Source: Candidatus Gastranaerophilales bacterium
Lineage (GTDB): Bacteria; Cyanobacteriota; Vampirovibrionia; Gastranaerophilales; UBA9579
Length of the DNA: 64,000 bases
Direction: 5' to 3'
Assembly: GCA_028689995.1 (NCBI GenBank)
Contig: JAQVCB010000005.1
Span: forward strand, 1,367-65,366
Positions 1 to 64,000 of the stretch are shown piece by piece. Position numbers and translations under genes: made by a program. Every line of letters starts with the position of its first letter. The stretch's first letter is position 1. The notes under the pieces were generated by a model, which made no database searches, was not told the origin of the DNA, and worked only from the letters and a program-made list of their open reading frames with translations.

Positions 1-91
1 GTCTTGATACACCAATTGTTAACAGACTTGCTCAGGATTTAGAAAAAATTATTATTAAGATAATAATATATAAATAAATTTAACTGGAAAT

Positions 92-1609
92 TTGAGAATG
101 AAGGTAGTAAATTTAAAAAGCTTGCTTGAAATATATGATAAAAATGGAAGTACTAATATTCCGCCTGAATATATGAATTATTTAGGTGGCAAAGACTATG
201 AATTAAAAATAAAAAACAAAGAATTAAATCCCTTAAAAAGTTTGATTACAACTTTAGAAAATATAGATTCTAGTCTAACTTTAAAAGATCTTAATAGCTT
301 TTACATAGGTTATAAAATACCGCAAATTGGGAAGGAATTTGATTTACTTAGAATAAGTGAATTCACTGTATTAAATATTGAATATAAAAGAGAAGCTGTA
401 AAAGACAAAATAAAACAACAAGCTTTAAGAAACAATTATTATTTAAAATTTTTAGACAAAGAAATAAAATTGTTTATTTATATCGAAAAAGAAAACGCAA
501 TTTACACCTTGAATGAAAGCCATGAATTAATCCAAGCAGATTATCAGGAACTCATTCAAATAATTAAGAATCAATGCAGTGATGATGAAAATTTTTATGA
601 AGCAAATTTAAATGAGCTATTTAATCCATGTAATTATTTAATATCGCCATTTAGAAAGACAGCAGAATTTATAAGGGGCGAATATTTTTTAACGCAAGAG
701 CAGGAAGAGATAGAAAAAAGTCTTCTGACCGAATCTAAAAATGGCGGTAAATACTTCTTTCTTACAGGTGAAGCAGGTAGTGGTAAAACATTATTAACAT
801 ATCATATTGCTAAAAAATATATGGAAGAAGGATATAAAGTTGGTCTTATTCATTGTGCTAAATTAAATGCTGGTCATAACGAACTAAAAGAAAAATTTGG
901 ATGGAATATTCAACCAATAAAGCATTGGGAAAGTTTATTTAATGATAAATGTCCTGCGATTTTAATAATTGATGAAATTCAGCGAATTAATGAAAAGCAG
1001 TTTTGGGAGATGATCCGAGATTATATTAAACCAAGTAAAACTGTTCTCATAATGTGTGGAGACGAAAAACAGACATTGAGCGGGGGTGAAGGTAAAATTA
1101 TTAATTCACTAACCTCAGAAAAAATAATAAAGTTTAAATTAAATAGTAAAATAAGAACCAATAAGGAATTATCTAGTTTTATAAAAATTATGCTAGATTT
1201 AGGTAAAAAACAAACCCTAAAAATATCCGATCAAAATATAGATATAGTTTATTTCGCCACAATAGATGATGCTAATAGATATATTTCTACAAGAAATGAT
1301 TACTCTTATATTTCATATACCCCAAGCATGTTCTATAAAAATCGATATGCCGATTCCGCCTGTTGGAATCCTAAAAAAATAGGAAACTCGCATGAAGTTA
1401 TTGGGCAAGAATTCGAAAATGTTATTGTAGTTTTAGGCGAACATTTTTATTATAATGGTAACAAATTAAAAGCTTATAAAATGGATGGAATTCCTTATGC
1501 AGCTTTCAACATGTTTTTTCAACAAATAACAAGAGCTATAAATAAATTAGAAATCGTAGTAGTCAATAATATAGATGTATTCAATAAATTGATAGAAATA
1601 TTTGAATAA
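92..1609 (+). CDS. P-loop NTPase of DUF2075 / Schlafen-like helicase type with N-terminal PD-(D/E)XK-like segment
   Basis: Walker A GEAGSGKT, Walker B ILIIDEIQ, and C-terminal GQEFENVIVV typical of DUF2075. N-terminal EFDLL...NIEYK resembles a D..ExK nuclease motif. Confidence 0.5.
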   Translation: MRMKVVNLKSLLEIYDKNGSTNIPPEYMNYLGGKDYELKIKNKELNPLKSLITTLENIDSSLTLKDLNSFYIGYKIPQIGKEFDLLRISEFTVLNIEYKREAVKDKIKQQALRNNYYLKFLDKEIKLFIYIEKENAIYTLNESHELIQADYQELIQIIKNQCSDDENFYEANLNELFNPCNYLISPFRKTAEFIRGEYFLTQEQEEIEKSLLTESKNGGKYFFLTGEAGSGKTLLTYHIAKKYMEEGYKVGLIHCAKLNAGHNELKEKFGWNIQPIKHWESLFNDKCPAILIIDEIQRINEKQFWEMIRDYIKPSKTVLIMCGDEKQTLSGGEGKIINSLTSEKIIKFKLNSKIRTNKELSSFIKIMLDLGKKQTLKISDQNIDIVYFATIDDANRYISTRNDYSYISYTPSMFYKNRYADSACWNPKKIGNSHEVIGQEFENVIVVLGEHFYYNGNKLKAYKMDGIPYAAFNMFFQQITRAINKLEIVVVNNIDVFNKLIEIFE

Positions 1610-1671
1610 TATGCTATTCATATAAATGCATACACGAAAATTCCTTCGTAATTTTCGCAGATCGCCGAAAT

Positions 1672-1941
1672 TTACCAGAAAAGTTTTTTCCAGAAATTTT
1701 TCGGATCTTTGGATGCAAAGTAAAAAACAGGAAAAATATGAATAATCAGCACTGTTAAAAAAGGTATTGCTAAAAGGCTATGCCATTTCCAAGCCTCTTT
1801 ATGACTCATAAGTCTGTCAAATCCGTACTCACGTGCAAGGGCATAACCACTTATAAAATATATGATTATCATCAACAGGAGTATCCATCCTGATATTTTC
1901 ATTGATCTATACAGAATTGCGTTTATATTTTTTATCTTCAA
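1672..1941 (-). CDS. small membrane protein, function unknown
   Basis: 89-aa ORF with two hydrophobic helices (GWILLLMIIIYFISGYAL; LLAIPFLTVLIIHIFPVFYF). Same strand as the neighbouring DUF305-like gene. Confidence 0.35.
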   Translation of the reverse strand: MKIKNINAILYRSMKISGWILLLMIIIYFISGYALAREYGFDRLMSHKEAWKWHSLLAIPFLTVLIIHIFPVFYFASKDPKNFWKKLFW

Positions 1942-1972
1942 ATCAAGAATCCTCAGACTTAATTACCTAAAT

Positions 1973-2296
1973 TTACTTATTGTACCATTGTTTCCGCCAA
2001 GTCTGCATCTGCTGGATATCAGCATTATTTTCGTTAATAATTTTTTGTGTCATATTTCTTATTTCAGATCGTTTGGACTTTTGCAATGCATCTTGAGCCA
2101 TCATAGTTCCATGTTGTTTATGTCTTATCATTATATCCATAAAACGAAGGTCATAATTAGCGTCAGCTGGTCCTAGCCTTTGCATCATTCTTGGAGGCTG
2201 ATTGCTTTGTCCTGCCCATGGAGGTCCGCCTTGCGCATTTACTTGACTTATAGAAAGTAAAAGTATGCTTAAAACCAATAATAATCTATTTCTCAT
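1973..2296 (-). CDS. secreted DUF305-like protein
   Basis: Signal peptide LLLVLSILLLSISQVNA. MIRHKQHGTMMAQ...IINENNADIQQMQTW matches the remembered DUF305 helical pattern. Confidence 0.5.
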   Translation of the reverse strand: MRNRLLLVLSILLLSISQVNAQGGPPWAGQSNQPPRMMQRLGPADANYDLRFMDIMIRHKQHGTMMAQDALQKSKRSEIRNMTQKIINENNADIQQMQTWRKQWYNK

Positions 2297-2570
2297 AATT
2301 ATACTCCATTATATTACCCAATAATTCTAAGCAAGTTAATATTAAAAAATTATTGAGTACATCAGTAAAGAGTATAATTTTAAGAAAAACACATAAGTTT
2401 AAAAAAGGAATCAAAAGTTCACAATTTAATTTCTATCCTAAACCGAGAAAAATTATCAGGAGGTTTGAGAAAAGTCTTCAAAATTCCAGTTTGAATTGAC
2501 AGAAATTCTCGTTTCACCTGTCATTAAATCTCATTTGAAGTGTCCGTTTACAGCCACTTTTTTGCCACTT

Positions 2571-2610
2571 TTTTAAAAAATGAGAGACTTCCATTTTCTG
2601 AAAGTCTCTC
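2571..2610 (-). terminator. rho-independent terminator-like hairpin (displaced copy of the tRNA-fMet terminator)
   Basis: Arms 2582-2592 and 2600-2610 pair over 11 bp (one G-U), followed on the minus strand by a U-run (plus-strand A-run 2575-2580). Confidence 0.5.
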
Positions 2611-2629
2611 TCTGATTGGTTGCGGGGAC
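2583..2629. repeat. att-type direct repeat 1 (terminator hairpin + last 13 nt of tRNA-fMet)
   Basis: 44/47 identical to 38121-38167. Similarity continues to 2575/38113. The 15-nt core ATTGGTTGCGGGGAC is shared with 15333-15347. Confidence 0.8.
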
Positions 2630-2879
2630 TATAAGAGTATATTCATGGAAAAATAAAACCCGCACTAATAGAGACTTTCGGGAGAAGCTTGAAAAGTTTT
2701 TAGAGCAAAATTTGACCTTTTCTGTCAGGTCAATGGAAAATTGTTTGGGTGATGACAGTCGAAAGCTAGCCTATTACTATATTTCAAAGCTATTAAAGAA
2801 GAAGATAATTAAGAAAACTAATCGGTATGAAAAGCAGGGCTATGCCCAAAAACCCTTGATGCTTTATGAAAGAATTTGA
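2616..2879 (+). CDS. hypothetical small basic protein; 5' end lies inside att repeat
   Basis: ORF opens immediately after a TGA and reads the att core as LVAGT. The only ATG is at the SMENCLG codon, so the true start is uncertain. Confidence 0.3.
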   Translation: MVAGTIRVYSWKNKTRTNRDFREKLEKFLEQNLTFSVRSMENCLGDDSRKLAYYYISKLLKKKIIKKTNRYEKQGYAQKPLMLYERI

Positions 2880-2906
2880 GTTCATTCATTAATAAGTTTA
2901 TAAAAT

Positions 2907-3227
2907 CTATAATATAACATTTTTAATCAGTTTATAAATAAGCTGTAATTGTTTTTCATCGGAGTCTTTCATTAAATTATCAACTTCCGTAATAACAGAA
3001 TCTTTATTTTGCAAGTGAGAGAAAATGAAAAACTCTTTTAATTCTACGTTTAGAGCTATTGAGATTTTTTCAAGAAGGTCAAAAGAAGGATAAGAACCGC
3101 CATTTTCTACTCTACATAAATGTTTTGAATCTGTATCAATTATTTCTGCAAGTTGAAACTGCGAAAGCTTTTTTGCTTTTCTTAATTCTTTTATTCTAAG
3201 TCCTAAAAGCTTTTTAGTAGATTCCAT
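2907..3227 (-). CDS. XRE-family HTH transcriptional regulator
   Basis: LGLRIKELRKAKKLSQFQLAEIIDTDSKHLCRVENG is a classic HTH_3 pattern. Divergent from the Type III mod gene. Confidence 0.75.
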   Translation of the reverse strand: MESTKKLLGLRIKELRKAKKLSQFQLAEIIDTDSKHLCRVENGGSYPSFDLLEKISIALNVELKEFFIFSHLQNKDSVITEVDNLMKDSDEKQLQLIYKLIKNVIL

Positions 3228-3352
3228 AAATCCTCCTTTGTAAACATACGAAAAGAAAATGATTTATGAAACCGTATCAAATGATACTTTTTTATGATAA
3301 ATTGCTGTTTAAAGATAATAATAAATATTTAGTACAGGTTTTTTAAAAAAAA

Positions 3353-5362
3353 GTGATTTCTGAGTGGAGTTTTGAATTTATGAAGGATATGAGAAATACC
3401 TACAAAGTATTAGAGCAAGAGCTTCAAAAAATTGATTTTTTCTTTGATGAAGAAGGCAATATTTTAAAACAAAATATTTTGAATTATGCACTTGATGAAA
3501 GTAAAGAATCTTCTAATCTTTCAACTTTGCTTGATGTGCTTTTAAAAAACGATTCTTTGAAAAAAGTTTATTTCAAAAAAATCGGTGATAATTTAGTTTT
3601 TTTAAGAGATAAATTCATAAAAACTATTGCACACAAAGAATTTTTGCCTTCTTCTTATACAAGTTACATGGATTATATCGGGCTTTCACATAACGGGGAA
3701 TTATTGAAAAAGTCAAAAGATGTTGTGCTTGATTTTCCTTACAAAGATTGTGTTTTAGAAGGCGGACAAACTAAAGAAGAACAAAAAATGAAAGAAGTGT
3801 TTTATAATGAAACATTTGCAAATGATGAAATAGACAGGCTTTTAAGTGCTAAAGCGTTTAAGAATATTATTAAGTATTCAAAAGAAGGTCAAGGCGAATT
3901 ATTCCCGATGAAGGAAGAAAAACCGTTGGAATTTGCCGAAAACGACAATCTTTTGATAAAAGGCAATAACTTGTTAGCCTTGCATAGCTTAGTTGAAAGA
4001 TATGAAGGACAAATAAAACTCATTTACATCGACCCTCCTTATAATACCGAAGAAGATAGTTTTCAATATAATGATAAATTTAATCATTCTTCTTGGCTTG
4101 TATTTATGAAAAACAGATTAGAAATTGCTCAAAAACTTTTACATGAAAATGGATTTATTTTTATTCAAATTAATGATAACGAATTTTCCTATTTAAAGAT
4201 TTTATGCGATGAAATTTTTGGCAGAGAAAATTTTGAAACAAGCATAACAGTTAAAATGAGTCATTTAAGTGGTACTAAAATGGCTCATAAAGACAAGAAA
4301 ATACCTAAAATTAAAGAACATATTTTAATGTATTCAAAAAATAAAAATAACATCAAATTAAATCCTGTATTTATTCCTGTAGCATGGAATGAAGCCTTTG
4401 ATAGATACAACTCTTTTATTTTAAAAAATAATTATAATGATAATGAATGTGAAAAATGGAATGTTATTACACTTAATCAGGCTTATGAAAAATATAATAT
4501 TGATAAAGAAAAACCTAAAGATGTATTAAAATTCAACTTAGAAAATGCCGATTTAATTTTTAGAACATCGATAAACAGAAGTGCAAATTATTCAAATTTA
4601 CCTTTTGACAAATTTTCTAAAATTGTAAAAGAAGATAAAATTAATTTTGCATACAAAGGTGAAGATGTAAATTTTGCAATTGAAAAAATACAAATAATAG
4701 AAGGAAAAAAAACGCCTGTATCAATAATAGGCGATATTTGGACAGATATTGGAATAAATAATTTATCTAATGAGGGTGGTGTTTCTCTTAGATTCGGGAA
4801 AAAACCTGAAAAATTGATTGAAAGAATAATAAAATTAACATCTTTTGAACAAAACGATATAGTTTTAGATTTTTTTGTAGGGAGTGGAACGACCGTTTCA
4901 GTTTCACATAAAATGAAAAGGCAATGGATAGGGATTGAACAATTACATTACGGAAATAATGACCCTTTACAACGTCTTTTTAATGTTTTAGAAGGCGAAC
5001 AAAGCGGGATTTCAAAATCTGTTAATTGGAACGGTGGCGGAAGCTTTATATATTGCGAGCTTGCGGAAGAAAACAGTAAGTATATGAAAATAATTGACGA
5101 TGCCAAAAACGATGAAATGCTTTTAGAGCTTAAACAAGAGATTTTAGACAATGCCGTTATCAGATACGAAGTTGAAGATGAAGCATTTATCAAAAACGGT
5201 GATGAATTTAATAATTTATCACTTGAGGATAAAAAACAGGTATTAAAAAAAATCTTGGACAAAAACCACTTATATATTAATTATTCTGAAATAGAAGACA
5301 GCAAATACACTTTCACACAAGAAGAAAAGGCTTTTAATAAGTCATTTTACGAGGGCAAATAA
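3353..5362 (+). CDS. mod: Type III restriction-modification methyltransferase (Mod)
   Basis: Motif IV IYIDPPYNT, then motif I DFFVGSGTT near the C-terminus (beta-class order). The stop overlaps the res start (TAATG). An alternative ATG start lies at 3380. Confidence 0.85.
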   Translation: MISEWSFEFMKDMRNTYKVLEQELQKIDFFFDEEGNILKQNILNYALDESKESSNLSTLLDVLLKNDSLKKVYFKKIGDNLVFLRDKFIKTIAHKEFLPSSYTSYMDYIGLSHNGELLKKSKDVVLDFPYKDCVLEGGQTKEEQKMKEVFYNETFANDEIDRLLSAKAFKNIIKYSKEGQGELFPMKEEKPLEFAENDNLLIKGNNLLALHSLVERYEGQIKLIYIDPPYNTEEDSFQYNDKFNHSSWLVFMKNRLEIAQKLLHENGFIFIQINDNEFSYLKILCDEIFGRENFETSITVKMSHLSGTKMAHKDKKIPKIKEHILMYSKNKNNIKLNPVFIPVAWNEAFDRYNSFILKNNYNDNECEKWNVITLNQAYEKYNIDKEKPKDVLKFNLENADLIFRTSINRSANYSNLPFDKFSKIVKEDKINFAYKGEDVNFAIEKIQIIEGKKTPVSIIGDIWTDIGINNLSNEGGVSLRFGKKPEKLIERIIKLTSFEQNDIVLDFFVGSGTTVSVSHKMKRQWIGIEQLHYGNNDPLQRLFNVLEGEQSGISKSVNWNGGGSFIYCELAEENSKYMKIIDDAKNDEMLLELKQEILDNAVIRYEVEDEAFIKNGDEFNNLSLEDKKQVLKKILDKNHLYINYSEIEDSKYTFTQEEKAFNKSFYEGK

Positions 5363-7986
5363 TGGCGTTTTTGTATGAAGAACTTGAAGCTAGAAGAACA
5401 GCTAAAGATATTGGAAAAATTAAAGCTGAAATTGTTGAAACACCTCAATTCAACACAAAAGGATTGAGCCAAAATTTTGAACTCAGACCTTATCAGATTG
5501 ATGCAATAGCCCGTTTGCAATATGTATTTAAAGAAAAAGATATTTATTTTGAAAACAAGCCTGTTCATTTGCTTTTTAATATGGCAACAGGTAGCGGAAA
5601 AACCTTGCTTATGGCTCAAAATATTCTTTATCTTTATGAAAAAGGATATAGAAATTTTATCTTTTTCGTTCATCAAAACGTAATTTTAAATAAAACAAGA
5701 GATAATTTTTTAAACGAAAATTCAAAAAAATATTTATTTAACAGACAATTAATTTTTAATTCTCAGCCTGTTAAAATCAGAGAAGTGAATAATTTTAACG
5801 AAGCAAGCAACAAAGACATAAATATTATGTTTACGACTATTCACGGGCTTCACAGTCAAATTAACGACCCTAGAGAAAATGCTGTTACGCTTGATTCTTT
5901 AATGGATGAAAAAATTGTTATGCTTGCCGATGAAGCACACCATTTAAACAGTGATACTTCAAATAACAGGCAACTAAAAACGGATGATGAAATTATAAGC
6001 TGGGAAAGTACCGTTAAAAAGGTTTTAATAGCTCATACTGAAAATGTCTTACTTGAATATACTGCAACTATTGCAATTGAAAATCAATATATAAAAGCAA
6101 AATACGAAGATAAAATTATTAAAAAATACGGCTTAAAAGAATTTAGAGAAGATAAATATTCAAAAGACATTTATTTAATTAAATCCGAACTTAATCGAGA
6201 TGAAAGAATTTTGCTTGCATTATTAATGAGCTATTACAGAGAAACAGTTGCTCAAGAAAACAAAGTACCATTAAAACCAGTTGTATTAATAAAATCAAAA
6301 ACTATTGCACAATCCGAAATTGACAAAACAGACTTTTTGACCTTTATAAAACAATTAGCAGTTGCAAATATTGAAACTATTGCAAGTCTTGAAGATGAAA
6401 GAGTTAAAAAAGCATTTGATTATTTTGAAAAATCGGGTATTTCTTTTGACGGCATAGTCAATGCTTTAAAAGTAAACTATATTGAAGAAAACATCAGAAT
6501 AGTTAATTCTAAAAGCAATGACAGCGATATAAACAAACAAAAACAACTTGATGAATTAAATAATCTTGAAAACAATAACGTAAGGCTTATTTTTACAGTA
6601 AATATGCTCAATGAGGGTTGGGATGTTCTTAATTTGTTTGATATTGTACGGCTTGATGAGTCTAATTCAAACAAGACAGTTACCAGCGATGTACAATTAA
6701 TCGGGCGTGGTTGCCGTTATTTTCCACATAAAACAGAGCCTTCTCAAGAAAAATATCAAAGAAAATTCGATAAAGATATAAACAATGATTTGAGAAGTTT
6801 GGAAGAATTTTATTATCACAGTAAAGAAAATAATACTTATATCAATTCATTAAAAGAAACATTGATAAAAGAAGGCTTGCAGGATAATGAAATTATCGAG
6901 AAAAAAGTTAAATTAAAAGATAATTTCAAAAACACTGATGTTTATAAAAATGCTTTATTGCTTGAAAATCAACAAATTAAAAAAGATTTAACAAAAATAA
7001 CATCTTTAAAAGATTATGGAGTCGATAGTTCTTTTGATGAAAAGATTAATACAAAAAAAATTAAATCAGAATTGGCTTTAAACATAGAAGAATCAATAGA
7101 AATTGAAGAAATAAATACTAAAAAAATGTTTATTGATAAAAAAATACTCCGAAAAGCAATAAATTTGAATAGTTTTTATTTTTTTAATAATTTGAAGTCC
7201 AAAATACCTTGCTATGAGAGCATTGAGGATTTTATTGAAGAATTTATGACAATTTCAATTAAACTTACAAACATACCCAAAACTTATGATTTAAAGACCT
7301 TACCAAAGAAAGAACAACTTGAAATATTAAATAGGGTCTTAGCAGAAGTTGAAAAAAAAATAAATAAAAATTCTTTTGAGTATGAAGGAAGCAAAGAATT
7401 TGAGGCAGTTGCTTTAAAAAGCAAGATTAAAAAAGTATTAACGGAAGAAGGTTACTATATACAAAAATACCAAAAAAGCTCTATTGTATCTGATACAAAC
7501 GGAGAAGGACATTCAATTTATGAAGCCGATAATTCATTATGTGTAAATCTGAAAAATAATGACTGGTATATATTTGATGACTTCTTTGGAAATAGTGAAG
7601 AAAAATCTTTAATTAGATTTATTAGTGATTCAATCGAAAAGTTAAAAGCAAAATACAATGAAGTTTATTTAATAAGAAATCAAAACTTATGTAAGGTTTA
7701 CAACTTTAAAAATGGTAAAGGTTTTGAACCTGATTTTCTTTTATTTATGCAAAATAAAGATGGCGGATTAAATTATCAAATATTTATTGAACCAAAAGGC
7801 GGACAATTAATTAAAATGGATGAATGGAAAGAAAAAGAATTTTTATTACCTGTTAATGAATTACCATTGATAAACGCAGAAAATAAGCAGTTTAAGTTAA
7901 TTGGATTGCCTTTTTATAATAAATTTGATTCAAATGAAGTTTTAAAAAACTTTGAAGATACTTTTAAAGAAAAAATTATGAATTAA
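5362..7986 (+). CDS. res: Type III restriction enzyme Res subunit (helicase-nuclease)
   Basis: Helicase motif I MATGSGKT, motif II ADEAHH, and C-terminal PD-(D/E)XK-like EPDFLLF...IFIEPKG. Translationally coupled to mod. Confidence 0.85.
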   Translation: MAFLYEELEARRTAKDIGKIKAEIVETPQFNTKGLSQNFELRPYQIDAIARLQYVFKEKDIYFENKPVHLLFNMATGSGKTLLMAQNILYLYEKGYRNFIFFVHQNVILNKTRDNFLNENSKKYLFNRQLIFNSQPVKIREVNNFNEASNKDINIMFTTIHGLHSQINDPRENAVTLDSLMDEKIVMLADEAHHLNSDTSNNRQLKTDDEIISWESTVKKVLIAHTENVLLEYTATIAIENQYIKAKYEDKIIKKYGLKEFREDKYSKDIYLIKSELNRDERILLALLMSYYRETVAQENKVPLKPVVLIKSKTIAQSEIDKTDFLTFIKQLAVANIETIASLEDERVKKAFDYFEKSGISFDGIVNALKVNYIEENIRIVNSKSNDSDINKQKQLDELNNLENNNVRLIFTVNMLNEGWDVLNLFDIVRLDESNSNKTVTSDVQLIGRGCRYFPHKTEPSQEKYQRKFDKDINNDLRSLEEFYYHSKENNTYINSLKETLIKEGLQDNEIIEKKVKLKDNFKNTDVYKNALLLENQQIKKDLTKITSLKDYGVDSSFDEKINTKKIKSELALNIEESIEIEEINTKKMFIDKKILRKAINLNSFYFFNNLKSKIPCYESIEDFIEEFMTISIKLTNIPKTYDLKTLPKKEQLEILNRVLAEVEKKINKNSFEYEGSKEFEAVALKSKIKKVLTEEGYYIQKYQKSSIVSDTNGEGHSIYEADNSLCVNLKNNDWYIFDDFFGNSEEKSLIRFISDSIEKLKAKYNEVYLIRNQNLCKVYNFKNGKGFEPDFLLFMQNKDGGLNYQIFIEPKGGQLIKMDEWKEKEFLLPVNELPLINAENKQFKLIGLPFYNKFDSNEVLKNFEDTFKEKIMN

Positions 7987-8163
7987 TAAAAAGATGGATA
8001 ATGTCCCAATCCAAAAATAATTTTGTGTAAATTAAGTTTAAATTTTATAATATAATGATTTTAATTACAGAATAAATAAGTTTTTAAATGCTTAAAACTC
8101 TATTCATAATAGCAGGAGCAAACGGAAGCGGATATAGTATAATAAGAAAAATAAAATTATAAG

Positions 8164-8574
8164 GTGGATAAGATGGATGATATAAGATGGAGACAGCGGT
8201 TTCAGAACTTTGATAAGGCTTATAATAATTTCAAGTTAACATTAAACGCTTTGAGAGCAAATCAAGATAACATAATCTACAAAATGGCGATAATACAAGC
8301 GTATGAGATGGTTTTTGAACTTTCTTGGAATACTATGAAAGATTTTCTTGATATTCAGGGAATTAAAACTAATTTCCCAAGAGAAGTGCTGAAAGAAGCA
8401 TTTGCTCGTGAAATTATAGAAGATGGGGACATTTGGATTAAAATGCTTGATGACAGGAATTTAACCGCTCATGCTTATGATGAAGAAAAGGCAAATATAG
8501 TTGTCAATGAAATAAAAGACAAATATTCTTTAGCAATAGAACAGGTTTATAACTATTTAAAAGGAAACCTGTAA
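8164..8574 (+). CDS. HEPN-domain protein (HI0074-type nucleotidyltransferase substrate-binding protein), putative toxin
   Basis: Rx4H motif RNLTAH. N-terminal IRWRQRFQNFDKA is typical of the HI0074 family. The MNT gene starts 1 nt after its stop. Confidence 0.8.
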   Translation: MDKMDDIRWRQRFQNFDKAYNNFKLTLNALRANQDNIIYKMAIIQAYEMVFELSWNTMKDFLDIQGIKTNFPREVLKEAFAREIIEDGDIWIKMLDDRNLTAHAYDEEKANIVVNEIKDKYSLAIEQVYNYLKGNL

Positions 8575-8883
8575 ATGGAATTTGGACTAACCGGTAAAAC
8601 CATTACTATACTGAAAAACTTTTTCTCAAAATTTAATGAAATTGAAGAAGTTAAAATTTATGGTTCAAGAGCCAAAGGGAATTACCGAAAAGGCTCTGAC
8701 ATCGATTTTGCTCTGTATGGAAACATAGATTTTCGTTTATTATCAAAAATTAATGGCGAAATTGACGAGCTGCCAACCCCTTACAAATACGATATAACCG
8801 ACTATAAAACAATTGAAAATCAAGATTTAAAAGAACATATTGACAGAGTCGGCAAAACCTTTTATGTCAGGGCAAAGCAATGA
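8575..8883 (+). CDS. minimal nucleotidyltransferase (MNT), putative antitoxin
   Basis: YGSRAKGNYRKGSDIDFAL matches the GSx(n)DxD nucleotidyltransferase signature. Confidence 0.85.
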   Translation: MEFGLTGKTITILKNFFSKFNEIEEVKIYGSRAKGNYRKGSDIDFALYGNIDFRLLSKINGEIDELPTPYKYDITDYKTIENQDLKEHIDRVGKTFYVRAKQ

Positions 8884-9048
8884 AAAACAAAACAAATCAA
8901 AAAATAGAAAAATATGAAGATTTACCTGATTGGGCTAAAAAAATGGTAGATGCCCAGTTAAAGTTTGATGCCTTGCCAGAAGAGGAAAAAGAAATAATAA
9001 AGAAAAAGTTTGAAAATCTAAGAGCAAAAATGGAAAGCTAAACCATTT

Positions 9049-9273
9049 ATGGACAGTGATATAAATAATCAAGAATATTTATTAGATGACAACATTTTAT
9101 ATTTCAATCCGTTGTCTTCCTGCATTATTTGTAGATTTGCAAATAAAGGAGAGAAAATAAAAAACTGCAAAGCTTTTCCTTTTGGCATTCCTGATGAAAT
9201 ATGGGAAGGCAAAAACGATCATAATAAGTCATATGATAATGATAATGGAATCCAATTTGAAGAAAGAAAGTGA
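9049..9273 (+). CDS. hypothetical protein
   Basis: 74-aa ORF with CIICRF...NCK cysteines. No family recognised. Confidence 0.3.
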   Translation: MDSDINNQEYLLDDNILYFNPLSSCIICRFANKGEKIKNCKAFPFGIPDEIWEGKNDHNKSYDNDNGIQFEERK

Positions 9274-9461
9274 TTTTAACCTTTTTATCAGTAATTAATA
9301 AAATAGGAATAAATTATGAAACTTACTGAAGAAGAACAAAAATGGTTCGAAAAAGAAAGTAAAAAACTTACTGAGGCTGAATTAAGATACATTAATTTAT
9401 CAAATGAAGAGAAAAAAGCCCATCGTGAAAAATGGGCTAATATGATGAATAAAATGGGTAA

Positions 9462-10538
9462 TTAAGCTTCAATCATCTCCAGCAACTTTTGTAGTTTATC
9501 GGGACTTATCTTTTTCTTTTTGCCTGAAAAATCAAGTCCAGAGATAACATCTTTAACCTGATAAGCTGGGAGTTTGCCGTAGTTAGAAAAAGTTGTTCCC
9601 ATGTTTTGATGTCCGAAATTTTGACTTACTGCCTGAAATTCCTCAATTGACCTACAAGCCTTTTTAGTCAAATGATTGGCTAAATGCCTGAAGGTATGGG
9701 GTGAATAGTATTCCAAGCCAGTCTGTTCAAAGCGTTCTTTGAAAATTTCTGTTATCGGGGTTGTAGTTTTCCAAAAATCAGGCTCGAAAGTTTTACAGAT
9801 AAAAGATTTTGAATTTTCGGCTTGTTCAACTTTATTGCGGGGAAATAGCGGAGCATCGAGCGAATACAATTTTTCTTTTACTAAATAATTGTACCAATTA
9901 ATAACATAATCAAGCATCCTGTCATCAAAAGGGAAAATATAAGTTTGATGAGTTTTACCAAATTTTGATTTAACCCCTGCTTTAACATCGTGATAAACCT
10001 CCAAACTATTCACATCAAAACACTTTATAGGGAGCGTGATTATTGCGTTGTCCCTCATTCCTGATAAGAGAGTAAAGCTTATTAATGCCCTATCCCTTAA
10101 ATCAAGTTCAGAATTTACAGGAATGGAATGGACAACTTTTTGAACGATTTCTAAAGTCGGGTATCTCTCACGTTGCGGAGCTAAAGCCATTTCAGTTTGC
10201 TCTCTTGAAAGCCTTAAACATTCGATATGCTCTTTGTTTATTGGCTTTTTATAACCCTGTTGATTTGATAACCAGATAAAGAAGACTTTTAAATATCTTA
10301 GGTAATCATAAACCGTACTCAATGCCCGCTTGTTTTCTGAATTTATAAGCGATTCCCTAAATTCAATTGCCGAATCATCATTAAACTTTGAAAAACATTC
10401 AAATTTTGTAAACTCTTCATAAGCATAAATTGCTTTAAAATACAGATTTATTGATTTTTCAGAATAACCTTTTGAATATTTGCAGTATTTTTCAAATAAT
10501 CTTTTCATTTTTTCGTTTTTAGCGTTTACTTTTAACAT
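9462..10538 (-). CDS. tyrosine recombinase / site-specific integrase
   Basis: Catalytic pattern LSGMRDNA (Arg), HTFRH (HxxR), FGHQNMGTTFSNYG (His..Tyr). Confidence 0.8.
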   Translation of the reverse strand: MLKVNAKNEKMKRLFEKYCKYSKGYSEKSINLYFKAIYAYEEFTKFECFSKFNDDSAIEFRESLINSENKRALSTVYDYLRYLKVFFIWLSNQQGYKKPINKEHIECLRLSREQTEMALAPQRERYPTLEIVQKVVHSIPVNSELDLRDRALISFTLLSGMRDNAIITLPIKCFDVNSLEVYHDVKAGVKSKFGKTHQTYIFPFDDRMLDYVINWYNYLVKEKLYSLDAPLFPRNKVEQAENSKSFICKTFEPDFWKTTTPITEIFKERFEQTGLEYYSPHTFRHLANHLTKKACRSIEEFQAVSQNFGHQNMGTTFSNYGKLPAYQVKDVISGLDFSGKKKKISPDKLQKLLEMIEA

Positions 10539-10692
10539 TTTTATACCGTCTTTCTGTAATTTTTACTTATACATATACAAGAGAGCGTTTTAAAACTTGT
10601 TTAATGCTCTTTGTAGTGGCTTAAATTTCAGGTCTTTATCTTTTGAAATTTAGTGTTAGAATGAATTTAGAAATTAATTTTCGAGGGCTAAT

Positions 10693-11646
10693 TTAGCTCT
10701 CTTTTTGTTTGTTCTTGTTGTAATTGTTGGCTATCCAGTACATTTGCTCATGTTTCTTGCCTGTCATATCGTATGCAGGCGGTAATTGAAGCCATTCATT
10801 ATCAACAAGAACTTTTCTGTTTGCATAATCAATTTTTTCATCTTCAATTAAGTCATTCTTAATAACCTCCGTATTATCTTTGCTTAACTGTTTTTCAAGC
10901 TCTTTAATTTTGGCTTTTAATTCTTGATTTTCTTTTTTGATTAAATCAAGCTCATATTCAGCTTCATCAAGAGCGAGTTTGACTTTTTCATAAATTTCAA
11001 CTGAAATATGAATTTCAGTTTCTTTTGTAGGTTGCCCGCTTATAACCTTTTCAACAAACTTTTTTTGTTGTTCTGCTGGCTGTTTAGCAATTTCTAAAAG
11101 AACCGTTTTTTTATTTTCAATTTCAGTCCCTTTAATTTCTTGCTTTACCTCTTCAGAAATATTATTTGCAATTTGAATATCCTGCTGGACAGAGCGGGGA
11201 CTTTTACCGATTTTTTTAGCAGTATCTTCAACAAAAGTTTTTGTTTTATTCAGTTGCGAAATTTTTTCGTTACTGACATTCAAACCTTTTTTTCGTTGTT
11301 CTTCTGCCTTACTTTCTGGGTGTAAAAGCTCATAAATCTCTTTGCGTCTTTTGAGTTGTTCGGCATTTTCTAAAGCTGTTAAAGATGTTCTAATTAGGTT
11401 TTCATCAATTTCAGCTAGTTCAGCCGTTAAATTATCGGCATCAATTATTGTTGCGGGAATATCTTTCCAATCAAGCTGCTTGCATGCCTGCAACCTGTGA
11501 AATCCTGCTATTAATACCAAATCTTTATTTAATGTAATTGGATTTAATAAGCCTATCTTTTTAATACTTTCAGCAAGTTCTTTAATGTCTTTACTAGACC
11601 GTTTTCGCTTATTAATAGTAATTTTATCAATTTCAATATTTTGCAT
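10693..11646 (-). CDS. ParB/Srx N-terminal-domain protein with coiled-coil tail
   Basis: LLNPITLNKDLVLIAGFHRLQACKQL resembles the ParB-like nuclease/CTPase fold motif. The C-terminal half is K/E-rich. Confidence 0.7.
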   Translation of the reverse strand: MQNIEIDKITINKRKRSSKDIKELAESIKKIGLLNPITLNKDLVLIAGFHRLQACKQLDWKDIPATIIDADNLTAELAEIDENLIRTSLTALENAEQLKRRKEIYELLHPESKAEEQRKKGLNVSNEKISQLNKTKTFVEDTAKKIGKSPRSVQQDIQIANNISEEVKQEIKGTEIENKKTVLLEIAKQPAEQQKKFVEKVISGQPTKETEIHISVEIYEKVKLALDEAEYELDLIKKENQELKAKIKELEKQLSKDNTEVIKNDLIEDEKIDYANRKVLVDNEWLQLPPAYDMTGKKHEQMYWIANNYNKNKQKES

Positions 11647-11649
11647 CTT

Positions 11650-12087
11650 TTAAGCCCCTATAATCTCAGTAATAACAAAGGTTTGCTTTACTTCATCAAG
11701 TTTATTTTCATTAGAAAAACGATTTGTTTTAGTCCCGCAAATCTCACAAATCCCCTGAATAGTAAAATCCTTAATCCCTTTGCCGATTGTTTTACCAGAA
11801 TAAACAAGCTTTACTTGATTATTTTGAGCATTTCTTGCGGTTTTGCATTTAGTGCAATAAAATTGACCCGCTTCTAATTTAACTTTTTGCTTTAACTGCC
11901 TCTTGGATAAAAATTCTTTTAACTCTCTTCCCTTTACAAGATAAGGATAAAGACCTTCTATCTTTGGCAATCCTTCTTTAATCCAAGCTCTTACAGTCCT
12001 TATGTGATTTCCATATAAGTTAGATATTTCTTGAATTGTGTAAGAATAATTAAGTCTTATTATCCTTGTATTGTATTTTCTAGCCAT
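11650..12087 (-). CDS. HTH + zinc-ribbon protein, function unknown
   Basis: IQEISNLYGNHIRTVRAWIKEG (HTH-like) plus CTKCK...CEICG. Only a 3-nt gap to the ParB-like gene. Confidence 0.45.
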   Translation of the reverse strand: MARKYNTRIIRLNYSYTIQEISNLYGNHIRTVRAWIKEGLPKIEGLYPYLVKGRELKEFLSKRQLKQKVKLEAGQFYCTKCKTARNAQNNQVKLVYSGKTIGKGIKDFTIQGICEICGTKTNRFSNENKLDEVKQTFVITEIIGA

Positions 12088-12299
12088 TTTTAAACTCCTT
12101 CAAAGTTTTTAATAATAATTCCAGTTGATTTTCTGTCCCTTCATTGTCAGGATAAAATTTTTGCTTCATTTTAAATTCTCCTCTTTGTAATGTGAAACTA
12201 AAATGCTAATCAATGCCCTGTATCCTTCCCAAAATTCTTCAGATGGCAGGCATGGCGTTTCTGAATAGGTCTTAATAAATTTAGCCTGCTTTTTCATTT

Positions 12300-12470
12300 T
12301 TAAACTAAATCCTCCAATAATTTAAATACTTCGCTTTTGCGAATTAGGTACCTTTTACCGATTTTTGTAGCTTTCAATAATCCTCTTTTAATGTATTCCC
12401 TAACTGTATAGGGTGTTACATATAAGATTTTCGAGGCTTCTTCTGTCGAGATAATTTCATTCAATTGCAT
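12300..12470 (-). CDS. excisionase-type HTH DNA-binding protein (56 aa)
   Basis: Not in the supplied track (<60 aa). MQLNEIISTEEASKILYVTPYTVREYIKRGLLKATKIGKRYLIRKSEV fits the excisionase/MerR-like HTH_17 pattern. It heads a minus-strand operon. Confidence 0.6.
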   Translation of the reverse strand: MQLNEIISTEEASKILYVTPYTVREYIKRGLLKATKIGKRYLIRKSEVFKLLEDLV

Positions 12471-12531
12471 AAGTTTTCATCCTTATTAATCTAATATACG
12501 ATTTTCATATATTGTTATATCATTTTTTGTA

Positions 12532-12560
12532 TTGACATGCAAGTGATAATCATATATGAT
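12532..12560 (+). promoter_or_regulatory. sigma70-like promoter with overlapping palindromic operator
   Basis: TTGACA (12532-12537), 17 nt, TATGAT (12555-12560). A perfect 12-nt palindrome ATCATATATGAT (12549-12560) overlaps the -10. GGAGA at 12586-12590 favours the ATG at 12598 as the real start. Confidence 0.45.
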
Positions 12561-12591
12561 TATATGAAAATATGATAAGTTATATGGAGAC

Positions 12592-12975
12592 ATGAAAATG
12601 TTTAATCTTGGAGAAAAACTGAAACAAGCTAGAGAAGAAGCAGGACTTGAACAAAAAACAGTTGCTTCAGCTCTTAACCTTGACCAAGGCAAAATAAGCC
12701 TTATAGAAAAAAATGCAAGAAAAGTTGATGCAGAAAAAGAACTTCCTAAATTTGCAAAACTATTTAATAAACCAATAAGCTGGTTTTATGAGGACTTACA
12801 AGAAGTTCCTAAAGAACAATCATCTGTCGATAGTTTTTTAAATACTTACTTTAATGAATATAAATTTAATGATATTCAAAAGAAAAAAATTGAAAAAATC
12901 CTTCAAAAATCATTAAACATTTACCTTGAAGATATTTTAGATGATGAAGATGAAAGGGAGGCTAAACATGGATAA
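12592..12975 (+). CDS. XRE-family HTH regulator
   Basis: LGEKLKQAREEAGLEQKTVASALNLDQGKISLIEKN is an HTH_3 pattern. Divergent from the excisionase-type gene. Confidence 0.7.
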   Translation: MKMFNLGEKLKQAREEAGLEQKTVASALNLDQGKISLIEKNARKVDAEKELPKFAKLFNKPISWFYEDLQEVPKEQSSVDSFLNTYFNEYKFNDIQKKKIEKILQKSLNIYLEDILDDEDEREAKHG

Positions 12976-13603
12976 AAAACCTGAACAACCCAAGTTATTT
13001 GAATTAAAGCAAGAAAATAAGATTTTAACAGAAGAAGAAATTAAAAATTCAGCCGATAAAAAAACAGGTCAATTGAAATTTATATCTCCAGAATTAGAAC
13101 TTAAAGCAATGATTAGAGAAGAAATGGAACCTGTTATAGAGGCAAATAAATTACTTTCTGAAAAAAGTGATCGATTGTTAGGTGCTTTTGAAAAAGCAAT
13201 TCCACATTTTCAAAATAAAATGATGGGCAATGAAGATGAAGCCTATTTAGCTTATGCAGATAATCCCGAACAAGCAGATGTTGTAAGAGTAAGTTCTGAT
13301 AAAATTCCAGCTGATGCAGTTTATACAATGATTTCTGCTGAATTAGCTTCGGCTTTTGGTTGTAAATCTTGTTATGTTTCTTACTTATTAAAAGATTTGA
13401 ATTTATGGAATGACAATAAATATACAAAAGATGAAAAAATATCTGTAAATAACAAAATTAAAAAATTTAGACCTGCTATTTTAAATGAAGTTTATAAACA
13501 ACTGCCTGATTTATTAAATTCCAATAAATTTCATTTATTTACTGAAAATAGAAAAAATATTTATATAAAAATTTATGAAACTATGAAATTTTACAGAAGC
13601 TAA
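12941..13603 (+). CDS. hypothetical protein
   Basis: 220-aa ORF. The likely true start is MDKKPEQ at 12968. No motif recognised. Confidence 0.4.
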   Translation: MMKMKGRLNMDKKPEQPKLFELKQENKILTEEEIKNSADKKTGQLKFISPELELKAMIREEMEPVIEANKLLSEKSDRLLGAFEKAIPHFQNKMMGNEDEAYLAYADNPEQADVVRVSSDKIPADAVYTMISAELASAFGCKSCYVSYLLKDLNLWNDNKYTKDEKISVNNKIKKFRPAILNEVYKQLPDLLNSNKFHLFTENRKNIYIKIYETMKFYRS

Positions 13604-13620
13604 CTATAAAGGGTTAAACT

Positions 13621-15379
<1,759 letters not shown>

Positions 15380-15535
15380 TCGAAAAATAGCCATCTTTAC
15401 CTATTTTGATTGAGTTTGATGACTATCGTTTTAACCCAATAATTATAAAGTCTTACCGCCAAATTTATGAAATCAATTTTTTATCTATTTTGATGTATTT
15501 TGAAACAAAAGTGAAACAATTTTGAAACAATTTGA

Positions 15536-15859
15536 TTACTGCAAAGCCCGATAGATTCTGTATAAAAGTTCAACATCTACAGTATCATCATTCAGGGCAT
15601 TTATCAATTCATTTTTTAAAGCTTCTTTTTCTTTGTGATGTCCATAATCAAATAATTCCTGAGCTTCAACATCAAGAGCAATTAGCATCTTTGAGAGAGT
15701 TTCAGACGTTACGAAATTAGTACCACATTCAATTTTACTTAAATTCCGTTCACCAATACCAACCATTTCAGCTAACCTTTCTTGGGTTAGCCCTTTTTTT
15801 ATACGTAATTCCTTAATTCTTTTGCCAAGCAGAATTTTAATGTCGTTGTTTTTTGTCAT
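15536..15859 (-). CDS. XRE-family HTH regulator
   Basis: LGKRIKELRIKKGLTQERLAEMVGIGERNLSKIECG is an HTH_3 pattern. Confidence 0.75.
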   Translation of the reverse strand: MTKNNDIKILLGKRIKELRIKKGLTQERLAEMVGIGERNLSKIECGTNFVTSETLSKMLIALDVEAQELFDYGHHKEKEALKNELINALNDDTVDVELLYRIYRALQ

Positions 15860-16081
15860 ATCCTTTACCCCGAATTTTAATTCTAAAGAGGATATGAGTC
15901 GATTAAAAGATATTTAAACACTCTTAATTAACTTGCTAAAGAGTCTTAAAAGTCATACAATAGAGCTTGTAAATTCGGGTACAGCAGAAATGACAGACTT
16001 TTAGAGGTGACTTTTAACAAGTACCCAAAAATGTCATGTCCAAATATTATTCTGAAAACGGTATGACTTTAGGAGAGTGGT

Positions 16082-16855
16082 ATGAGTTATAGCAAGGAAG
16101 ATATAAAAGATAGAGTGGAAAAAGCTTTAATTAATGTTGATTCATTATACAAATACCAAGAAGGTAAAAATGGTGTTTTAGTGAATTATCTTGGTTTTAT
16201 TGAGGATATTGCAGAAATCCTTTTAGAAAAAGGAAATTTAAAAGAATTAACTAAAATCAAAGAAAAAGATGATAAGTTAATCTACAATATCCCTAGAGAT
16301 GGCTCTTTGGACAAAAATGCATCAAAAAGAATAACTGAAAAACGTATTGCAATATGCTTATACAATCAATATAAAGATGATAAGTTAATTGGTAGTCCTG
16401 TTCACTATGAAACTCCATTGAGAACGGAAGGTCAAGGAGCAATTGATCTTGTTTATATAACAAATGAATACATAAATTTAATTGAATTAAAAACCTGTAA
16501 AAGCAAGGAAAGCTTATTAAGGTCTGTTTTAGAAATCTTCACCTATTATAAAAAACTCGATAAGAGACAATTCTTAAATGAATTTAAAAATTGCAATGAT
16601 AAAGAATTTCAATTGGTTATTTTACTTGAGAACACAACTAAAGCATATGAACATGCACAGAATATTAAAGAGTATAAAAATCTTAGTAGATTAATTCAAG
16701 AAATCTCAAATGCAATAGGTTTAAATATTAAAATATGCTCGTTAAAACTAGGTCCAGCAGCAGAAAGAAAAATTAATAAGGACAAACAAAACAAAATAAC
16801 ATTGGGATGTAATATTTCGATTGATGAAATAACAAAATTTGAATCAATAAAATAA
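16082..16855 (+). CDS. PD-(D/E)XK-fold nuclease-like protein, family not recognised
   Basis: HYETPL...GAIDLVYITNEYINLIELKTCK...SVLEIFTYY fits an E..D..ExK restriction-endonuclease-fold signature. Confidence 0.45.
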   Translation: MSYSKEDIKDRVEKALINVDSLYKYQEGKNGVLVNYLGFIEDIAEILLEKGNLKELTKIKEKDDKLIYNIPRDGSLDKNASKRITEKRIAICLYNQYKDDKLIGSPVHYETPLRTEGQGAIDLVYITNEYINLIELKTCKSKESLLRSVLEIFTYYKKLDKRQFLNEFKNCNDKEFQLVILLENTTKAYEHAQNIKEYKNLSRLIQEISNAIGLNIKICSLKLGPAAERKINKDKQNKITLGCNISIDEITKFESIK

Positions 16856-16909
16856 CTATACCCAAATTTGTCGTGTTGATATTGCATAATTGTTGTTAAG
16901 GAGGTCAAA

Positions 16910-18187
16910 ATGGTTGACACGGTTGACAAACAAAAAGCAAAAAAACGACAAAATCAGAAATTAATCATTCATAGAGGAACAAACGAAATAGGCGGTTCCT
17001 GTATAGAACTTAAATCAGAAGAAGTAAGGGTTTTATTTGATTTAGGCTTACCTTTGAATTCTATGGAGGAAGATAAACCTAAAGAAGACTATAAACTCAA
17101 TATACAAGGACTTTATAACGAAGAAAAACCTGATATAAATGCCATTTTTATTACTCATGCCCATCTTGATCACTTTGGACTTTTAGAGTTTGTCCATCCT
17201 GAAATTCCTGTTTATTTAAGTCAAATAGCTTATGATATTCTCATAAAAATATTTCCTTTATTGAATAATGGTAATTTCTCACATTTGAATCTTAATATAA
17301 TTAAGCCAAATGAGCCTATAAAGATAGGTAACTTTGAGGTGATTGCTCACAATGTGGATCACAGTATTGTTGATTCTATGGCTTTTGAAATTAAAACGGG
17401 TGATAAGAAGATTTTATACACGGGTGATTTAAGATTTCACGGGCGAAAAGGATATTTGAGTGAAAACTTGTCGAGAATAAAAGACGTTGACTATTTACTT
17501 ATGGAAGGCTCAACTTTTGGAAGAGAAAACCAGAGTCAAATGACAGAAGATGAGTTAATGCTTGAGTTAGCTGAACTTTTGAAAAACAATAAGTTATCAA
17601 TAGTAACTTTTTCAGCACAAAATCTGGACAGATTTATAACAGTTTATAAAGCCTGCTTAAAAGCTAAAAAGACTCTTGTTGTTGACCCTTACACCTGTTA
17701 TACACTTGAAATATTTCAGAAGATTGGTAAAAACATACCCCAATTTGACTGGAATAATATTGCTGTTTATTGTGTAAAAAACAGCATAACTGATAAATTA
17801 GCTGATACAAAAGAATTGTATAAATACGGAAGCAATAAAGTTTCTATTGAAGAAATTATAAATACTCCTGAAAAGTACGTTATTAAAGATAACTTTGGGA
17901 TTACAACTACTCTTTTAGAAAAGGTTAAAAAAGAGGATTTGCAACTCATTTATTCACTTTGGAGTGGCTATCTGGAAAAACCTTCTCATATTGACCCTCT
18001 GAAAGATCAATTAGTACAATTACATACATCAGGACACGCAAATATTGATGATTTAAAGGGATTTGTTAATAAAATTGAACCTAAAAGACTTATTCCCATT
18101 CATACTGAATGCTCTTGTATGTATAAGAAATTGTTTAATGTGGAAGTTATACAACTAAAAGACGGTGAAGAGCTACCAATTGAATAA
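16910..18187 (+). CDS. metallo-beta-lactamase-fold beta-CASP nuclease
   Basis: HAHLDH motif, later VDHS, TGDL, MEGS, and C-terminal HTSGHA...LIPIHTE typical of beta-CASP (RNase J/CPSF/SNM1-type) enzymes. Confidence 0.8.
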   Translation: MVDTVDKQKAKKRQNQKLIIHRGTNEIGGSCIELKSEEVRVLFDLGLPLNSMEEDKPKEDYKLNIQGLYNEEKPDINAIFITHAHLDHFGLLEFVHPEIPVYLSQIAYDILIKIFPLLNNGNFSHLNLNIIKPNEPIKIGNFEVIAHNVDHSIVDSMAFEIKTGDKKILYTGDLRFHGRKGYLSENLSRIKDVDYLLMEGSTFGRENQSQMTEDELMLELAELLKNNKLSIVTFSAQNLDRFITVYKACLKAKKTLVVDPYTCYTLEIFQKIGKNIPQFDWNNIAVYCVKNSITDKLADTKELYKYGSNKVSIEEIINTPEKYVIKDNFGITTTLLEKVKKEDLQLIYSLWSGYLEKPSHIDPLKDQLVQLHTSGHANIDDLKGFVNKIEPKRLIPIHTECSCMYKKLFNVEVIQLKDGEELPIE

Positions 18188-18222
18188 TTCTGCTCTTAAT
18201 CTCGATTAATAATAACTAAGTT

Positions 18223-18600
18223 GTGAAAATTTTAACTTTAATAGCAATTTTAATTTTCATATGTTTTATAATAATCAGTAGAGAAGTTAAGAAGAGAGAA
18301 TTAAATATTATGAGCTTGAGAATTAATAATTCTTACAATCCTTATAGTAATTCCAGAGTCAGTTTCGGACATAATCAAGGTGTACTTGATGCTGTTGAAG
18401 CATTAAAAAAGAGAGTTACTGGTGAAAAACTCGATGACTTACAAGCACACTTACAGGATATCGAATTTACTCCAGATTTTGTAAAAACTATAAGTGGATA
18501 TTCAGATCATTGGAAAAAAGTATTAGTAAAATATTCTAGTACAAAACTTTGTCCAAAAGAAATACAGGATGGTTTGAAAAGAATTTTTGGAATGGAATGA
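18223..18600 (+). CDS. hypothetical protein
   Basis: The N-terminal hydrophobic helix may be an artefact of the GTG start. An alternative start is MSLRINN. No motif recognised. Confidence 0.3.
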   Translation: MKILTLIAILIFICFIIISREVKKRELNIMSLRINNSYNPYSNSRVSFGHNQGVLDAVEALKKRVTGEKLDDLQAHLQDIEFTPDFVKTISGYSDHWKKVLVKYSSTKLCPKEIQDGLKRIFGME

Positions 18601-18601
18601 G

Positions 18602-19636
18602 TTATTTTTCATTAACTTGAGTGTCTATTTCCTTTTGGATATACTTTGATCCGTATGTTCCTGCTACAGAACCGATTCCCATCCCAAGCAAAGAATAAGC
18701 AGGCCCCTTTCTTGCAAACAATGCTCCAATTATTCCTATACATGCAAGTATAGATGAGACATTTACGGATGATTTTAAGCCTTGTACAGTTCCTTCTTTA
18801 ACTTTATTTTTCAAACCATCCGCTTTTGTGATTTTCTTTATTATACTTGGCAGTTCTAATAGACTAAGTGCTAAAACACTTATGATAGGAGTTCTTAAAA
18901 GAGCTCTTCCTATTATTTTTGCAAAAGGTTTACCTTGAAGTTTACGTGCAAATACTTGCGTATCTTTAACAATGGGTTTTCCTGATTTATCAAGTATTAC
19001 TTTGGGTACAAATCTTTCTGTAGCTTCAGAATTAAGTTCATCGATTTCATATTTAAATATTTTAGATAAATATTCACCAAATTTTGTATTATTTAAAGAC
19101 TTGTCAAATGAATATAATTTTACTCCTAATTTACCCATTCTATTGACTATTGGCTGGAGAACTGTTCCTCTAAAGAAGGAAAATTCTGTCTGACAGTTTT
19201 TATAATCGTACTCGGGTAGCTTTCCTTTAAATACTTGTTTTGCTGCATCTTTTAAATCATTAGTATCTTCAGGAAGATTAACTATTGCAAGACCAATAAG
19301 TCCTGCTGCTCGTGTATAGTTCTCATCATCAATATTGTCAGGAAGCGAAGAGATTCTTCTTACTGGAACTATCGGGCTAAGAATAGCCATTATTGCCTTT
19401 GTAAATGCAGTATTCTTTTTATTTTTTTGAGTTTGTTCGACATGTGGGGTATTTAAGAAAGGTGCAAATATATCTTTTGTTCTATTTATATCTTGATTTA
19501 ATTTAATATCAATTGATGGCCTTTGTAGCTGTCTCCTTTCGCCAGAACGACGCTCTGAATTGACAGGAACATTATTTTGTCGCCTGTCTGATTGTTGATT
19601 ATATTGCGGGTAAAGTTTAAAGATATTATCTACCAA
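18602..19636 (-). CDS. hypothetical membrane protein
   Basis: 344 aa with an R/Q-rich N-terminus and C-terminal hydrophobic segments (ISVLALSLLELP; ILACIGIIGALFA; LLGMGIGSVAG). Confidence 0.4.
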   Translation of the reverse strand: MVDNIFKLYPQYNQQSDRRQNNVPVNSERRSGERRQLQRPSIDIKLNQDINRTKDIFAPFLNTPHVEQTQKNKKNTAFTKAIMAILSPIVPVRRISSLPDNIDDENYTRAAGLIGLAIVNLPEDTNDLKDAAKQVFKGKLPEYDYKNCQTEFSFFRGTVLQPIVNRMGKLGVKLYSFDKSLNNTKFGEYLSKIFKYEIDELNSEATERFVPKVILDKSGKPIVKDTQVFARKLQGKPFAKIIGRALLRTPIISVLALSLLELPSIIKKITKADGLKNKVKEGTVQGLKSSVNVSSILACIGIIGALFARKGPAYSLLGMGIGSVAGTYGSKYIQKEIDTQVNEK

Positions 19637-19841
19637 TTTTTACCTTCCACGCATGTTAAATAAAATGGCATAGCCATCTTTATATATAAAAACAATAACT
19701 GGGTAAAAATTGCTAAAAATATTTGAAATTATCTAGTAAAGAGATTTTGATTTCTCTAATTCAATTAATTCATTCAATTTATCAATTTCAGTTTTTTGAT
19801 TTTTAGGTTTTAATACCATCTTTAGCCTCTATTTAAAAGAC

Positions 19842-20369
19842 TTAAATCTCCAAAATCTCTTTAACTTGAGCAAGAAGTTCTTTGTAGGGTTTACCATTAC
19901 AGTAGTTAAAAGTTTCTTGTAATTCAGCACTTAAATCCTGTTGCCAACCATTTCTTACCGGTAGTTTGGATTTCTTCTTATCAGCTTTGTCAGATTCTGG
20001 AAGCTTGTAATCAAAGCAATCTCTTTTATTCCTGAGTGTTGTAAGTTTAACGCCTAATTTATCTGCAATTTCTCTAAGTGCAGGGGTTTGACGTGGTATA
20101 TCTGAAATAGCAAAATGTTCATAACGAGCCAAGAAGTAAGCAACTTTGTTTACTTCTTTTTTATTAGTTACTAGGTTTCTACTTGCATAAATCTTCTTTT
20201 TACCAGCTTTTTGAGATAAAATATCTTCTTCCAAGCTTTCGTAGGCTTTTAAAGCTCTATTTGCTCGAACTGCCAAATCTGAAAGAGGAACAAATACATC
20301 TTCACCATTTATGTGCTTTTTCATTATCTCCTGTACGCATTCATTTAATTCTATAAGTTTTTTCTTCAT
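19842..20369 (-). CDS. hypothetical protein
   Basis: 175-aa ORF. No motif recognised. Confidence 0.4.
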   Translation of the reverse strand: MKKKLIELNECVQEIMKKHINGEDVFVPLSDLAVRANRALKAYESLEEDILSQKAGKKKIYASRNLVTNKKEVNKVAYFLARYEHFAISDIPRQTPALREIADKLGVKLTTLRNKRDCFDYKLPESDKADKKKSKLPVRNGWQQDLSAELQETFNYCNGKPYKELLAQVKEILEI

Positions 20370-20646
20370 AAAATTCTCCTTTTATTATAATTTTAATCAA
20401 TTCAATTTAATTTTTCAAGTGCACAATTTAAGAATTGTAAAAGTTTTAAGTTGTTTTAAGCCCGTAGATCAATATTGTTTACATTCATGTTTGAGCATTG
20501 TTTTAATATGTTAAGGTTAAAAAGCCTTTATTTCCTTTATAATAAGGATTTATTGCGCGCTAAATACAATTAGCGTGAGATTTTCACTTAAAAGGTTTAG
20601 CTTTAACAAGCTGATTCTATGTTGATGTTGTAAAAAGGAGGATTAT

Positions 20647-21582
20647 ATGAATGTACTGAGCAAAGAGTATCAATCAAAATTTAAAGATGAAAACTTGATT
20701 TCAAAAGACATTTACAATGTATTAAAAATGGGAGGAATAAGACCTCACAAGGGCATAAACAGCCCGATAAGTTCACAGGCAAGTTGTATGAATTTCTGGT
20801 ATCCGTTTATAAAAGAAGAGAGAAAGGAGGATTTAAAAGAATTTTTGAAATGTTTTGGACTGGAAGTTGACAGTATAATTACAATTAAGCCAAATTCAAC
20901 ATTTGAAGATGCTATTTACAGAGATAGCGGAAATGTCCTGTTTGAATGGATAGGACCAATAAAATCACCTATTGGGGAAGATGATGGCTATTTAAGAGGG
21001 CATCACAGAACAAGTATTGATGCTTATATTTTGGCTTATATAAAGGGAAAAGTTACTCAAATTCTTATTGAATGGAAGTTTACGGAGACATATTCATCAA
21101 AATATAATACAGGTAAGTTTTTAGGAGCAAAGGGAATCGAAAGACTTGCAAGGTATTCTCCGATAATTGCAAGAGACAGACAGAGAAAACAAGAGATACT
21201 ATTTAAATTGGATTCCGTTGATAATTGGGGATTATATGATATTTGCTATGAACCATTTTATCAGCTACTTAGACAGCACATGCTAGGTCAAGAAACAATT
21301 GGTAAAAATTTTGGAAATTACTTTATTCAGGATTATATCGTTATGCACTTGAGTCATAGCAAAAACAACAAGCTAAATTTTTTAGCTCCACAGCATTGTG
21401 AGTATGCAAAAGGATTAGAACCTTTTATTGGTCTTGAGCTTCATGAAATTTGGTATAAGTTATTAAATGAAAATCATCAAAAACGTTTTATAGGTGCATA
21501 TTGGAATGAATGTTTTAAACGATATATCCCACCAATAGAACTTTCGGAGTGGTTTGAATATATCAAAAAAAGATATATCTGA
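20647..21582 (+). CDS. hypothetical protein with PD-(D/E)XK-like motif
   Basis: SIDAYILAYIKGKVTQILIEWKFTE fits D-x(n)-E-x-K. N-terminal SSQASCMNFWYPF. AGGAGG lies 5 nt upstream of the ATG. Confidence 0.4.
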   Translation: MNVLSKEYQSKFKDENLISKDIYNVLKMGGIRPHKGINSPISSQASCMNFWYPFIKEERKEDLKEFLKCFGLEVDSIITIKPNSTFEDAIYRDSGNVLFEWIGPIKSPIGEDDGYLRGHHRTSIDAYILAYIKGKVTQILIEWKFTETYSSKYNTGKFLGAKGIERLARYSPIIARDRQRKQEILFKLDSVDNWGLYDICYEPFYQLLRQHMLGQETIGKNFGNYFIQDYIVMHLSHSKNNKLNFLAPQHCEYAKGLEPFIGLELHEIWYKLLNENHQKRFIGAYWNECFKRYIPPIELSEWFEYIKKRYI

Positions 21583-21736
21583 TTAATCTTAAGGTTTACA
21601 AATGTCGATTTTTCTTATTGTAATTAATCTTTGATAATATTTTAATATAATTGAACGATTTGAACACTTGCAATTTTATAATTCATGCTGTATCCTTTTT
21701 CATGTAATAGACATGTAAATGAAGAAAGGATAAAAA

Positions 21737-23044
21737 ATGCTTAACGAAAATTTAGAATTATTTAAAAGAATTGCATTGAGTATTGCTTATGTTAGAGAAC
21801 TAAACAGGTATTATTATGCAGATAATGACTGGAAAGAATGTTCGAAAAAGAATTTAGAATTCATAGTTAAGCAAATGTTAAAAAAAGAAATTACTAATAG
21901 TGACAATATATCTGCAAAAACAGAATTAATAGCAATACTCAACAAAAAAGACTTCGGATACTATTCATATTCGACATACTTGACGGACTTTTTAAATAGA
22001 ATTCAAGAACTAAGCTTGGTTAATATAGATAAATTAAATAGTGATCCAAGTTTATTGAGAACAAAATCAAATTATTATGATTTACAGAAAAACAAAGTTG
22101 CTGAATCTGATACAAAATATAATCACATGATTTCCTCATTTGGAACAAGTTATGATCCTGAAGCAAAAGCTCCAAATTGGGAAAAATTTATTTTAGATAT
22201 TACTTCTAACAATCAGGAATATGCTGGTTATTTGCAACGTATTGTTGGCTATACTTTAACAGGATTTAATGTAGAACAATGTGCGTTTTTCCTGATCGGT
22301 TCAGGAGCAAACGGGAAAACTGTATTTGCAGAAACCTTAAAAAATTTGTTTAGTTCTTTTGCCACCATAATAGACAAGAAACTTTTAGTTACAATAGGAA
22401 AAAGTGCCGATATGGAAATTTTAAACCTAATTGGTAAGCGGTTAGCTATTTTAAATGAACTTGATGCTGATACAAAGATAAGAATTGATACATTTAAAAA
22501 AATTACAGGCTCAGATTCTTTGAGCTTTGAATATAATAAACAACATATTGACTTTCAAAATACTGCTAAAATATTTATACTATCAAATACTTTTCCTGAT
22601 ATACAAGATTATACTTATGCCACTTGGCGAAGGATAAAGGTTTTACCTTTTAATAATCAATTTGATGGAAAAAACAGAGATTTGTTTTTAATCGAAGAAT
22701 TTAAAAAGGGATTGCCAGGAATTTTAAACTGGGCAATCGAAGGCTATAAACTTTGGAAAGAGGAAGGTTACTTAAAAGATCCTGAGGTTGTTACAAAAGC
22801 CAAACAGGATATTTTATACAAATTAGATCCTGTTGCCTTATTCCTTAAGGAAAAATGTAATACCGATAATAATTCTGAATGTAGTAGTTCTGCCCTTTAT
22901 TCTTCATATAAAGAATGGTGTAATGATTATATCAAGCCATTTGCAATTAATAAATTCGGAACTATTATTACAGGAAAGGGATTTAAACAAATTCGACTCT
23001 CAGATGGAAATAGGGGGTATAGTGGTCTAAGTCTTGCCTCTTAA
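21737..23044 (+). CDS. P4/D5-family primase-helicase C-terminal NTPase
   Basis: Walker A GSGANGKT, Walker B-like LAILNELD. Overall pattern of phage/plasmid primase P4-family C-terminal domain. Confidence 0.8.
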   Translation: MLNENLELFKRIALSIAYVRELNRYYYADNDWKECSKKNLEFIVKQMLKKEITNSDNISAKTELIAILNKKDFGYYSYSTYLTDFLNRIQELSLVNIDKLNSDPSLLRTKSNYYDLQKNKVAESDTKYNHMISSFGTSYDPEAKAPNWEKFILDITSNNQEYAGYLQRIVGYTLTGFNVEQCAFFLIGSGANGKTVFAETLKNLFSSFATIIDKKLLVTIGKSADMEILNLIGKRLAILNELDADTKIRIDTFKKITGSDSLSFEYNKQHIDFQNTAKIFILSNTFPDIQDYTYATWRRIKVLPFNNQFDGKNRDLFLIEEFKKGLPGILNWAIEGYKLWKEEGYLKDPEVVTKAKQDILYKLDPVALFLKEKCNTDNNSECSSSALYSSYKEWCNDYIKPFAINKFGTIITGKGFKQIRLSDGNRGYSGLSLAS

Positions 23045-23069
23045 AGCATCTTTGGTATTTATATAATTT

Positions 23070-23111
23070 AATCCTATCTTATACAGAATTTAAAGGTAGG
23101 ATTATTTTTTT
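23070..23111 (+). terminator. rho-independent terminator of primase gene
   Basis: 9-bp stem (23070-23078 with 23095-23103, one G-U) followed by a T-run at 23105-23111. Confidence 0.55.
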
Positions 23112-23488
23112 ATAACGTTATTTCTTATTACGGAACTTCTAATAATTTGTCACAATTTACGTATATAAATCATGGCAAAAGGAAATCCAGTTATCATACC
23201 CTCCACATGAAGGTATCATCTTTGTGTGTAATAATTGGGTTTCTGCTTGTCTTTTTAAGACAAGGCTTTTTGCTGTCCACATAAAAAATATAATTGAATA
23301 TCCTTTGCTATTAAATTTAAAGATATACCCAATAGCTCAATATGGGAGCTAAATAATCTCCATATTCAAGCTAGGTGCAGGACTGCTAATTCACAACAAA
23401 TCCAGCACTGAGGCGTTTAGAGTTGCAGAATCAATGTTCGATATAGCTGATTCCAGCTCGAACCTAAAGTCTATTAGGCAGGATTGAC

Positions 23489-23621
23489 AGGTGTTAAAAT
23501 TAAAAATAGAAAAAGAATTAAAAGAAAAAGAAGAAATAAAATAAGAAAAATTAAAATTAGAAAAATTAAAATTAGAATTTAAAAATTAAATTAAAAAAGA
23601 AGATAAAGAAAAGAATAAAGA
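23489..23621 (+). repeat. 133-nt C-free A/G-rich tract with tandem 15-mers
   Basis: No C on the plus strand from 23489 to 23621. GAAAAATTAAAATTA occurs twice in tandem (23545-23559, 23560-23574). Confidence 0.8.
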
Positions 23622-23985
23622 CAGAGAAGATAATGATAAATACAATAGTAATAGTAGAACAATACTGATAATAACTAATAAATACTTTATTTAATAATGC
23701 ACCTTGAAATCTGAATAAGCTAAAATAAAGACTTTTGAAATACTGATCATCTGAAAAGCCACTATAGGGCGGTATTTTAAAATTTCATGCAATAATTTGT
23801 TACAATTTATTGACACCGACTACTGCATACTACTTCTATTATTGGTATATAACAAATTAATTAGTCTGAATGACACACTTGACAGACTTTATTGAAATTT
23901 TGACCTTTTTTGAATTAGTCAAAATAAGACTTTATAGGTCAAATATCTTATTTGTTACATACATACAAAATGAAAGGAGTAAAGT

Positions 23986-24426
23986 ATGACAAATTCAGTA
24001 AATGCAGTAGTTAAGTATCCTTGCAAAGAGGTTACTACAAAATTTGGCAGAAAGCTGAACGTGGTTTTTCAAACACAGAATGGTGAACTCATTACAAAAT
24101 GGGGAAACCCCGAAGACGATGATTTAATGCTGTATAAGAAAAATCAAAAGGTATCATTGACAAAGACCGCGAACAACAAAATTATTGTTATGCCTTTAGG
24201 CGAAGGTGTTGAACAGGTTGCTCAAAAGGTAATCCGTCAGGAGCAGCAAAATGAAAATGTCAAAGACCTGTTATTGAAAAAGGCAAAAGATTTGGCAATT
24301 CATTATAACAACTGTGACAAACTTGTTAGAGAGCATATTACTGACTATAAGACTGAAGACAGTTTAAGAGCCATTACAACAACTGTGTTTTTGCAATCTG
24401 TAAGAAGTCTTGCAGGAGGTAGATAA
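23986..24426 (+). CDS. hypothetical protein
   Basis: 146-aa ORF with GGAG upstream. Its stop overlaps the ArdC-like start (TAATG). Confidence 0.45.
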   Translation: MTNSVNAVVKYPCKEVTTKFGRKLNVVFQTQNGELITKWGNPEDDDLMLYKKNQKVSLTKTANNKIIVMPLGEGVEQVAQKVIRQEQQNENVKDLLLKKAKDLAIHYNNCDKLVREHITDYKTEDSLRAITTTVFLQSVRSLAGGR

Positions 24427-25166
24427 TGAATTTTAAATCTGAAATTACAAACAAGATTATTCAAGCTCTTGAAAAGGGTGTTACACCTTGGCAATGTCCT
24501 TTTGAACGTTGTTCAATCCCTGTTAATTACAAAACAAAACAACGATATAATGGAATAAATACATTATCACTATGGCTATCAGCCATTTTAAGAGGATACA
24601 CAAGCAATTACTGGCTAGGGTTTTCTCAGGCAAAAAGCCTGAAAGGTAAAGTTAAAAAGGGTGAGAAAGCAACAAGTGTAATTGTTTGTATGACAAAAGC
24701 AAAATCTGATGAGAGTGATGACAGGGAAGTCATCACTCCATTTTTTAAAACAGCCGATCCAGTAATTAGATATCAGGGAGAAAAGGCTTATTTCAGCTTA
24801 TCAGAAGATTTCATAAATATGCCTTTTAAATCCAAGTTTAAAGATAACGAAGGATTTTATTCGACTCTGTTTCACGAATTGATACACTGGACAGGGCATA
24901 AATCAAGACTTGACAGACTTGACAAACTTAATCGAGAAAATCACGAAAATCGTGCATTTGAAGAGCTTGTTGCCGAGATAGGCGCAAGCTTTTTATGTGC
25001 TGAATATGGAATTAAGCCAAATATAGAAAACACTTCAAGTTATGTTGCAAGTTGGCTAAAAGAATTAAAGAATAACCCAAATTACATATTTAAAGCATGC
25101 AGAGAAGCAAATTCGGCTCTGAATTACCTCAAAGAGCTTGTACTCAATAAATCAAAAGTAGCGTAG
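24426..25166 (+). CDS. ArdC-like antirestriction protein (ssDNA-binding N-domain + zincin)
   Basis: GVTPWQCPF...YNGINTLSLW...GFSQAKSLKGKVKKGEKA (ArdC-N pattern) and HExxH motif HELIHWTGH. Confidence 0.75.
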   Translation: MNFKSEITNKIIQALEKGVTPWQCPFERCSIPVNYKTKQRYNGINTLSLWLSAILRGYTSNYWLGFSQAKSLKGKVKKGEKATSVIVCMTKAKSDESDDREVITPFFKTADPVIRYQGEKAYFSLSEDFINMPFKSKFKDNEGFYSTLFHELIHWTGHKSRLDRLDKLNRENHENRAFEELVAEIGASFLCAEYGIKPNIENTSSYVASWLKELKNNPNYIFKACREANSALNYLKELVLNKSKVA

Positions 25167-25209
25167 ATAGTATTGTTAAAATCAAAATCAATCGAAAGGA
25201 ACAAAATCT

Positions 25210-25395
25210 ATGCAAACTTTACTTGATGTAACGCAACTGGCACAAATGCTAAAAATTGAGGTATCAACAATCTATGATTGGGTACATAAAAAGAAAATCA
25301 AGTACATCAAGATTGGCAGGCTTTTAAGATTCAGGCAGGAAGATATTGAAGCACTTATTCAAAGTAATACTTACGAAAAAGAGTATGTAAGGTAA
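25210..25395 (+). CDS. excisionase / AlpA-type HTH protein
   Basis: 61 aa. LAQMLKIEVSTIYDWVHKKKIKYIKIGRLLRF. Its stop is 2 nt before the integrase start. Confidence 0.7.
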   Translation: MQTLLDVTQLAQMLKIEVSTIYDWVHKKKIKYIKIGRLLRFRQEDIEALIQSNTYEKEYVR

Positions 25396-25397
25396 AT

Positions 25398-26486
25398 ATG
25401 GCAAAAGTTAAGAAAAGAGTTTGGATAAATAAAGACGGCTCAAAAGGACAAACTTGGACTGTTGATTTTATTGACAATCGAGGTAAACGAGCTATGAAAT
25501 CAGGTTTCAAGACCAAAGCAGAAGCTGAAAATTATCTTGCAAAGCTAAGATTGGAACTTGAAAAGGGAACATGTATAAATTCAAACAAAAATCTAACTTT
25601 TCACTTATTAGGTGAAGAATTTATCAAGAACTATGCGGAAATTTATTGCAAAACCTCAACCCTCATCGGGTATAAGAGTTATTTAAAAAATCACTTATAC
25701 CCGTTTTTTTCGCATAAAAAGATTCTGGATATTACTCCAAACTTTATAAGCAAATACATACAATTAAAGAAAGATGAGGGATTTTCAAACAAAACAATCA
25801 ATCACACACTGATTTTACTTGGAGGTATATTTAAAAGAGCTATGGAACAGGGATATATAACGAGAAATCCTGCATACAGCGTTAAAAAATTGAAGCTAGA
25901 ACACCTTGAGATGGGCTTTTTATATAGTAAAGAAATAAAAATTCTGTTAGAAAGCACTAAAGAAAAAGATCCTGATTTTTACCCTATACTACTTACCGCA
26001 ATTTCAACAGGATTAAGAAGAGGTGAGCTTATAGCACTTAACTGGAGTGATATTAATTTTAAAGAGTGCAAAATATCAGTCAGTAAAAGTATTTTCAGAG
26101 GACAAATTCAGGAACCTAAGACAAAGACCTCTATTAGAAAAGTTAATATGCCTCGAATTCTTATCGATGTTTTAAAAGAGCTTAAGGAAAAATCCAAAAG
26201 CGAGATCATTTTTACAAATAAAGAAGGTAACCATTTAGATCCCGATAATATGGTTAAAAGACACTTTTTGCCAAATTTAAAATCGGCAGGAATTAACAAA
26301 CAAATAAGATTTCACGATTTAAGACATACTTTTGCAAGCGCACTAATAGCTCAAAATGTTCCAATCAAGTATATACAGGCGCAAATGGGGCATAGCTCTA
26401 TTCAGGTTACATTAGATCGTTACGGTCATTTAATGCCAGAAGTTCATTTGCAAGGAATTGATGCAATGGAAAAGATTTTAGAATGA
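25398..26486 (+). CDS. tyrosine integrase (phage-integrase family)
   Basis: GLRRGEL (Arg), HDLRHTF (HxxR), GHSSIQVTLDRYGHL (His..Tyr). Confidence 0.9.
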   Translation: MAKVKKRVWINKDGSKGQTWTVDFIDNRGKRAMKSGFKTKAEAENYLAKLRLELEKGTCINSNKNLTFHLLGEEFIKNYAEIYCKTSTLIGYKSYLKNHLYPFFSHKKILDITPNFISKYIQLKKDEGFSNKTINHTLILLGGIFKRAMEQGYITRNPAYSVKKLKLEHLEMGFLYSKEIKILLESTKEKDPDFYPILLTAISTGLRRGELIALNWSDINFKECKISVSKSIFRGQIQEPKTKTSIRKVNMPRILIDVLKELKEKSKSEIIFTNKEGNHLDPDNMVKRHFLPNLKSAGINKQIRFHDLRHTFASALIAQNVPIKYIQAQMGHSSIQVTLDRYGHLMPEVHLQGIDAMEKILE

Positions 26487-26704
26487 ATTATTTTGATAAC
26501 GCAAGATTCTTTCTCTTTGAAAGATTTTATTATGAACATAATCACGATCTTAAAAAGTTAAAAAAATTTAATAACAGGCTAATAAGCGATAGAATTTATA
26601 ATTATGACGGCACACTTTTAAGGAAGTGTGTTTTAAAGTATTTGATCGATAAACCGAATTTAAAAATAATTGAGGTTGATGATAATGGTAAAAATGAAAT
26701 TTAA
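26483..26704 (+). CDS. hypothetical protein
   Basis: 73-aa ORF overlapping the int stop by 4 nt. Confidence 0.35.
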   Translation: MNYFDNARFFLFERFYYEHNHDLKKLKKFNNRLISDRIYNYDGTLLRKCVLKYLIDKPNLKIIEVDDNGKNEI

Positions 26705-27786
26705 TGATCCCAAATATGTCATATGACTGTGATAAAATTAGTTATATCAGCATAAAGGAGTTTCTTATGAAACAAAATGATAGTTTAAGATATTCAAGAA
26801 TGAGCGATATAATCCAGATAGTAATCAAAATGCAAGGAACTAGAGAAGGATTGACTTTAACGGATATTGCAAAAGAATTAAATGCCACAAGAAGAACAGC
26901 AGAACGCGTTAAAAATGCTATACTCTGCAATTTCCCACAAATTGACGAGCTTGAAATAGACGGCAGGTTTAAAAGATGGGGATTTACAAACTGGCATGGG
27001 CGAAATGAATTTATTAGTGGAATTATTGGTTTTTTGCCCGAAGAAATATTAGAACTTGAAAAACTCAAGAAACAGGCTATTAGAAATGGGCAGGAACAGA
27101 ATGCTAAAATTTTAAAGGAAATTATCGATAAAATTAACGCTCTTATGAGAGATTCAAGAGATAATTCCTATGATGCTGAAGAAAACATCAAAACACTTTT
27201 AGAACTTGAAGGATATGCAATTAGTCAATTCTCAAAAGAAAAGCTTGATTTTAATACCTTAAATACTATAAGGAAAAGCTTAAAAACCAATAAAATGTTG
27301 AGTTTTAAATATACAAAACGAAACGGTGAAAATACCGTTAGAAAAGTGGCACCTTATGGTCTTTTGTATAATTTAAAAAGTTATTTAATTGCTAAGGATG
27401 GCATAGTAAAGCTTTTTGACCTTAGCAACATGGAAGATATTACACTTGAGGGAGAGAGTTTTCAGCCAGATAAAGACTTTAATCTGGAAAACTTTGCAAG
27501 CAGGTCTTTTGGAATTTATCAGGAAGAACCTATGCAAATAAAGCTTTTATTTGATAAAGAAGCTAGTAAAGATGCTAAAAACTATTATTTTCACCCTACG
27601 CAAATAGTTAAAGAGAATCAGTACGGTACCGTTCAAGTAGAATTTTATGCAGGCGGAACAAAAGCTATGTGTTGGGAATTTTTTAAATGGGGTGAACATA
27701 TAAAAATACTTGAACCTCTTAGCTTGAGATATCTCTATCTGGAAGAATTACAAAAGATACTTAATAATAGCCAAAAAACAGGTTAA
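26704..27786 (+). CDS. WYL-domain transcriptional regulator (HTH-WYL-WCX)
   Basis: wHTH LTLTDIAKELNATRRTAER and WYL-type segment VAPYGLLYNLKSYLIAKDG. The probable real start is ATG 26767, preceded by AAGGAG. Confidence 0.7.
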   Translation: MIPNMSYDCDKISYISIKEFLMKQNDSLRYSRMSDIIQIVIKMQGTREGLTLTDIAKELNATRRTAERVKNAILCNFPQIDELEIDGRFKRWGFTNWHGRNEFISGIIGFLPEEILELEKLKKQAIRNGQEQNAKILKEIIDKINALMRDSRDNSYDAEENIKTLLELEGYAISQFSKEKLDFNTLNTIRKSLKTNKMLSFKYTKRNGENTVRKVAPYGLLYNLKSYLIAKDGIVKLFDLSNMEDITLEGESFQPDKDFNLENFASRSFGIYQEEPMQIKLLFDKEASKDAKNYYFHPTQIVKENQYGTVQVEFYAGGTKAMCWEFFKWGEHIKILEPLSLRYLYLEELQKILNNSQKTG

Positions 27787-27893
27787 ACTGTCGGAAAATC
27801 CAGCCCTTATTATAGGAAAGGCAAAATTTTGACCCCTAAAGGGTATATAGAGAAGCATCTCGCCTCGTCAAATGACCTCCTCGTCGATATTTA
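27783..27893 (+). repeat. conserved non-coding tail of WYL gene, copy 1
   Basis: Repeated at 32085-32194. The inner 73 nt (27821-27893) are 72/73 identical to 32122-32194. Confidence 0.85.
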
Positions 27894-27947
27894 GATCATT
27901 AAAAGAAGAATACAAAAACGCAATCGAAAAAATGTATAAGAAAGTTA

Positions 27948-28742
27948 GTGAGTAAAAAAGAAAGGCAGAAAATTATGGAAGCAAAATTTAAGCAAAATAT
28001 TAGAATATTAAACGATAATAAAGAAGAAAAAGAAGAGGCAAAATTTATTGTTGAAAAATATTCATTAATTGATCTAATAGGTAAGGTAAAATCACAAGAT
28101 GAAATCGATAAAAAACGTAAAAATCAAACTATATCTTATTATTTTGAAGATATTAAAACCCCTTTGCTACCCGGAGAACAATGGCTACCATATTGGAGCT
28201 CAGAAAATAAAAATACTTCAGGATGGATAGAAAAGTACAAAGAAGTTAAATCTATTGATGCAAGCAATTTAGGAAGAGTTCGCTTTTTTAATTTAGAAAA
28301 TGAAAAACAAATAAAACCACAAATAGAGTATTACACCCAAAGGAAAGGGTATTTGTGCTTAGAAGGTAAATATACACAATTACCAAATGATTTAGTATAT
28401 CAAATAATTGCAAATGTTTGGCTTGAAGAATACCAAGAATCAAAGCCAGATGGTCTAAACAGAAGAGATGAAGACAAGTGTCCTTGGGCTGTTCACCATA
28501 TTTCAAATGATGGCTATGATAATAGACCAGAAAACCTAATTTGGCTTAAATGGTGTGATCATGCATGTGTCCATCCATTCATGATTAATTTCAACATTCC
28601 TTCCGTGTGCAGAAAGTGTTCAGTGAGTCAAGAGCTTAAACATATTTTAGGAAAATATAAAAGTGAAAAAAATATTCGTACTATTAATGATTTACCAGAT
28701 TGGAGCATTTTTTTAATAGACGAAAATAATTTTCGTGCATAA
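27948..28742 (+). CDS. HNH endonuclease with NUMOD4-like N-domain
   Basis: GEQWLPYW...ASNLGRVRF (NUMOD4-like) and VHHISNDGYDNRPENLIWL (HNH). An alternative ATG start lies at 27975. Confidence 0.75.
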   Translation: MSKKERQKIMEAKFKQNIRILNDNKEEKEEAKFIVEKYSLIDLIGKVKSQDEIDKKRKNQTISYYFEDIKTPLLPGEQWLPYWSSENKNTSGWIEKYKEVKSIDASNLGRVRFFNLENEKQIKPQIEYYTQRKGYLCLEGKYTQLPNDLVYQIIANVWLEEYQESKPDGLNRRDEDKCPWAVHHISNDGYDNRPENLIWLKWCDHACVHPFMINFNIPSVCRKCSVSQELKHILGKYKSEKNIRTINDLPDWSIFLIDENNFRA

Positions 28743-29154
28743 TTTTCCCTTACATATAAGAAATGGTGCTGATAGAAAGAAAAGGATTCTTGTCGTTGAT
28801 GATTCCGCTAATTGGATAAAAACGCATACCTTTGCTCTAAAATACCATTTTGGGGAAAAGGTTAAGATTGATTGTGCAAATTCTGCAAAACAGGGGTATC
28901 AGTGCATAACCAACAAACTCTTAGAACCCTATGACATAATAATTGTTGATATGGAGATGGAGGATGATTTTACTCCCCTAAATGCAGGTGAGTGGTTAAT
29001 TAAGCAAATTCAAGTGTTTAAGGAATATGATTGCGCAAGAATTTTTATTGTGTCTTCAATTGCTGAGATAAACGAAATTGCCAAAAAATACGGTGTGAGT
29101 TGCCTTCCAAAAGATAAATGCGAAAACATTATGGAATATAAGGTTTTTGAGTAA
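28735..29154 (+). CDS. stand-alone response-regulator receiver (REC) domain protein
   Basis: ILVVDDS, IIIVDMEM (acceptor Asp), FIVSS, LPKD. No output domain. 8-nt overlap with the HNH gene. Confidence 0.7.
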   Translation: MHNFPLHIRNGADRKKRILVVDDSANWIKTHTFALKYHFGEKVKIDCANSAKQGYQCITNKLLEPYDIIIVDMEMEDDFTPLNAGEWLIKQIQVFKEYDCARIFIVSSIAEINEIAKKYGVSCLPKDKCENIMEYKVFE

Positions 29155-29911
29155 TCTTTTTAAAAAAGCACTTAAAAAAAGGAAGTATAAAAACATGAAT
29201 TTCAAGAAAAATACTACAGTAGAACACGAACAGATAACCCAGCAAGAAATAAATGATACCCTTCAAGAGGTTCTTAAATATTGCGGTCTGAAAATTAAGG
29301 GAGTGGATGACAAAGGTGAATTTTTTGTCGATATAAATTTGGGATTCGATTATTTATCATTTTCTCTCGATAAAGATAGACAATTTAGTTCTCGTAGCAG
29401 TGGAAGATATTCTCCAATTATCAGCCAATTAACTCCAACTCCTGCTCTTTTGTTTATTGCGGAGAAAATTCTTGATAAAGACAGATACAAAAAAATTACA
29501 CCAAGAACATCTGCAGGAAAAATTTTATCTCTTATCAAAGAAAAGATTTGGGACTTTATTATAGACGATAATTGGTATAATGACTTGCTAATCTCTGGAA
29601 TTTATTATCCTTCAGGTGATATAAAAATAGCTACCGAAATAGAAAACAGCTATGATACCCTGAAATATTACTCTGCATCCCAGGATGGAAGTGGTAATTT
29701 TTCGAATTGTTGGAATTTTGACGGTACCGATTATCCAAAAGGAACATTTGATAGTGTTTTAACTTTAGCGAAAGAACTTCGCAAAAAAGAAACTAAATGG
29801 CAAAAATTTATTAACAGAATCTTTCATTATAGCTCCTATAAGTTTTCACATCACGACTGTTTGTTGTTGCTGGATGAAATTAATAGCATTAAACGGATTG
29901 TTGAAAAATGA
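29147..29911 (+). CDS. hypothetical protein
   Basis: 254-aa ORF with an 8-nt overlap upstream and a 4-nt overlap downstream. No motif recognised. Confidence 0.45.
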   Translation: MSNLFKKALKKRKYKNMNFKKNTTVEHEQITQQEINDTLQEVLKYCGLKIKGVDDKGEFFVDINLGFDYLSFSLDKDRQFSSRSSGRYSPIISQLTPTPALLFIAEKILDKDRYKKITPRTSAGKILSLIKEKIWDFIIDDNWYNDLLISGIYYPSGDIKIATEIENSYDTLKYYSASQDGSGNFSNCWNFDGTDYPKGTFDSVLTLAKELRKKETKWQKFINRIFHYSSYKFSHHDCLLLLDEINSIKRIVEK

Positions 29912-30663
29912 AAAAAAGCTTGGATGTTTGGCAAGTAGAAGATTTTAGCGAAATAGGTTTGGCAAAAATTATAACTACTGATGATAAGCATTATTGGGTT
30001 GACACATCAGGAAAAGTTGTGTCCGAACAGGCAGCACATGTTCTGATTGCTGGAAATTACGAGAAATATGCTTTAGTTAATAAAGCAGGGGAAATTGTAG
30101 TGCCTTATGGTGTATATAATAACTTGGATTTTTCTATTATGGAAAACCAGTATGGAACAGCTTTTGTGGTAGAAAAAGAAGGTTCTATAGGATTAATAGA
30201 CGACAAGGGAAAAGAAATTGTACAGTTTGGTTATTATGATCATATTATTCAATCTTGCTACATAGGTTTACATGAAGGGTATATTTTGCCTTATGAATTT
30301 GGTAAAAACACGTATTTTGTAGCAAAAGATGGTTTTGGAAGATTAATTAATGATAAAGGTGAAAGAATTTATGATAAACGATGTCATACCGCAGAAGAGT
30401 TGTTGATGCAATTTGCAGTACCTGCAACTTATATCCCCTATCTAACCCCAAAGCGTGATGATGGGATGTACGGCTATGTTAACCAACAAAATGAACTAAT
30501 TATTCCTTATAAATTCATGTACGCCCGTGAATTTGAAAATGGTTTTGCAAAGGTCTCGGATTCCAAAAATATTGAAGATATTGACGAGTGCAAATGGTAT
30601 CATATCGATGAAACAGGCAAAAAACTTCATTATACAATTGAATATAATGAAACAGAGAAATAG
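29908..30663 (+). CDS. WG-containing-repeat (KWG-type) protein
   Basis: Recurring units such as YALVNKAGEIVVPYGVY, GLIDDKGKEIVQFGYY, RLINDKGERIYD, YGYVNQQNELIIPYKF. Confidence 0.65.
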   Translation: MKKSLDVWQVEDFSEIGLAKIITTDDKHYWVDTSGKVVSEQAAHVLIAGNYEKYALVNKAGEIVVPYGVYNNLDFSIMENQYGTAFVVEKEGSIGLIDDKGKEIVQFGYYDHIIQSCYIGLHEGYILPYEFGKNTYFVAKDGFGRLINDKGERIYDKRCHTAEELLMQFAVPATYIPYLTPKRDDGMYGYVNQQNELIIPYKFMYAREFENGFAKVSDSKNIEDIDECKWYHIDETGKKLHYTIEYNETEK

Positions 30664-30670
30664 AGTGAAA

Positions 30671-30982
30671 ATGAACAAAAACATTTTTATTTTAGGGATA
30701 ATATTTTTAATTTGCATCGTCATTCTTGTATTTATGAAAATTTTAAGCAGATATGAAAGTGAATCTGAAATCTCCGAAACTTCTATAAAGATTCCTCAAA
30801 ATTTGCCTAAAGATGTCGTTAATTTGGAAGAATATTTTAAACCTCCCTCTGATGAAGAAAGAATTATACAAAGCGGTTATTCCTTTGTTTATTCAAAATC
30901 TCAAAACAGGTGGCGTGAATATAAACCAAATACTATTTTATCTCCTGATGACATATTAGTTAGCAAAGGTTATTTCAAATAG
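30671..30982 (+). CDS. membrane-anchored small protein
   Basis: Start chosen at ATG 30671 inside track ORF 30527..30982. The N-terminus MNKNIFILGIIFLICIVILVF is a signal anchor, and the longer ORF overlaps the upstream gene. Confidence 0.45.
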   Translation: MNKNIFILGIIFLICIVILVFMKILSRYESESEISETSIKIPQNLPKDVVNLEEYFKPPSDEERIIQSGYSFVYSKSQNRWREYKPNTILSPDDILVSKGYFK

Positions 30983-31095
30983 GTAGATTCTTATTCAGAT
31001 ATTATTTAATTGGTGAAGGTTTAAGAATAGCCACAAAAGTTATAAAATCAGAGTTGGAGAATGAAGAATAACCTAGCTGATCGATGAATATTTTC

Positions 31096-31833
31096 TTAAA
31101 TTAATGTTTTAATTATTTCAGAAGTTATTGGCTTATTACAGATTTTAGAATATTCGATAATTTTGTCTAATATAGCTTTTAATCTTCTAGTATCGCTGTT
31201 TTCAAGCTCATAAAACAAATCAACATTTTCTTTTAGTGAATTTAATGTTGTTAAATCTTTGGTTAAACTTATTATTTGATTTTGAATAAAATTTTGAATA
31301 AATATTTTACTATTAATGGACTTTATTTCACAAACCAAACCACTTTCAAGGCGACTTATAAGTCTTTTAGTAAGGGTAGGAATGTTTTGGGGACGTCTGT
31401 CACTTGTTAAAATAATCTGTTTTCCTAAATCATAAAGGGTATTGATAGTATGAAAAAGCTCTTCCTGCGTAATTTCCTTTCCTTCGATAAACTGAATATC
31501 ATCGAGTAAAAGAACATCAATCTGGCGATAGCTCATTCTAAAAGCGTTCATTTTATCGTTTCTGATTGAATTAATCAGGTCATTCGTAAATATTTCTACA
31601 GTAGAATATAATACTTTTACTTCAGGGCTATTGTGTTTTATATAGTTACAAATTGCCTTTAATAAATGGGTTTTTCCTGTGCTTATATCTCCATAAATAA
31701 GTAATGGATTATTATTCTCTCTTGGATTTTTAGCTACTTCTTGAGCCATTAAATAACAAAATTCATTATTTTCATCTTTAATAAAATTCTCAAATGTATA
31801 ATTTTGATAAGAATTCATAGTAAATTTCTCCAT
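31096..31833 (-). CDS. DnaA domain III-only AAA+ ATPase (Hda-like architecture)
   Basis: NYTFENF, Walker A GDISTGKTHLL, Walker B LLLDDIQF and ILTSDRRP are colinear with DnaA domain III. At 245 aa it has no domains I-II and no DNA-binding domain IV. Confidence 0.8.
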   Translation of the reverse strand: MEKFTMNSYQNYTFENFIKDENNEFCYLMAQEVAKNPRENNNPLLIYGDISTGKTHLLKAICNYIKHNSPEVKVLYSTVEIFTNDLINSIRNDKMNAFRMSYRQIDVLLLDDIQFIEGKEITQEELFHTINTLYDLGKQIILTSDRRPQNIPTLTKRLISRLESGLVCEIKSINSKIFIQNFIQNQIISLTKDLTTLNSLKENVDLFYELENSDTRRLKAILDKIIEYSKICNKPITSEIIKTLI

Positions 31834-31869
31834 TATTAGTTTTTAATCCCATTATCTTGTTTTCTTGCT

Positions 31870-32088
31870 CTGGTAAGAACTGATGTTATTATCTCAAAGC
31901 GATATGACAAAAACGGGCGCATTAAACACAAAGACGGTACTGTTGAAGTTGAATTTTGTGCTAGTGAAATAAAAGCTATATGTTGGGAACTTTTTGAATA
32001 TGTAAAAATCTTAGAACCTCAGAGCCTAAAAGATCTTTATAATGAGGAATTGCAAAAGATACTTGATAATAACAGAAAACTAGCTTAA
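31870..32088 (+). pseudogene. 5'-truncated second WYL-regulator gene (C-terminal ~70 codons only)
   Basis: Reads ...KDGTVEVEFCASEIKAICWELFEYVKILEPQSLKDLYNEELQKILDNNRKLA*. This is colinear with the C-terminus of 26704..27786. The left limit is approximate. Confidence 0.6.
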
Positions 32089-32194
32089 ACTGTCGCTTCT
32101 CACAGCCCTTATATAGAAAAAGCAAAATTTTGACCCCTAAAGGGTATATAGAGAAGCACCTCGCCTCGTCAAATGACCTCCTCGTCGATATTTA
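32085..32194 (+). repeat. conserved non-coding tail of WYL gene, copy 2
   Basis: See 27783-27893. Confidence 0.85.
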
Positions 32195-32314
32195 AAGATT
32201 TCCGCAAATTCGCTAAAAACTCACAGGAAATTTAAAATATGGATAAGAAATTAATTTAGATATTAGTGTTCTTATATACCCATTTATGTCATGTGACTTT
32301 GATATGCTCTTGGC

Positions 32315-32677
32315 GTGAGAGTAAATATGAAAGGCACAAACATGAAAAGAAATCTTTTAGCATTAATGACTGTCGGAGTTTTGTTAGTAAATGGAGCTAT
32401 TGCACAAGCAGAAAGCATTGTTCCAATGCCCGAGTTTAGCATATATGCAAATAACTCTTTAAGCAGTTCCGTTTTTGGAACACATGCAGTAACTCAAAGA
32501 GGTTGTAAGGTAGGGAAATCAACTTGTAAAAGTTATCTGGGAATCGTTAAAACAGGTAGTTGTGGAGTAGGTGAATCCATGAAAGACGGAAATTTATCTG
32601 TTTTAAAATATGTCGATATTTATAGAACAGGTTGGTTTTTCAACAGAAAAACAACTGTTAATGCTTACGGTGATTAG
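32315..32677 (+). CDS. small secreted Cys-containing protein
   Basis: Signal peptide MKRNLLALMTVGVLLVNGAIAQA (likely start ATG 32342). Four Cys in the mature part. Confidence 0.5.
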   Translation: MRVNMKGTNMKRNLLALMTVGVLLVNGAIAQAESIVPMPEFSIYANNSLSSSVFGTHAVTQRGCKVGKSTCKSYLGIVKTGSCGVGESMKDGNLSVLKYVDIYRTGWFFNRKTTVNAYGD

Positions 32678-32750
32678 TAAATCCCAAATAATTCTCCAAA
32701 AAGCAGGGCTAATTTTTAAGTCAGTCCTGCTTTTATAATTATATAATTTC

Positions 32751-33323
32751 CTAGATGTAGATTTTTACATAATAATCTGATTTTTTTATTTGCTTATAAC
32801 CAGCCGTTTTAAAAACTTGTGCCATAAGCTTCTTCATAGTTTTATTTGTATCTTTTAAATCTATCCAATCTTTTTCTGTCGGGATTTGTGGTTTTAGATA
32901 AGTAATAAAGCATTTAATAGGGATATTTAAAAAGTAATGTAGAATTTTATCTAAGTTATTAAGCATAAAATTTCCAATGCCTTTATTCCGATATTCTGGA
33001 AATATATAAAAACGCTCGAGATAAGCAATATAGCCCTCATCATATGTAAAATAATCGCTGTTTACTAATTTATCTATTGCATTATATAAATCTTGATCAA
33101 TCATATCAGCAATATCAATAATATCTTCTTCATCTTCAGAAATTTGCTCATCATCCAAAATATACCCTGATATTTTAGCAACTTTATAATTTTCATCAGA
33201 AATATCCAGAAAGAATTTAAAAGCATACTTCCTAGATTCGCCAATATTTTCCTCAAAAGACCTCGATACATCGACATCTTCAAGAGTATTTTTATCTGTA
33301 TAAAAATCAAATTTTAAATTCAT
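32751..33323 (-). CDS. GNAT-family acetyltransferase-like protein
   Basis: FYIFPEYRNKGIGNFML resembles the acetyl-CoA binding motif A. Acidic insertion DDEQISEDEEDIIDIADMIDQD. Confidence 0.6.
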   Translation of the reverse strand: MNLKFDFYTDKNTLEDVDVSRSFEENIGESRKYAFKFFLDISDENYKVAKISGYILDDEQISEDEEDIIDIADMIDQDLYNAIDKLVNSDYFTYDEGYIAYLERFYIFPEYRNKGIGNFMLNNLDKILHYFLNIPIKCFITYLKPQIPTEKDWIDLKDTNKTMKKLMAQVFKTAGYKQIKKSDYYVKIYI

Positions 33324-33504
33324 AATTATAAACTAATGTTTTCTCGCTAAAAAATCAATCGGAAAATAGATTTTATTACTTAACTCATTCCAAAACTTAA
33401 TAAAATTAAGTTTTTTATAAATTGTTCTGATATAATTAACCTGTCGATTTTGATTATTATGGGAATTAAAATTGAGATACAAATTATAATTTGGAATATG
33501 ACAT

Positions 33505-35124
33505 ATGGATTTAAACTTTTATCTATTTAATGAAAATGTATGTGCATTTAGTAACTGTCTAAAAAAAGATAAAGACGGAAATATCATTGCTCAATTAATT
33601 AGCGATGAATCAGCTTCAGACTACCAAATATATTTCAATAGAAGTAATTCAAAAGCTCCTAAATGGTTTAAACTTATCAGTGATAAGGTAACTACAGATT
33701 CTGCTGCCCTTTGGACTCAATATAATTCAGCAGTAATACTTATAAAAGAAAATATTAACGAGAATGATGTTTATTTTGCAGTAACATTGGGTTTCGGATG
33801 TACTTTAATAGATAAAGATAAAATTGTTCCAAATTTTGGACTCAAAGTTGTATTAAACAGTGTAAAAGATAAAGGATTTAAGTCTATAGAATCAAAAGCT
33901 GTTGGAACAATGTCATTTCAAAAGCGGGAAGCTTCAAGCATGGTAACTCATATTAATGAATTTGATTTTAACAGTGCTACAGAAATTTTAAACAAGCTTG
34001 TTGGCATTCCAGAGAAGGAGGATGGCGAAGAAGAATCTTTTGCTAATAAAGTTATAGGTGGAGATAGTTGCAAAATAGTTTCAAAAGTTGAATTTGATGA
34101 TTTGAAAGTTAAGTGTCAAAAACTATATGAGATGTATAAATCACTTAAATATAAAGAAAAATATGGTTTTATTGACCATGTTAAACATATCAAGGATAAA
34201 GATTTAATTGATAAGTTAGAAGAAAATCTATATCAGTCACTTATTAATCGCCAGAATGATTTAAAAATATCAATTGCTTATCCTGATTTACTTGAAGAAG
34301 ATAGATGTTCCTATTTTGAGTTGGCAGGACATGGTGGAAAACAACTGGAATACTGCCTAACGATTGAAACAATTTATAATTACCTTAATGGAAAAGAACA
34401 AGATAAAGAAAAATATTTTAAAAAAATTAAAATTCAGCCTTATGATTCAGAAGGGACACCTTGCGCAGATAATAGAAGATTATATGACTATTTTGTATAT
34501 GAAACCCAGTTGGATAGAAATACTTATGTGCTGTCGACAGGAAAATGGTATGAAATAGATAATACTCACATACAGGAAGTAAACTCAGAAATTAGTAACT
34601 TTGTGACTATTTCTACATATCAGGAGTTAAGGCCATTTAAAAAAGAGGTTATTGCCGATAAAATCAAAATCGAAGCTGAAGAGATTTATAATTCTGATTT
34701 TGATGCTTCAAATAATTTTGTAGTTTTGGATCAAAAGCTTTACCATAATAGCAATGGAAAAATTGAAATAGCTGATTTATACTATATTCCTGATAAAAAG
34801 TTAATTCATATAAAGAAAAAGACTAACTCATCAACATTAAGCCATTTATTTTCACAAGGATATGTCTCTGCATACTTACTAAAAACTGAACAGGGCTGTA
34901 TTGACAAGTTAAATGAGTTAATAAGAGACAAATCAACTGAAATATATGATAAAAATACAATAAATGATCTAACAGTCATATATGCCATTGCTACAGAACG
35001 ATGTGAGAATAATATAATAGAGATTCTTCCTATCTTTAGTAAAATTAACCTTTTAAATTTTGCTAAAAACCTAACTAATGTGCTTGGATATAAAGTTGAA
35101 ATAACTCAAATTAACATAGGATAA
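33505..35124 (+). CDS. DUF6119 / TIGR04141-like sporadically distributed protein (assignment from memory)
   Basis: 539 aa with N-terminus MDLNFYLFNENV. C-terminal EIADLYYIPDKKLIHIKKK...LSHLFSQGYVS looks like a PD-(D/E)XK-type core. Confidence 0.4.
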   Translation: MDLNFYLFNENVCAFSNCLKKDKDGNIIAQLISDESASDYQIYFNRSNSKAPKWFKLISDKVTTDSAALWTQYNSAVILIKENINENDVYFAVTLGFGCTLIDKDKIVPNFGLKVVLNSVKDKGFKSIESKAVGTMSFQKREASSMVTHINEFDFNSATEILNKLVGIPEKEDGEEESFANKVIGGDSCKIVSKVEFDDLKVKCQKLYEMYKSLKYKEKYGFIDHVKHIKDKDLIDKLEENLYQSLINRQNDLKISIAYPDLLEEDRCSYFELAGHGGKQLEYCLTIETIYNYLNGKEQDKEKYFKKIKIQPYDSEGTPCADNRRLYDYFVYETQLDRNTYVLSTGKWYEIDNTHIQEVNSEISNFVTISTYQELRPFKKEVIADKIKIEAEEIYNSDFDASNNFVVLDQKLYHNSNGKIEIADLYYIPDKKLIHIKKKTNSSTLSHLFSQGYVSAYLLKTEQGCIDKLNELIRDKSTEIYDKNTINDLTVIYAIATERCENNIIEILPIFSKINLLNFAKNLTNVLGYKVEITQINIG

Positions 35125-35282
35125 CTGATTTAGTATTGTATTTTTCCTTAATACCTGAAAAATATTACTTTATTACTTTGAATAGGGTTTTGTCGATTAT
35201 ATAGAGTATGTTAGATATTCTTTAAGATGTTAAGATTTATTAAGTATTTAATAGATAAATTTATTATTTATTTGGTACTATT

Positions 35283-38054
35283 TTGTTCAAAAATCAGAAT
35301 GGAATCAATATGAGTGAAGAACTCCAATCAAAATACTTAAAAAAGAATAAAGTAGTCGGACAAAAGTTTGCAGAATATGAATATTTTCAAATAGGTGCTA
35401 CTACGTTTAATCAACTCAAAAAAGCGAAACTAATTCCTAGTAATTTTGCGAAAGAGCATAGTTCTTGTAAACCTGATCGCATTATTGTTGATAGGCAAAA
35501 TCTAACAAAACCAGTTGTTATAGCCGTAATAGAAGATAAGAAAACAGGAAAATTTCAAAATAAAACAGAAAAGCTAAAAGCTATCCAGCAATGTAATAAT
35601 TACTGCCAAGAGCTTGATGCAAAAATAGGAGTTATTACTGATGGACATGAAACAATTTGGATAAATCCCCAAGAAAAAAATAAAGATAATGAATATAAAG
35701 ATGAAATTCTAAATATAAAAAGAAGTTATTCGATTATAAAAAAGGAAGATGGTACGGATATTACTTATAGTTTTATTATCACTGAAAAACAGGATTTGAT
35801 AGATCTTGAAAAAATGGGTGATGAAACTAAAAATATTTATAAATTAATTAAAGAAATTATAAATAAATTAAATAATAAAAACTCTGTTCTAAAAGAGCCT
35901 AAAAAAGTTGATCCTTTACCTTTAGCTAAAAGAGTTTGGCAAGATATATGGGTTGCAACTGGAAAATCCCCTGAAAAATGTCTTTATAATGTTGTTGAAC
36001 TTTTTATTTTTAAATTTTTAAGTGATTTAGAAGTTTTACAAGAACCAGAAAATTTTGATTATTTATTTAAATTGTATGAAACAAGAGATAACAATTTTAT
36101 TTTAAATTATTATGCACGTAATTGTCGAAATAAAATACGAAATCTATTTCCAAAAAGTAAGGAAGACGGCACAACACTTATTAATGGGACCATTTTTGTA
36201 AATGAAAACGGCGATGCCAACCTTAGTCAATCAACTTTATTTAAGAATTCCATTAAAAAGTTCAAAGATTTTGAAAAAGAGTATGGAAAATTTAATCACA
36301 TAGATAAAGATTTTAAAACAAAATTATATGAATCATTCTTAAAACAAAGCGAAGGTTTGAAATCTTTAGGACAATACTTTACCCCTCGTAAAGTAGTACA
36401 ATCAATCATTGAAATGTCAGGTATCGAAGATTTAAAACAAGGGGCAAGGTTTTGTGACCCATTTTGTGGTGTAGGTGGATTTGTTTTAGAACCTATAAAC
36501 CTTTACAGAATGAATGATTTTAAACCTAAAAATGGTAAAATCAATCCACCAATTACATACTTGGGATTTGATAAGGGCTTTGAAAAAGATGAAGAAAGAA
36601 CAATTATCCTTGCAAAAGCTAATATGCTTTTATATTTATCCGAGATTATAAGCCAAAATAGCAATATAACAGAAAAATTTGCTGAAATTTTTAATCAAGT
36701 TTTCAGGCTTTGGAAATCAAATCTTGGCACTCTTGAAAAAATATACAATAAAGAGGAAGAAAAATTTGATTTAATTATCACAAATCCTCCATATGTTACT
36801 AGTGGTTCAAGCACAATCAAAAATGAAGTTGCCAATAATTCAGATCTAAGCAACTTTTATAAAGTTAATGCTGGTGGAGTAGAAGGACTAGCTTTAGAGT
36901 GGATTATTAGAAGCTTAAAGAAAAATGGTAAAGCTTTTGTGATCATTCCAGATGGCATACTAAACCGTCTAAATGATAAGAAAATTAGAAAATTTATATT
37001 GGATGAATGTTATTTAGAAGCTATTATCTCTTTACCTTGTAAGACTTTTTTTACTACACCCAAGAAAACTTATATATTAATAATCACTAAAAAGGAAGAT
37101 GTGGAAGATAAACAAGATTTTCCTGTATTTACTTATCTTATTAGTAGTATTGGTGAAACTTTAGATGTTAATCGATTTGAAATTTCAGATAATAATTTAA
37201 TAGAGGCTGTTGATTTATTTAATCAATTTAAAGGGATTAAAAAAAGCTCAAATTTGCAAAAAGTTCTAGAAAATCAGTCAAAAAGATGTAAAATTCAACC
37301 ACTATCTAAATTTGATCCTAATGAACATTGGTCTGTTGATAGATGGTGGAATAAAGAAGAAAAAATCGAACTTGGAATTGAAGAAGAAGATAAAGAAATT
37401 AATGCTGAAGAATTTTTTGATTTAATTGATGGTGCTATTAGTGAACTTAGCAATATGTCTAGTCAGCGAAAAGAATTATTAAAGAAAAAATCGGATGCAG
37501 AATCCACAATTAATTTTAAGACTATAAGCTTAAATGACGAAAGTTATTTTAAACTTGGAATAGGCAAAAGATTATTAAAAAAAGATTTATTCAATAATCA
37601 AAATAATCCTAAAGCCAATATTCCCGCATATAGTGCAAATGTTTTCAATCCTTTTGGGTATGTTGAAAAATCAAATATACAAAATTTTAAAAATCCTTAT
37701 ATCTTATGGGGAATAGATGGAAATTTTGATTTTGTCTTTAAAGCTCGTGGTGAAATTTTTGCGTCTACAGATCATTGTGGGACAATCGAAATCATAGATA
37801 AGAATATTTATCCAGAGTATCTATTATATGCCATTTATCTTAAAAAGTACGAATATGGATTTGATAGAGGATTAAGAGCTAGTCTGGAAAATATAAAAAA
37901 GATTAATATTGATATTCCAATTACAAAGGATAATATTTTTGACCTTAAGTTGCAGAAAGAACTAATTGACAGGAATTTAAAGATAATCTCTATTCAAAAA
38001 GACATTAAAAAACTAAGTGAAGAGATTGAAAAAGTGAAAGTTAGTTTTGATTAA
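35283..38054 (+). CDS. Type IIG-like fused restriction-methylase-specificity enzyme
   Basis: N-terminal KPDRIIVD...VIEDKK (PD..ExK). Gamma-class MTase motifs QYFTPR, DPFCGVGGF, IITNPPYV. The C-terminal ~200 aa resemble an HsdS-type target-recognition domain. Confidence 0.75.
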   Translation: MFKNQNGINMSEELQSKYLKKNKVVGQKFAEYEYFQIGATTFNQLKKAKLIPSNFAKEHSSCKPDRIIVDRQNLTKPVVIAVIEDKKTGKFQNKTEKLKAIQQCNNYCQELDAKIGVITDGHETIWINPQEKNKDNEYKDEILNIKRSYSIIKKEDGTDITYSFIITEKQDLIDLEKMGDETKNIYKLIKEIINKLNNKNSVLKEPKKVDPLPLAKRVWQDIWVATGKSPEKCLYNVVELFIFKFLSDLEVLQEPENFDYLFKLYETRDNNFILNYYARNCRNKIRNLFPKSKEDGTTLINGTIFVNENGDANLSQSTLFKNSIKKFKDFEKEYGKFNHIDKDFKTKLYESFLKQSEGLKSLGQYFTPRKVVQSIIEMSGIEDLKQGARFCDPFCGVGGFVLEPINLYRMNDFKPKNGKINPPITYLGFDKGFEKDEERTIILAKANMLLYLSEIISQNSNITEKFAEIFNQVFRLWKSNLGTLEKIYNKEEEKFDLIITNPPYVTSGSSTIKNEVANNSDLSNFYKVNAGGVEGLALEWIIRSLKKNGKAFVIIPDGILNRLNDKKIRKFILDECYLEAIISLPCKTFFTTPKKTYILIITKKEDVEDKQDFPVFTYLISSIGETLDVNRFEISDNNLIEAVDLFNQFKGIKKSSNLQKVLENQSKRCKIQPLSKFDPNEHWSVDRWWNKEEKIELGIEEEDKEINAEEFFDLIDGAISELSNMSSQRKELLKKKSDAESTINFKTISLNDESYFKLGIGKRLLKKDLFNNQNNPKANIPAYSANVFNPFGYVEKSNIQNFKNPYILWGIDGNFDFVFKARGEIFASTDHCGTIEIIDKNIYPEYLLYAIYLKKYEYGFDRGLRASLENIKKINIDIPITKDNIFDLKLQKELIDRNLKIISIQKDIKKLSEEIEKVKVSFD

Positions 38055-38110
38055 AGATTCACAAATTTTATTTTGCTAAAAATAGACTTGAAACAATTTT
38101 GAAACAATGA

Positions 38111-38150
38111 ACAAAAAATAAGAGACTTTCATTTCTTGAAAGTCTCTCTC
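38111..38150 (-). terminator. rho-independent terminator of tRNA-fMet
   Basis: Perfect 10-bp stem (38121-38130 with 38138-38147), followed on the minus strand by a U-run (plus-strand A-run 38113-38118). Confidence 0.7.
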
Positions 38151-38154
38151 TGAT

Positions 38155-38231
<77 letters not shown>

Positions 38232-38589
38232 ATATTAGTGCTTTGTGATTTTTATATTAAATCTGTGAAACTCTATTCACTATATTATCGCATAAAGATT
38301 AACATGCAAGTACTACCATTAGATTTGTTTGTAGACTTCAATATCGCCAAGCTCATTTTATATTCTTATCAAATTTCTAAACTAATATATTTTCACTAAT
38401 ATTTAGAAAACTAAATGAGTATTATAAGAGAAATTTCACCAATCTTCTTTACTTTTTATCTCTAAATACCCACTAAGTTTTTTTGCTTTGTTCTTTTAGA
38501 TGTCTATCCTCCTATAGAGCCTATTTCTTATATTTTGACTTATTGTTAAATAATACTTATAATATTTTTATAGGAAATAATAAAAATAT

Positions 38590-39930
38590 ATGTTGAATAA
38601 AAGCTCTTCAGAATCATATTATAATAAAGGTATTATGCAGTTTGAGAAAGGTCAATATGATCTTTCTATAGAAAACTTTAAAAAAGCTATCGAAAAAAAT
38701 TCATCAAATTTTAATTATTATTATAATCTTGGACTTGTATATATAAAAAAAGAAGAATACGATTTAGCTATAGAAAATTTTAGAGAAGGATTACTATTAA
38801 ATCCTGACGAAGTTGATCTTCATCATAATATAGGCATTGCTTATTTTAACAAAAAGAAATTCAATGAAGCTATTAATGCGTATAAAAAAGCTATAAAACT
38901 TAAGCCTACGGATTCTGCAAGTTTTGACAATCTGGGAATTGTATATTTTACGCTGAATAATTTTGATGAAGCAATTTCAAATTTTAAACAAGCAGTTAAT
39001 TTAAATTCTCAAAACTCCTCTGCTAATTATAATTTGGCTTATACTTATTATATAAATGAACAGTATGATTTGGCAAAAGAATTTTTGCTTCGTACAATTT
39101 CAATAAATGAAAATGATGAAGAAGCATATTTCAATCTGGGGAATGTTTATTTAATACAAAAAGAATTTGATTCGGCAAAAGAAAATTTTAAAAAGGTCTT
39201 ATTTTTAAATCCTGATAATATGAGCGCTAAACAAGCATTAACCAAACTGAATAAAGAAAAAATAAAAAAAGAAGAAATTGAAGAAAAAACACCGATAAAA
39301 CAAGCTGAGATAAAAACAATTTTAGCGGAAAAACACAAAGACGAACTTGATCTTGATATGGAAGTTGAAGCGGAAAAAAACTATCAAGCCGGTATTGATT
39401 TTTTAAATAATAAGGAATTGGATCTGGCTGTTGTAAAACTAAAAAGTGCTGTAATTTTACAAAATGATCATTTGGAAGCTCAAAAAGCGTTCAAATATGT
39501 CACAAAATTATTGAATGAATTCAATGAATTTGTAGATAAAGGATTAACAAGTTTTGCAAGAAATAATTTTATTTCTTCAATAGATTATTTTAAGAAAGCA
39601 TTAACTCTAAAACCGAATGATAATAAAATTCAAGAATTACTTAGCAGGGTAGAAGAAAAATACAAATTAATTGAGAAAAATAAAAAAATTTATAAATTAT
39701 ATATCGAGAATGGTAAATATGATTTAGCGGTTGCTACAATTAAAAAGACTATTTCTGAAAATCCTCTTGATTCTGATGCACATTTTGAATTAGGGAATGT
39801 ATATGAAAAACAAAAAAAGTATAACCTGGCTATAGAAAGTCTACAAAAAGCCTTAGCTATTGATTCGGAACGCAAAGATATAAAATATGTTTTATTTAAG
39901 TTAAAGCAAAAAATTAATCCGGAATATTAA
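38590..39930 (+). CDS. TPR-repeat protein
   Basis: Many 34-aa units of the form YYNLGLVY..KEEYDLAIENF..L.LNP. Confidence 0.8.
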   Translation: MLNKSSSESYYNKGIMQFEKGQYDLSIENFKKAIEKNSSNFNYYYNLGLVYIKKEEYDLAIENFREGLLLNPDEVDLHHNIGIAYFNKKKFNEAINAYKKAIKLKPTDSASFDNLGIVYFTLNNFDEAISNFKQAVNLNSQNSSANYNLAYTYYINEQYDLAKEFLLRTISINENDEEAYFNLGNVYLIQKEFDSAKENFKKVLFLNPDNMSAKQALTKLNKEKIKKEEIEEKTPIKQAEIKTILAEKHKDELDLDMEVEAEKNYQAGIDFLNNKELDLAVVKLKSAVILQNDHLEAQKAFKYVTKLLNEFNEFVDKGLTSFARNNFISSIDYFKKALTLKPNDNKIQELLSRVEEKYKLIEKNKKIYKLYIENGKYDLAVATIKKTISENPLDSDAHFELGNVYEKQKKYNLAIESLQKALAIDSERKDIKYVLFKLKQKINPEY

Positions 39931-39976
39931 TTTTAGGAGCTTGATAAGAACATGAATTTCATGAGAGGATTGAAAC

Positions 39977-40397
39977 ATGTTCAAGCACAGCAAAGTAAGC
40001 CCATATAAAATCAAAAAATACTTTTTTACTTTTCGCAAGATCTAACCTCTACTCAAACAGCTTCAATTATGAAGATAAGTCGAGTAACAATAAATCGCTA
40101 CTACAAGTTGTTTAGGCAAGCTATAGCTGCTTATTGTGATCAAGCAAGCATATTCGATAGCGAAGTAGAATTGGATGAAGTATCAAAAGGGATTTAAAAT
40201 CATTACTTCACTTTGAACAATGTGAAGCAAGGTCATTAAAAGCTCAAAAAAATCATATATTGTTATGTATGGATGCATATTTATTCTTAAAAAAGAAAAA
40301 ACCTCATAAAAGCATAGAAGCTTCTCAAAGAGACTTCTTGCGTGATTTTTATAAATTAAAATTTACTAATCAAGACGTTTTTGAGCTAGTTGCGTAA
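39977..40397 (+). pseudogene. IS1595-family transposase remnant (frameshifted, internally deleted)
   Basis: MFKHSKVSPYKIKKYFF..., then in another frame DLTSTQTASIMKISRVTINRYYKLFRQAIAAY...EVELDE. This matches the remembered N-terminal part of ISXO2-like transposases. Stops interrupt it and the DDE core is missing. Confidence 0.5.
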
Positions 40398-40406
40398 ATC
40401 CTGTAA

Positions 40407-40536
40407 GTAACAAACAAAAAGTCACATGCTTTCGTCATCATGAGCAAAGCGTGGCGATCCCCAGATCTTGCGATTACCACGTCGCTTCGCTCCTTGTAAT
40501 GACAATCATTGTTAGACGTAAAGACTTTTTTTTAAC
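40407..40536. repeat. MITE-like element with terminal inverted repeats, copy 1
   Basis: GTAACAAACAAAAAGT...CTTTCGTCATC...AATCATTGTTAGACGTAAAGACTTTTT. Related to 48331-48423. Has an internal palindrome GAGCAAAGCGTGGCGATC/GATTACCACGTCGCTTCGCTC. Confidence 0.65.
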
Positions 40537-40635
40537 TGCTTAATCATACAAATCGAGAGAAAAATTTCCTGAACCTTTATTGAATGTTACTGACAGCGAT
40601 TTATTCCTATTACCGAATTTTTGAATAATTTAGTT

Positions 40636-40845
40636 TTATTCTTTGTTTTTCAAGTCCTGAAGTTCTTTTTCTATTGGCCATATATTAAAAGCAAAATATA
40701 TAATAACTATGTAACTAACAACAGGAACTATTGCCAGCAAGCCCCATGCAGGTGCATAACCTGCTTTTTTAGCTATATGCCATCCGGCTATGCCCAAAAT
40801 AACCTGAGCAATAAAACCTATAAGATATGACCCACCATGAAACAT
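40636..40845 (-). CDS. small membrane protein
   Basis: 69 aa with two hydrophobic helices. G-rich SD (AAGGGGGG) about 8 nt upstream of the ATG. Confidence 0.5.
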   Translation of the reverse strand: MFHGGSYLIGFIAQVILGIAGWHIAKKAGYAPAWGLLAIVPVVSYIVIIYFAFNIWPIEKELQDLKNKE

Positions 40846-40869
40846 TATTAATTCCCCCCTTTCAAAAAT

Positions 40870-41004
40870 CTAAGAACGAGTTAAAAAGCCTTTGCTGCCA
40901 GTTAACTGAATGAGCTTATTAAAACAAAAACTCATCGTTTTCGTTTTAAACGCTCCCGCTTCGCTACACAGCCATCACGACTTTTCTTCACTCAAGCCTA
41001 CGGC
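40870..41004 (+). repeat. GC-rich dispersed repeat, copy a (core CTCCCGCTTCGC at 40953-40964)
   Basis: Starts TAAGAACGAGTT like copy b. Abuts the scpB stop codon. Limits approximate. Confidence 0.6.
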
Positions 41005-41511
41005 TTATAAATTTTCTTTATTTGTTTCCAAATCAAGAATTTTTGCAAGTGCCTTGGTGTCTCCCTTTAGTTTAAAATATTCAGCAAACTTGGCAGTTGT
41101 CTTTAAAACATACGATCTTCCATTTTTATCTTTTTTTCTGTTAATTAAGCCTTTTTCGAGAAGCTCCTGAATATGATCGTATGCCGACTGGCCTCTTAAT
41201 TCTACTAATTTTGTTTGCCTGACAGGTTCCTTTATTGCTATAACTGAAAGAGTTCTTAGCGTTCCTGGCTTTAACTCAACAGGAACAAGCTTTTCAACTA
41301 TATCCATATATTCGGATCGGACCTGAATAATGTATCCGTTTTCGTCATCTATTTCAAGCGCGCCATCTCTCGAAGAATAATCCATAATAAGATCAAGAAG
41401 AGCAGATTCAACTTCAAAAGCATCTTTCTTAAGAATTTCTGCAATTTCTTCAACGGTCATTGCTTTTGCAGTAACAAAAAGAACTGTTTCTATTTTTGAC
41501 TTAAGGGACAT
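41005..41511 (-). CDS. scpB: segregation and condensation protein B
   Basis: IETVLFVTAKAMTVEEIAEIL...PVRQTKLVELRG pattern of ScpB. Downstream of scpA and smc. Confidence 0.85.
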   Translation of the reverse strand: MSLKSKIETVLFVTAKAMTVEEIAEILKKDAFEVESALLDLIMDYSSRDGALEIDDENGYIIQVRSEYMDIVEKLVPVELKPGTLRTLSVIAIKEPVRQTKLVELRGQSAYDHIQELLEKGLINRKKDKNGRSYVLKTTAKFAEYFKLKGDTKALAKILDLETNKENL

Positions 41512-41609
41512 ATTTTATACCTGTAAAAAATTAAATTAATTGTTAAATTATTACATGACCTGCTTTGCAGCTTTTTATATCTTACAATTACAGTCAGTAA
41601 CCTGAGAAT

Positions 41610-42329
41610 TTATGCACCCTGAACTATGTATAGGTCAGAGTAAAATTCTTCCTGCACCAGATCTATTCTACTTCTTGCAGATAAAAACAGCAAGGTAATA
41701 TAAGTTGAAATTTTATCCATTCCGGTTTCATTCAACTCTGAAAGTTCAACTTTTTCGTTTGTTTCAAATAGTCTGAGTAAAATATTATGAAGTTGGTCTA
41801 TTCCTTCTTCAATGTACTCTTCGTGTGCCATTTCAAGTATATCATCAGGAGTAAAATCGGCATAAGACCTTGTACGCCTTTGAGCCCTTTCCTGAGCATT
41901 TATTAATGACCTTTTTTTCTCGATTTTTTCATAAAACTCAAGCTGTTTGATAAGGTCATTTAAAGTTACCACTCTCTGCCTGTTCAATCTTACGCTTGAT
42001 CTTCTTGCAAGAGCATCTTCAAGAGATATTACGTTGTTTGTATTTACACTATCAGAATCAATATCAATTTCTTCACATAAATCAGATTCAATTTCATCTA
42101 TAACAGCAAGAGGGTCAATTCCTTCAAGAACATCCGATTTTAATCTTAAAAGAACAGCAGCAAAAAACAGGGTTCTGCCCGTAAATTTAAGGTTATTTGA
42201 TTTCATTTCAACGAGTTGCTGCAAATATTTATCCGTAACATCGACAATATCAATATTCCAGGGTTCTATTTTCCCTGTTTTTGCCATGTCTACGAGAATC
42301 TCTATTCCATCAGGTTGTTTTTCAAGCAT
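41610..42329 (-). CDS. scpA: segregation and condensation protein A
   Basis: GKIEPWNIDIVDVTDKYLQ is typical of the ScpA N-terminus. Its start overlaps the smc stop by 8 nt. Confidence 0.85.
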   Translation of the reverse strand: MLEKQPDGIEILVDMAKTGKIEPWNIDIVDVTDKYLQQLVEMKSNNLKFTGRTLFFAAVLLRLKSDVLEGIDPLAVIDEIESDLCEEIDIDSDSVNTNNVISLEDALARRSSVRLNRQRVVTLNDLIKQLEFYEKIEKKRSLINAQERAQRRTRSYADFTPDDILEMAHEEYIEEGIDQLHNILLRLFETNEKVELSELNETGMDKISTYITLLFLSARSRIDLVQEEFYSDLYIVQGA

Positions 42330-45300
42330 TAAACTTCACACCTGTTACCTTTGTAATGCCATTATTTTTCTGGGTAACACCAATGGACCTATTTGCTGAT
42401 TCTATCATAGGTTTTCTTAAAGAAACTACTATAAATTGCGTATTTAGGGACTGAGATTTTATCATTTGAGCTAATTTTTCAACATTAATACCGTCAAGAT
42501 GCATGTCAACTTCATCAAATGCATAGAATGGCGCAGGCATATAACGCTGAATTGCGAACACAAAAGCCAAAGCTGTAAGGGATTTTTCTCCTCCGCTCAT
42601 AGCTTCAAGACGCTGCATCTTTTTACCTCTGGGTTGTGCTTCGATTGTCAGCCCGCCAATGAACGGATTGTCATAATTATCAAGCACAAGACTGCCAATA
42701 CCATCAGAAAGCTGCTCAAAAATGTTTTTAAAATTATCATTAACGTTATTGAATGTATCCATGAAGGATTTACGCTTCATATCTTCATAACTGCCCATTC
42801 TTTCTATGATTTGACCTCTTTCACTAGTCAAAGTGTCAATTTTTGTCTTTAATTCCTGTTTTCTGTTTAAAACTTCATCATATTCGACAAGGGCTTTCAT
42901 GTTAACAGGTTCAAGGTCTTCCATCCTTCTTTGAAGTTTTGCGATATTTCTATTAACGTCTTCCACTGATATATCAGGCTTTTTAATTGTTGTAACGTCA
43001 TATCCCTGAGCTGTTAATTCTTCTCTGATAGTAAATACTTCAGGCTCGAGCTCTTTTCTTCTGGCTTTATAAGCACCTATCTGTTCAACAAGCCTTTCAA
43101 CTTTACTTTCAATAATATTTTTTCTTTTTTCCTGATTTAAAACTTCAGCGCTGATAGTATCTCTTTCCTGCTGCAATTCGATTAATTTGCTACCTATTTC
43201 CTTAATTTTTTCATCAAGACCTACAAGCCTTTCCTGTGTTTCTTCGATTTCTTTCTTATGGAATTCTTTTTCCTGGGCCAGAATTTCATTATCTTTTATA
43301 AGCTTTTCGATATTTTCTTCATGTGCCAAAATAGCATCTTTTGTAAGGCTGATTTCTGCAGTCATTCCTTTTATATCACCATTACAGTTGGCCAATTTTG
43401 TTTCATTATTTTTAATTTCAAACTCAATGCTTTCTGTCAGGTCATTTAGCTTTGTTAAATCATCTTTTGGCAAGAAACTTTCAATAACATTTATTTCTTT
43501 TGATAATTTTAAAGTATTTTCATTTATTTTTTGAAGTTTTGAATTAACTTCATCAAGGTTTTCTCTGGCTTCTTCAAGTTTGGGAATTGATTCATCCAGA
43601 ATTTTCTGCGCTGAATTTATATTTTCTTCAGCTTCATTGAGGTTTCTTGTGAGATTTTCAAGTTCCATCCTCTTTTTATTCAGGTCATTCATTGTACCTG
43701 AATATTCATGCCTTATTTTATCCAGCTTGGACTCTGTTTCAACTTTTGATTTTTCAAGATTTTCAGCTTTTTTCTCAAGTTCCTGAAGCCTGTTTTTGAA
43801 GATATTAAGCTCTTCATCCTGTGATTGCGCAAATTTCAGGTTTGATTTACTCATCGAACCGCCGGTCATTGAACCTGATTTTTCAATAAGGCTTCCGTCA
43901 AGAGTAACCATACGGTACCTGCCGATAAGACTTCTTGCAACATTTAAATCTTCAACAATCAGAGTATCTCCAAGGGCATTAAAAAATGCAGATTCATATA
44001 TATCGTCAAAATCTATCAGGTTAATTGCAAAATCAATTATTCCGTCTGCTTTTGGCAGTTTCATTCCTCTTGGCATCGGAGCGATTTTATTTAATGGCAG
44101 GAATGTTGCCCTTCCGGCTCTGGATGATTTTAAAATTTCAATCGCAACACTTGCCACTTCATCAGTATCTACAACAATAAATCTCATTCTGCCGCCCATC
44201 GCAACTTCAAGGGCTGTAGAATATTTCTTATCAACTTCACCAAGCTGTGCAAGCGGGGCATGAATACCTGTTAAACCGGAATCCATTATTGTATCAATGG
44301 CTCTTCCAAAACTTGCATCATCTATAGCTTTTTTGCTTTCCTCAAGCTGTGTGACCTTTCTGTATGCAAGGCTAATATTGTAATTCATATCGCTGAGTTC
44401 GTTTTTAACCTTGTCAAGATCAAACAGACAATTCTTTTGCTGAATTTCAAAATCTTTCAGATCATCAGCCATCTCAGAAACCTGAACGTCAAAAATATCT
44501 TTTTTTGAAGAATATTCTGTCTTTATCTGTTCAAATTTCTGTAACTTTTCTTTTGATTCTTCTATATTCCTTGAATATCTTGAAATTTTTTCATCAAGAG
44601 CCAGTTTGTCTTTTATAATAATATTTTCCTGATCTTTAAATGCTTCCAGCTCTTTTCTTAAGGCATTTCTTTTTTCAACATGCTCATTTGCGGTTTTATT
44701 TATGTTTGAAGCTTCGCTTAATAGTCTTTCAAGCTCTTCTTTTTCTTTTTTTGTATTTTGTTCAAGAATTTTAATTTCGTCTTTTTTGTTTTCAATGCGA
44801 AGATTTATGTCTTCTATTTTTTCTTTAAGTCTTTCTATGTTATCTTTTGCAGTTTTAATACTGACTATATTGTCAGCGGTTACTTTTTCAATATGACTAA
44901 TTGAATCATGTTTTCTTGAAATAATACCTTTTAAAGCTTCTGCCTGCTTTTTAATTTCAATCTGTTCATCTTCGCCTTTGGTTTTTACAAGTTCTGAAAT
45001 TTCTTTTAACTTTTCCTGTGTGACTTCAAGCTGTTTAATCAATTCTTTCAGCTTTGATTCTTCTTCTTTTTTTGCTTTATTGCCGTCAAGAATGCTTTCA
45101 TGAAGTCTTTCAAATGATGTTTTTATTTCAAAATATCTTACAAGAGAGAGTTTGCTTTCATATTCCGCCTTTTCAGCCTTTAATTTTTGATATTTTAAAG
45201 CCTGTGCTCTTTCTTCTTCAAGTTGAAAAAGCCTGATATCAATTTCATTAAGTATAATATGCGATTTGTCTACTCTTTCTTCAACGGTTTCAAGCTCTTT

Positions 45301-45816
45301 TTTTGCCTGTTCTATTCTTCTGTCAAAGTCAGCAACTCCGGCAATTTCATCAAGAATTTTCCTTCTCTCATTTGCAGAGGTATTGATAATACTTGTAACA
45401 TCACCCTGCATCATAACGTTATAGCAACCCGGCGAAATGTTATGTTTGGAAAGTTCATCATGAATTTCCGTCAATGTAGAAATTTTATCGTTAAAGTAAT
45501 ATGTGCTTGTATGGCCATTAGGACCTCTTTTTATTCTTCTTCCAACAGTAAAAAGTACATTAATATGATCTTCTGTAAAGCTTACTTTAACGCTGGCTTC
45601 TATTTTTTTGGTGTGATTATTGATAAGATCAGGCAGTTTCTCAGCCCGAAGAGTCCTTGAAGTAGACAGTCCCAATGCAAACAGAATACTGTCGATAATA
45701 TTACTCTTACCAGAACCATTTGGCCCTGATATCGTAGTAAATCCTTCTAAAAACGGGATATTCGTCCTGTCTACAAAGGATTTAAAATTATAAATTTCTA
45801 TTTCTTTAATATACAT
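42322..45816 (-). CDS. smc: chromosome partition protein SMC
   Basis: 1164 aa. N-terminal FKSF...GPNGSGKSN, long coiled coils, hinge, C-terminal LSGGEKSLTALAF...FDEVD. Confidence 0.95.
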   Translation of the reverse strand: MYIKEIEIYNFKSFVDRTNIPFLEGFTTISGPNGSGKSNIIDSILFALGLSTSRTLRAEKLPDLINNHTKKIEASVKVSFTEDHINVLFTVGRRIKRGPNGHTSTYYFNDKISTLTEIHDELSKHNISPGCYNVMMQGDVTSIINTSANERRKILDEIAGVADFDRRIEQAKKELETVEERVDKSHIILNEIDIRLFQLEEERAQALKYQKLKAEKAEYESKLSLVRYFEIKTSFERLHESILDGNKAKKEEESKLKELIKQLEVTQEKLKEISELVKTKGEDEQIEIKKQAEALKGIISRKHDSISHIEKVTADNIVSIKTAKDNIERLKEKIEDINLRIENKKDEIKILEQNTKKEKEELERLLSEASNINKTANEHVEKRNALRKELEAFKDQENIIIKDKLALDEKISRYSRNIEESKEKLQKFEQIKTEYSSKKDIFDVQVSEMADDLKDFEIQQKNCLFDLDKVKNELSDMNYNISLAYRKVTQLEESKKAIDDASFGRAIDTIMDSGLTGIHAPLAQLGEVDKKYSTALEVAMGGRMRFIVVDTDEVASVAIEILKSSRAGRATFLPLNKIAPMPRGMKLPKADGIIDFAINLIDFDDIYESAFFNALGDTLIVEDLNVARSLIGRYRMVTLDGSLIEKSGSMTGGSMSKSNLKFAQSQDEELNIFKNRLQELEKKAENLEKSKVETESKLDKIRHEYSGTMNDLNKKRMELENLTRNLNEAEENINSAQKILDESIPKLEEARENLDEVNSKLQKINENTLKLSKEINVIESFLPKDDLTKLNDLTESIEFEIKNNETKLANCNGDIKGMTAEISLTKDAILAHEENIEKLIKDNEILAQEKEFHKKEIEETQERLVGLDEKIKEIGSKLIELQQERDTISAEVLNQEKRKNIIESKVERLVEQIGAYKARRKELEPEVFTIREELTAQGYDVTTIKKPDISVEDVNRNIAKLQRRMEDLEPVNMKALVEYDEVLNRKQELKTKIDTLTSERGQIIERMGSYEDMKRKSFMDTFNNVNDNFKNIFEQLSDGIGSLVLDNYDNPFIGGLTIEAQPRGKKMQRLEAMSGGEKSLTALAFVFAIQRYMPAPFYAFDEVDMHLDGINVEKLAQMIKSQSLNTQFIVVSLRKPMIESANRSIGVTQKNNGITKVTGVKFNA

Positions 45817-46214
45817 ACATGTTTAACTAGCTAGTTTATTAAAATAAAAAGTGAATGAGGATTAAATACTCAACATATAATAGATTAGACTATATGATAC
45901 TGTTCCTTGTCAAGAATTTAACTTATCTGTAAAATTCAGAGGTAAAAACGTATTTGTTATAAATCTTTACAGTTTTATTTATAGCTAATAAAACTGATAT
46001 AAAAAGCATTGAATTAATATAGACATAATTTATATATTTTTTAATAACAATTTGGTATAATAAAAACAAAATTGAATTAAACTCGGCTATTTGTAAAGAA
46101 GTCCTGAATTTTACGTTTTTATTCCTGTCACAAATTAAAATATATCTACATTGAGTAGCGAGAATCATGTGAAGTTGAAGATATAGCTTCAGATTTGCAA
46201 ACTCTTAAGGATAA

Positions 46215-46826
46215 ATGATGAAAAATTCCAAGCTACTTATTTTAAACAGCTTAGATAAAGATCTTTTACAGATTCTCGGTTTAAATTATGTTCTTTTTGA
46301 ACAGGATTTTGATCTTGAGTTTGATTTTAAAAGTATTGAATTTGATTTAATAATTGTTAATTTACAATCAGAAGCCGAATTAAATATAATTAAATATTTT
46401 AGAGAAAATCCTGAATTTGATTTTATACCTATTGTCTGTCTTATTAACGAAGATTCTATTGATCTAAATTTAGAGTTAATAAGGCTTGGTTGTGATGAAT
46501 GTTTAAAAACGCCTGTTAATACTGAAGAATTTAATGTTAAAATAAGTTCTATTTTAAAAAGATACAAAGAAATTTGGAAATCGTCACTTAATTCTTTACT
46601 TCCTCATTTAATGAATAACAACCCTGATTTAAAATTAACCAAAAGGGAAAAAGATTTGCTGCATCTTATTGCAAAAGGATTTACCAATGCAGAAATTTCT
46701 AAAACTTTGTATTTAAGTGAAATGACTGTAAAAACTCATTTAAAAAATATTTTTAAAAAATTAAATGTTTCAAATCGCACAGAAGCAACTCTTATCGGCA
46801 TTATAAATGATTTAATAAAAGTTTAA
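46215..46826 (+). CDS. LuxR-family regulator with degenerate receiver-like N-domain
   Basis: C-terminal LTKREKDLLHLIAKGFTNAEISKTLYLSEMTVKTHLKNIFKKLNVSNRTEA. Confidence 0.75.
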   Translation: MMKNSKLLILNSLDKDLLQILGLNYVLFEQDFDLEFDFKSIEFDLIIVNLQSEAELNIIKYFRENPEFDFIPIVCLINEDSIDLNLELIRLGCDECLKTPVNTEEFNVKISSILKRYKEIWKSSLNSLLPHLMNNNPDLKLTKREKDLLHLIAKGFTNAEISKTLYLSEMTVKTHLKNIFKKLNVSNRTEATLIGIINDLIKV

Positions 46827-46893
46827 TACCATTTCTTGTTTGAAATAGTCCCAAACATATAGTGTCAAAAGACGAAAAGAAAATAAGTGCTAT

Positions 46894-47574
46894 TTAACTA
46901 TTCATCGACACTCCCATAGAAATTGGCGGCGGCTGAATATAAAGAGGCTTTAAGTTATACCATTTTAATTCCTCAGTCTCCTGCTCTTTTAAATACTTAC
47001 AGGTCAACTTTACAAGATTAATTCCAAAATCATAGCTTTCCTTTTGTATATTTATACATTCAAGACTACTTTCCTGAAGTTGTCCTGACATTTTATTATC
47101 AGCAATTATAAAATAATCTCCGGTTTTAGCAATTTCAATAACTTTATCATAATCCATTACACAGGGTTCCTGAATTATTTTTCCATCAGGGCTATAAATA
47201 GCAGTATACGTTTTGCCTCTTCTTGCATCAAGCAGGCAAAGCGTGTTTTTATCTGTATTATTTATAAGAGAAATTATTTCCAGAGAGGGAATTCCTGTTA
47301 CCGGAATATTAAGATTCTGTGCTATTGCCCTTGCTACTGTAGCAGATGCTCTTATGCCGGTAAAACTACCCGGGCCTACATTTACACCTATAGCTTCAAT
47401 ATCCTGCATAGTTATATTCTGTTCTTTTAAAAGTTCTATAATAGTTGGTATTAAAAGAGCAGAATTATATCTTTCTTTTGTACTTTCAATTGTTCTGGAT
47501 GTTTTTATATTATCATCATCCGAGATGGTTACATACATTAATTCTGTGCTTGTATCAAATGTTAAAATCTTCAT
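46894..47574 (-). CDS. tsaB: tRNA t6A biosynthesis protein TsaB
   Basis: MKILTFDTST...GPGSFTGIRA. Start trimmed from the track ORF (47646) to the ATG at 47574, which removes the overlap with tsaE. Confidence 0.8.
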   Translation of the reverse strand: MKILTFDTSTELMYVTISDDDNIKTSRTIESTKERYNSALLIPTIIELLKEQNITMQDIEAIGVNVGPGSFTGIRASATVARAIAQNLNIPVTGIPSLEIISLINNTDKNTLCLLDARRGKTYTAIYSPDGKIIQEPCVMDYDKVIEIAKTGDYFIIADNKMSGQLQESSLECINIQKESYDFGINLVKLTCKYLKEQETEELKWYNLKPLYIQPPPISMGVSMNS

Positions 47575-47581
47575 ATTTTTA

Positions 47582-48079
47582 TTATAACTCGCTCTTTGAT
47601 AAATTTTTTTCAAAATCATAGAGTATTTCCTGACATTTATTTCCATATGATCTGAAAATAAATTCTCTTTCTGTTTCTTCCAGATATTTTATTTTTATTC
47701 CAAGCCGTTCATCAGGCAAATCTCCTGACGAAAATTCAGCCCATTCAATGAGAGCTATGGAATTATCATTTTCCGTATATTCATGAAGCTCGTCAAGAAT
47801 AGTATTGATGCCTTCTTCTTCAAGCCTGTAAAGATCAAAATGATAAAGATTAATCTTATCTGTATGGTATTCGTTAAGAATAACAAAACTTGGACTGGTT
47901 ACTTTTTCTTTTATACCAAGATTCTTAGCCAGAAATTTTGTAAAAGTGGTTTTTCCTGCGCCGATATCACCGTAAAGACATATCAAAATGCCTTTATCTT
48001 TGAGTGCATCAGCAAGTGCTTTTGCAATTTTGTCTGTCTCATCAGGACTTTTGGATATTATTTTAAACTCATCTTTCAT
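47582..48079 (-). CDS. tsaE: tRNA t6A biosynthesis ATPase TsaE
   Basis: LYGDIGAGKTTFTK Walker A and the size (165 aa) are typical of TsaE/YjeE. Confidence 0.85.
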   Translation of the reverse strand: MKDEFKIISKSPDETDKIAKALADALKDKGILICLYGDIGAGKTTFTKFLAKNLGIKEKVTSPSFVILNEYHTDKINLYHFDLYRLEEEGINTILDELHEYTENDNSIALIEWAEFSSGDLPDERLGIKIKYLEETEREFIFRSYGNKCQEILYDFEKNLSKSEL

Positions 48080-48099
48080 GTATAAAATAATATCATAAA

Positions 48100-48265
48100 T
48101 GCCCCGATAGATCGTGGTTTTGATACCCGTGTTTTGTACACAGATGGGTGCCCCCCCTAATGAGTATTCATTTCCTAATGCTGGTTAGGTTTACGTCATC
48201 ATTATAGAGTTAGAGCTCCCTTTGATCAAGATTGTAGGATCAAAACTGAACGACCTGCCGGAGCA
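48100..48265. ncRNA. candidate structured RNA (unassigned)
   Basis: Intergenic segment clearly GC-richer than its surroundings. The ends pair (TTTTGAT 48118-48124 with ATCAAAA 48239-48245, plus flanking short pairings), with internal hairpins. No known family motif found by eye. Confidence 0.25.
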
Positions 48266-48330
48266 TTTAATTTATTTTGTCATACTTTTTTAAATTACAC
48301 CATAGTCTGCTTAAATATTTTCAAAAGTTA

Positions 48331-48423
48331 GTAACAAACAAAAAGTTTTCACGTGCTTTCGTCATCGCGAGCGAAGCGAAGTGGTAATAACAATCATTGT
48401 TAGACGTAAAAACTTTTTGTTAC
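48331..48423. repeat. MITE-like element with terminal inverted repeats, copy 2
   Basis: GTAACAAACAAAAAGTT...AACTTTTTGTTAC termini. Shorter version of 40407-40536. Abuts the stop codon of 48424..49884. Confidence 0.65.
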
Positions 48424-49884
48424 CTACTTACCTGAAATCATTCTTTCCAGAGTATCGACTCTCTGAGTCTGCGGGTCATCTCTGACTGATTTATATAACT
48501 GGACAACATTTTGGTACAGATATAAATACGGCGGATTAATGCCGCTTTTTTGAATATCACCGACAAAATTATTATAAACAGGCAAAAACCTATGCTCATC
48601 GTTTAAGACAACCTGCATACATCCTTCAGCATATTTTCTTGCTTCATTTTCAGATAAGTCCTTTCCTCTTATAATTCTTGAAGCTGCGTTATAACCGATC
48701 ATAGAAGCTGTTATTTCTTCGTTTAAAGCATTATCACTCGTTTTTGAGACGGAATTTTTTACAGCATGACATAATTCATGTATAACTACATGCAAAGAAT
48801 AGATTCTTTTATTTGAAGTTAACGCCGGATTTTTAAATGCAAGAATATGACTTTCACCGATATTTACGGAAATTTCCTTATTCTGACCTGTTTTATATGA
48901 AAAAAGAGGAATTCCTGCATATGTTATAACATTTTTTTTATTTGTAACACTAATCTTTGCATTTGTATTTTCACTTCCCTGCGTGATAATAACAGGAATA
49001 TTATGATTTTTAATAATTGAAAGCAATTTTTGTCCGTCAGGATCACTCCAGATCAGATCTAAAATTTCGTAAAGCTTATCAAGCACAGCATAATTAACCC
49101 CTCTATCAAGCCTTACCAGATTATAAATTTCAGGCGGAGCCTTTTGCACTGGGGATAAATTATCAATTTTTCGGGATAATTCTCTGTCTTCTTTTTTTTC
49201 AATTGAGACTTTAAGGTTATTGCCTGCATCGGCAAATTTCGGGTCTATCTTCAATGCTTTATTGTAGTTTAAAATTGCTTCCTCATTTTGCCCCATTAAA
49301 TTATATGTAACGCCCAGATTGTAATATATCTTTGCATCTTTAGGATCATATTCCAGACCTTTTTTATAACATCGAACTGCCTGATCATACATTCCGTTAT
49401 TACAGTATTTTATACCCGAATTAAAATATTCAACGCTTAAATTATTTCTGGCAGAATCAAAAGAAGGATTGATTTTTAAAGCTTTTTCATAACTTTTAAT
49501 TGCCTGCTCAGTTTGTCCGACATTATCATAAGCTAACCCCAGATTATAATATATTTCTGGCATCCTTGAATTTATGTTCAGAGCATTTTTAAAATTTTGA
49601 ATTGCTAATGTATACTGTTTATTTTGATAATACTTTGTAGCAAGGCTAATATAAGCATAAAGCAAATTATTGCGTGCATTTGATAATTTAGGATTCAAGA
49701 CCAGAGCTTGTTTATAATTTTTTATGGCAAGCTCATTCCTGCCTTTATTTTGAAAATTCACTCCGGTATTGTAATAATAAATGGCATCAGGAGTTTTTGA
49801 AAATGCAGAAGTATCATATAAAGGATTTATAATGACCAAAAAAGTAAATAATAATATAAATATTTTATTTTTTGAGTTCAGCAT
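48424..49884 (-). CDS. secreted TPR protein with C-terminal HExxH metalloprotease-like domain
   Basis: Signal-like N-terminus, five or more TPR units, then HVVIHELCHAV. Confidence 0.65.
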   Translation of the reverse strand: MLNSKNKIFILLFTFLVIINPLYDTSAFSKTPDAIYYYNTGVNFQNKGRNELAIKNYKQALVLNPKLSNARNNLLYAYISLATKYYQNKQYTLAIQNFKNALNINSRMPEIYYNLGLAYDNVGQTEQAIKSYEKALKINPSFDSARNNLSVEYFNSGIKYCNNGMYDQAVRCYKKGLEYDPKDAKIYYNLGVTYNLMGQNEEAILNYNKALKIDPKFADAGNNLKVSIEKKEDRELSRKIDNLSPVQKAPPEIYNLVRLDRGVNYAVLDKLYEILDLIWSDPDGQKLLSIIKNHNIPVIITQGSENTNAKISVTNKKNVITYAGIPLFSYKTGQNKEISVNIGESHILAFKNPALTSNKRIYSLHVVIHELCHAVKNSVSKTSDNALNEEITASMIGYNAASRIIRGKDLSENEARKYAEGCMQVVLNDEHRFLPVYNNFVGDIQKSGINPPYLYLYQNVVQLYKSVRDDPQTQRVDTLERMISGK

Positions 49885-49966
49885 ACAACACCAAAAATTT
49901 ATTCTTTATTCAGGTTTAATACCTTTAGCTTGATAAAGACTCATTATTTCCTTGTCATACTCTTAT

Positions 49967-51754
49967 CTACTGCGATGTCGTTGATTTAAATACCCTTGAT
50001 TTTAAGGCTGTAATAAAATCATTATTCAAATGAGCATAGTCAAAAATTACAATTCCAGATGCTCCGCTTTCTCTTGCTGATTGTATTTGATTAAGAAGAT
50101 CTGCAGGACTTCCTGCAGTAAAAGGTTCAAATAATCCGGTATATATTAAAACATTGTCATTTACCGTATTTCTGATTTCACAGACATGATTTTGAACAAG
50201 AAGTTTATCAGTTCCCATAATGAGAGGTGTAAATGCATCAACATATTTGTTACATCCCCAAATTCCCCAATCCTGAAGCTTCATAATTGATGTATCTTCT
50301 AATTTTGGGAATATAACTGTTGAAATTAATATATTTTTACCATTTGTTAAAGATTTTAATTTTGAAACAAACGAAGTTATTTTATTCTGTCTGTAATAAA
50401 CCCAATTTTGCCACATAGGATTATCGAGAGTAAGATTTACAGGATCAATGCCGTATATCTTGCAGAACTCATTTCTTGCATAAGCACTATAACCCCAGGA
50501 TGATTCTGTATATAAGGGGAAATTTATTGGCAAACTTGCAGGATAACGAATATAGTCAATATTTAACCCGTCAATATTATAATTATTTACTATTTCAGAG
50601 ATTAACTCCGATAAATATTTCTGAACGTCGGGATTTGCAGGGTCAAGAAAATATCCGCCATGCTCTGATGCTGAAGGCATAGGTTTTTCTGCGGAATAAT
50701 ATCTCTTCTGCATGTTAGCCCAGTCAGGATGAGCAGAAATAACATGCTTTGGATTTTTTGAAATATCCTCATTTCCTGCATAAAAAGTCTGAAACCATAT
50801 ATGAATTTTCATTCCTCTTTTATGAGCTTCTTCCGTCCAGACTTTTAGAGGATCCCATCCCTTAAATTCTTTTCTTTGAGATATTACTCCGTAAGATTCA
50901 AGAGTTTTACTGGGGAATATCGTATATCCATGATAATAAGTTTCTATAAAAACATTATTTATTCCTGCGCATTTAATTCTTTCCAGTGTTTTTACAATTT
51001 CTTCCTTGTTCTTTTCAACAGGTCTAAGCCATATACCATGAAACTCACCGGCTTTTGAAGGAATTATGTAATAAAGAGCATTATCTGCAAGCTGGCTCGC
51101 AACCTCAGCTTTTTCCTTAGCTTTGTCATATTGCTTATCAGACAAATATCCTAAAGCTTCATTGAGCTTTCGCATAGCTCTACATAAGTAATCATTTGCA
51201 TTCTGATAATCTTTTGAATCATGTTTAAGTTCATTTATAGACTTGCTGACATTGTCTATTTTTTGTTTTGCCTTAAAAGTAAGACTTTCAGGAGTAATAA
51301 TACTTTCTATTATATTAGTTTCAGGATTTATTTTTATAACAGCGCCTTCTGTAGCTGCTTGAGTTATCCATTTTTTGGCTTTACCATGCCCGCTTATTAT
51401 AAATCCATTTTTGGGAATAAATGAATCTGAACCTGTTAGTTGTGTTATTACTCCGTTAATAACAACAGCTTCTGTTCCAAACTCATTTGTACCTGTTCTT
51501 TCTCCAAAAGCAGGCGTATAAATAATAAGCTGATTCCCTCCTCTTAAACCGGGATAAAAGGCTCCAACCGGGTTTGTTTTTGGAGTAGGATCAACTGCAC
51601 TTATTTCAAATTGAGATTTTGATATGTACTTAACAGTTTGATTTTCTTCTGTTGCTGCCTGAGACGAATTAATAGGCTGTGAAACATTTTGAGCTTCCAT
51701 CACTTTAATATTAAAGCCTAATATTAATATCAATAAAAAAATAACTCTTTTCAT
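49967..51754 (-). CDS. glycosyl-hydrolase-like family 10 (YddW/UPF0748-type) protein
   Basis: Signal peptide. GINNVFIETYYHGYTIFPS...HIWFQTFY...IDYIRYP resembles the remembered GHL10 TIM-barrel pattern. Confidence 0.55.
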   Translation of the reverse strand: MKRVIFLLILILGFNIKVMEAQNVSQPINSSQAATEENQTVKYISKSQFEISAVDPTPKTNPVGAFYPGLRGGNQLIIYTPAFGERTGTNEFGTEAVVINGVITQLTGSDSFIPKNGFIISGHGKAKKWITQAATEGAVIKINPETNIIESIITPESLTFKAKQKIDNVSKSINELKHDSKDYQNANDYLCRAMRKLNEALGYLSDKQYDKAKEKAEVASQLADNALYYIIPSKAGEFHGIWLRPVEKNKEEIVKTLERIKCAGINNVFIETYYHGYTIFPSKTLESYGVISQRKEFKGWDPLKVWTEEAHKRGMKIHIWFQTFYAGNEDISKNPKHVISAHPDWANMQKRYYSAEKPMPSASEHGGYFLDPANPDVQKYLSELISEIVNNYNIDGLNIDYIRYPASLPINFPLYTESSWGYSAYARNEFCKIYGIDPVNLTLDNPMWQNWVYYRQNKITSFVSKLKSLTNGKNILISTVIFPKLEDTSIMKLQDWGIWGCNKYVDAFTPLIMGTDKLLVQNHVCEIRNTVNDNVLIYTGLFEPFTAGSPADLLNQIQSARESGASGIVIFDYAHLNNDFITALKSRVFKSTTSQ

Positions 51755-52099
51755 TTATTCCTCAACTCATAAAATCATATTTGTAATATCTAGTCTACAG
51801 CCGTACCAGTACCCACTTTCAGGCTTTCGTTTTTGCAATGATCGACTGCAAATTTCTGATTTTTTCAAAAATTTAAGTTATGCAGCAATCTTTTCAATAG
51901 TATATCAATGTTTGAAAAAACATAAAATGATACCCATCTATATAACTTTTATATTAAATAGGATAAAAATCATATGCCTGCCCGAGTTATATTTTTTTTA
52001 AAAGTATTAAATTATATTAAATTAATTATTTATTAGATTACTTTAACAATTAACTTTAAAAGTTTCATTAAATATTAATTCGAGAAAAGGTGAAAATAT

Positions 52100-52696
52100 A
52101 TGTTGAACAGCGCAAAATTAAACACAGGTTTAAATGTAAACCAAAATTTATCTTACAACAAAAAGCCTGTTTCCCCTTTTACAAAAGAATTAAATGATAC
52201 TGTCAGCTTTAAGGAAAAACCTGTATCAATTTTAGATGGTTCAGATTACAGACCTGAAAAAAAAATAAACTGGCTACAGGTTACAGTTGGTGCTGTAACA
52301 GGAATAATAGCCGGAGCATTGTTATTCAGAAATAAAAACGGAGAAAAAATTCAAAATCTAACTGATGGTTTGAAAGACTCTTCTGAAGTAATGATTGAAC
52401 AATTTAAAAAAGCAGATGATAAAACTCTTCCAATATTAGATAAATTTATGTCACCACTTGTTAGAATTGTGACCGACAAAGAACCAGGTATTGCACTCAA
52501 AATTCAAAATTTCAGAATAGAAAATAGACTTGCAAAAATTGATGATCTTATAGATAAAAAATCAAATATATTTGATCTTTGTAAAAAATCTGAAATGGAT
52601 AAATCTGTTGCAGAACAGATTTTCAATACAATTAAGGCAAAATTTCCAAATGAAGAGCAAAAATTAAAAGCATCATTTGATAAAGCTTATAAATAA
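52100..52696 (+). CDS. hypothetical membrane protein
   Basis: 198 aa with one hydrophobic helix (WLQVTVGAVTGIIAGALLF). Confidence 0.45.
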   Translation: MLNSAKLNTGLNVNQNLSYNKKPVSPFTKELNDTVSFKEKPVSILDGSDYRPEKKINWLQVTVGAVTGIIAGALLFRNKNGEKIQNLTDGLKDSSEVMIEQFKKADDKTLPILDKFMSPLVRIVTDKEPGIALKIQNFRIENRLAKIDDLIDKKSNIFDLCKKSEMDKSVAEQIFNTIKAKFPNEEQKLKASFDKAYK

Positions 52697-52723
52697 GAGG
52701 GTGCGGAAAAATTCTGATTTTTT

Positions 52724-52905
52724 AGGAACGAGTTATGCAAACCTTCCATGCAGGCAAAGCCTGCCTTCAGGTTTTGCGCCACTCCCGCTGCCACATCGAA
52801 AAATCGAATTTTTCAAGTCCGACCTTGGAAAGCGAAAGCGAGCTGAAGCTGTAAGTCGTGGCGATGAGCCCAGGCTGGAACGCCGTTAATAGCGAGCTCT
52901 CAAGA
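52724..52905 (+). repeat. GC-rich dispersed repeat, copy d (core CTCCCGCTGCC at 52792-52802)
   Basis: Starts TAGGAACGAGTT. Limits approximate. Confidence 0.5.
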
Positions 52906-52911
52906 AGGTAA

Positions 52912-52950
52912 AAGGCAGTAATGCCGGCTCCTCGCCGGCATTACTGCCTT
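52912..52950. terminator. perfect 17-bp stem-loop between convergent genes
   Basis: AAGGCAGTAATGCCGGC (52912-52928), loop TCCTC, GCCGGCATTACTGCCTT (52934-52950). No clear U-run. Confidence 0.45.
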
Positions 52951-53022
52951 GATACTGAATCTCGGAAGATACGGAAAAATGTAATTTTTTCCATATTTTC
53001 TAACCCAAGTCAAATAAAATCT

Positions 53023-53838
53023 TTATGGCATTAAAGACTCAATTATTTCTGTCATTTTACCTTGTAACAGACCATTTGTAGCAATAATATTTTTTACATA
53101 AATATCAAAATTATCAGTTCCGAAATTCGAAACCTCACCGCCTGCTTCTCGTATTATGCAAGCTGCTGCCGTAATATCCCATGGGGCAAGATTAAGTTCC
53201 CAAAAACCATCCAGCCTGCCGCAAGCTACATAGCACATATCAAGTGATGCAGAACCGGGACGCCTGACTGCCTGAGCTTCATAAAGAAATTTTGTAAAAT
53301 ATCTGATATTTTCTTCAAGAATTCCATCTCTGTTAACAGGAAAACCCGTAGCCAGCAAGGATTTATTAAGAGAATCTATATTGCTAACGCTTATATTATC
53401 TGCATTCATATATGCACCTGCTCCTTCTGCGGCCCAGAACATCTCATTTTTAAAAGCGTCAAATACAACTCCGAGATAAATTCTCCCTTGATACAGCAAG
53501 CCTATTGATACAGCAAAATGGGGAAAATTATGGGCATAGTTCGTTGTTCCATCAATAGGATCTATAACCCATACATAATCTGCTTCAGATTTATATGATC
53601 CGCTTTCTTCTCCAAGAAAACCATGCTCAGGAAAATGCCCTTTTATAACCGACAAAATCTTTTCTTCTGCTAATTTATCTGCATTTGTAACAAGGTCAAA
53701 CTGATTAAATTTATGAGAAATTTCTTTCTTTTTTCCGAAATATGCCAGTTGTATTTCTCCTGCCTCAAGTGCTGCTTCTTTTGCAACTGACAGCAATTTT
53801 TCTGTATCAATCATATCTTCATTCCTTTGATAATTCAT
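53023..53838 (-). CDS. inositol monophosphatase family protein
   Basis: WVIDPIDGTTNYAH and GFWE...WDITAA motifs. Confidence 0.85.
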   Translation of the reverse strand: MNYQRNEDMIDTEKLLSVAKEAALEAGEIQLAYFGKKKEISHKFNQFDLVTNADKLAEEKILSVIKGHFPEHGFLGEESGSYKSEADYVWVIDPIDGTTNYAHNFPHFAVSIGLLYQGRIYLGVVFDAFKNEMFWAAEGAGAYMNADNISVSNIDSLNKSLLATGFPVNRDGILEENIRYFTKFLYEAQAVRRPGSASLDMCYVACGRLDGFWELNLAPWDITAAACIIREAGGEVSNFGTDNFDIYVKNIIATNGLLQGKMTEIIESLMP

Positions 53839-53863
53839 TCAATTAAAATCTTTTAGAATCTGT

Positions 53864-53893
53864 CTCAAATTTAAAAAATTTGGACTTTTGAGA
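53864..53893. repeat. 30-nt palindrome-containing motif, copy 1
   Basis: CTCAAATTTAAAAAATTTGGACTTTTGAGA, 30/30 identical to 57472-57501. Confidence 0.8.
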
Positions 53894-53952
53894 TTAATTC
53901 TAGTATATAATACATAAAAACGAACTATAATTCACCGACAGAAAGAGAAAAT

Positions 53953-54309
53953 ATGTTTGAAATTAAAATTGAAAGTCATTTTTCTGCTGCACATCATCTT
54001 CTAAATTACGAAGGCGAATGTGAAAACCAACACGGACATAACTGGAAAGTTGAAGTTTTCGCTCAGGGCAAAGAATTGGATAAATCAAATATTTTTATCG
54101 ATTTTAAAGTATTAAAGACATCGTTGAATAAAGTTTTGAATAGATTAGATCATAAAGATCTCAACCAGCTTAAAGAATTTGAAAACCAGAGTCCCAGCAG
54201 CGAAATGCTTGCAAGATTTATATATAAAGAATTAAAAAAAGAAATTTTTCAAATATCAAAAGTTTGTGTTTGGGAAACAGAAAGAGCCAGAGCCTGCTAT
54301 TGGGAATAA
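53953..54309 (+). CDS. queD: 6-carboxytetrahydropterin synthase
   Basis: CENQHGHNWKVEV and the 118-aa size are typical of QueD. Confidence 0.85.
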   Translation: MFEIKIESHFSAAHHLLNYEGECENQHGHNWKVEVFAQGKELDKSNIFIDFKVLKTSLNKVLNRLDHKDLNQLKEFENQSPSSEMLARFIYKELKKEIFQISKVCVWETERARACYWE

Positions 54310-54321
54310 TGCGTAGAAAGC

Positions 54322-54349
54322 CTCAAATTAAAAATTTGGACTTTTCAGA
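54322..54349. repeat. 30-nt motif, copy 2 (degenerate)
   Basis: CTCAAATTAAAAATTTGGACTTTTCAGA: 2-nt deletion and one substitution relative to copies 1 and 3. Confidence 0.7.
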
Positions 54350-54548
54350 CCGTTTCAAATAGAAACAAATTTTTTGACTATTCCTCTATATCAATCTGTA
54401 CAAGAATTTTTTAAGTTTTATTACATTTGTCTAAAATTTTTAACTATATCTAACAACAATAAGATTAGATCCGTTTTAATACTTATGGAGATATTTATTT
54501 TTTTACAAATATGTCCTATAATATGTGAGATAATCAGGAGGTTAAAAA

Positions 54549-54821
54549 ATGTCATTCGTAACCAATCAAGCCTTCATGAACTTAAATACACTGACAAGAA
54601 TCAACAGTCAGTACAGAGTTCAGCAGGCCAATCAAAACCTCACAAATATGCTCGCTAATCCAACACAGTGCACACCGATTGAAACTGCAAGAAGAGAAAA
54701 ACAGATTATGTTTGGCTCTCTTCAAAATCAATTTATGGCCAAATGCACTGAACTCATCGAGCAATCCCTTAAAAAGCAACAGGAGAAAGATATCAAAAGA
54801 TCTTTCAGTACTTTTGCTTAA
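54549..54821 (+). CDS. hypothetical protein
   Basis: AGGAGG 8 nt upstream of the ATG, followed by a terminator. Chosen over overlapping track ORFs. Confidence 0.5.
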   Translation: MSFVTNQAFMNLNTLTRINSQYRVQQANQNLTNMLANPTQCTPIETARREKQIMFGSLQNQFMAKCTELIEQSLKKQQEKDIKRSFSTFA

Positions 54822-54836
54822 CAATGTTATGTCACA

Positions 54837-54870
54837 AAAAGAAGAGGCACTTTTGAGCCTCTTCTTTTTT
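54837..54870 (+). terminator. rho-independent terminator
   Basis: AAAAGAAGAGGC / GCCTCTTCTTTT 12-bp stem followed by further T residues. Confidence 0.7.
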
Positions 54871-55013
54871 ATAGAAGTTTAGGTACCAATTTAAAACTAT
54901 TTCTTTAAAATGTTGTTTAATTCTTGAATTACTGATAAATTAAATACATGTGATACATTAATAATGGGGTTTTTAAATTTTATAATTTTTATAAATAATA
55001 TAACTAAGAGTGA

Positions 55014-56678
55014 GTGATTATGTCAGTTAATAAATCTTCAGAAATTTATTACAATAAAGGAATTATACACTATGAGAAAGGTCAATATGATCGTGCCATA
55101 GAATGTTTTCAACAAGCTATTGAAAAAAATGGATCAAACCCCCAATTTCACTATAATCTTGGTCTTGCATATGTAAAAAAACAGGAATATGTTTCAGCTA
55201 TAACTAGCTTTAAAAAAGCAATATCAATAAATCCAAAAGATGCTGATGTCTTTCATAACTTAGGTATTGCTTATTCTAAAAAACATGATTTCAAAAATGC
55301 TATTCAAGCTTATAAAAGTGTTTTAACACTTAAACCCAAAGATCCTGACAGTTATTATAACCTTGGTATTGCTTACTTTTTAGCAAAAAATTATGTTGAT
55401 TCAATAGTAAATTTTAAAAAAGCACTTGAATTTAATCCTAAAAATCCTTCTGTATTATATAATTTAGCTTACGTTTATTATGCAAATAAACAATATGAGC
55501 TCGCAAAAGAAAATTTTCTTTATACAATTTCTTTAAATAATGATGATGTTGAAGCTCATTTTAATTTAGGAAATATATATTTAAAACAAAATGAACAAGA
55601 ACTTGCCATAAAATATTTTGAAAAAGTTTTATCTTTAAATCCAAATCATAAAGGAGTTAAAGATGCTTTAAAAGAAATTGATAAAACTAAAGAACACTCC
55701 CATTTAGAAAATGAAATAGAAAATTATTTTCAGGAAGCTATAAAATTATTACATAACAAAGAATTAGATCTTGCTATTGAAGAATTTAAAAAGATCTTAA
55801 TTTTAAAGAAAGATCATCCAAAAGCTTTAGAATTTATAAATAAAACTTCTAAATTGATAACTGAAGCCAATAATCTGACTGACAAAGGAATATCCTGTTT
55901 TTCAAACAATAATTATGCTAAAGCAATAGAATTCATCAAAAAAGCACTATCTATAAAAATACTTGATACAAAAATAATGGATTTACTTGCTGAGGCAATA
56001 GAAAAAAACAAAGTTTTAAAAGAAAAAGAAAAAGAAATATACACCTCACTAATTGAAAATGGTCAATATGACAAAGCTGTTGATGTACTTAAAAAGGCTG
56101 TTTCTGAGAATCCAACCGATCCTGAGGCTCATTTAAATTTAGGAAAAGTATATATAAAACAAAAAGAATATTACTCTTCCCTTGACAGCTTAAGAGAAAC
56201 ATTATCTCTTGATCCTGAACATAAAGAGGTTCAAAATACTTTATATGAGGTAGTTAAGGTTATAAATACATACGAAGATGAATCCAAAGACTATTTCATG
56301 CTGGCACTTATCTATATTGAAAAAAAGGATTTTGTTAATGCTATTAATGCATTAAAAAAAGTCCTTGAGATTAAACCTGATGATCCAAAAACTAAAATTT
56401 TATTAACTAAAATAATGACATTACTTAATAAAACCAATACCAATTATAGTAATCCGTCTTTAAATCAAAATATCACCGATGAAATTAGCAAATACAAAAA
56501 ACAAATTAAAGAAAATCCTCAAAATCATGAAGCATATTATAAACTTGGTCTTATCTGTGTGCAAATGCAAAAATATGATATTGCAATGGGAAACTTTAAA
56601 AAAGCTCTTTCATTAAAACCGGATTACAGAGAAGCTCAACAATCCTTATTTGATTTAATGAGAATAATTAACTCTTAA
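55014..56678 (+). CDS. TPR-repeat protein (paralogue of 38590..39930)
   Basis: Colinear with 38590..39930 over its whole length. ATG at 55020 is the likely start. Confidence 0.8.
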   Translation: MIMSVNKSSEIYYNKGIIHYEKGQYDRAIECFQQAIEKNGSNPQFHYNLGLAYVKKQEYVSAITSFKKAISINPKDADVFHNLGIAYSKKHDFKNAIQAYKSVLTLKPKDPDSYYNLGIAYFLAKNYVDSIVNFKKALEFNPKNPSVLYNLAYVYYANKQYELAKENFLYTISLNNDDVEAHFNLGNIYLKQNEQELAIKYFEKVLSLNPNHKGVKDALKEIDKTKEHSHLENEIENYFQEAIKLLHNKELDLAIEEFKKILILKKDHPKALEFINKTSKLITEANNLTDKGISCFSNNNYAKAIEFIKKALSIKILDTKIMDLLAEAIEKNKVLKEKEKEIYTSLIENGQYDKAVDVLKKAVSENPTDPEAHLNLGKVYIKQKEYYSSLDSLRETLSLDPEHKEVQNTLYEVVKVINTYEDESKDYFMLALIYIEKKDFVNAINALKKVLEIKPDDPKTKILLTKIMTLLNKTNTNYSNPSLNQNITDEISKYKKQIKENPQNHEAYYKLGLICVQMQKYDIAMGNFKKALSLKPDYREAQQSLFDLMRIINS

Positions 56679-56682
56679 AACT

Positions 56683-56798
56683 TTGGCTAAAGCCTCCAAC
56701 GCCTCGCCAAGCCAACCGTTGCTTTGCCAACACTCCCGCTTTGCATAAGCCTGTTTCATTGTTATAGCTTGATTTTTTGATTTTAATCAAACAGGCTC
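56683..56798 (+). repeat. GC-rich dispersed repeat, copy c (core CTCCCGCTTTGC at 56733-56744)
   Basis: GGCTAAAGCCTCCAACGCCTCGCCAAGCCAACCG parallels copy b. Ends with an AGCCTGTTT...AAACAGGCT hairpin that abuts the stop of 56799..57389. Confidence 0.65.
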
Positions 56799-57389
56799 TT
56801 AGAGATTATATCTGAAATTGCTTGCAAATATAGGTCTATCACTTGGAATTATAGTAATATCTGTGCCGATTTTTTTATAATTAATACCGATAAGAGGATA
56901 TGCGAGTGGTGAAACACCTACTACATTAGGATATTTATCCTTATATCCATAAATTGCCCCAATTCTGTATTTAAAATCAACATTTAATTCTTTAGCTACA
57001 TGTAATGTATATACTGTTCTGCCAAGACCTACAAAAGTAGACTGATTTCTATAGCTGTTTTTGAATGTTCCTATAGTGAAACCATTATAATCAAGACCTA
57101 TAAGATTATTCTCTCCGCACATTTCATCTTTATGATTACTTGTATGCATACTCCACATGCCACCTAAAACAGCACTATCAGTAGGTTTGCCTTTGATGTA
57201 TTTCCATGTTTTCAAGAAAGTACTCGGTTTCGCAGTCCCGTCTGTCAATTCGTTTGAAACTCTGAGCTTAAAAAGCTGAAGTCTTTTGCTATCATCGGCA
57301 AAAGCTTCTTTATTTAACGATAAAAAGAGAAGACAAGTCATTATTATTAATATTTTTGCCGATATTGCAATTTTCATTTTTATATCCAA
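56799..57389 (-). CDS. putative outer-membrane beta-barrel protein
   Basis: Signal peptide, then alternating hydrophobic/polar strands ending FASNFRYNL. Family not recognised with confidence. Confidence 0.35.
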   Translation of the reverse strand: MDIKMKIAISAKILIIMTCLLFLSLNKEAFADDSKRLQLFKLRVSNELTDGTAKPSTFLKTWKYIKGKPTDSAVLGGMWSMHTSNHKDEMCGENNLIGLDYNGFTIGTFKNSYRNQSTFVGLGRTVYTLHVAKELNVDFKYRIGAIYGYKDKYPNVVGVSPLAYPLIGINYKKIGTDITIIPSDRPIFASNFRYNL

Positions 57390-57460
57390 ATCTGATTTCT
57401 ATAAACTTGACTGAATTATATCATTATTCATTTTTTTATAATAGCAAAAAACTGGAAGTA

Positions 57461-57502
57461 GTCTCAAAAGTCTCAAATTTAAAAAATTTGGACTTTTGAG
57501 AC
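57461..57502. repeat. 30-nt motif, copy 3, extended to a 12-bp inverted repeat
   Basis: GTCTCAAAAGTC TCAAATTTAAAAAATTTG GACTTTTGAGAC. Confidence 0.8.
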
Positions 57503-57655
57503 TATGACCTTACAAAAGTGAAAAACGGCGGAAACGGTGAGTTTTCGACGTTTTGACACTGGCCGACAGAAGCGTACGAAAAAAATGAAAAAGAATTTTT
57601 TATTTTTGAGACAGCTTCTAATTAATTTTGTCAAAATAAAGGTGATTTTTATTTT

Positions 57656-58288
57656 TTAAAATGGTTTTAAAGGGTTAATTCCTGGATATTTTGACTGATT
57701 TAAAAACTTTGACATACTGTTATGTTGAGTTAAAGACTTTTGCTGTGCTGGTTTGCTAAAAATCAAGTTATTTTCAAAATCCTGTTGGGAGACTGTTTGT
57801 TTGATATGTTTTTTTTGATAAAGAGAAGCAGCATAATTTCTTAAAGGTGGAGAAACAAAGTTATTTGCAGTAACCGATCCAATCATGCCGATAATAGTTC
57901 CTAGTCCGTCTATATAACCCTGCTTAACTTTATGTATATGATATTTATCAAACCCTTTTTCTTTTACTAAAGTTTTTTCAATATTTTTAAATACTTCAGG
58001 TTTATTTATAGTCCAGTCAGTTGCCAGCCTACGACCTTTATTTATACATACTGCAGTTAAAGTCCAGAATATAGTGAAGTTAATTATTCCATCAGCTGAT
58101 TCCTGTGCAAGCATGAATTTTTTTTCTTTTTTTGGAATATCTTTATTAATAAAAACTGCAGTTATCTGGCATATTGCAGTAGTTAAAATACCCACAATCC
58201 CTGCTTTTTTTAAAAATTCAGATTTATTATTCATTGCATCAAATGCAATTTTAACAACTTTTGTTTTAAGCATATCTGAGGCTTTCAT
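57656..58288 (-). CDS. hypothetical membrane protein
   Basis: 210 aa with hydrophobic helices. 1-nt overlap with the upstream gene. Confidence 0.45.
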   Translation of the reverse strand: MKASDMLKTKVVKIAFDAMNNKSEFLKKAGIVGILTTAICQITAVFINKDIPKKEKKFMLAQESADGIINFTIFWTLTAVCINKGRRLATDWTINKPEVFKNIEKTLVKEKGFDKYHIHKVKQGYIDGLGTIIGMIGSVTANNFVSPPLRNYAASLYQKKHIKQTVSQQDFENNLIFSKPAQQKSLTQHNSMSKFLNQSKYPGINPLKPF

Positions 58289-58986
58289 TATTTACTGCCT
58301 CCATTTGTTTTATGCCTGTACTCCGGAAATAATAAATCCATACCCCAGCTTAATACTTTGTTTGTCATTGGTATATCAATCAATAATCCTGCAATAAAAG
58401 CAGATCCTACAGAAATAACATTACCTGATTCTTTCAAGAATCTATCCAAATCTTTTGTTTTTTCACCTTCAAACTTAAAAGCATCAAAACTACCGCCCTG
58501 TTTTACGTGTTTCCTAACTGCTCCAATCCAGTTATCCAATTTATCGGAATATCCTTTAAATCTCTTTGCAGAACTTTCATATACATTACGATTGTTATCA
58601 TTTAAATCCACTTTATTTTGAAAATAAGTTCTTCTCATTTCAAAAAATTTCTTAAGCTCTTTTACAACAGCAGAATTATCTTTATTTAACCATTTAAAAG
58701 CGATTTTCTTACCATATTTAATTGCCAGAAACCTTACCAGACAACCCTCTGTTGTACCGACAATTATTTTTGCAGCAGTTCTCACTGCTGAATAATGCCT
58801 GGTTTCCTGATCAACATTTTTATTATAATAATCAAAGAAAGGCTGTGAACTTATGGAAGCAATTCCAAGCACCAACCGCTGATGCCACGTGTTGAAATTT
58901 TCGTTAAACTTTACAACATGTCTAACTTTCTTCTCATCAAGCATACGACGCTCAAAGCTATTTTTTATAAAAGCTTTAATTTGCAT
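58288..58986 (-). CDS. hypothetical membrane protein (distant paralogue of 57656..58288)
   Basis: 232 aa. Shares the layout helix - NK(D/N)(I/V) - A..II..T - KG(R/K)(R/K)(L/I)A with its neighbour. Confidence 0.45.
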   Translation of the reverse strand: MQIKAFIKNSFERRMLDEKKVRHVVKFNENFNTWHQRLVLGIASISSQPFFDYYNKNVDQETRHYSAVRTAAKIIVGTTEGCLVRFLAIKYGKKIAFKWLNKDNSAVVKELKKFFEMRRTYFQNKVDLNDNNRNVYESSAKRFKGYSDKLDNWIGAVRKHVKQGGSFDAFKFEGEKTKDLDRFLKESGNVISVGSAFIAGLLIDIPMTNKVLSWGMDLLFPEYRHKTNGGSK

Positions 58987-59170
58987 TTAGGATAGCTCTC
59001 TTGGTTTCTCTTCTTCTCAATTTGATTAAGTAAACAGGACAAAAGAAATTGCTATATTTGCTTTAAAAAATTAAACAATGTTTACATTTGTTAGCAAACA
59101 TTACATTCCAAGTTAATAGACAAATATATTGAAATAATCAATAAATATAAAGCTAAAAGTATAAATATTG

Positions 59171-59530
59171 TTATTGTTTGTTACTGTCAATATCACTCTG
59201 TTTTAAAAAACCAATAATTCCATGTGCGGCGCTTCTTTGCATCTTTGTCGGAGCCTGTCTTAAAAGTTCAATTGATTCGGATAAAACCGGATCAAGGTCA
59301 TACCAGCGTCTTCTAAAAATATTATTATGTTCATGGAAGAACCATTCAACGGGTTTGTTATAAAAATCAGCTAACTTTAAAAGCTCAAAAACATCTACCT
59401 TCCTTGTACCTGCCTCCATAACCGATACTGCCGAAATAGGAAGATTCAAATGCCTTGCAACATCTTCCTGCTTCAATCCAGCCTCAATTCTGGCTCTTTT
59501 TAATTTCTGACAGAATTTTTTTCTATCCAT
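59171..59530 (-). CDS. XRE-family HTH regulator
   Basis: LKRARIEAGLKQEDVARHLNLPISAVSVMEAG. The C-terminal NKPVEWFF resembles island gene 12592..12975. Confidence 0.7.
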   Translation of the reverse strand: MDRKKFCQKLKRARIEAGLKQEDVARHLNLPISAVSVMEAGTRKVDVFELLKLADFYNKPVEWFFHEHNNIFRRRWYDLDPVLSESIELLRQAPTKMQRSAAHGIIGFLKQSDIDSNKQ

Positions 59531-59634
59531 GATCTTTCCTTGTAAATTAAATTCAATTATATTAATAGTATAAAATATTTTTCTGAAAATCGAAAATGTT
59601 TTTCCTTTTACTGTTACAAAAGGTCATTTACAAT

Positions 59635-60207
59635 ATGAATAAAAATCCTGCATCTCAATCAAAAAAAGCTTTAAGAGATAATGCAAAAAATCTCAGAACT
59701 AATCTTGATATGGCTGATATTAGCTGTAAAATATTACAAAATATTAAAAAGCAGGATTTTTATTCCGATGCAAAGCATATATTGAGTTTTTATCCGTTCA
59801 ATAATGAAGTCGATTTAAGAGGGCTTTATAAAGACAGCTCTAAAAACTGGTATTTGCCAAGAGTTGAGATGAATCATAAAAGCCTCATTATTCATGGATA
59901 CAGAAATGGGGACACCCTGGTAAAAAATAAATGGGGAGTATATGAACCCTGCTGTGATCTTAAAGAAACAGATATTAAACAATTTAACATGATTATAATT
60001 CCTGCTCTTATGGCTGATAAAAATGGTCATAGACTTGGATACGGTGCAGGATTTTATGACAGATTCATTCCCGGATTGAATAAAGAATGTCTAAAAATTG
60101 TACCTGTTCCTGATAAATTGTTTGTCGACTCTCTGCCTTTTGATCACTGGGATATACCGGTAAATATTGTTGTAACCGAAAAAAATATATATCGCTTGAC
60201 GAACTGA
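59635..60207 (+). CDS. 5-formyltetrahydrofolate cyclo-ligase
   Basis: ILSFYPFNNEVDL...WYLPRV...GYGAGFYDRF. Start trimmed to ATG 59635. Confidence 0.8.
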   Translation: MNKNPASQSKKALRDNAKNLRTNLDMADISCKILQNIKKQDFYSDAKHILSFYPFNNEVDLRGLYKDSSKNWYLPRVEMNHKSLIIHGYRNGDTLVKNKWGVYEPCCDLKETDIKQFNMIIIPALMADKNGHRLGYGAGFYDRFIPGLNKECLKIVPVPDKLFVDSLPFDHWDIPVNIVVTEKNIYRLTN

Positions 60208-60260
60208 TTCATGCGTGGTAATTTACTTGTACTATGTATTGGTTCGATATGAACGATTGA

Positions 60261-60336
<76 letters not shown>

Positions 60337-60337
60337 T

Positions 60338-60374
60338 AAAGTCGCTATCCTGGAGATCAGCGACTTTATTATTT
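60338..60374 (+). terminator. terminator after tRNA-Val
   Basis: AAAGTCGCT / AGCGACTTT 9-bp stem followed by ATTATTT. Confidence 0.6.
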
Positions 60375-60485
60375 GGGAACTTCCCGCATACATTGGGACT
60401 TGCTAAAGTCGTTTTAAAAAGAAAATAATAAAGAGAGTTTTTTAAGAATTTTTTGTTGCCATTTTTCCACTTAAATGAGAACTGA

Positions 60486-60629
60486 TTTTTAAGTTTAAAT
60501 CATGCAAAGAAGTTGATTGAAAAATGGAGAATCGATTACAATATTCAAAGACCTCATAGTTCTTTGAATAATTTAACTCCAGAAGAGTACACTAAATGTT
60601 GGGAGAACACTAAGAACGAGTTTGGTTAA
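60486..60629 (+). pseudogene. C-terminal remnant of an rve-type (IS3/IS481-like) transposase
   Basis: Reads ...[42 protein letters not shown]. The YN..RPH..L...TP.E pattern is the end of the integrase core domain. Confidence 0.6.
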
Positions 60630-60745
60630 AGCCTTCAACGCCTTGCCAAGCAAGCCGTTTCGGCTTTAGCCAGCACTCCCGCTTCGCACGAGCCTTTTAC
60701 AGTTATAATTGGATTTTACTGTTTATAACCAGACAGGCTCTAAGT
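60611..60745 (+). repeat. GC-rich dispersed repeat, copy b (core CTCCCGCTTCGC at 60676-60687)
   Basis: Begins TAAGAACGAGTT inside the last codons of the transposase remnant. Limits approximate. Confidence 0.65.
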
Positions 60746-60815
60746 TAAAACTGAGTACCATGTAGGGGGCAGGTCATCAGGAACAACAAGTTCAAGAGGA
60801 AATAAAATTAACAAG

Positions 60816-62489
60816 TTGAAAGAATTATCTAGCTTAAAAATCACAAGAATATTAATATTAACAGCAATAATTTTATTTGGATTTTATCTGCGTTGCATTG
60901 GAATAATAAAACCAGACGGACTTTGGAATGATGAAATGTACAGTGTGCTTAACGCAAGATTATCTTTTCCGTTTGGTATTTTAAACAATATCTATCAAGT
61001 TGATATTCATCCTCCTTTATATTTTTTCTTACTACATTTTTGGATGAAAATATTTGGAACAACAGACACAATTTTAAGACTATTTTCTGTCTTTACGGGG
61101 GTATTATGTATTCCTGTTGCTTACTTTGCAGGAAAAAACCTCTTGAATTATAAAACAGGCTTTATTGCTGCTTTATTTATAAGTGTTAATTCTTTCCTTA
61201 TTTACTTTTCACAAGAAGTAAGGCCTTACTCGCTAATTGCTTTTTTAATGCTTTGTTCAGTCTTGTTTCTAACTAGAATAAAAAACAAACCCTCTTTAAA
61301 GAATTATGTTGGCCTTATTCTGTCTAACCTTGGTATTTTATATACAACCTCAACTGGCATAGTAATTATAGGAATACAAGCAATTATTTTCTTTATATAT
61401 TTACTTTCAAGTAATAAAAATCATATAAAATCCTATATTTACTCTCAAATTATAACCGGAGTTCTATTTTTACCTTATTTACCTATACTATTCCATCATA
61501 TTTCAGAAATGAAAAACTATTTAGCCAATCCTTTATTTTTAAAACATACAACAACCTTTTATGTTATTCCTGCAACAATTCAAAGCTGGTTTACCCCTAT
61601 TCTAACTGATATGAAAAATGCGCCCAGCTCTTTTCTTGTTAGATTCAATGATCCATATTACATTTATTTTTTAGTATTTCCAATCATTATAATTTTAATT
61701 GGGGTAGCTAAAAGTCTTTTGAGCAAAGATAATTATCTTAAAGTACTGTTTTTATCCGCTTTATCTTTTTTTATATTTCTTTTTATAAATTCTTATTATG
61801 GTGATGGATGGTTTTGCGTACGTTATACAGTGTCCATTCTTGTTATTCTACTTCTGTGTGCTTCTTACGGTTTAAATAAAATAAAAAATTCCGTAATATC
61901 TTCCTTCCTGGCCAGCTTATTTATTGTAATAAATTTTGTTTTTATAACAAATTATAATGGAGCACCAGAAATAACCAGAGGGCAAAACTTTAACAAAGTA
62001 GCAGAATTTATAATAGAAAACAATTTTAACTATAACGATTATATTTTTATGCCTCAAGGCGGTTATATTTTAAACAGATATGATATAAACAAAACAAATA
62101 TTATTAATTTTGACATGAATACATGTGACAATCACATGTCAAGGGTTTTAGAAAATACTCTTGGCAAAAACTTAGCCCAAACATTATCAGATAAAAAAAA
62201 GTTACTAAATTTTCTTAAATCTTCCAAACAAAAAGAAGTTCTACCAGTTTTTGATGCTTATATAACAAATATTTTTAATAATATCAAACCAAATCATTAT
62301 TTTATAATTATTAGTGGTAATGTAACTAAATCAAATCTTCAACAACTTGGTGAAAAAGATCTTTATACTATCCTATATTTAAAAATTTTTCAGGATATTA
62401 ACGTAATTTCTAACAAAAAATTAAAATTAAAAAAATATACTAACATTGGAAACTGGAAAATTTCTGTTTTCCAAAAATCCGAAATTTAA
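60816..62489 (+). CDS. polytopic glycosyltransferase (GT39/ArnT/PMT_2-like)
   Basis: At least 10 hydrophobic helices with an N-terminal GLWNDEMY...DIHPPLYFFLLHFW loop, typical of ArnT-like enzymes. Confidence 0.6.
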   Translation: MKELSSLKITRILILTAIILFGFYLRCIGIIKPDGLWNDEMYSVLNARLSFPFGILNNIYQVDIHPPLYFFLLHFWMKIFGTTDTILRLFSVFTGVLCIPVAYFAGKNLLNYKTGFIAALFISVNSFLIYFSQEVRPYSLIAFLMLCSVLFLTRIKNKPSLKNYVGLILSNLGILYTTSTGIVIIGIQAIIFFIYLLSSNKNHIKSYIYSQIITGVLFLPYLPILFHHISEMKNYLANPLFLKHTTTFYVIPATIQSWFTPILTDMKNAPSSFLVRFNDPYYIYFLVFPIIIILIGVAKSLLSKDNYLKVLFLSALSFFIFLFINSYYGDGWFCVRYTVSILVILLLCASYGLNKIKNSVISSFLASLFIVINFVFITNYNGAPEITRGQNFNKVAEFIIENNFNYNDYIFMPQGGYILNRYDINKTNIINFDMNTCDNHMSRVLENTLGKNLAQTLSDKKKLLNFLKSSKQKEVLPVFDAYITNIFNNIKPNHYFIIISGNVTKSNLQQLGEKDLYTILYLKIFQDINVISNKKLKLKKYTNIGNWKISVFQKSEI

Positions 62490-62574
62490 ATAGAGTTAAA
62501 AAAACTCTTTATCCTTGCAGACATTATCAATTATCTTTGAGACCGCTGCATAACTATAATTTTTGTTAAAAAGT

Positions 62575-62700
62575 TAAAATTTGCGGTCGACCCTTGTAAA
62601 AGCAGTGCGAAGCGGGAGTTCATAAATGGAAATGAAGAATTCTCATTTATGAACTCATTCAGGGCTTTGCCCGGTCGTAGCGGCTGTAGGCTGGATATAA
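62575..62700 (-). repeat. GC-rich dispersed repeat, copy e (inverted; core GCGAAGCGGGAG at 62607-62618)
   Basis: The reverse complement contains AAAGCCCTGAATGAG...CTCCCGCTTCGC, like copy a. Limits approximate. Confidence 0.55.
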
Positions 62701-62751
62701 AAAATATATTTTGGTAGTTATACATCAGTCTTCTTTTATTTTTACTGATTT

Positions 62752-63507
62752 TTATTTCAATAATTTCTGATAAACAGAAATTATTGAAACTCCAAATGGT
62801 AACTGAAAAAATTTTAACAGGTGACTTTCACTTGACATTATTAAAGTTAAAATATAATTTACAATTTTTGAGGCTGCATTTAAATCATCCTCTTTTGATA
62901 ATAAACCTAATTTTTTTATAAAACGTATACAAACTATAAGCGGAAATAAAATAAAGTTATAATAACTACAATATCTTTTTTCAAAGCCGCAATTTAATAA
63001 TATTTTATTTAACTCGCCAAGTTTATATCTTCTTTTATGATGATGTGATTCATCATGTGAACTCCACAAAAAATTAAAGGCAGGAACAGTAATAAGGAGA
63101 TATCCTTCAGGTTTTAATTTCGATTTTAAAGCAATTAAAGCATCTTTATCGTTGTCAATATGTTCTAAAACATCCAGTAAGACAATTAAATCAAATTCAT
63201 TATCATTAAAAGGAATATCAGAGGGTAAACTGCCTTTATATACTTTACAATTATATTTTTGCTCGGCAATTTTAGAAGCATTTTCATCATATTCCATCAT
63301 CGTTATATTTTTACTAAACTTTGATAACATTAAAAAATTACTGCCCGTGCCACACCCGGCATCAAGTATTTTTGATTTGTAATTAAGCCCTTTTATATAT
63401 TTATTTATTATGGTTTCAATAATTTTTCTTTTACTTACAAACCACCAGTGCTTATCTTCAAGATCTGCCATTTTTAAGTAAATTCTGTCTTCCATAATTT
63501 TCCTCAT
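62752..63507 (-). CDS. class I SAM-dependent methyltransferase
   Basis: ILDAGCGTGSN motif I and LLDVLEHI motif. The real start may be a downstream ATG (63495 or 63471). Confidence 0.75.
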   Translation of the reverse strand: MRKIMEDRIYLKMADLEDKHWWFVSKRKIIETIINKYIKGLNYKSKILDAGCGTGSNFLMLSKFSKNITMMEYDENASKIAEQKYNCKVYKGSLPSDIPFNDNEFDLIVLLDVLEHIDNDKDALIALKSKLKPEGYLLITVPAFNFLWSSHDESHHHKRRYKLGELNKILLNCGFEKRYCSYYNFILFPLIVCIRFIKKLGLLSKEDDLNAASKIVNYILTLIMSSESHLLKFFQLPFGVSIISVYQKLLK

Positions 63508-64000
63508 AAAAATTATCTATTTGATTCTCACTGAAACCAAATTTACTTTTAATAAGATATAATGGTCTGTTTTTTGATTCGTTATATATTCTGCCGATAT
63601 ATTCGCCAATAGCACCAAGTGATATTAATTGAATTCCACCTAAAAATAGAATTGAAATCATTAAAGAAGGATAACCCGGTACAGGGTTGCCTTTAACCAG
63701 GGTAAGAATTGTAATATAAATGCCGTAAAATATTGCAAAAAGAGCTACCAGTAAGCCAACATAACTTGAAATCTGCAAAGGTATAAAGCTAAAAGATGTA
63801 ATGCCTTCTATGGCAAAATGCAATAATCTCCAGTAATTAAAACTACTTTTTCCTGCATATCTAGGATCTCTTGAATAAACAATTCCTGTTTGTTTAAAAC
63901 CAACCCAACTAAATAGACCTTTCATAAATCTGTGTTGTTCACGCAATTGCCTCATTGCTTCAATAACTTGCTTTGACATAAGTCGAAAATCACCTGTATC
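63458..64000 (-). CDS. family 2 glycosyltransferase (ArnC/GtrB-like), 5'-truncated by window edge
   Basis: The frame stays open to position 64000 (DTGDFRLMSKQV...). It has two C-terminal TM helices. Confidence 0.7.
   Translation of the reverse strand, partial: DTGDFRLMSKQVIEAMRQLREQHRFMKGLFSWVGFKQTGIVYSRDPRYAGKSSFNYWRLLHFAIEGITSFSFIPLQISSYVGLLVALFAIFYGIYITILTLVKGNPVPGYPSLMISILFLGGIQLISLGAIGEYIGRIYNESKNRPLYLIKSKFGFSENQIDNFYEENYGRQNLLKNGRS

Follow-up and report, generated by a model that had tools for sequence, protein, structure and literature searches.

A previously undescribed WYL-headed operon from defense islands of uncultured non-photosynthetic cyanobacteria and its putative mosaic copy in a Candidatus Gastranaerophilales genome

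In the 64,000-nucleotide stretch of Candidatus Gastranaerophilales DNA analyzed here (hereafter the window), a WYL regulator gene is followed by genes for an HNH_3/NUMOD4-like nuclease, a receiver (REC), a 238-aa protein, a WG-repeat protein and a membrane protein (TM), and by an inverted DnaA-like gene, all bracketed by a duplicated 3' end of the WYL gene. With modest confidence, we interpret the bracketed segment as a mosaic copy of a conserved WYL-headed accessory operon in the cargo arm of an island, and the repeat as a scar of module replacement. Judging from sequence comparison, it is highly probable both that the bracket is a recombination scar around a segment of mosaic origin and that the WYL-linked operon is conserved. 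The operon has not been described previously, and relatives carry it in anti-phage defense islands of uncultured non-photosynthetic cyanobacteria; a role in defense or against mobile elements is proposed tentatively. The locus lies within a 22.8-kb island that is integrated at tRNA-Met in a MAG.

Self-BLAST of the window detected a direct repeat between positions 27623-27893 and 31934-32194 (81% identity over 274 nt, E 4e-53), which a repeat search split into three segments: 27623-27688/31934-31999 (82%), 27693-27793/31995-32095 (76%) and 27811-27893/32112-32194 (96%). Searching the window for a 27-mer of the repeat core gave exactly two occurrences, compared to 0 expected (100 shuffles). The duplication noticed in the earlier note is therefore real. 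The dimensions given in that note required correction: the coding part of copy 1 (27619..27786, plus strand) comprises the last ~56 codons of the WYL gene (residues 305-360, WCX domain) rather than ~70 codons, and protein homology in copy 2 (31927..32088, plus strand) begins at ~31927 rather than at 31870. The in-frame translation of copy 2 (...KDGTVEVEFCASEIKAICWELFEYVKILEPQSLKDLYNEELQKILDNNRKLA*) is preceded by an in-frame stop and lacks a start codon, which identifies copy 2 as the end of a 5'-truncated gene, as had been proposed, and as a pseudogene remnant. The coding parts have diverged to 72% identity, whereas the 83-nt non-coding core is 96% identical between the copies. The near-identity of the tail, previously described as 111 nt long, holds for a conserved core of 83-93 nt within 107 nt; copy 1 of the core occupies 27801..27893 (83 nt of it 96% identical to 32112-32194) and copy 2, delineated by repeat search and self-BLAST, 32103..32194, both on the plus strand. 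The tail showed no match to Rfam and no folding signal (z of -0.9 and -0.4), and there was no further copy in the window or in IMG/VR; outside the window, it was found in L001-type elements only, with the 83-nt core 93-96% identical to that of L001.

The two sides of the bracket differ in their distance from the related locus L001. Identity to L001 is 86% for copy 2 (80% at the amino acid level), 94% for the second tail and 92-94% for the downstream genes, compared to 78%, 89%, 78% and 80% for copy 1, the first tail, the intact WYL gene (72% at the amino acid level) and the gene for the 238-aa protein. Behind copy 2, a diverged copy of the relic and leader described below is followed by an empty cargo slot (32195..32274, plus strand, from nucleotide alignment), and homology to L001 resumes just past the stop codon of the L001 gene for the 238-aa protein (window position 32275 corresponds to L001 position 9796). 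The elements compared share 84-94% backbone identity and carry 0, 2 or 6 genes between the WYL-tail unit and TRL: two in the L001-type relatives, six here and none behind copy 2, which bears out the suggestion of a cargo hotspot behind the WYL gene. Two lineages meet here: one supplies the left backbone together with WYL copy 1, its tail and the cassette, and illegitimate recombination joins it to an L001-like lineage, which sets in within WYL codon ~305 and brings the tail, the empty cargo slot, TRL, GNAT and DUF6119.

The swap of a module between related elements, as envisaged in the earlier note, thus stands with regard to the scar and the lineage split from L001-type elements, but not with regard to a crossover within the repeat: by alignment, the junctions at 30970, 31092, 31834 and 31927 are illegitimate. 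The DNA at 30970..31091 is orphan, with no match to any related locus. Next to it, a gene on the minus strand (31096..31833) encodes a DnaA/Hda-like AAA+ protein that consists of DnaA domain III only (Bac_DnaA, E 6e-61; positions 103-334 of 437 in TIGR00362, below cut-off); homologs of ~240 aa exist. This gene is 81% identical at the nucleotide level to L029 over 31092-31834 only, and its L029 homolog (75% identical) follows another WYL gene. Rather than belonging to the conserved block, it is a separate, inverted, gene-precise module.

A third WYL 3' end is present in the window. Immediately ahead of the HNH ribosome-binding site, a relic of an older WYL gene (SLKEEYKNAIEKMYKKVSE*; 27897..27956, plus strand) matches the L011 WYL protein at its C-terminus (16 of 19 aa identical, E 1e-8), and the region is 81% identical to the L011 WYL 3' end and ribosome-binding site over 89 columns; similar relics are present in L001, L006 and L007, which are independent assemblies. 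This 19-codon relic, which separates the tail from the HNH gene, records an earlier event of the same kind. Together with the other mosaic pieces, it indicates that regulator and cargo have been exchanged repeatedly at WYL gene ends.

An unlikely alternative is that a circular DNA (leader-HNH-REC-unk-WG-TM'-DnaA(-)-dWYL-tail) was inserted at the tail by a Campbell-type or site-specific event, in which case a resident 'WYL-tail-empty slot' locus would have been the target, the repeats would be attL and attR, and recombination would take place at the tail, perhaps through the tyrosine integrase encoded two genes upstream. Such an insertion would fit the exact stretches of 35-36 nt shared by the tail cores, the right-hand boundary (...GATATTTA) at which identity falls abruptly at the same point in all lineages, the empty slot behind copy 2, the xis-int pair at 25210-26486, and the one-sided, 5'-truncated target-gene end, a classic sign of integration into the 3' end of a gene. 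However, the bracketed DNA encodes no recombinase, copy 2 groups with the right-hand DNA (86-94% identity to L001) and not with the cassette (78-80%), and the tail is otherwise missing from both the window and IMG/VR. Furthermore, what separates TM' from dWYL, namely the orphan DNA and the inverted DnaA module, suggests illegitimate joins. Nor is the tail an element boundary, given that it is part of a WYL-HNH unit conserved in L011, L012 and L025, where no integrase accompanies it.

Our preferred reading, replacement of modules within a conserved operon, draws on the recurrence of that operon. The order WYL, HNH_3/NUMOD4-like nuclease, receiver, WG-repeat protein and membrane protein was found in at least three other neighborhoods, with homology confirmed for each gene by BLASTP; the related loci are all metagenomic and come from one low-GC lineage, so the truly independent contexts number ~4-6. 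In L011, the operon adjoins the murG-ftsW-murD-mraY (mur/ftsW) cluster; in L012-L016, it lies between type I restriction-modification (R-M) genes and HD, DUF4238, UvrD-PDDEXK and McrB genes; in L025-L028, it is divergent from type I-C cas genes. Known defense genes thus flank the operon in two of these neighborhoods, and flanking genes in relatives match the PADLOC models for DUF4238-Pers, GajB and Mrr-like nuclease. Among the operon proteins themselves, PADLOC recognized none except WYL, consistent with the previous impression that the gene combination is not any described system, and no family in Pfam, NCBIfam or PADLOC ties them to defense.

The five-gene block postulated in the earlier note recurs only in part: the gene for the 238-aa protein is an additional, gene-sized insert that derives from another set of WYL-linked genes. 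The tight packing described there (overlaps of 8, 8 and 4 nt, then a 7-nt gap) was reproduced with the starts of the ORF list. The gene for the 238-aa protein, listed from 29147, most likely starts at the ATG at 29195 (29195..29911, plus strand, between the receiver and WG genes), the start called by NCBI and used by the homologs, which would separate it from the receiver gene by 40 nt. Its DNA homology to L001 is confined to 29178-29889. The protein has only three close homologs among 5.8e9 proteins and nine profile matches among 1.84e9; no family was found in Pfam, PADLOC or NCBIfam, and Foldseek, as recommended earlier, returned no match. Its gene occurs together with WYL and HNH-like genes in L001-3, L004/5, L008 and L010, whereas a 27%-identical homolog in L009 has no WYL neighbor.

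The earlier domain assignments hold overall, with WYL and WCX above the Pfam cut-offs, WG_beta_rep and Bac_DnaA strong, and HNH_3 and Response_reg below the cut-offs. The single-domain, CheY-like receiver (28735..29154, plus strand; Response_reg, 21.9 bits compared to a cut-off of 30.2) retains the equivalents of the signature residues DD, D57, S/T87 and K109 of a phospho-acceptor receiver, and its homologs in L011, L012-16 and L025-28 (67-76% identity) are encoded at the corresponding place in the operon; a 49%-identical receiver in L023 lacks a WYL neighbor. No kinase gene was found beside the receiver gene of this locus or of any related operon, in line with the original description of the receiver as an orphan. 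The WG-repeat protein (29908..30663, plus strand; PF14903, E 1.2e-10) is 64-73% identical to its operon partners in L011, L012, L015 and L025. The membrane protein gene (30671..30982, plus strand) is truncated: it encodes 103 aa compared to 236-237 aa in relatives and breaks off at ~residue 76 of 237, its homology to the L012/L015/L025 protein spanning residues 37-76 of the latter only and ending at ~30970. The operon in the window has gained the gene for the 238-aa protein and lost most of the membrane gene, with the unrelated DnaA/Hda-like module abutting it; because two thirds of the membrane gene are missing, this copy may be non-functional.

The intact regulator gene (26704..27786, plus strand) encodes a 360-aa protein with the wHTH-WYL-WCX architecture (Pfam WYL, 35.5 bits; WCX, 39.4 bits) and is translationally coupled to the upstream xis-int-orf73 genes. 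The earlier note pointed to BrxR and CapW as WYL switches of defense operons; the nearest solved relative of the protein is the activator DriD (8tp8, E 1e-38, residues 22-351 aligned), and no BrxR or CapW chain was found at E <= 0.01 in the comparison with solved structures. Four of the 10 ssDNA-contact residues of DriD are identical (Y168, R178, Y192 and Y240) and three are conservatively replaced (R204->K, W206->F and R288->K). DriD is activated by ssDNA and its binding site overlaps the -35 element (PMC9186387, PMC13004042); ssDNA sensing also occurs in WYL repressors of defense loci, such as CapW (PMC11662680), and a second BrxR operator is located downstream of the brxR gene itself (PMC9122601). 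By analogy, a DriD-like WYL dimer would sense ssDNA produced by damage or by the replication of an invading element and activate a promoter located within the conserved intergenic element, which in the lineage of the window would be the tail. We infer WYL control of the window cassette by analogy because no sigma-70-like promoter or clear operator was found in the window tail. In L012 and L015, similar palindromes over TTGACA/TTGGCA occur both upstream of the WYL gene and between the WYL and HNH genes, and in the L012 lineage the palindrome overlapping the -35-like hexamer is the candidate WYL-switched element. The HNH nuclease is predicted to be a DNA-cutting effector with strain-specific specificity, and the receiver, WG-repeat and membrane proteins are predicted to modulate or execute growth or division arrest.

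Such an arrest could also serve a DriD/DidA-like, SOS-independent damage checkpoint that is carried as accessory DNA, a reading that we regard as improbable, on a par with the insertion of a circular DNA. The regulator is DriD-like, DriD switches on didA, whose product is a small membrane protein that inhibits division (PMC9186387), and a membrane protein is encoded by the last gene of the operon. In addition to the proximity of the operon to murG-ftsW-murD-mraY in L011, a homologous WG domain in L004 is fused to the N-terminal GTPase domain of FtsZ, without the C-terminal half, plausibly forming a filament capper. That fusion, however, is a single case and involves only ~107 WG-protein residues, the operon varies between strains and resides in islands beside R-M, CRISPR-Cas, DUF4238, GajB-like and McrB genes, and a hypervariable nuclease would be unexpected in a housekeeping checkpoint. 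Moreover, a checkpoint of this type overlaps with abortive-infection defense and does not exclude it.

The nuclease gene itself occupies 27975..28742 on the plus strand, with an alternative GTG start at 27948. In L012, L015 and L025, DNA identity is ~90% through the WYL gene, disappears over the HNH gene only and resumes at the start of the receiver gene; this alignment marks the HNH gene as a hypervariable slot of the operon with gene-precise limits. L025 additionally retains a 113-nt fragment of the receiver gene as a scar. The window protein matches HNH_3 with 19.7 bits compared to a cut-off of 24.8 and shows no Pfam match to NUMOD4; in the family, weak HNH_3 matches were detected in all six members and NUMOD4 in three of the six, and the motif VHHI.N.GYDN..NLI is conserved. 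Homologs follow the WYL gene in L001, L004 (four copies), L011, L012, L015 and L025, and every HNH gene is preceded by a conserved ribosome-binding-site leader.

These features invite a slightly less probable alternative still, namely that the HNH gene encodes a free-standing homing endonuclease directed at WYL gene ends, with the other genes as passengers or prophage morons and the scars and the hypervariable slot as by-products of homing and co-conversion. The HNH_3/NUMOD4 combination is typical of phage homing endonucleases (PHROG 959), the gene is replaced precisely between near-identical flanks and is missing behind copy 2, and part of the gene set lies just downstream of a terminase gene in L004, L005 and L008, where the terminase gene is followed by that for the 238-aa protein, WYL and up to four HNH paralogs. 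The objection that the cassette is a prophage fragment with morons finds support in this last context but not in phages: no homologs were detected in 50,697 phage genomes (E 1e-5), and none of the sequenced phages or IMG/VR contigs carries the operon genes, except for a single 29-residue match in IMG/VR. Nor would passengers explain the order WYL-HNH-REC-WG-TM, which is retained across contexts with 37-97% WYL identity; in addition, the leader ahead of every HNH gene is conserved, and four tandem paralogs are unusual among homing genes. Chimeric assembly of co-existing strains is very improbable: the sequence is a MAG and its left and right parts lie at different distances from L001, but the two copies are just 81% identical and did not collapse, the junctions lie in unique DNA outside the shared repeat, and similar scars occur in independent assemblies (the relics in L001, L006 and L007 and the receiver fragment in L025).

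Among characterized regulators, DriD of Caulobacter crescentus, an activator of the SOS-independent damage response, has the same three-domain architecture as the WYL protein, which keeps or conservatively replaces most of the ssDNA-contact residues. However, driD resides on the chromosome and its product controls didA, recA and driD itself, whereas the WYL gene here heads a mobile, strain-variable nuclease operon; no 20-bp palindrome was identified in the window tail; and the WYL protein may be an activator or a repressor. As with BrxR and CapW, WYL repressors of BREX, CBASS and other defense islands, the regulator is encoded directly upstream of defense-island accessory genes, but those downstream of WYL form no known system, and in relatives the known systems (R-M, CRISPR-Cas) are divergently oriented and located on the opposite side. 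The DnaA-like protein resembles Hda and other proteins limited to DnaA domain III (AAA+, ~240 aa, without domain I or IV), although it scores below the DnaA and Hda equivalog cut-offs and its gene is island-borne. For the HNH gene, the closest known system is that of the I-HmuI-like HNH_3/NUMOD4 phage homing endonucleases, with which it shares the SN.GRV NUMOD4-like and VHHI.N..YDN..NLI HNH_3 motifs and its behavior as a presence/absence and replacement cassette; it differs in always being first behind WYL with a conserved leader, followed by REC-WG-TM, in its absence from sequenced phages and in scoring below the Pfam cut-offs. Finally, P4/P2-type defense hotspots are cargo hotspots of integrative elements and satellites that, like the slot described here, combine conserved flanks with variable cargo; here, in contrast, the regulator gene itself is exchanged, leaving nested 3' relics, and the units exchanged are individual genes, whose breakpoints coincide with start and stop codons.

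The gene array behind the WYL regulator gene (26704-27786, plus strand) can be followed beyond the window. Tracing receiver (REC; 28735-29154) homologs to their contigs revealed three further neighborhoods in which the order WYL, HNH-like protein (27975-28742 in the window), receiver, WG-repeat protein (29908-30663) is kept, and in two of these (metagenomic loci L012-L016 and L025-L028), the fifth gene encodes a membrane protein (TM; 30671-30982 in the window) of 236-237 amino acids. BLASTP confirmed homology to the window proteins for every operon partner, with identities of 32-37% for WYL, 39-49% for HNH, 67-76% for the receiver, 64-73% for the WG protein and, over the shared segment, 69-73% for the membrane protein. 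A predicted WYL-HNH-REC-WG-TM operon hence recurs across loci. The five-gene block stressed in the earlier note is reproduced in part: WYL-HNH-REC-WG(-TM) is found in all three neighborhoods, but the uncharacterized gene between the receiver and WG genes (29195-29911) is missing from the L011, L012-L016 and L025-L028 operons.

In L012-L016, the operon lies between a type I restriction-modification (R-M) system and genes for HD, DUF4238, UvrD-PDDEXK and McrB proteins; in L025-L028, the right flank is the same and the left one is a type I-C CRISPR-Cas locus. Some of the flanking genes match the PADLOC models DUF4238-Pers, GajB-like (helicase-nuclease) and Mrr-like (nuclease). In these two contexts, the neighbors of the operon are of defense-island type. 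The exception to the defense-island setting is L011, where the operon adjoins murG-ftsW-murD-mraY-murF; in the window, the neighbors of defense type are DUF6119 and a type IIG-like methylase. In agreement with the earlier impression that the gene set is not among the described systems, the HNH, REC, uncharacterized, WG and TM proteins have no match in PADLOC-DB v2.0, the WYL protein matches a generic model only, and the proteins encoded downstream of WYL are without a PADLOC match in both the window and L012. The literature search found no link of WYL with NUMOD4/HNH, WG repeats or Melainabacteria; IMG/VR and GenBank phages contain essentially no homologs; and a GTDB scan with the WG profile retrieved only Bacteroidota proteins of 25-29% identity, without WYL, HNH or REC neighbors.

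WYL regulators are known switches of defense and damage responses, and the genes that they control are only partly catalogued. Both Pfam domains of the window regulator exceed their cut-offs, WYL with 35.5 bits (21.8) and WCX with 39.4 bits (23.9). The earlier note named BrxR and CapW as WYL switches of defense operons; in a PDB sequence search at E <= 0.01, all five matching sequences were DriD, with neither BrxR nor CapW among them; DriD is the nearest solved relative (8tp8, E 1e-38), aligned over residues 22-351, the HTH region included. DriD, a transcription activator that is itself activated by ssDNA, binds a site overlapping the -35 element (PMC9186387, PMC10853764, PMC13004042). Among ten ssDNA-contact residues of DriD, four (Y168, R178, Y192, Y240) are identical in the window regulator, three are conservatively replaced (R204 by K, W206 by F, R288 by K) and three are lost (R176 to T, K202 to I, R207 to D). 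The window regulator may sense ssDNA. A rival to a defense role is that the operon is a damage checkpoint.

Candidate operators are best seen outside the window lineage. In L012 and L015, similar palindromes overlie TTGACA/TTGGCA -35-like hexamers at two places, upstream of WYL and in the interval that separates it from HNH; these sites (L012 6230-6260 and 7288-7312; L015 7209-7235), together with one in L004 (11825-11850), have the sequences TATGTCCTTTTTTGACATAT, ACATGTCCATATTTGGCATAT and ATGTGCCACGTTTTGGCATA and are candidate WYL operators. In the window lineage, the position corresponding to the WYL-HNH palindrome is taken up by the conserved non-coding tail behind WYL (27801-27893), which has only ACCC-N5-GGGT and CAAAATTTTG, without a second copy upstream; a second operator sought upstream of the window WYL was not found, and no convincing operator or promoter is readable in the tail.

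The HNH protein of the window reaches 19.7 bits against Pfam HNH_3, below the cut-off of 24.8, and NUMOD4 is undetected in it and weak in three of six relatives. The family retains the SN.GRV and VHHI.N.GYDN..NLI motifs, with V173, H174, H175, I176, N178, Y181, N183, N187, L188 and I189 invariant in six members, so that the catalytic His-His ... Asn ... Asn motif is conserved. PDB profile searches with the HNH and WG families gave no match. The rival explanation that attaches to this gene is a homing endonuclease with passenger genes; on the reading that we develop here, the HNH protein would be a DNA-cutting effector of strain-specific specificity.

In the receiver, D22 D23, D72, S107/S108 and K126 align with D12 D13, D57, T87 and K109 of CheY, and these five signature residues are conserved in seven homologs. 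That it lacks a cognate kinase, as noted earlier, holds for the approximately 30 window ORFs scanned and for the L011-L016 and L025-L028 operons, none of which yielded HisKA or HATPase_c. The WG protein is illuminated by a fusion in L004 (14482-15531), where a single protein combines a homologous WG-repeat N-terminus with FtsZ residues ~10-190 (E 5e-26), which cover the N-terminal GTPase domain but not the C-terminal half; its gene lies behind four tandem HNH-like paralogs in a WYL-headed gene row. The fusion hints at a divisome interaction and could be an FtsZ filament capper. The intact operon form is that of the L012/L025 type; since the membrane gene of the window is truncated near residue 76 of 237, the window's own copy of the operon is probably degraded.

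The uncharacterized protein, which databases start at ATG 29195 rather than TTG 29147, is rare, with three close homologs in 5.8e9 proteins and nine profile matches in 1.84e9 representatives. Homologs are encoded downstream of WYL-HNH in L001-type elements; in L004/L005 directly upstream of WYL, the four HNH-like paralogs and the WG-FtsZ fusion; beside an HNH-like gene in L008; and, as the C-terminal domain only, before WYL in L010, with a distant homolog standing alone among housekeeping genes in L009. The profile of all ten relatives is too divergent for a locus scan. AlphaFold gave pLDDT 39 from three sequences and 69.5 from ten, and the Foldseek comparison proposed earlier, run on the latter model, produced nothing at E < 0.09 in PDB and BFVD. 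The C-terminal ~105 residues are an uncharacterized domain without a structural match; they also occur as stand-alone proteins of 116-151 amino acids (P0006-P0009, P0011) with the motif D..(W)Y....DGSG....CW....YP..TF..V...A.

The assignment of the convergent gene (31096-31833, minus strand) to DnaA domain III stands: it encodes this domain only, matching TIGR00362 solely from position 103 to 334, with 244 bits (below the cut-off of 343.9), and Hda TIGR03420 with 85 bits (below the cut-off of 194.8), and it has genuine family members of ~240 aa. It is absent from the conserved operons and forms a separate single-gene unit in the cassette. A 75% identical homolog in L029 follows another WYL gene, the DNA homology being limited to the gene itself (31092-31834). 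In that locus (2129-4036), a WYL-WCX gene of the same orientation immediately precedes the domain-III-only gene, which also adjoins a PDDEXK_4 gene; several cargo types are therefore headed by WYL regulators in this lineage.

The 3' end of the WYL gene is duplicated in the window, as had been claimed. Three collinear direct-repeat blocks (27623-27688/31934-31999, 82% identity; 27693-27793/31995-32095, 76%; 27811-27893/32112-32194, 96%) merge by self-BLAST into a single 274-nt match (81% identity, E 4e-53), and a 27-mer of the non-coding core occurs exactly twice in the window versus zero expected. The first copy forms the 3' end of an intact gene (360 aa, both WYL and WCX domains). The second (31927-32088) comprises the last ~56 residues in frame and, because a stop codon lies upstream and there is no start, is the 5'-truncated remnant described earlier. 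The overall pattern is as reported, but homology begins at ~31927 rather than 31870 and covers ~56 codons, not 70. A three-way comparison of the two copies and the metagenomic relative L001 bears out the contrast between a diverged coding part (72-86% identical) and a near-identical tail (83-nt core, 93-96%), which indicates that the core changes several-fold more slowly than the adjoining WYL gene.

Several explanations for the tail were tried and rejected. As an RNA, it has no Rfam match at E <= 1 and folding z-scores of -0.88 and -0.38, covariation having no power with three near-identical sequences. The sole hairpin, a would-be terminator, is absent as a conserved feature from copy 2 and L001, and the plus strand has no sigma-70 promoter-like site. 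A small ORF is contradicted by frames of 27, 20 and 8 codons in copy 1, copy 2 and L001, the 3' part of the frame being instead a relic of a WYL C-terminus. Nor is the tail the att site of the island: it lies inside the conserved WYL-HNH unit, and the true island repeats are the 3' end of tRNA-Met.

Comparison with related loci resolves the window locus into a mosaic of several lineages. WYL, tail and leader (26692-27979) are closest to L001-like DNA (78%), HNH and receiver (27936-28184, 28488-29166) to L015- and L011-like DNA (67-85%), the uncharacterized gene (29178-29889) again to L001-like DNA (80%), and WG with the start of the membrane gene (29905-30969) to L012-like DNA (~82%). Two stretches of orphan DNA (30970-31091 and 31835-31929) with no related locus enclose the inverted DnaA-like gene (31092-31834; L029-like, 81%), and the truncated WYL with its tail (31930-32194; 89%) and the sequence from TRL onward (from 32275; 92-94%) are L001-like. 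On the left, the backbone, WYL copy 1 and the cassette are at a different distance to L001 than the right part, which starts inside WYL codon ~305, and the joins between the two parts lie in unique DNA. This pattern favors an illegitimate join of two related modules, for instance by deletion between tandem or co-resident elements, over a crossover within the repeat. An assembly artefact is a rival account of this arrangement. Campbell-type or site-specific insertion at the tail is another; against site-specific integration into the gene 3' end, no recombinase is encoded between 27894 and 31927, and copy 2 belongs by lineage to the right flank rather than to the cassette.

The locus also retains traces of older exchanges. 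Between the tail core and the ribosome-binding site (RBS) of HNH, positions 27897-27956 encode SLKEEYKNAIEKMYKKVSE and a stop codon; this peptide corresponds to the C-terminal 19 residues of L011 WYL (16/19 identical, E 1e-8), and the DNA is 81% identical to L011 over 89 columns, RBS included. In L011 itself, the WYL stop is 17 nt before the HNH start and the tail is absent. The relic MYKKVSE is also present in L001, a diverged version follows the second tail copy (32103-32194), the HNH genes of L012, L015 and L025 have shorter traces in front of them, and all of these retain the leader AGAAAGGnnnAAATTATGG. These relics imply that WYL and its 3' flank were replaced at least twice in the ancestry of the locus, and with each replacement the end of the older WYL stayed behind, upstream of the operon. 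No cargo occupies the slot behind copy 2, where homology to L001 resumes directly after the stop of the uncharacterized gene of L001.

Exchange can be precise to the gene. Among L012, L015 and L025, DNA identity is ~90% across WYL and into the beginning of the intergenic region; homology disappears over the HNH gene only and returns at the start of the receiver gene. Their WYL proteins are 97% identical versus 31-46% for HNH. The uncharacterized and DnaA-like genes were likewise exchanged as single-gene units. A 113-nt receiver-gene fragment in L025 (19766-19878; 85% identical to L012 8106-8218), 9.8 kb downstream of the intact gene, is another recombination scar of this island family. An integron-like cassette platform, with attC-type imperfect inverted repeats at the cassette ends, is not supported: the gene-module boundaries have no repeats in common, and the sole element that is shared is the RBS leader before HNH.

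Proteins identical to those of the window are annotated in a Candidatus Gastranaerophilales MAG; Gastranaerophilales are a non-photosynthetic lineage of Cyanobacteria. The 3' end of the tRNA-Met gene (38155-38231, minus strand; repeat unit 38153-38199, ~45-47 nt) is repeated exactly at 15333-15379 and, at 93% over 55 nt, at 2575-2629. The repeats bound two tandem islands at tRNA-Met, one at about 2630-15332 and the other at about 15380-38152. A large serine recombinase ORF (13621-15378) runs with its 3' end into the middle repeat. The WYL locus sits in the proximal island (15380-38152), which carries a REase-ARP nuclease, a D5-type primase, ArdC, xis and a tyrosine integrase, then a small ORF, the WYL gene and the cassette, and further TRL, GNAT, DUF6119/TIGR04141 and the type IIG-like methylase. 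This backbone is common to L001-L003, L006 and L007 at 84-94% nucleotide identity; in these relatives, the interval between WYL-tail and TRL contains no more than an HNH-like gene (193 aa) and a homolog of the uncharacterized gene.

Both islands hold further cargo of defense type: a type III R-M pair in the other island (methylase 3353-5362, ResIII helicase 5362-7986) and, in the proximal one (33505-38054), DUF6119/TIGR04141 (33505-35124, no PADLOC match) followed by a 923-aa N6-methylase/Eco57I-like protein (35283-38054). The window arm ends at the tRNA-Met junction, unlike that of L001-type relatives, which ends (L001 16923-19785) with an opposite-strand 1089-aa methylase and a Tn7-like set of Mu-type transposase, TniB-like ATPase and tyrosine recombinase. 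The small ORF between integrase and WYL (26483-26704; L001 6643-7164) has 73 aa here versus 173 aa in the relatives, with 61% identity over the first 64 aa, and ~340 nt are missing directly upstream of the window WYL relative to L001, so that the module is rearranged at its left edge as well. Two TPR-repeat genes (38605-39000 and 55035-55431) in the chromosomal part of the window are paralogs, 73% identical over 400 nt.

We take as shown the duplication and truncation, the mosaic of lineages, the recurrence of the WYL-HNH-REC-WG-TM operon and its defense-island setting in two contexts. In the proposed mechanism of the most likely explanation, WYL would sense ssDNA and control the operon through the intergenic element, the HNH protein would cut DNA as the effector, and REC, WG and TM would modulate or execute growth arrest. 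A more far-reaching reading can be built on these observations, although we consider it unlikely. The WYL gene end with its 3' flank (93-nt tail, relic leader, RBS) would be a dedicated exchange site at which the sensor-regulator and single-gene effectors (HNH variants, the uncharacterized gene, WG, the DnaA/Hda-like ATPase) are swapped with gene-precise breakpoints, and the operon would represent an immune or checkpoint system of a new kind, triggered by ssDNA. The hypervariable HNH, the kinase-less receiver, an FtsZ-targeting WG protein and the membrane protein would jointly halt division of the infected cell. If the operon is an immune or checkpoint system, it would represent a kinase-independent use of a receiver domain and a possible link between FtsZ and WG-repeat proteins; an operon without function would leave the locus as a well-resolved example of island mosaicism.

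In either case, the nested regulator-end relics and gene-precise nuclease replacement offer an unusually clear view of locus evolution, with sensor and effectors both shuffled at fixed boundaries, in an uncultured branch of Cyanobacteria that has been little studied and has gut lineages among its members. Compared with known systems, the palindrome pair of L012/L015 resembles the two operator boxes of BrxR (PMC9122601). WYL-headed accessory loci and cargo hotspots are of kinds already known. New relative to the catalogues and literature searched are this gene combination, the kinase-less receiver and WG protein, and the nested WYL-end relics with gene-precise shuffling. The recurrent WYL-headed operon, absent from current defense catalogues, is a new candidate system.
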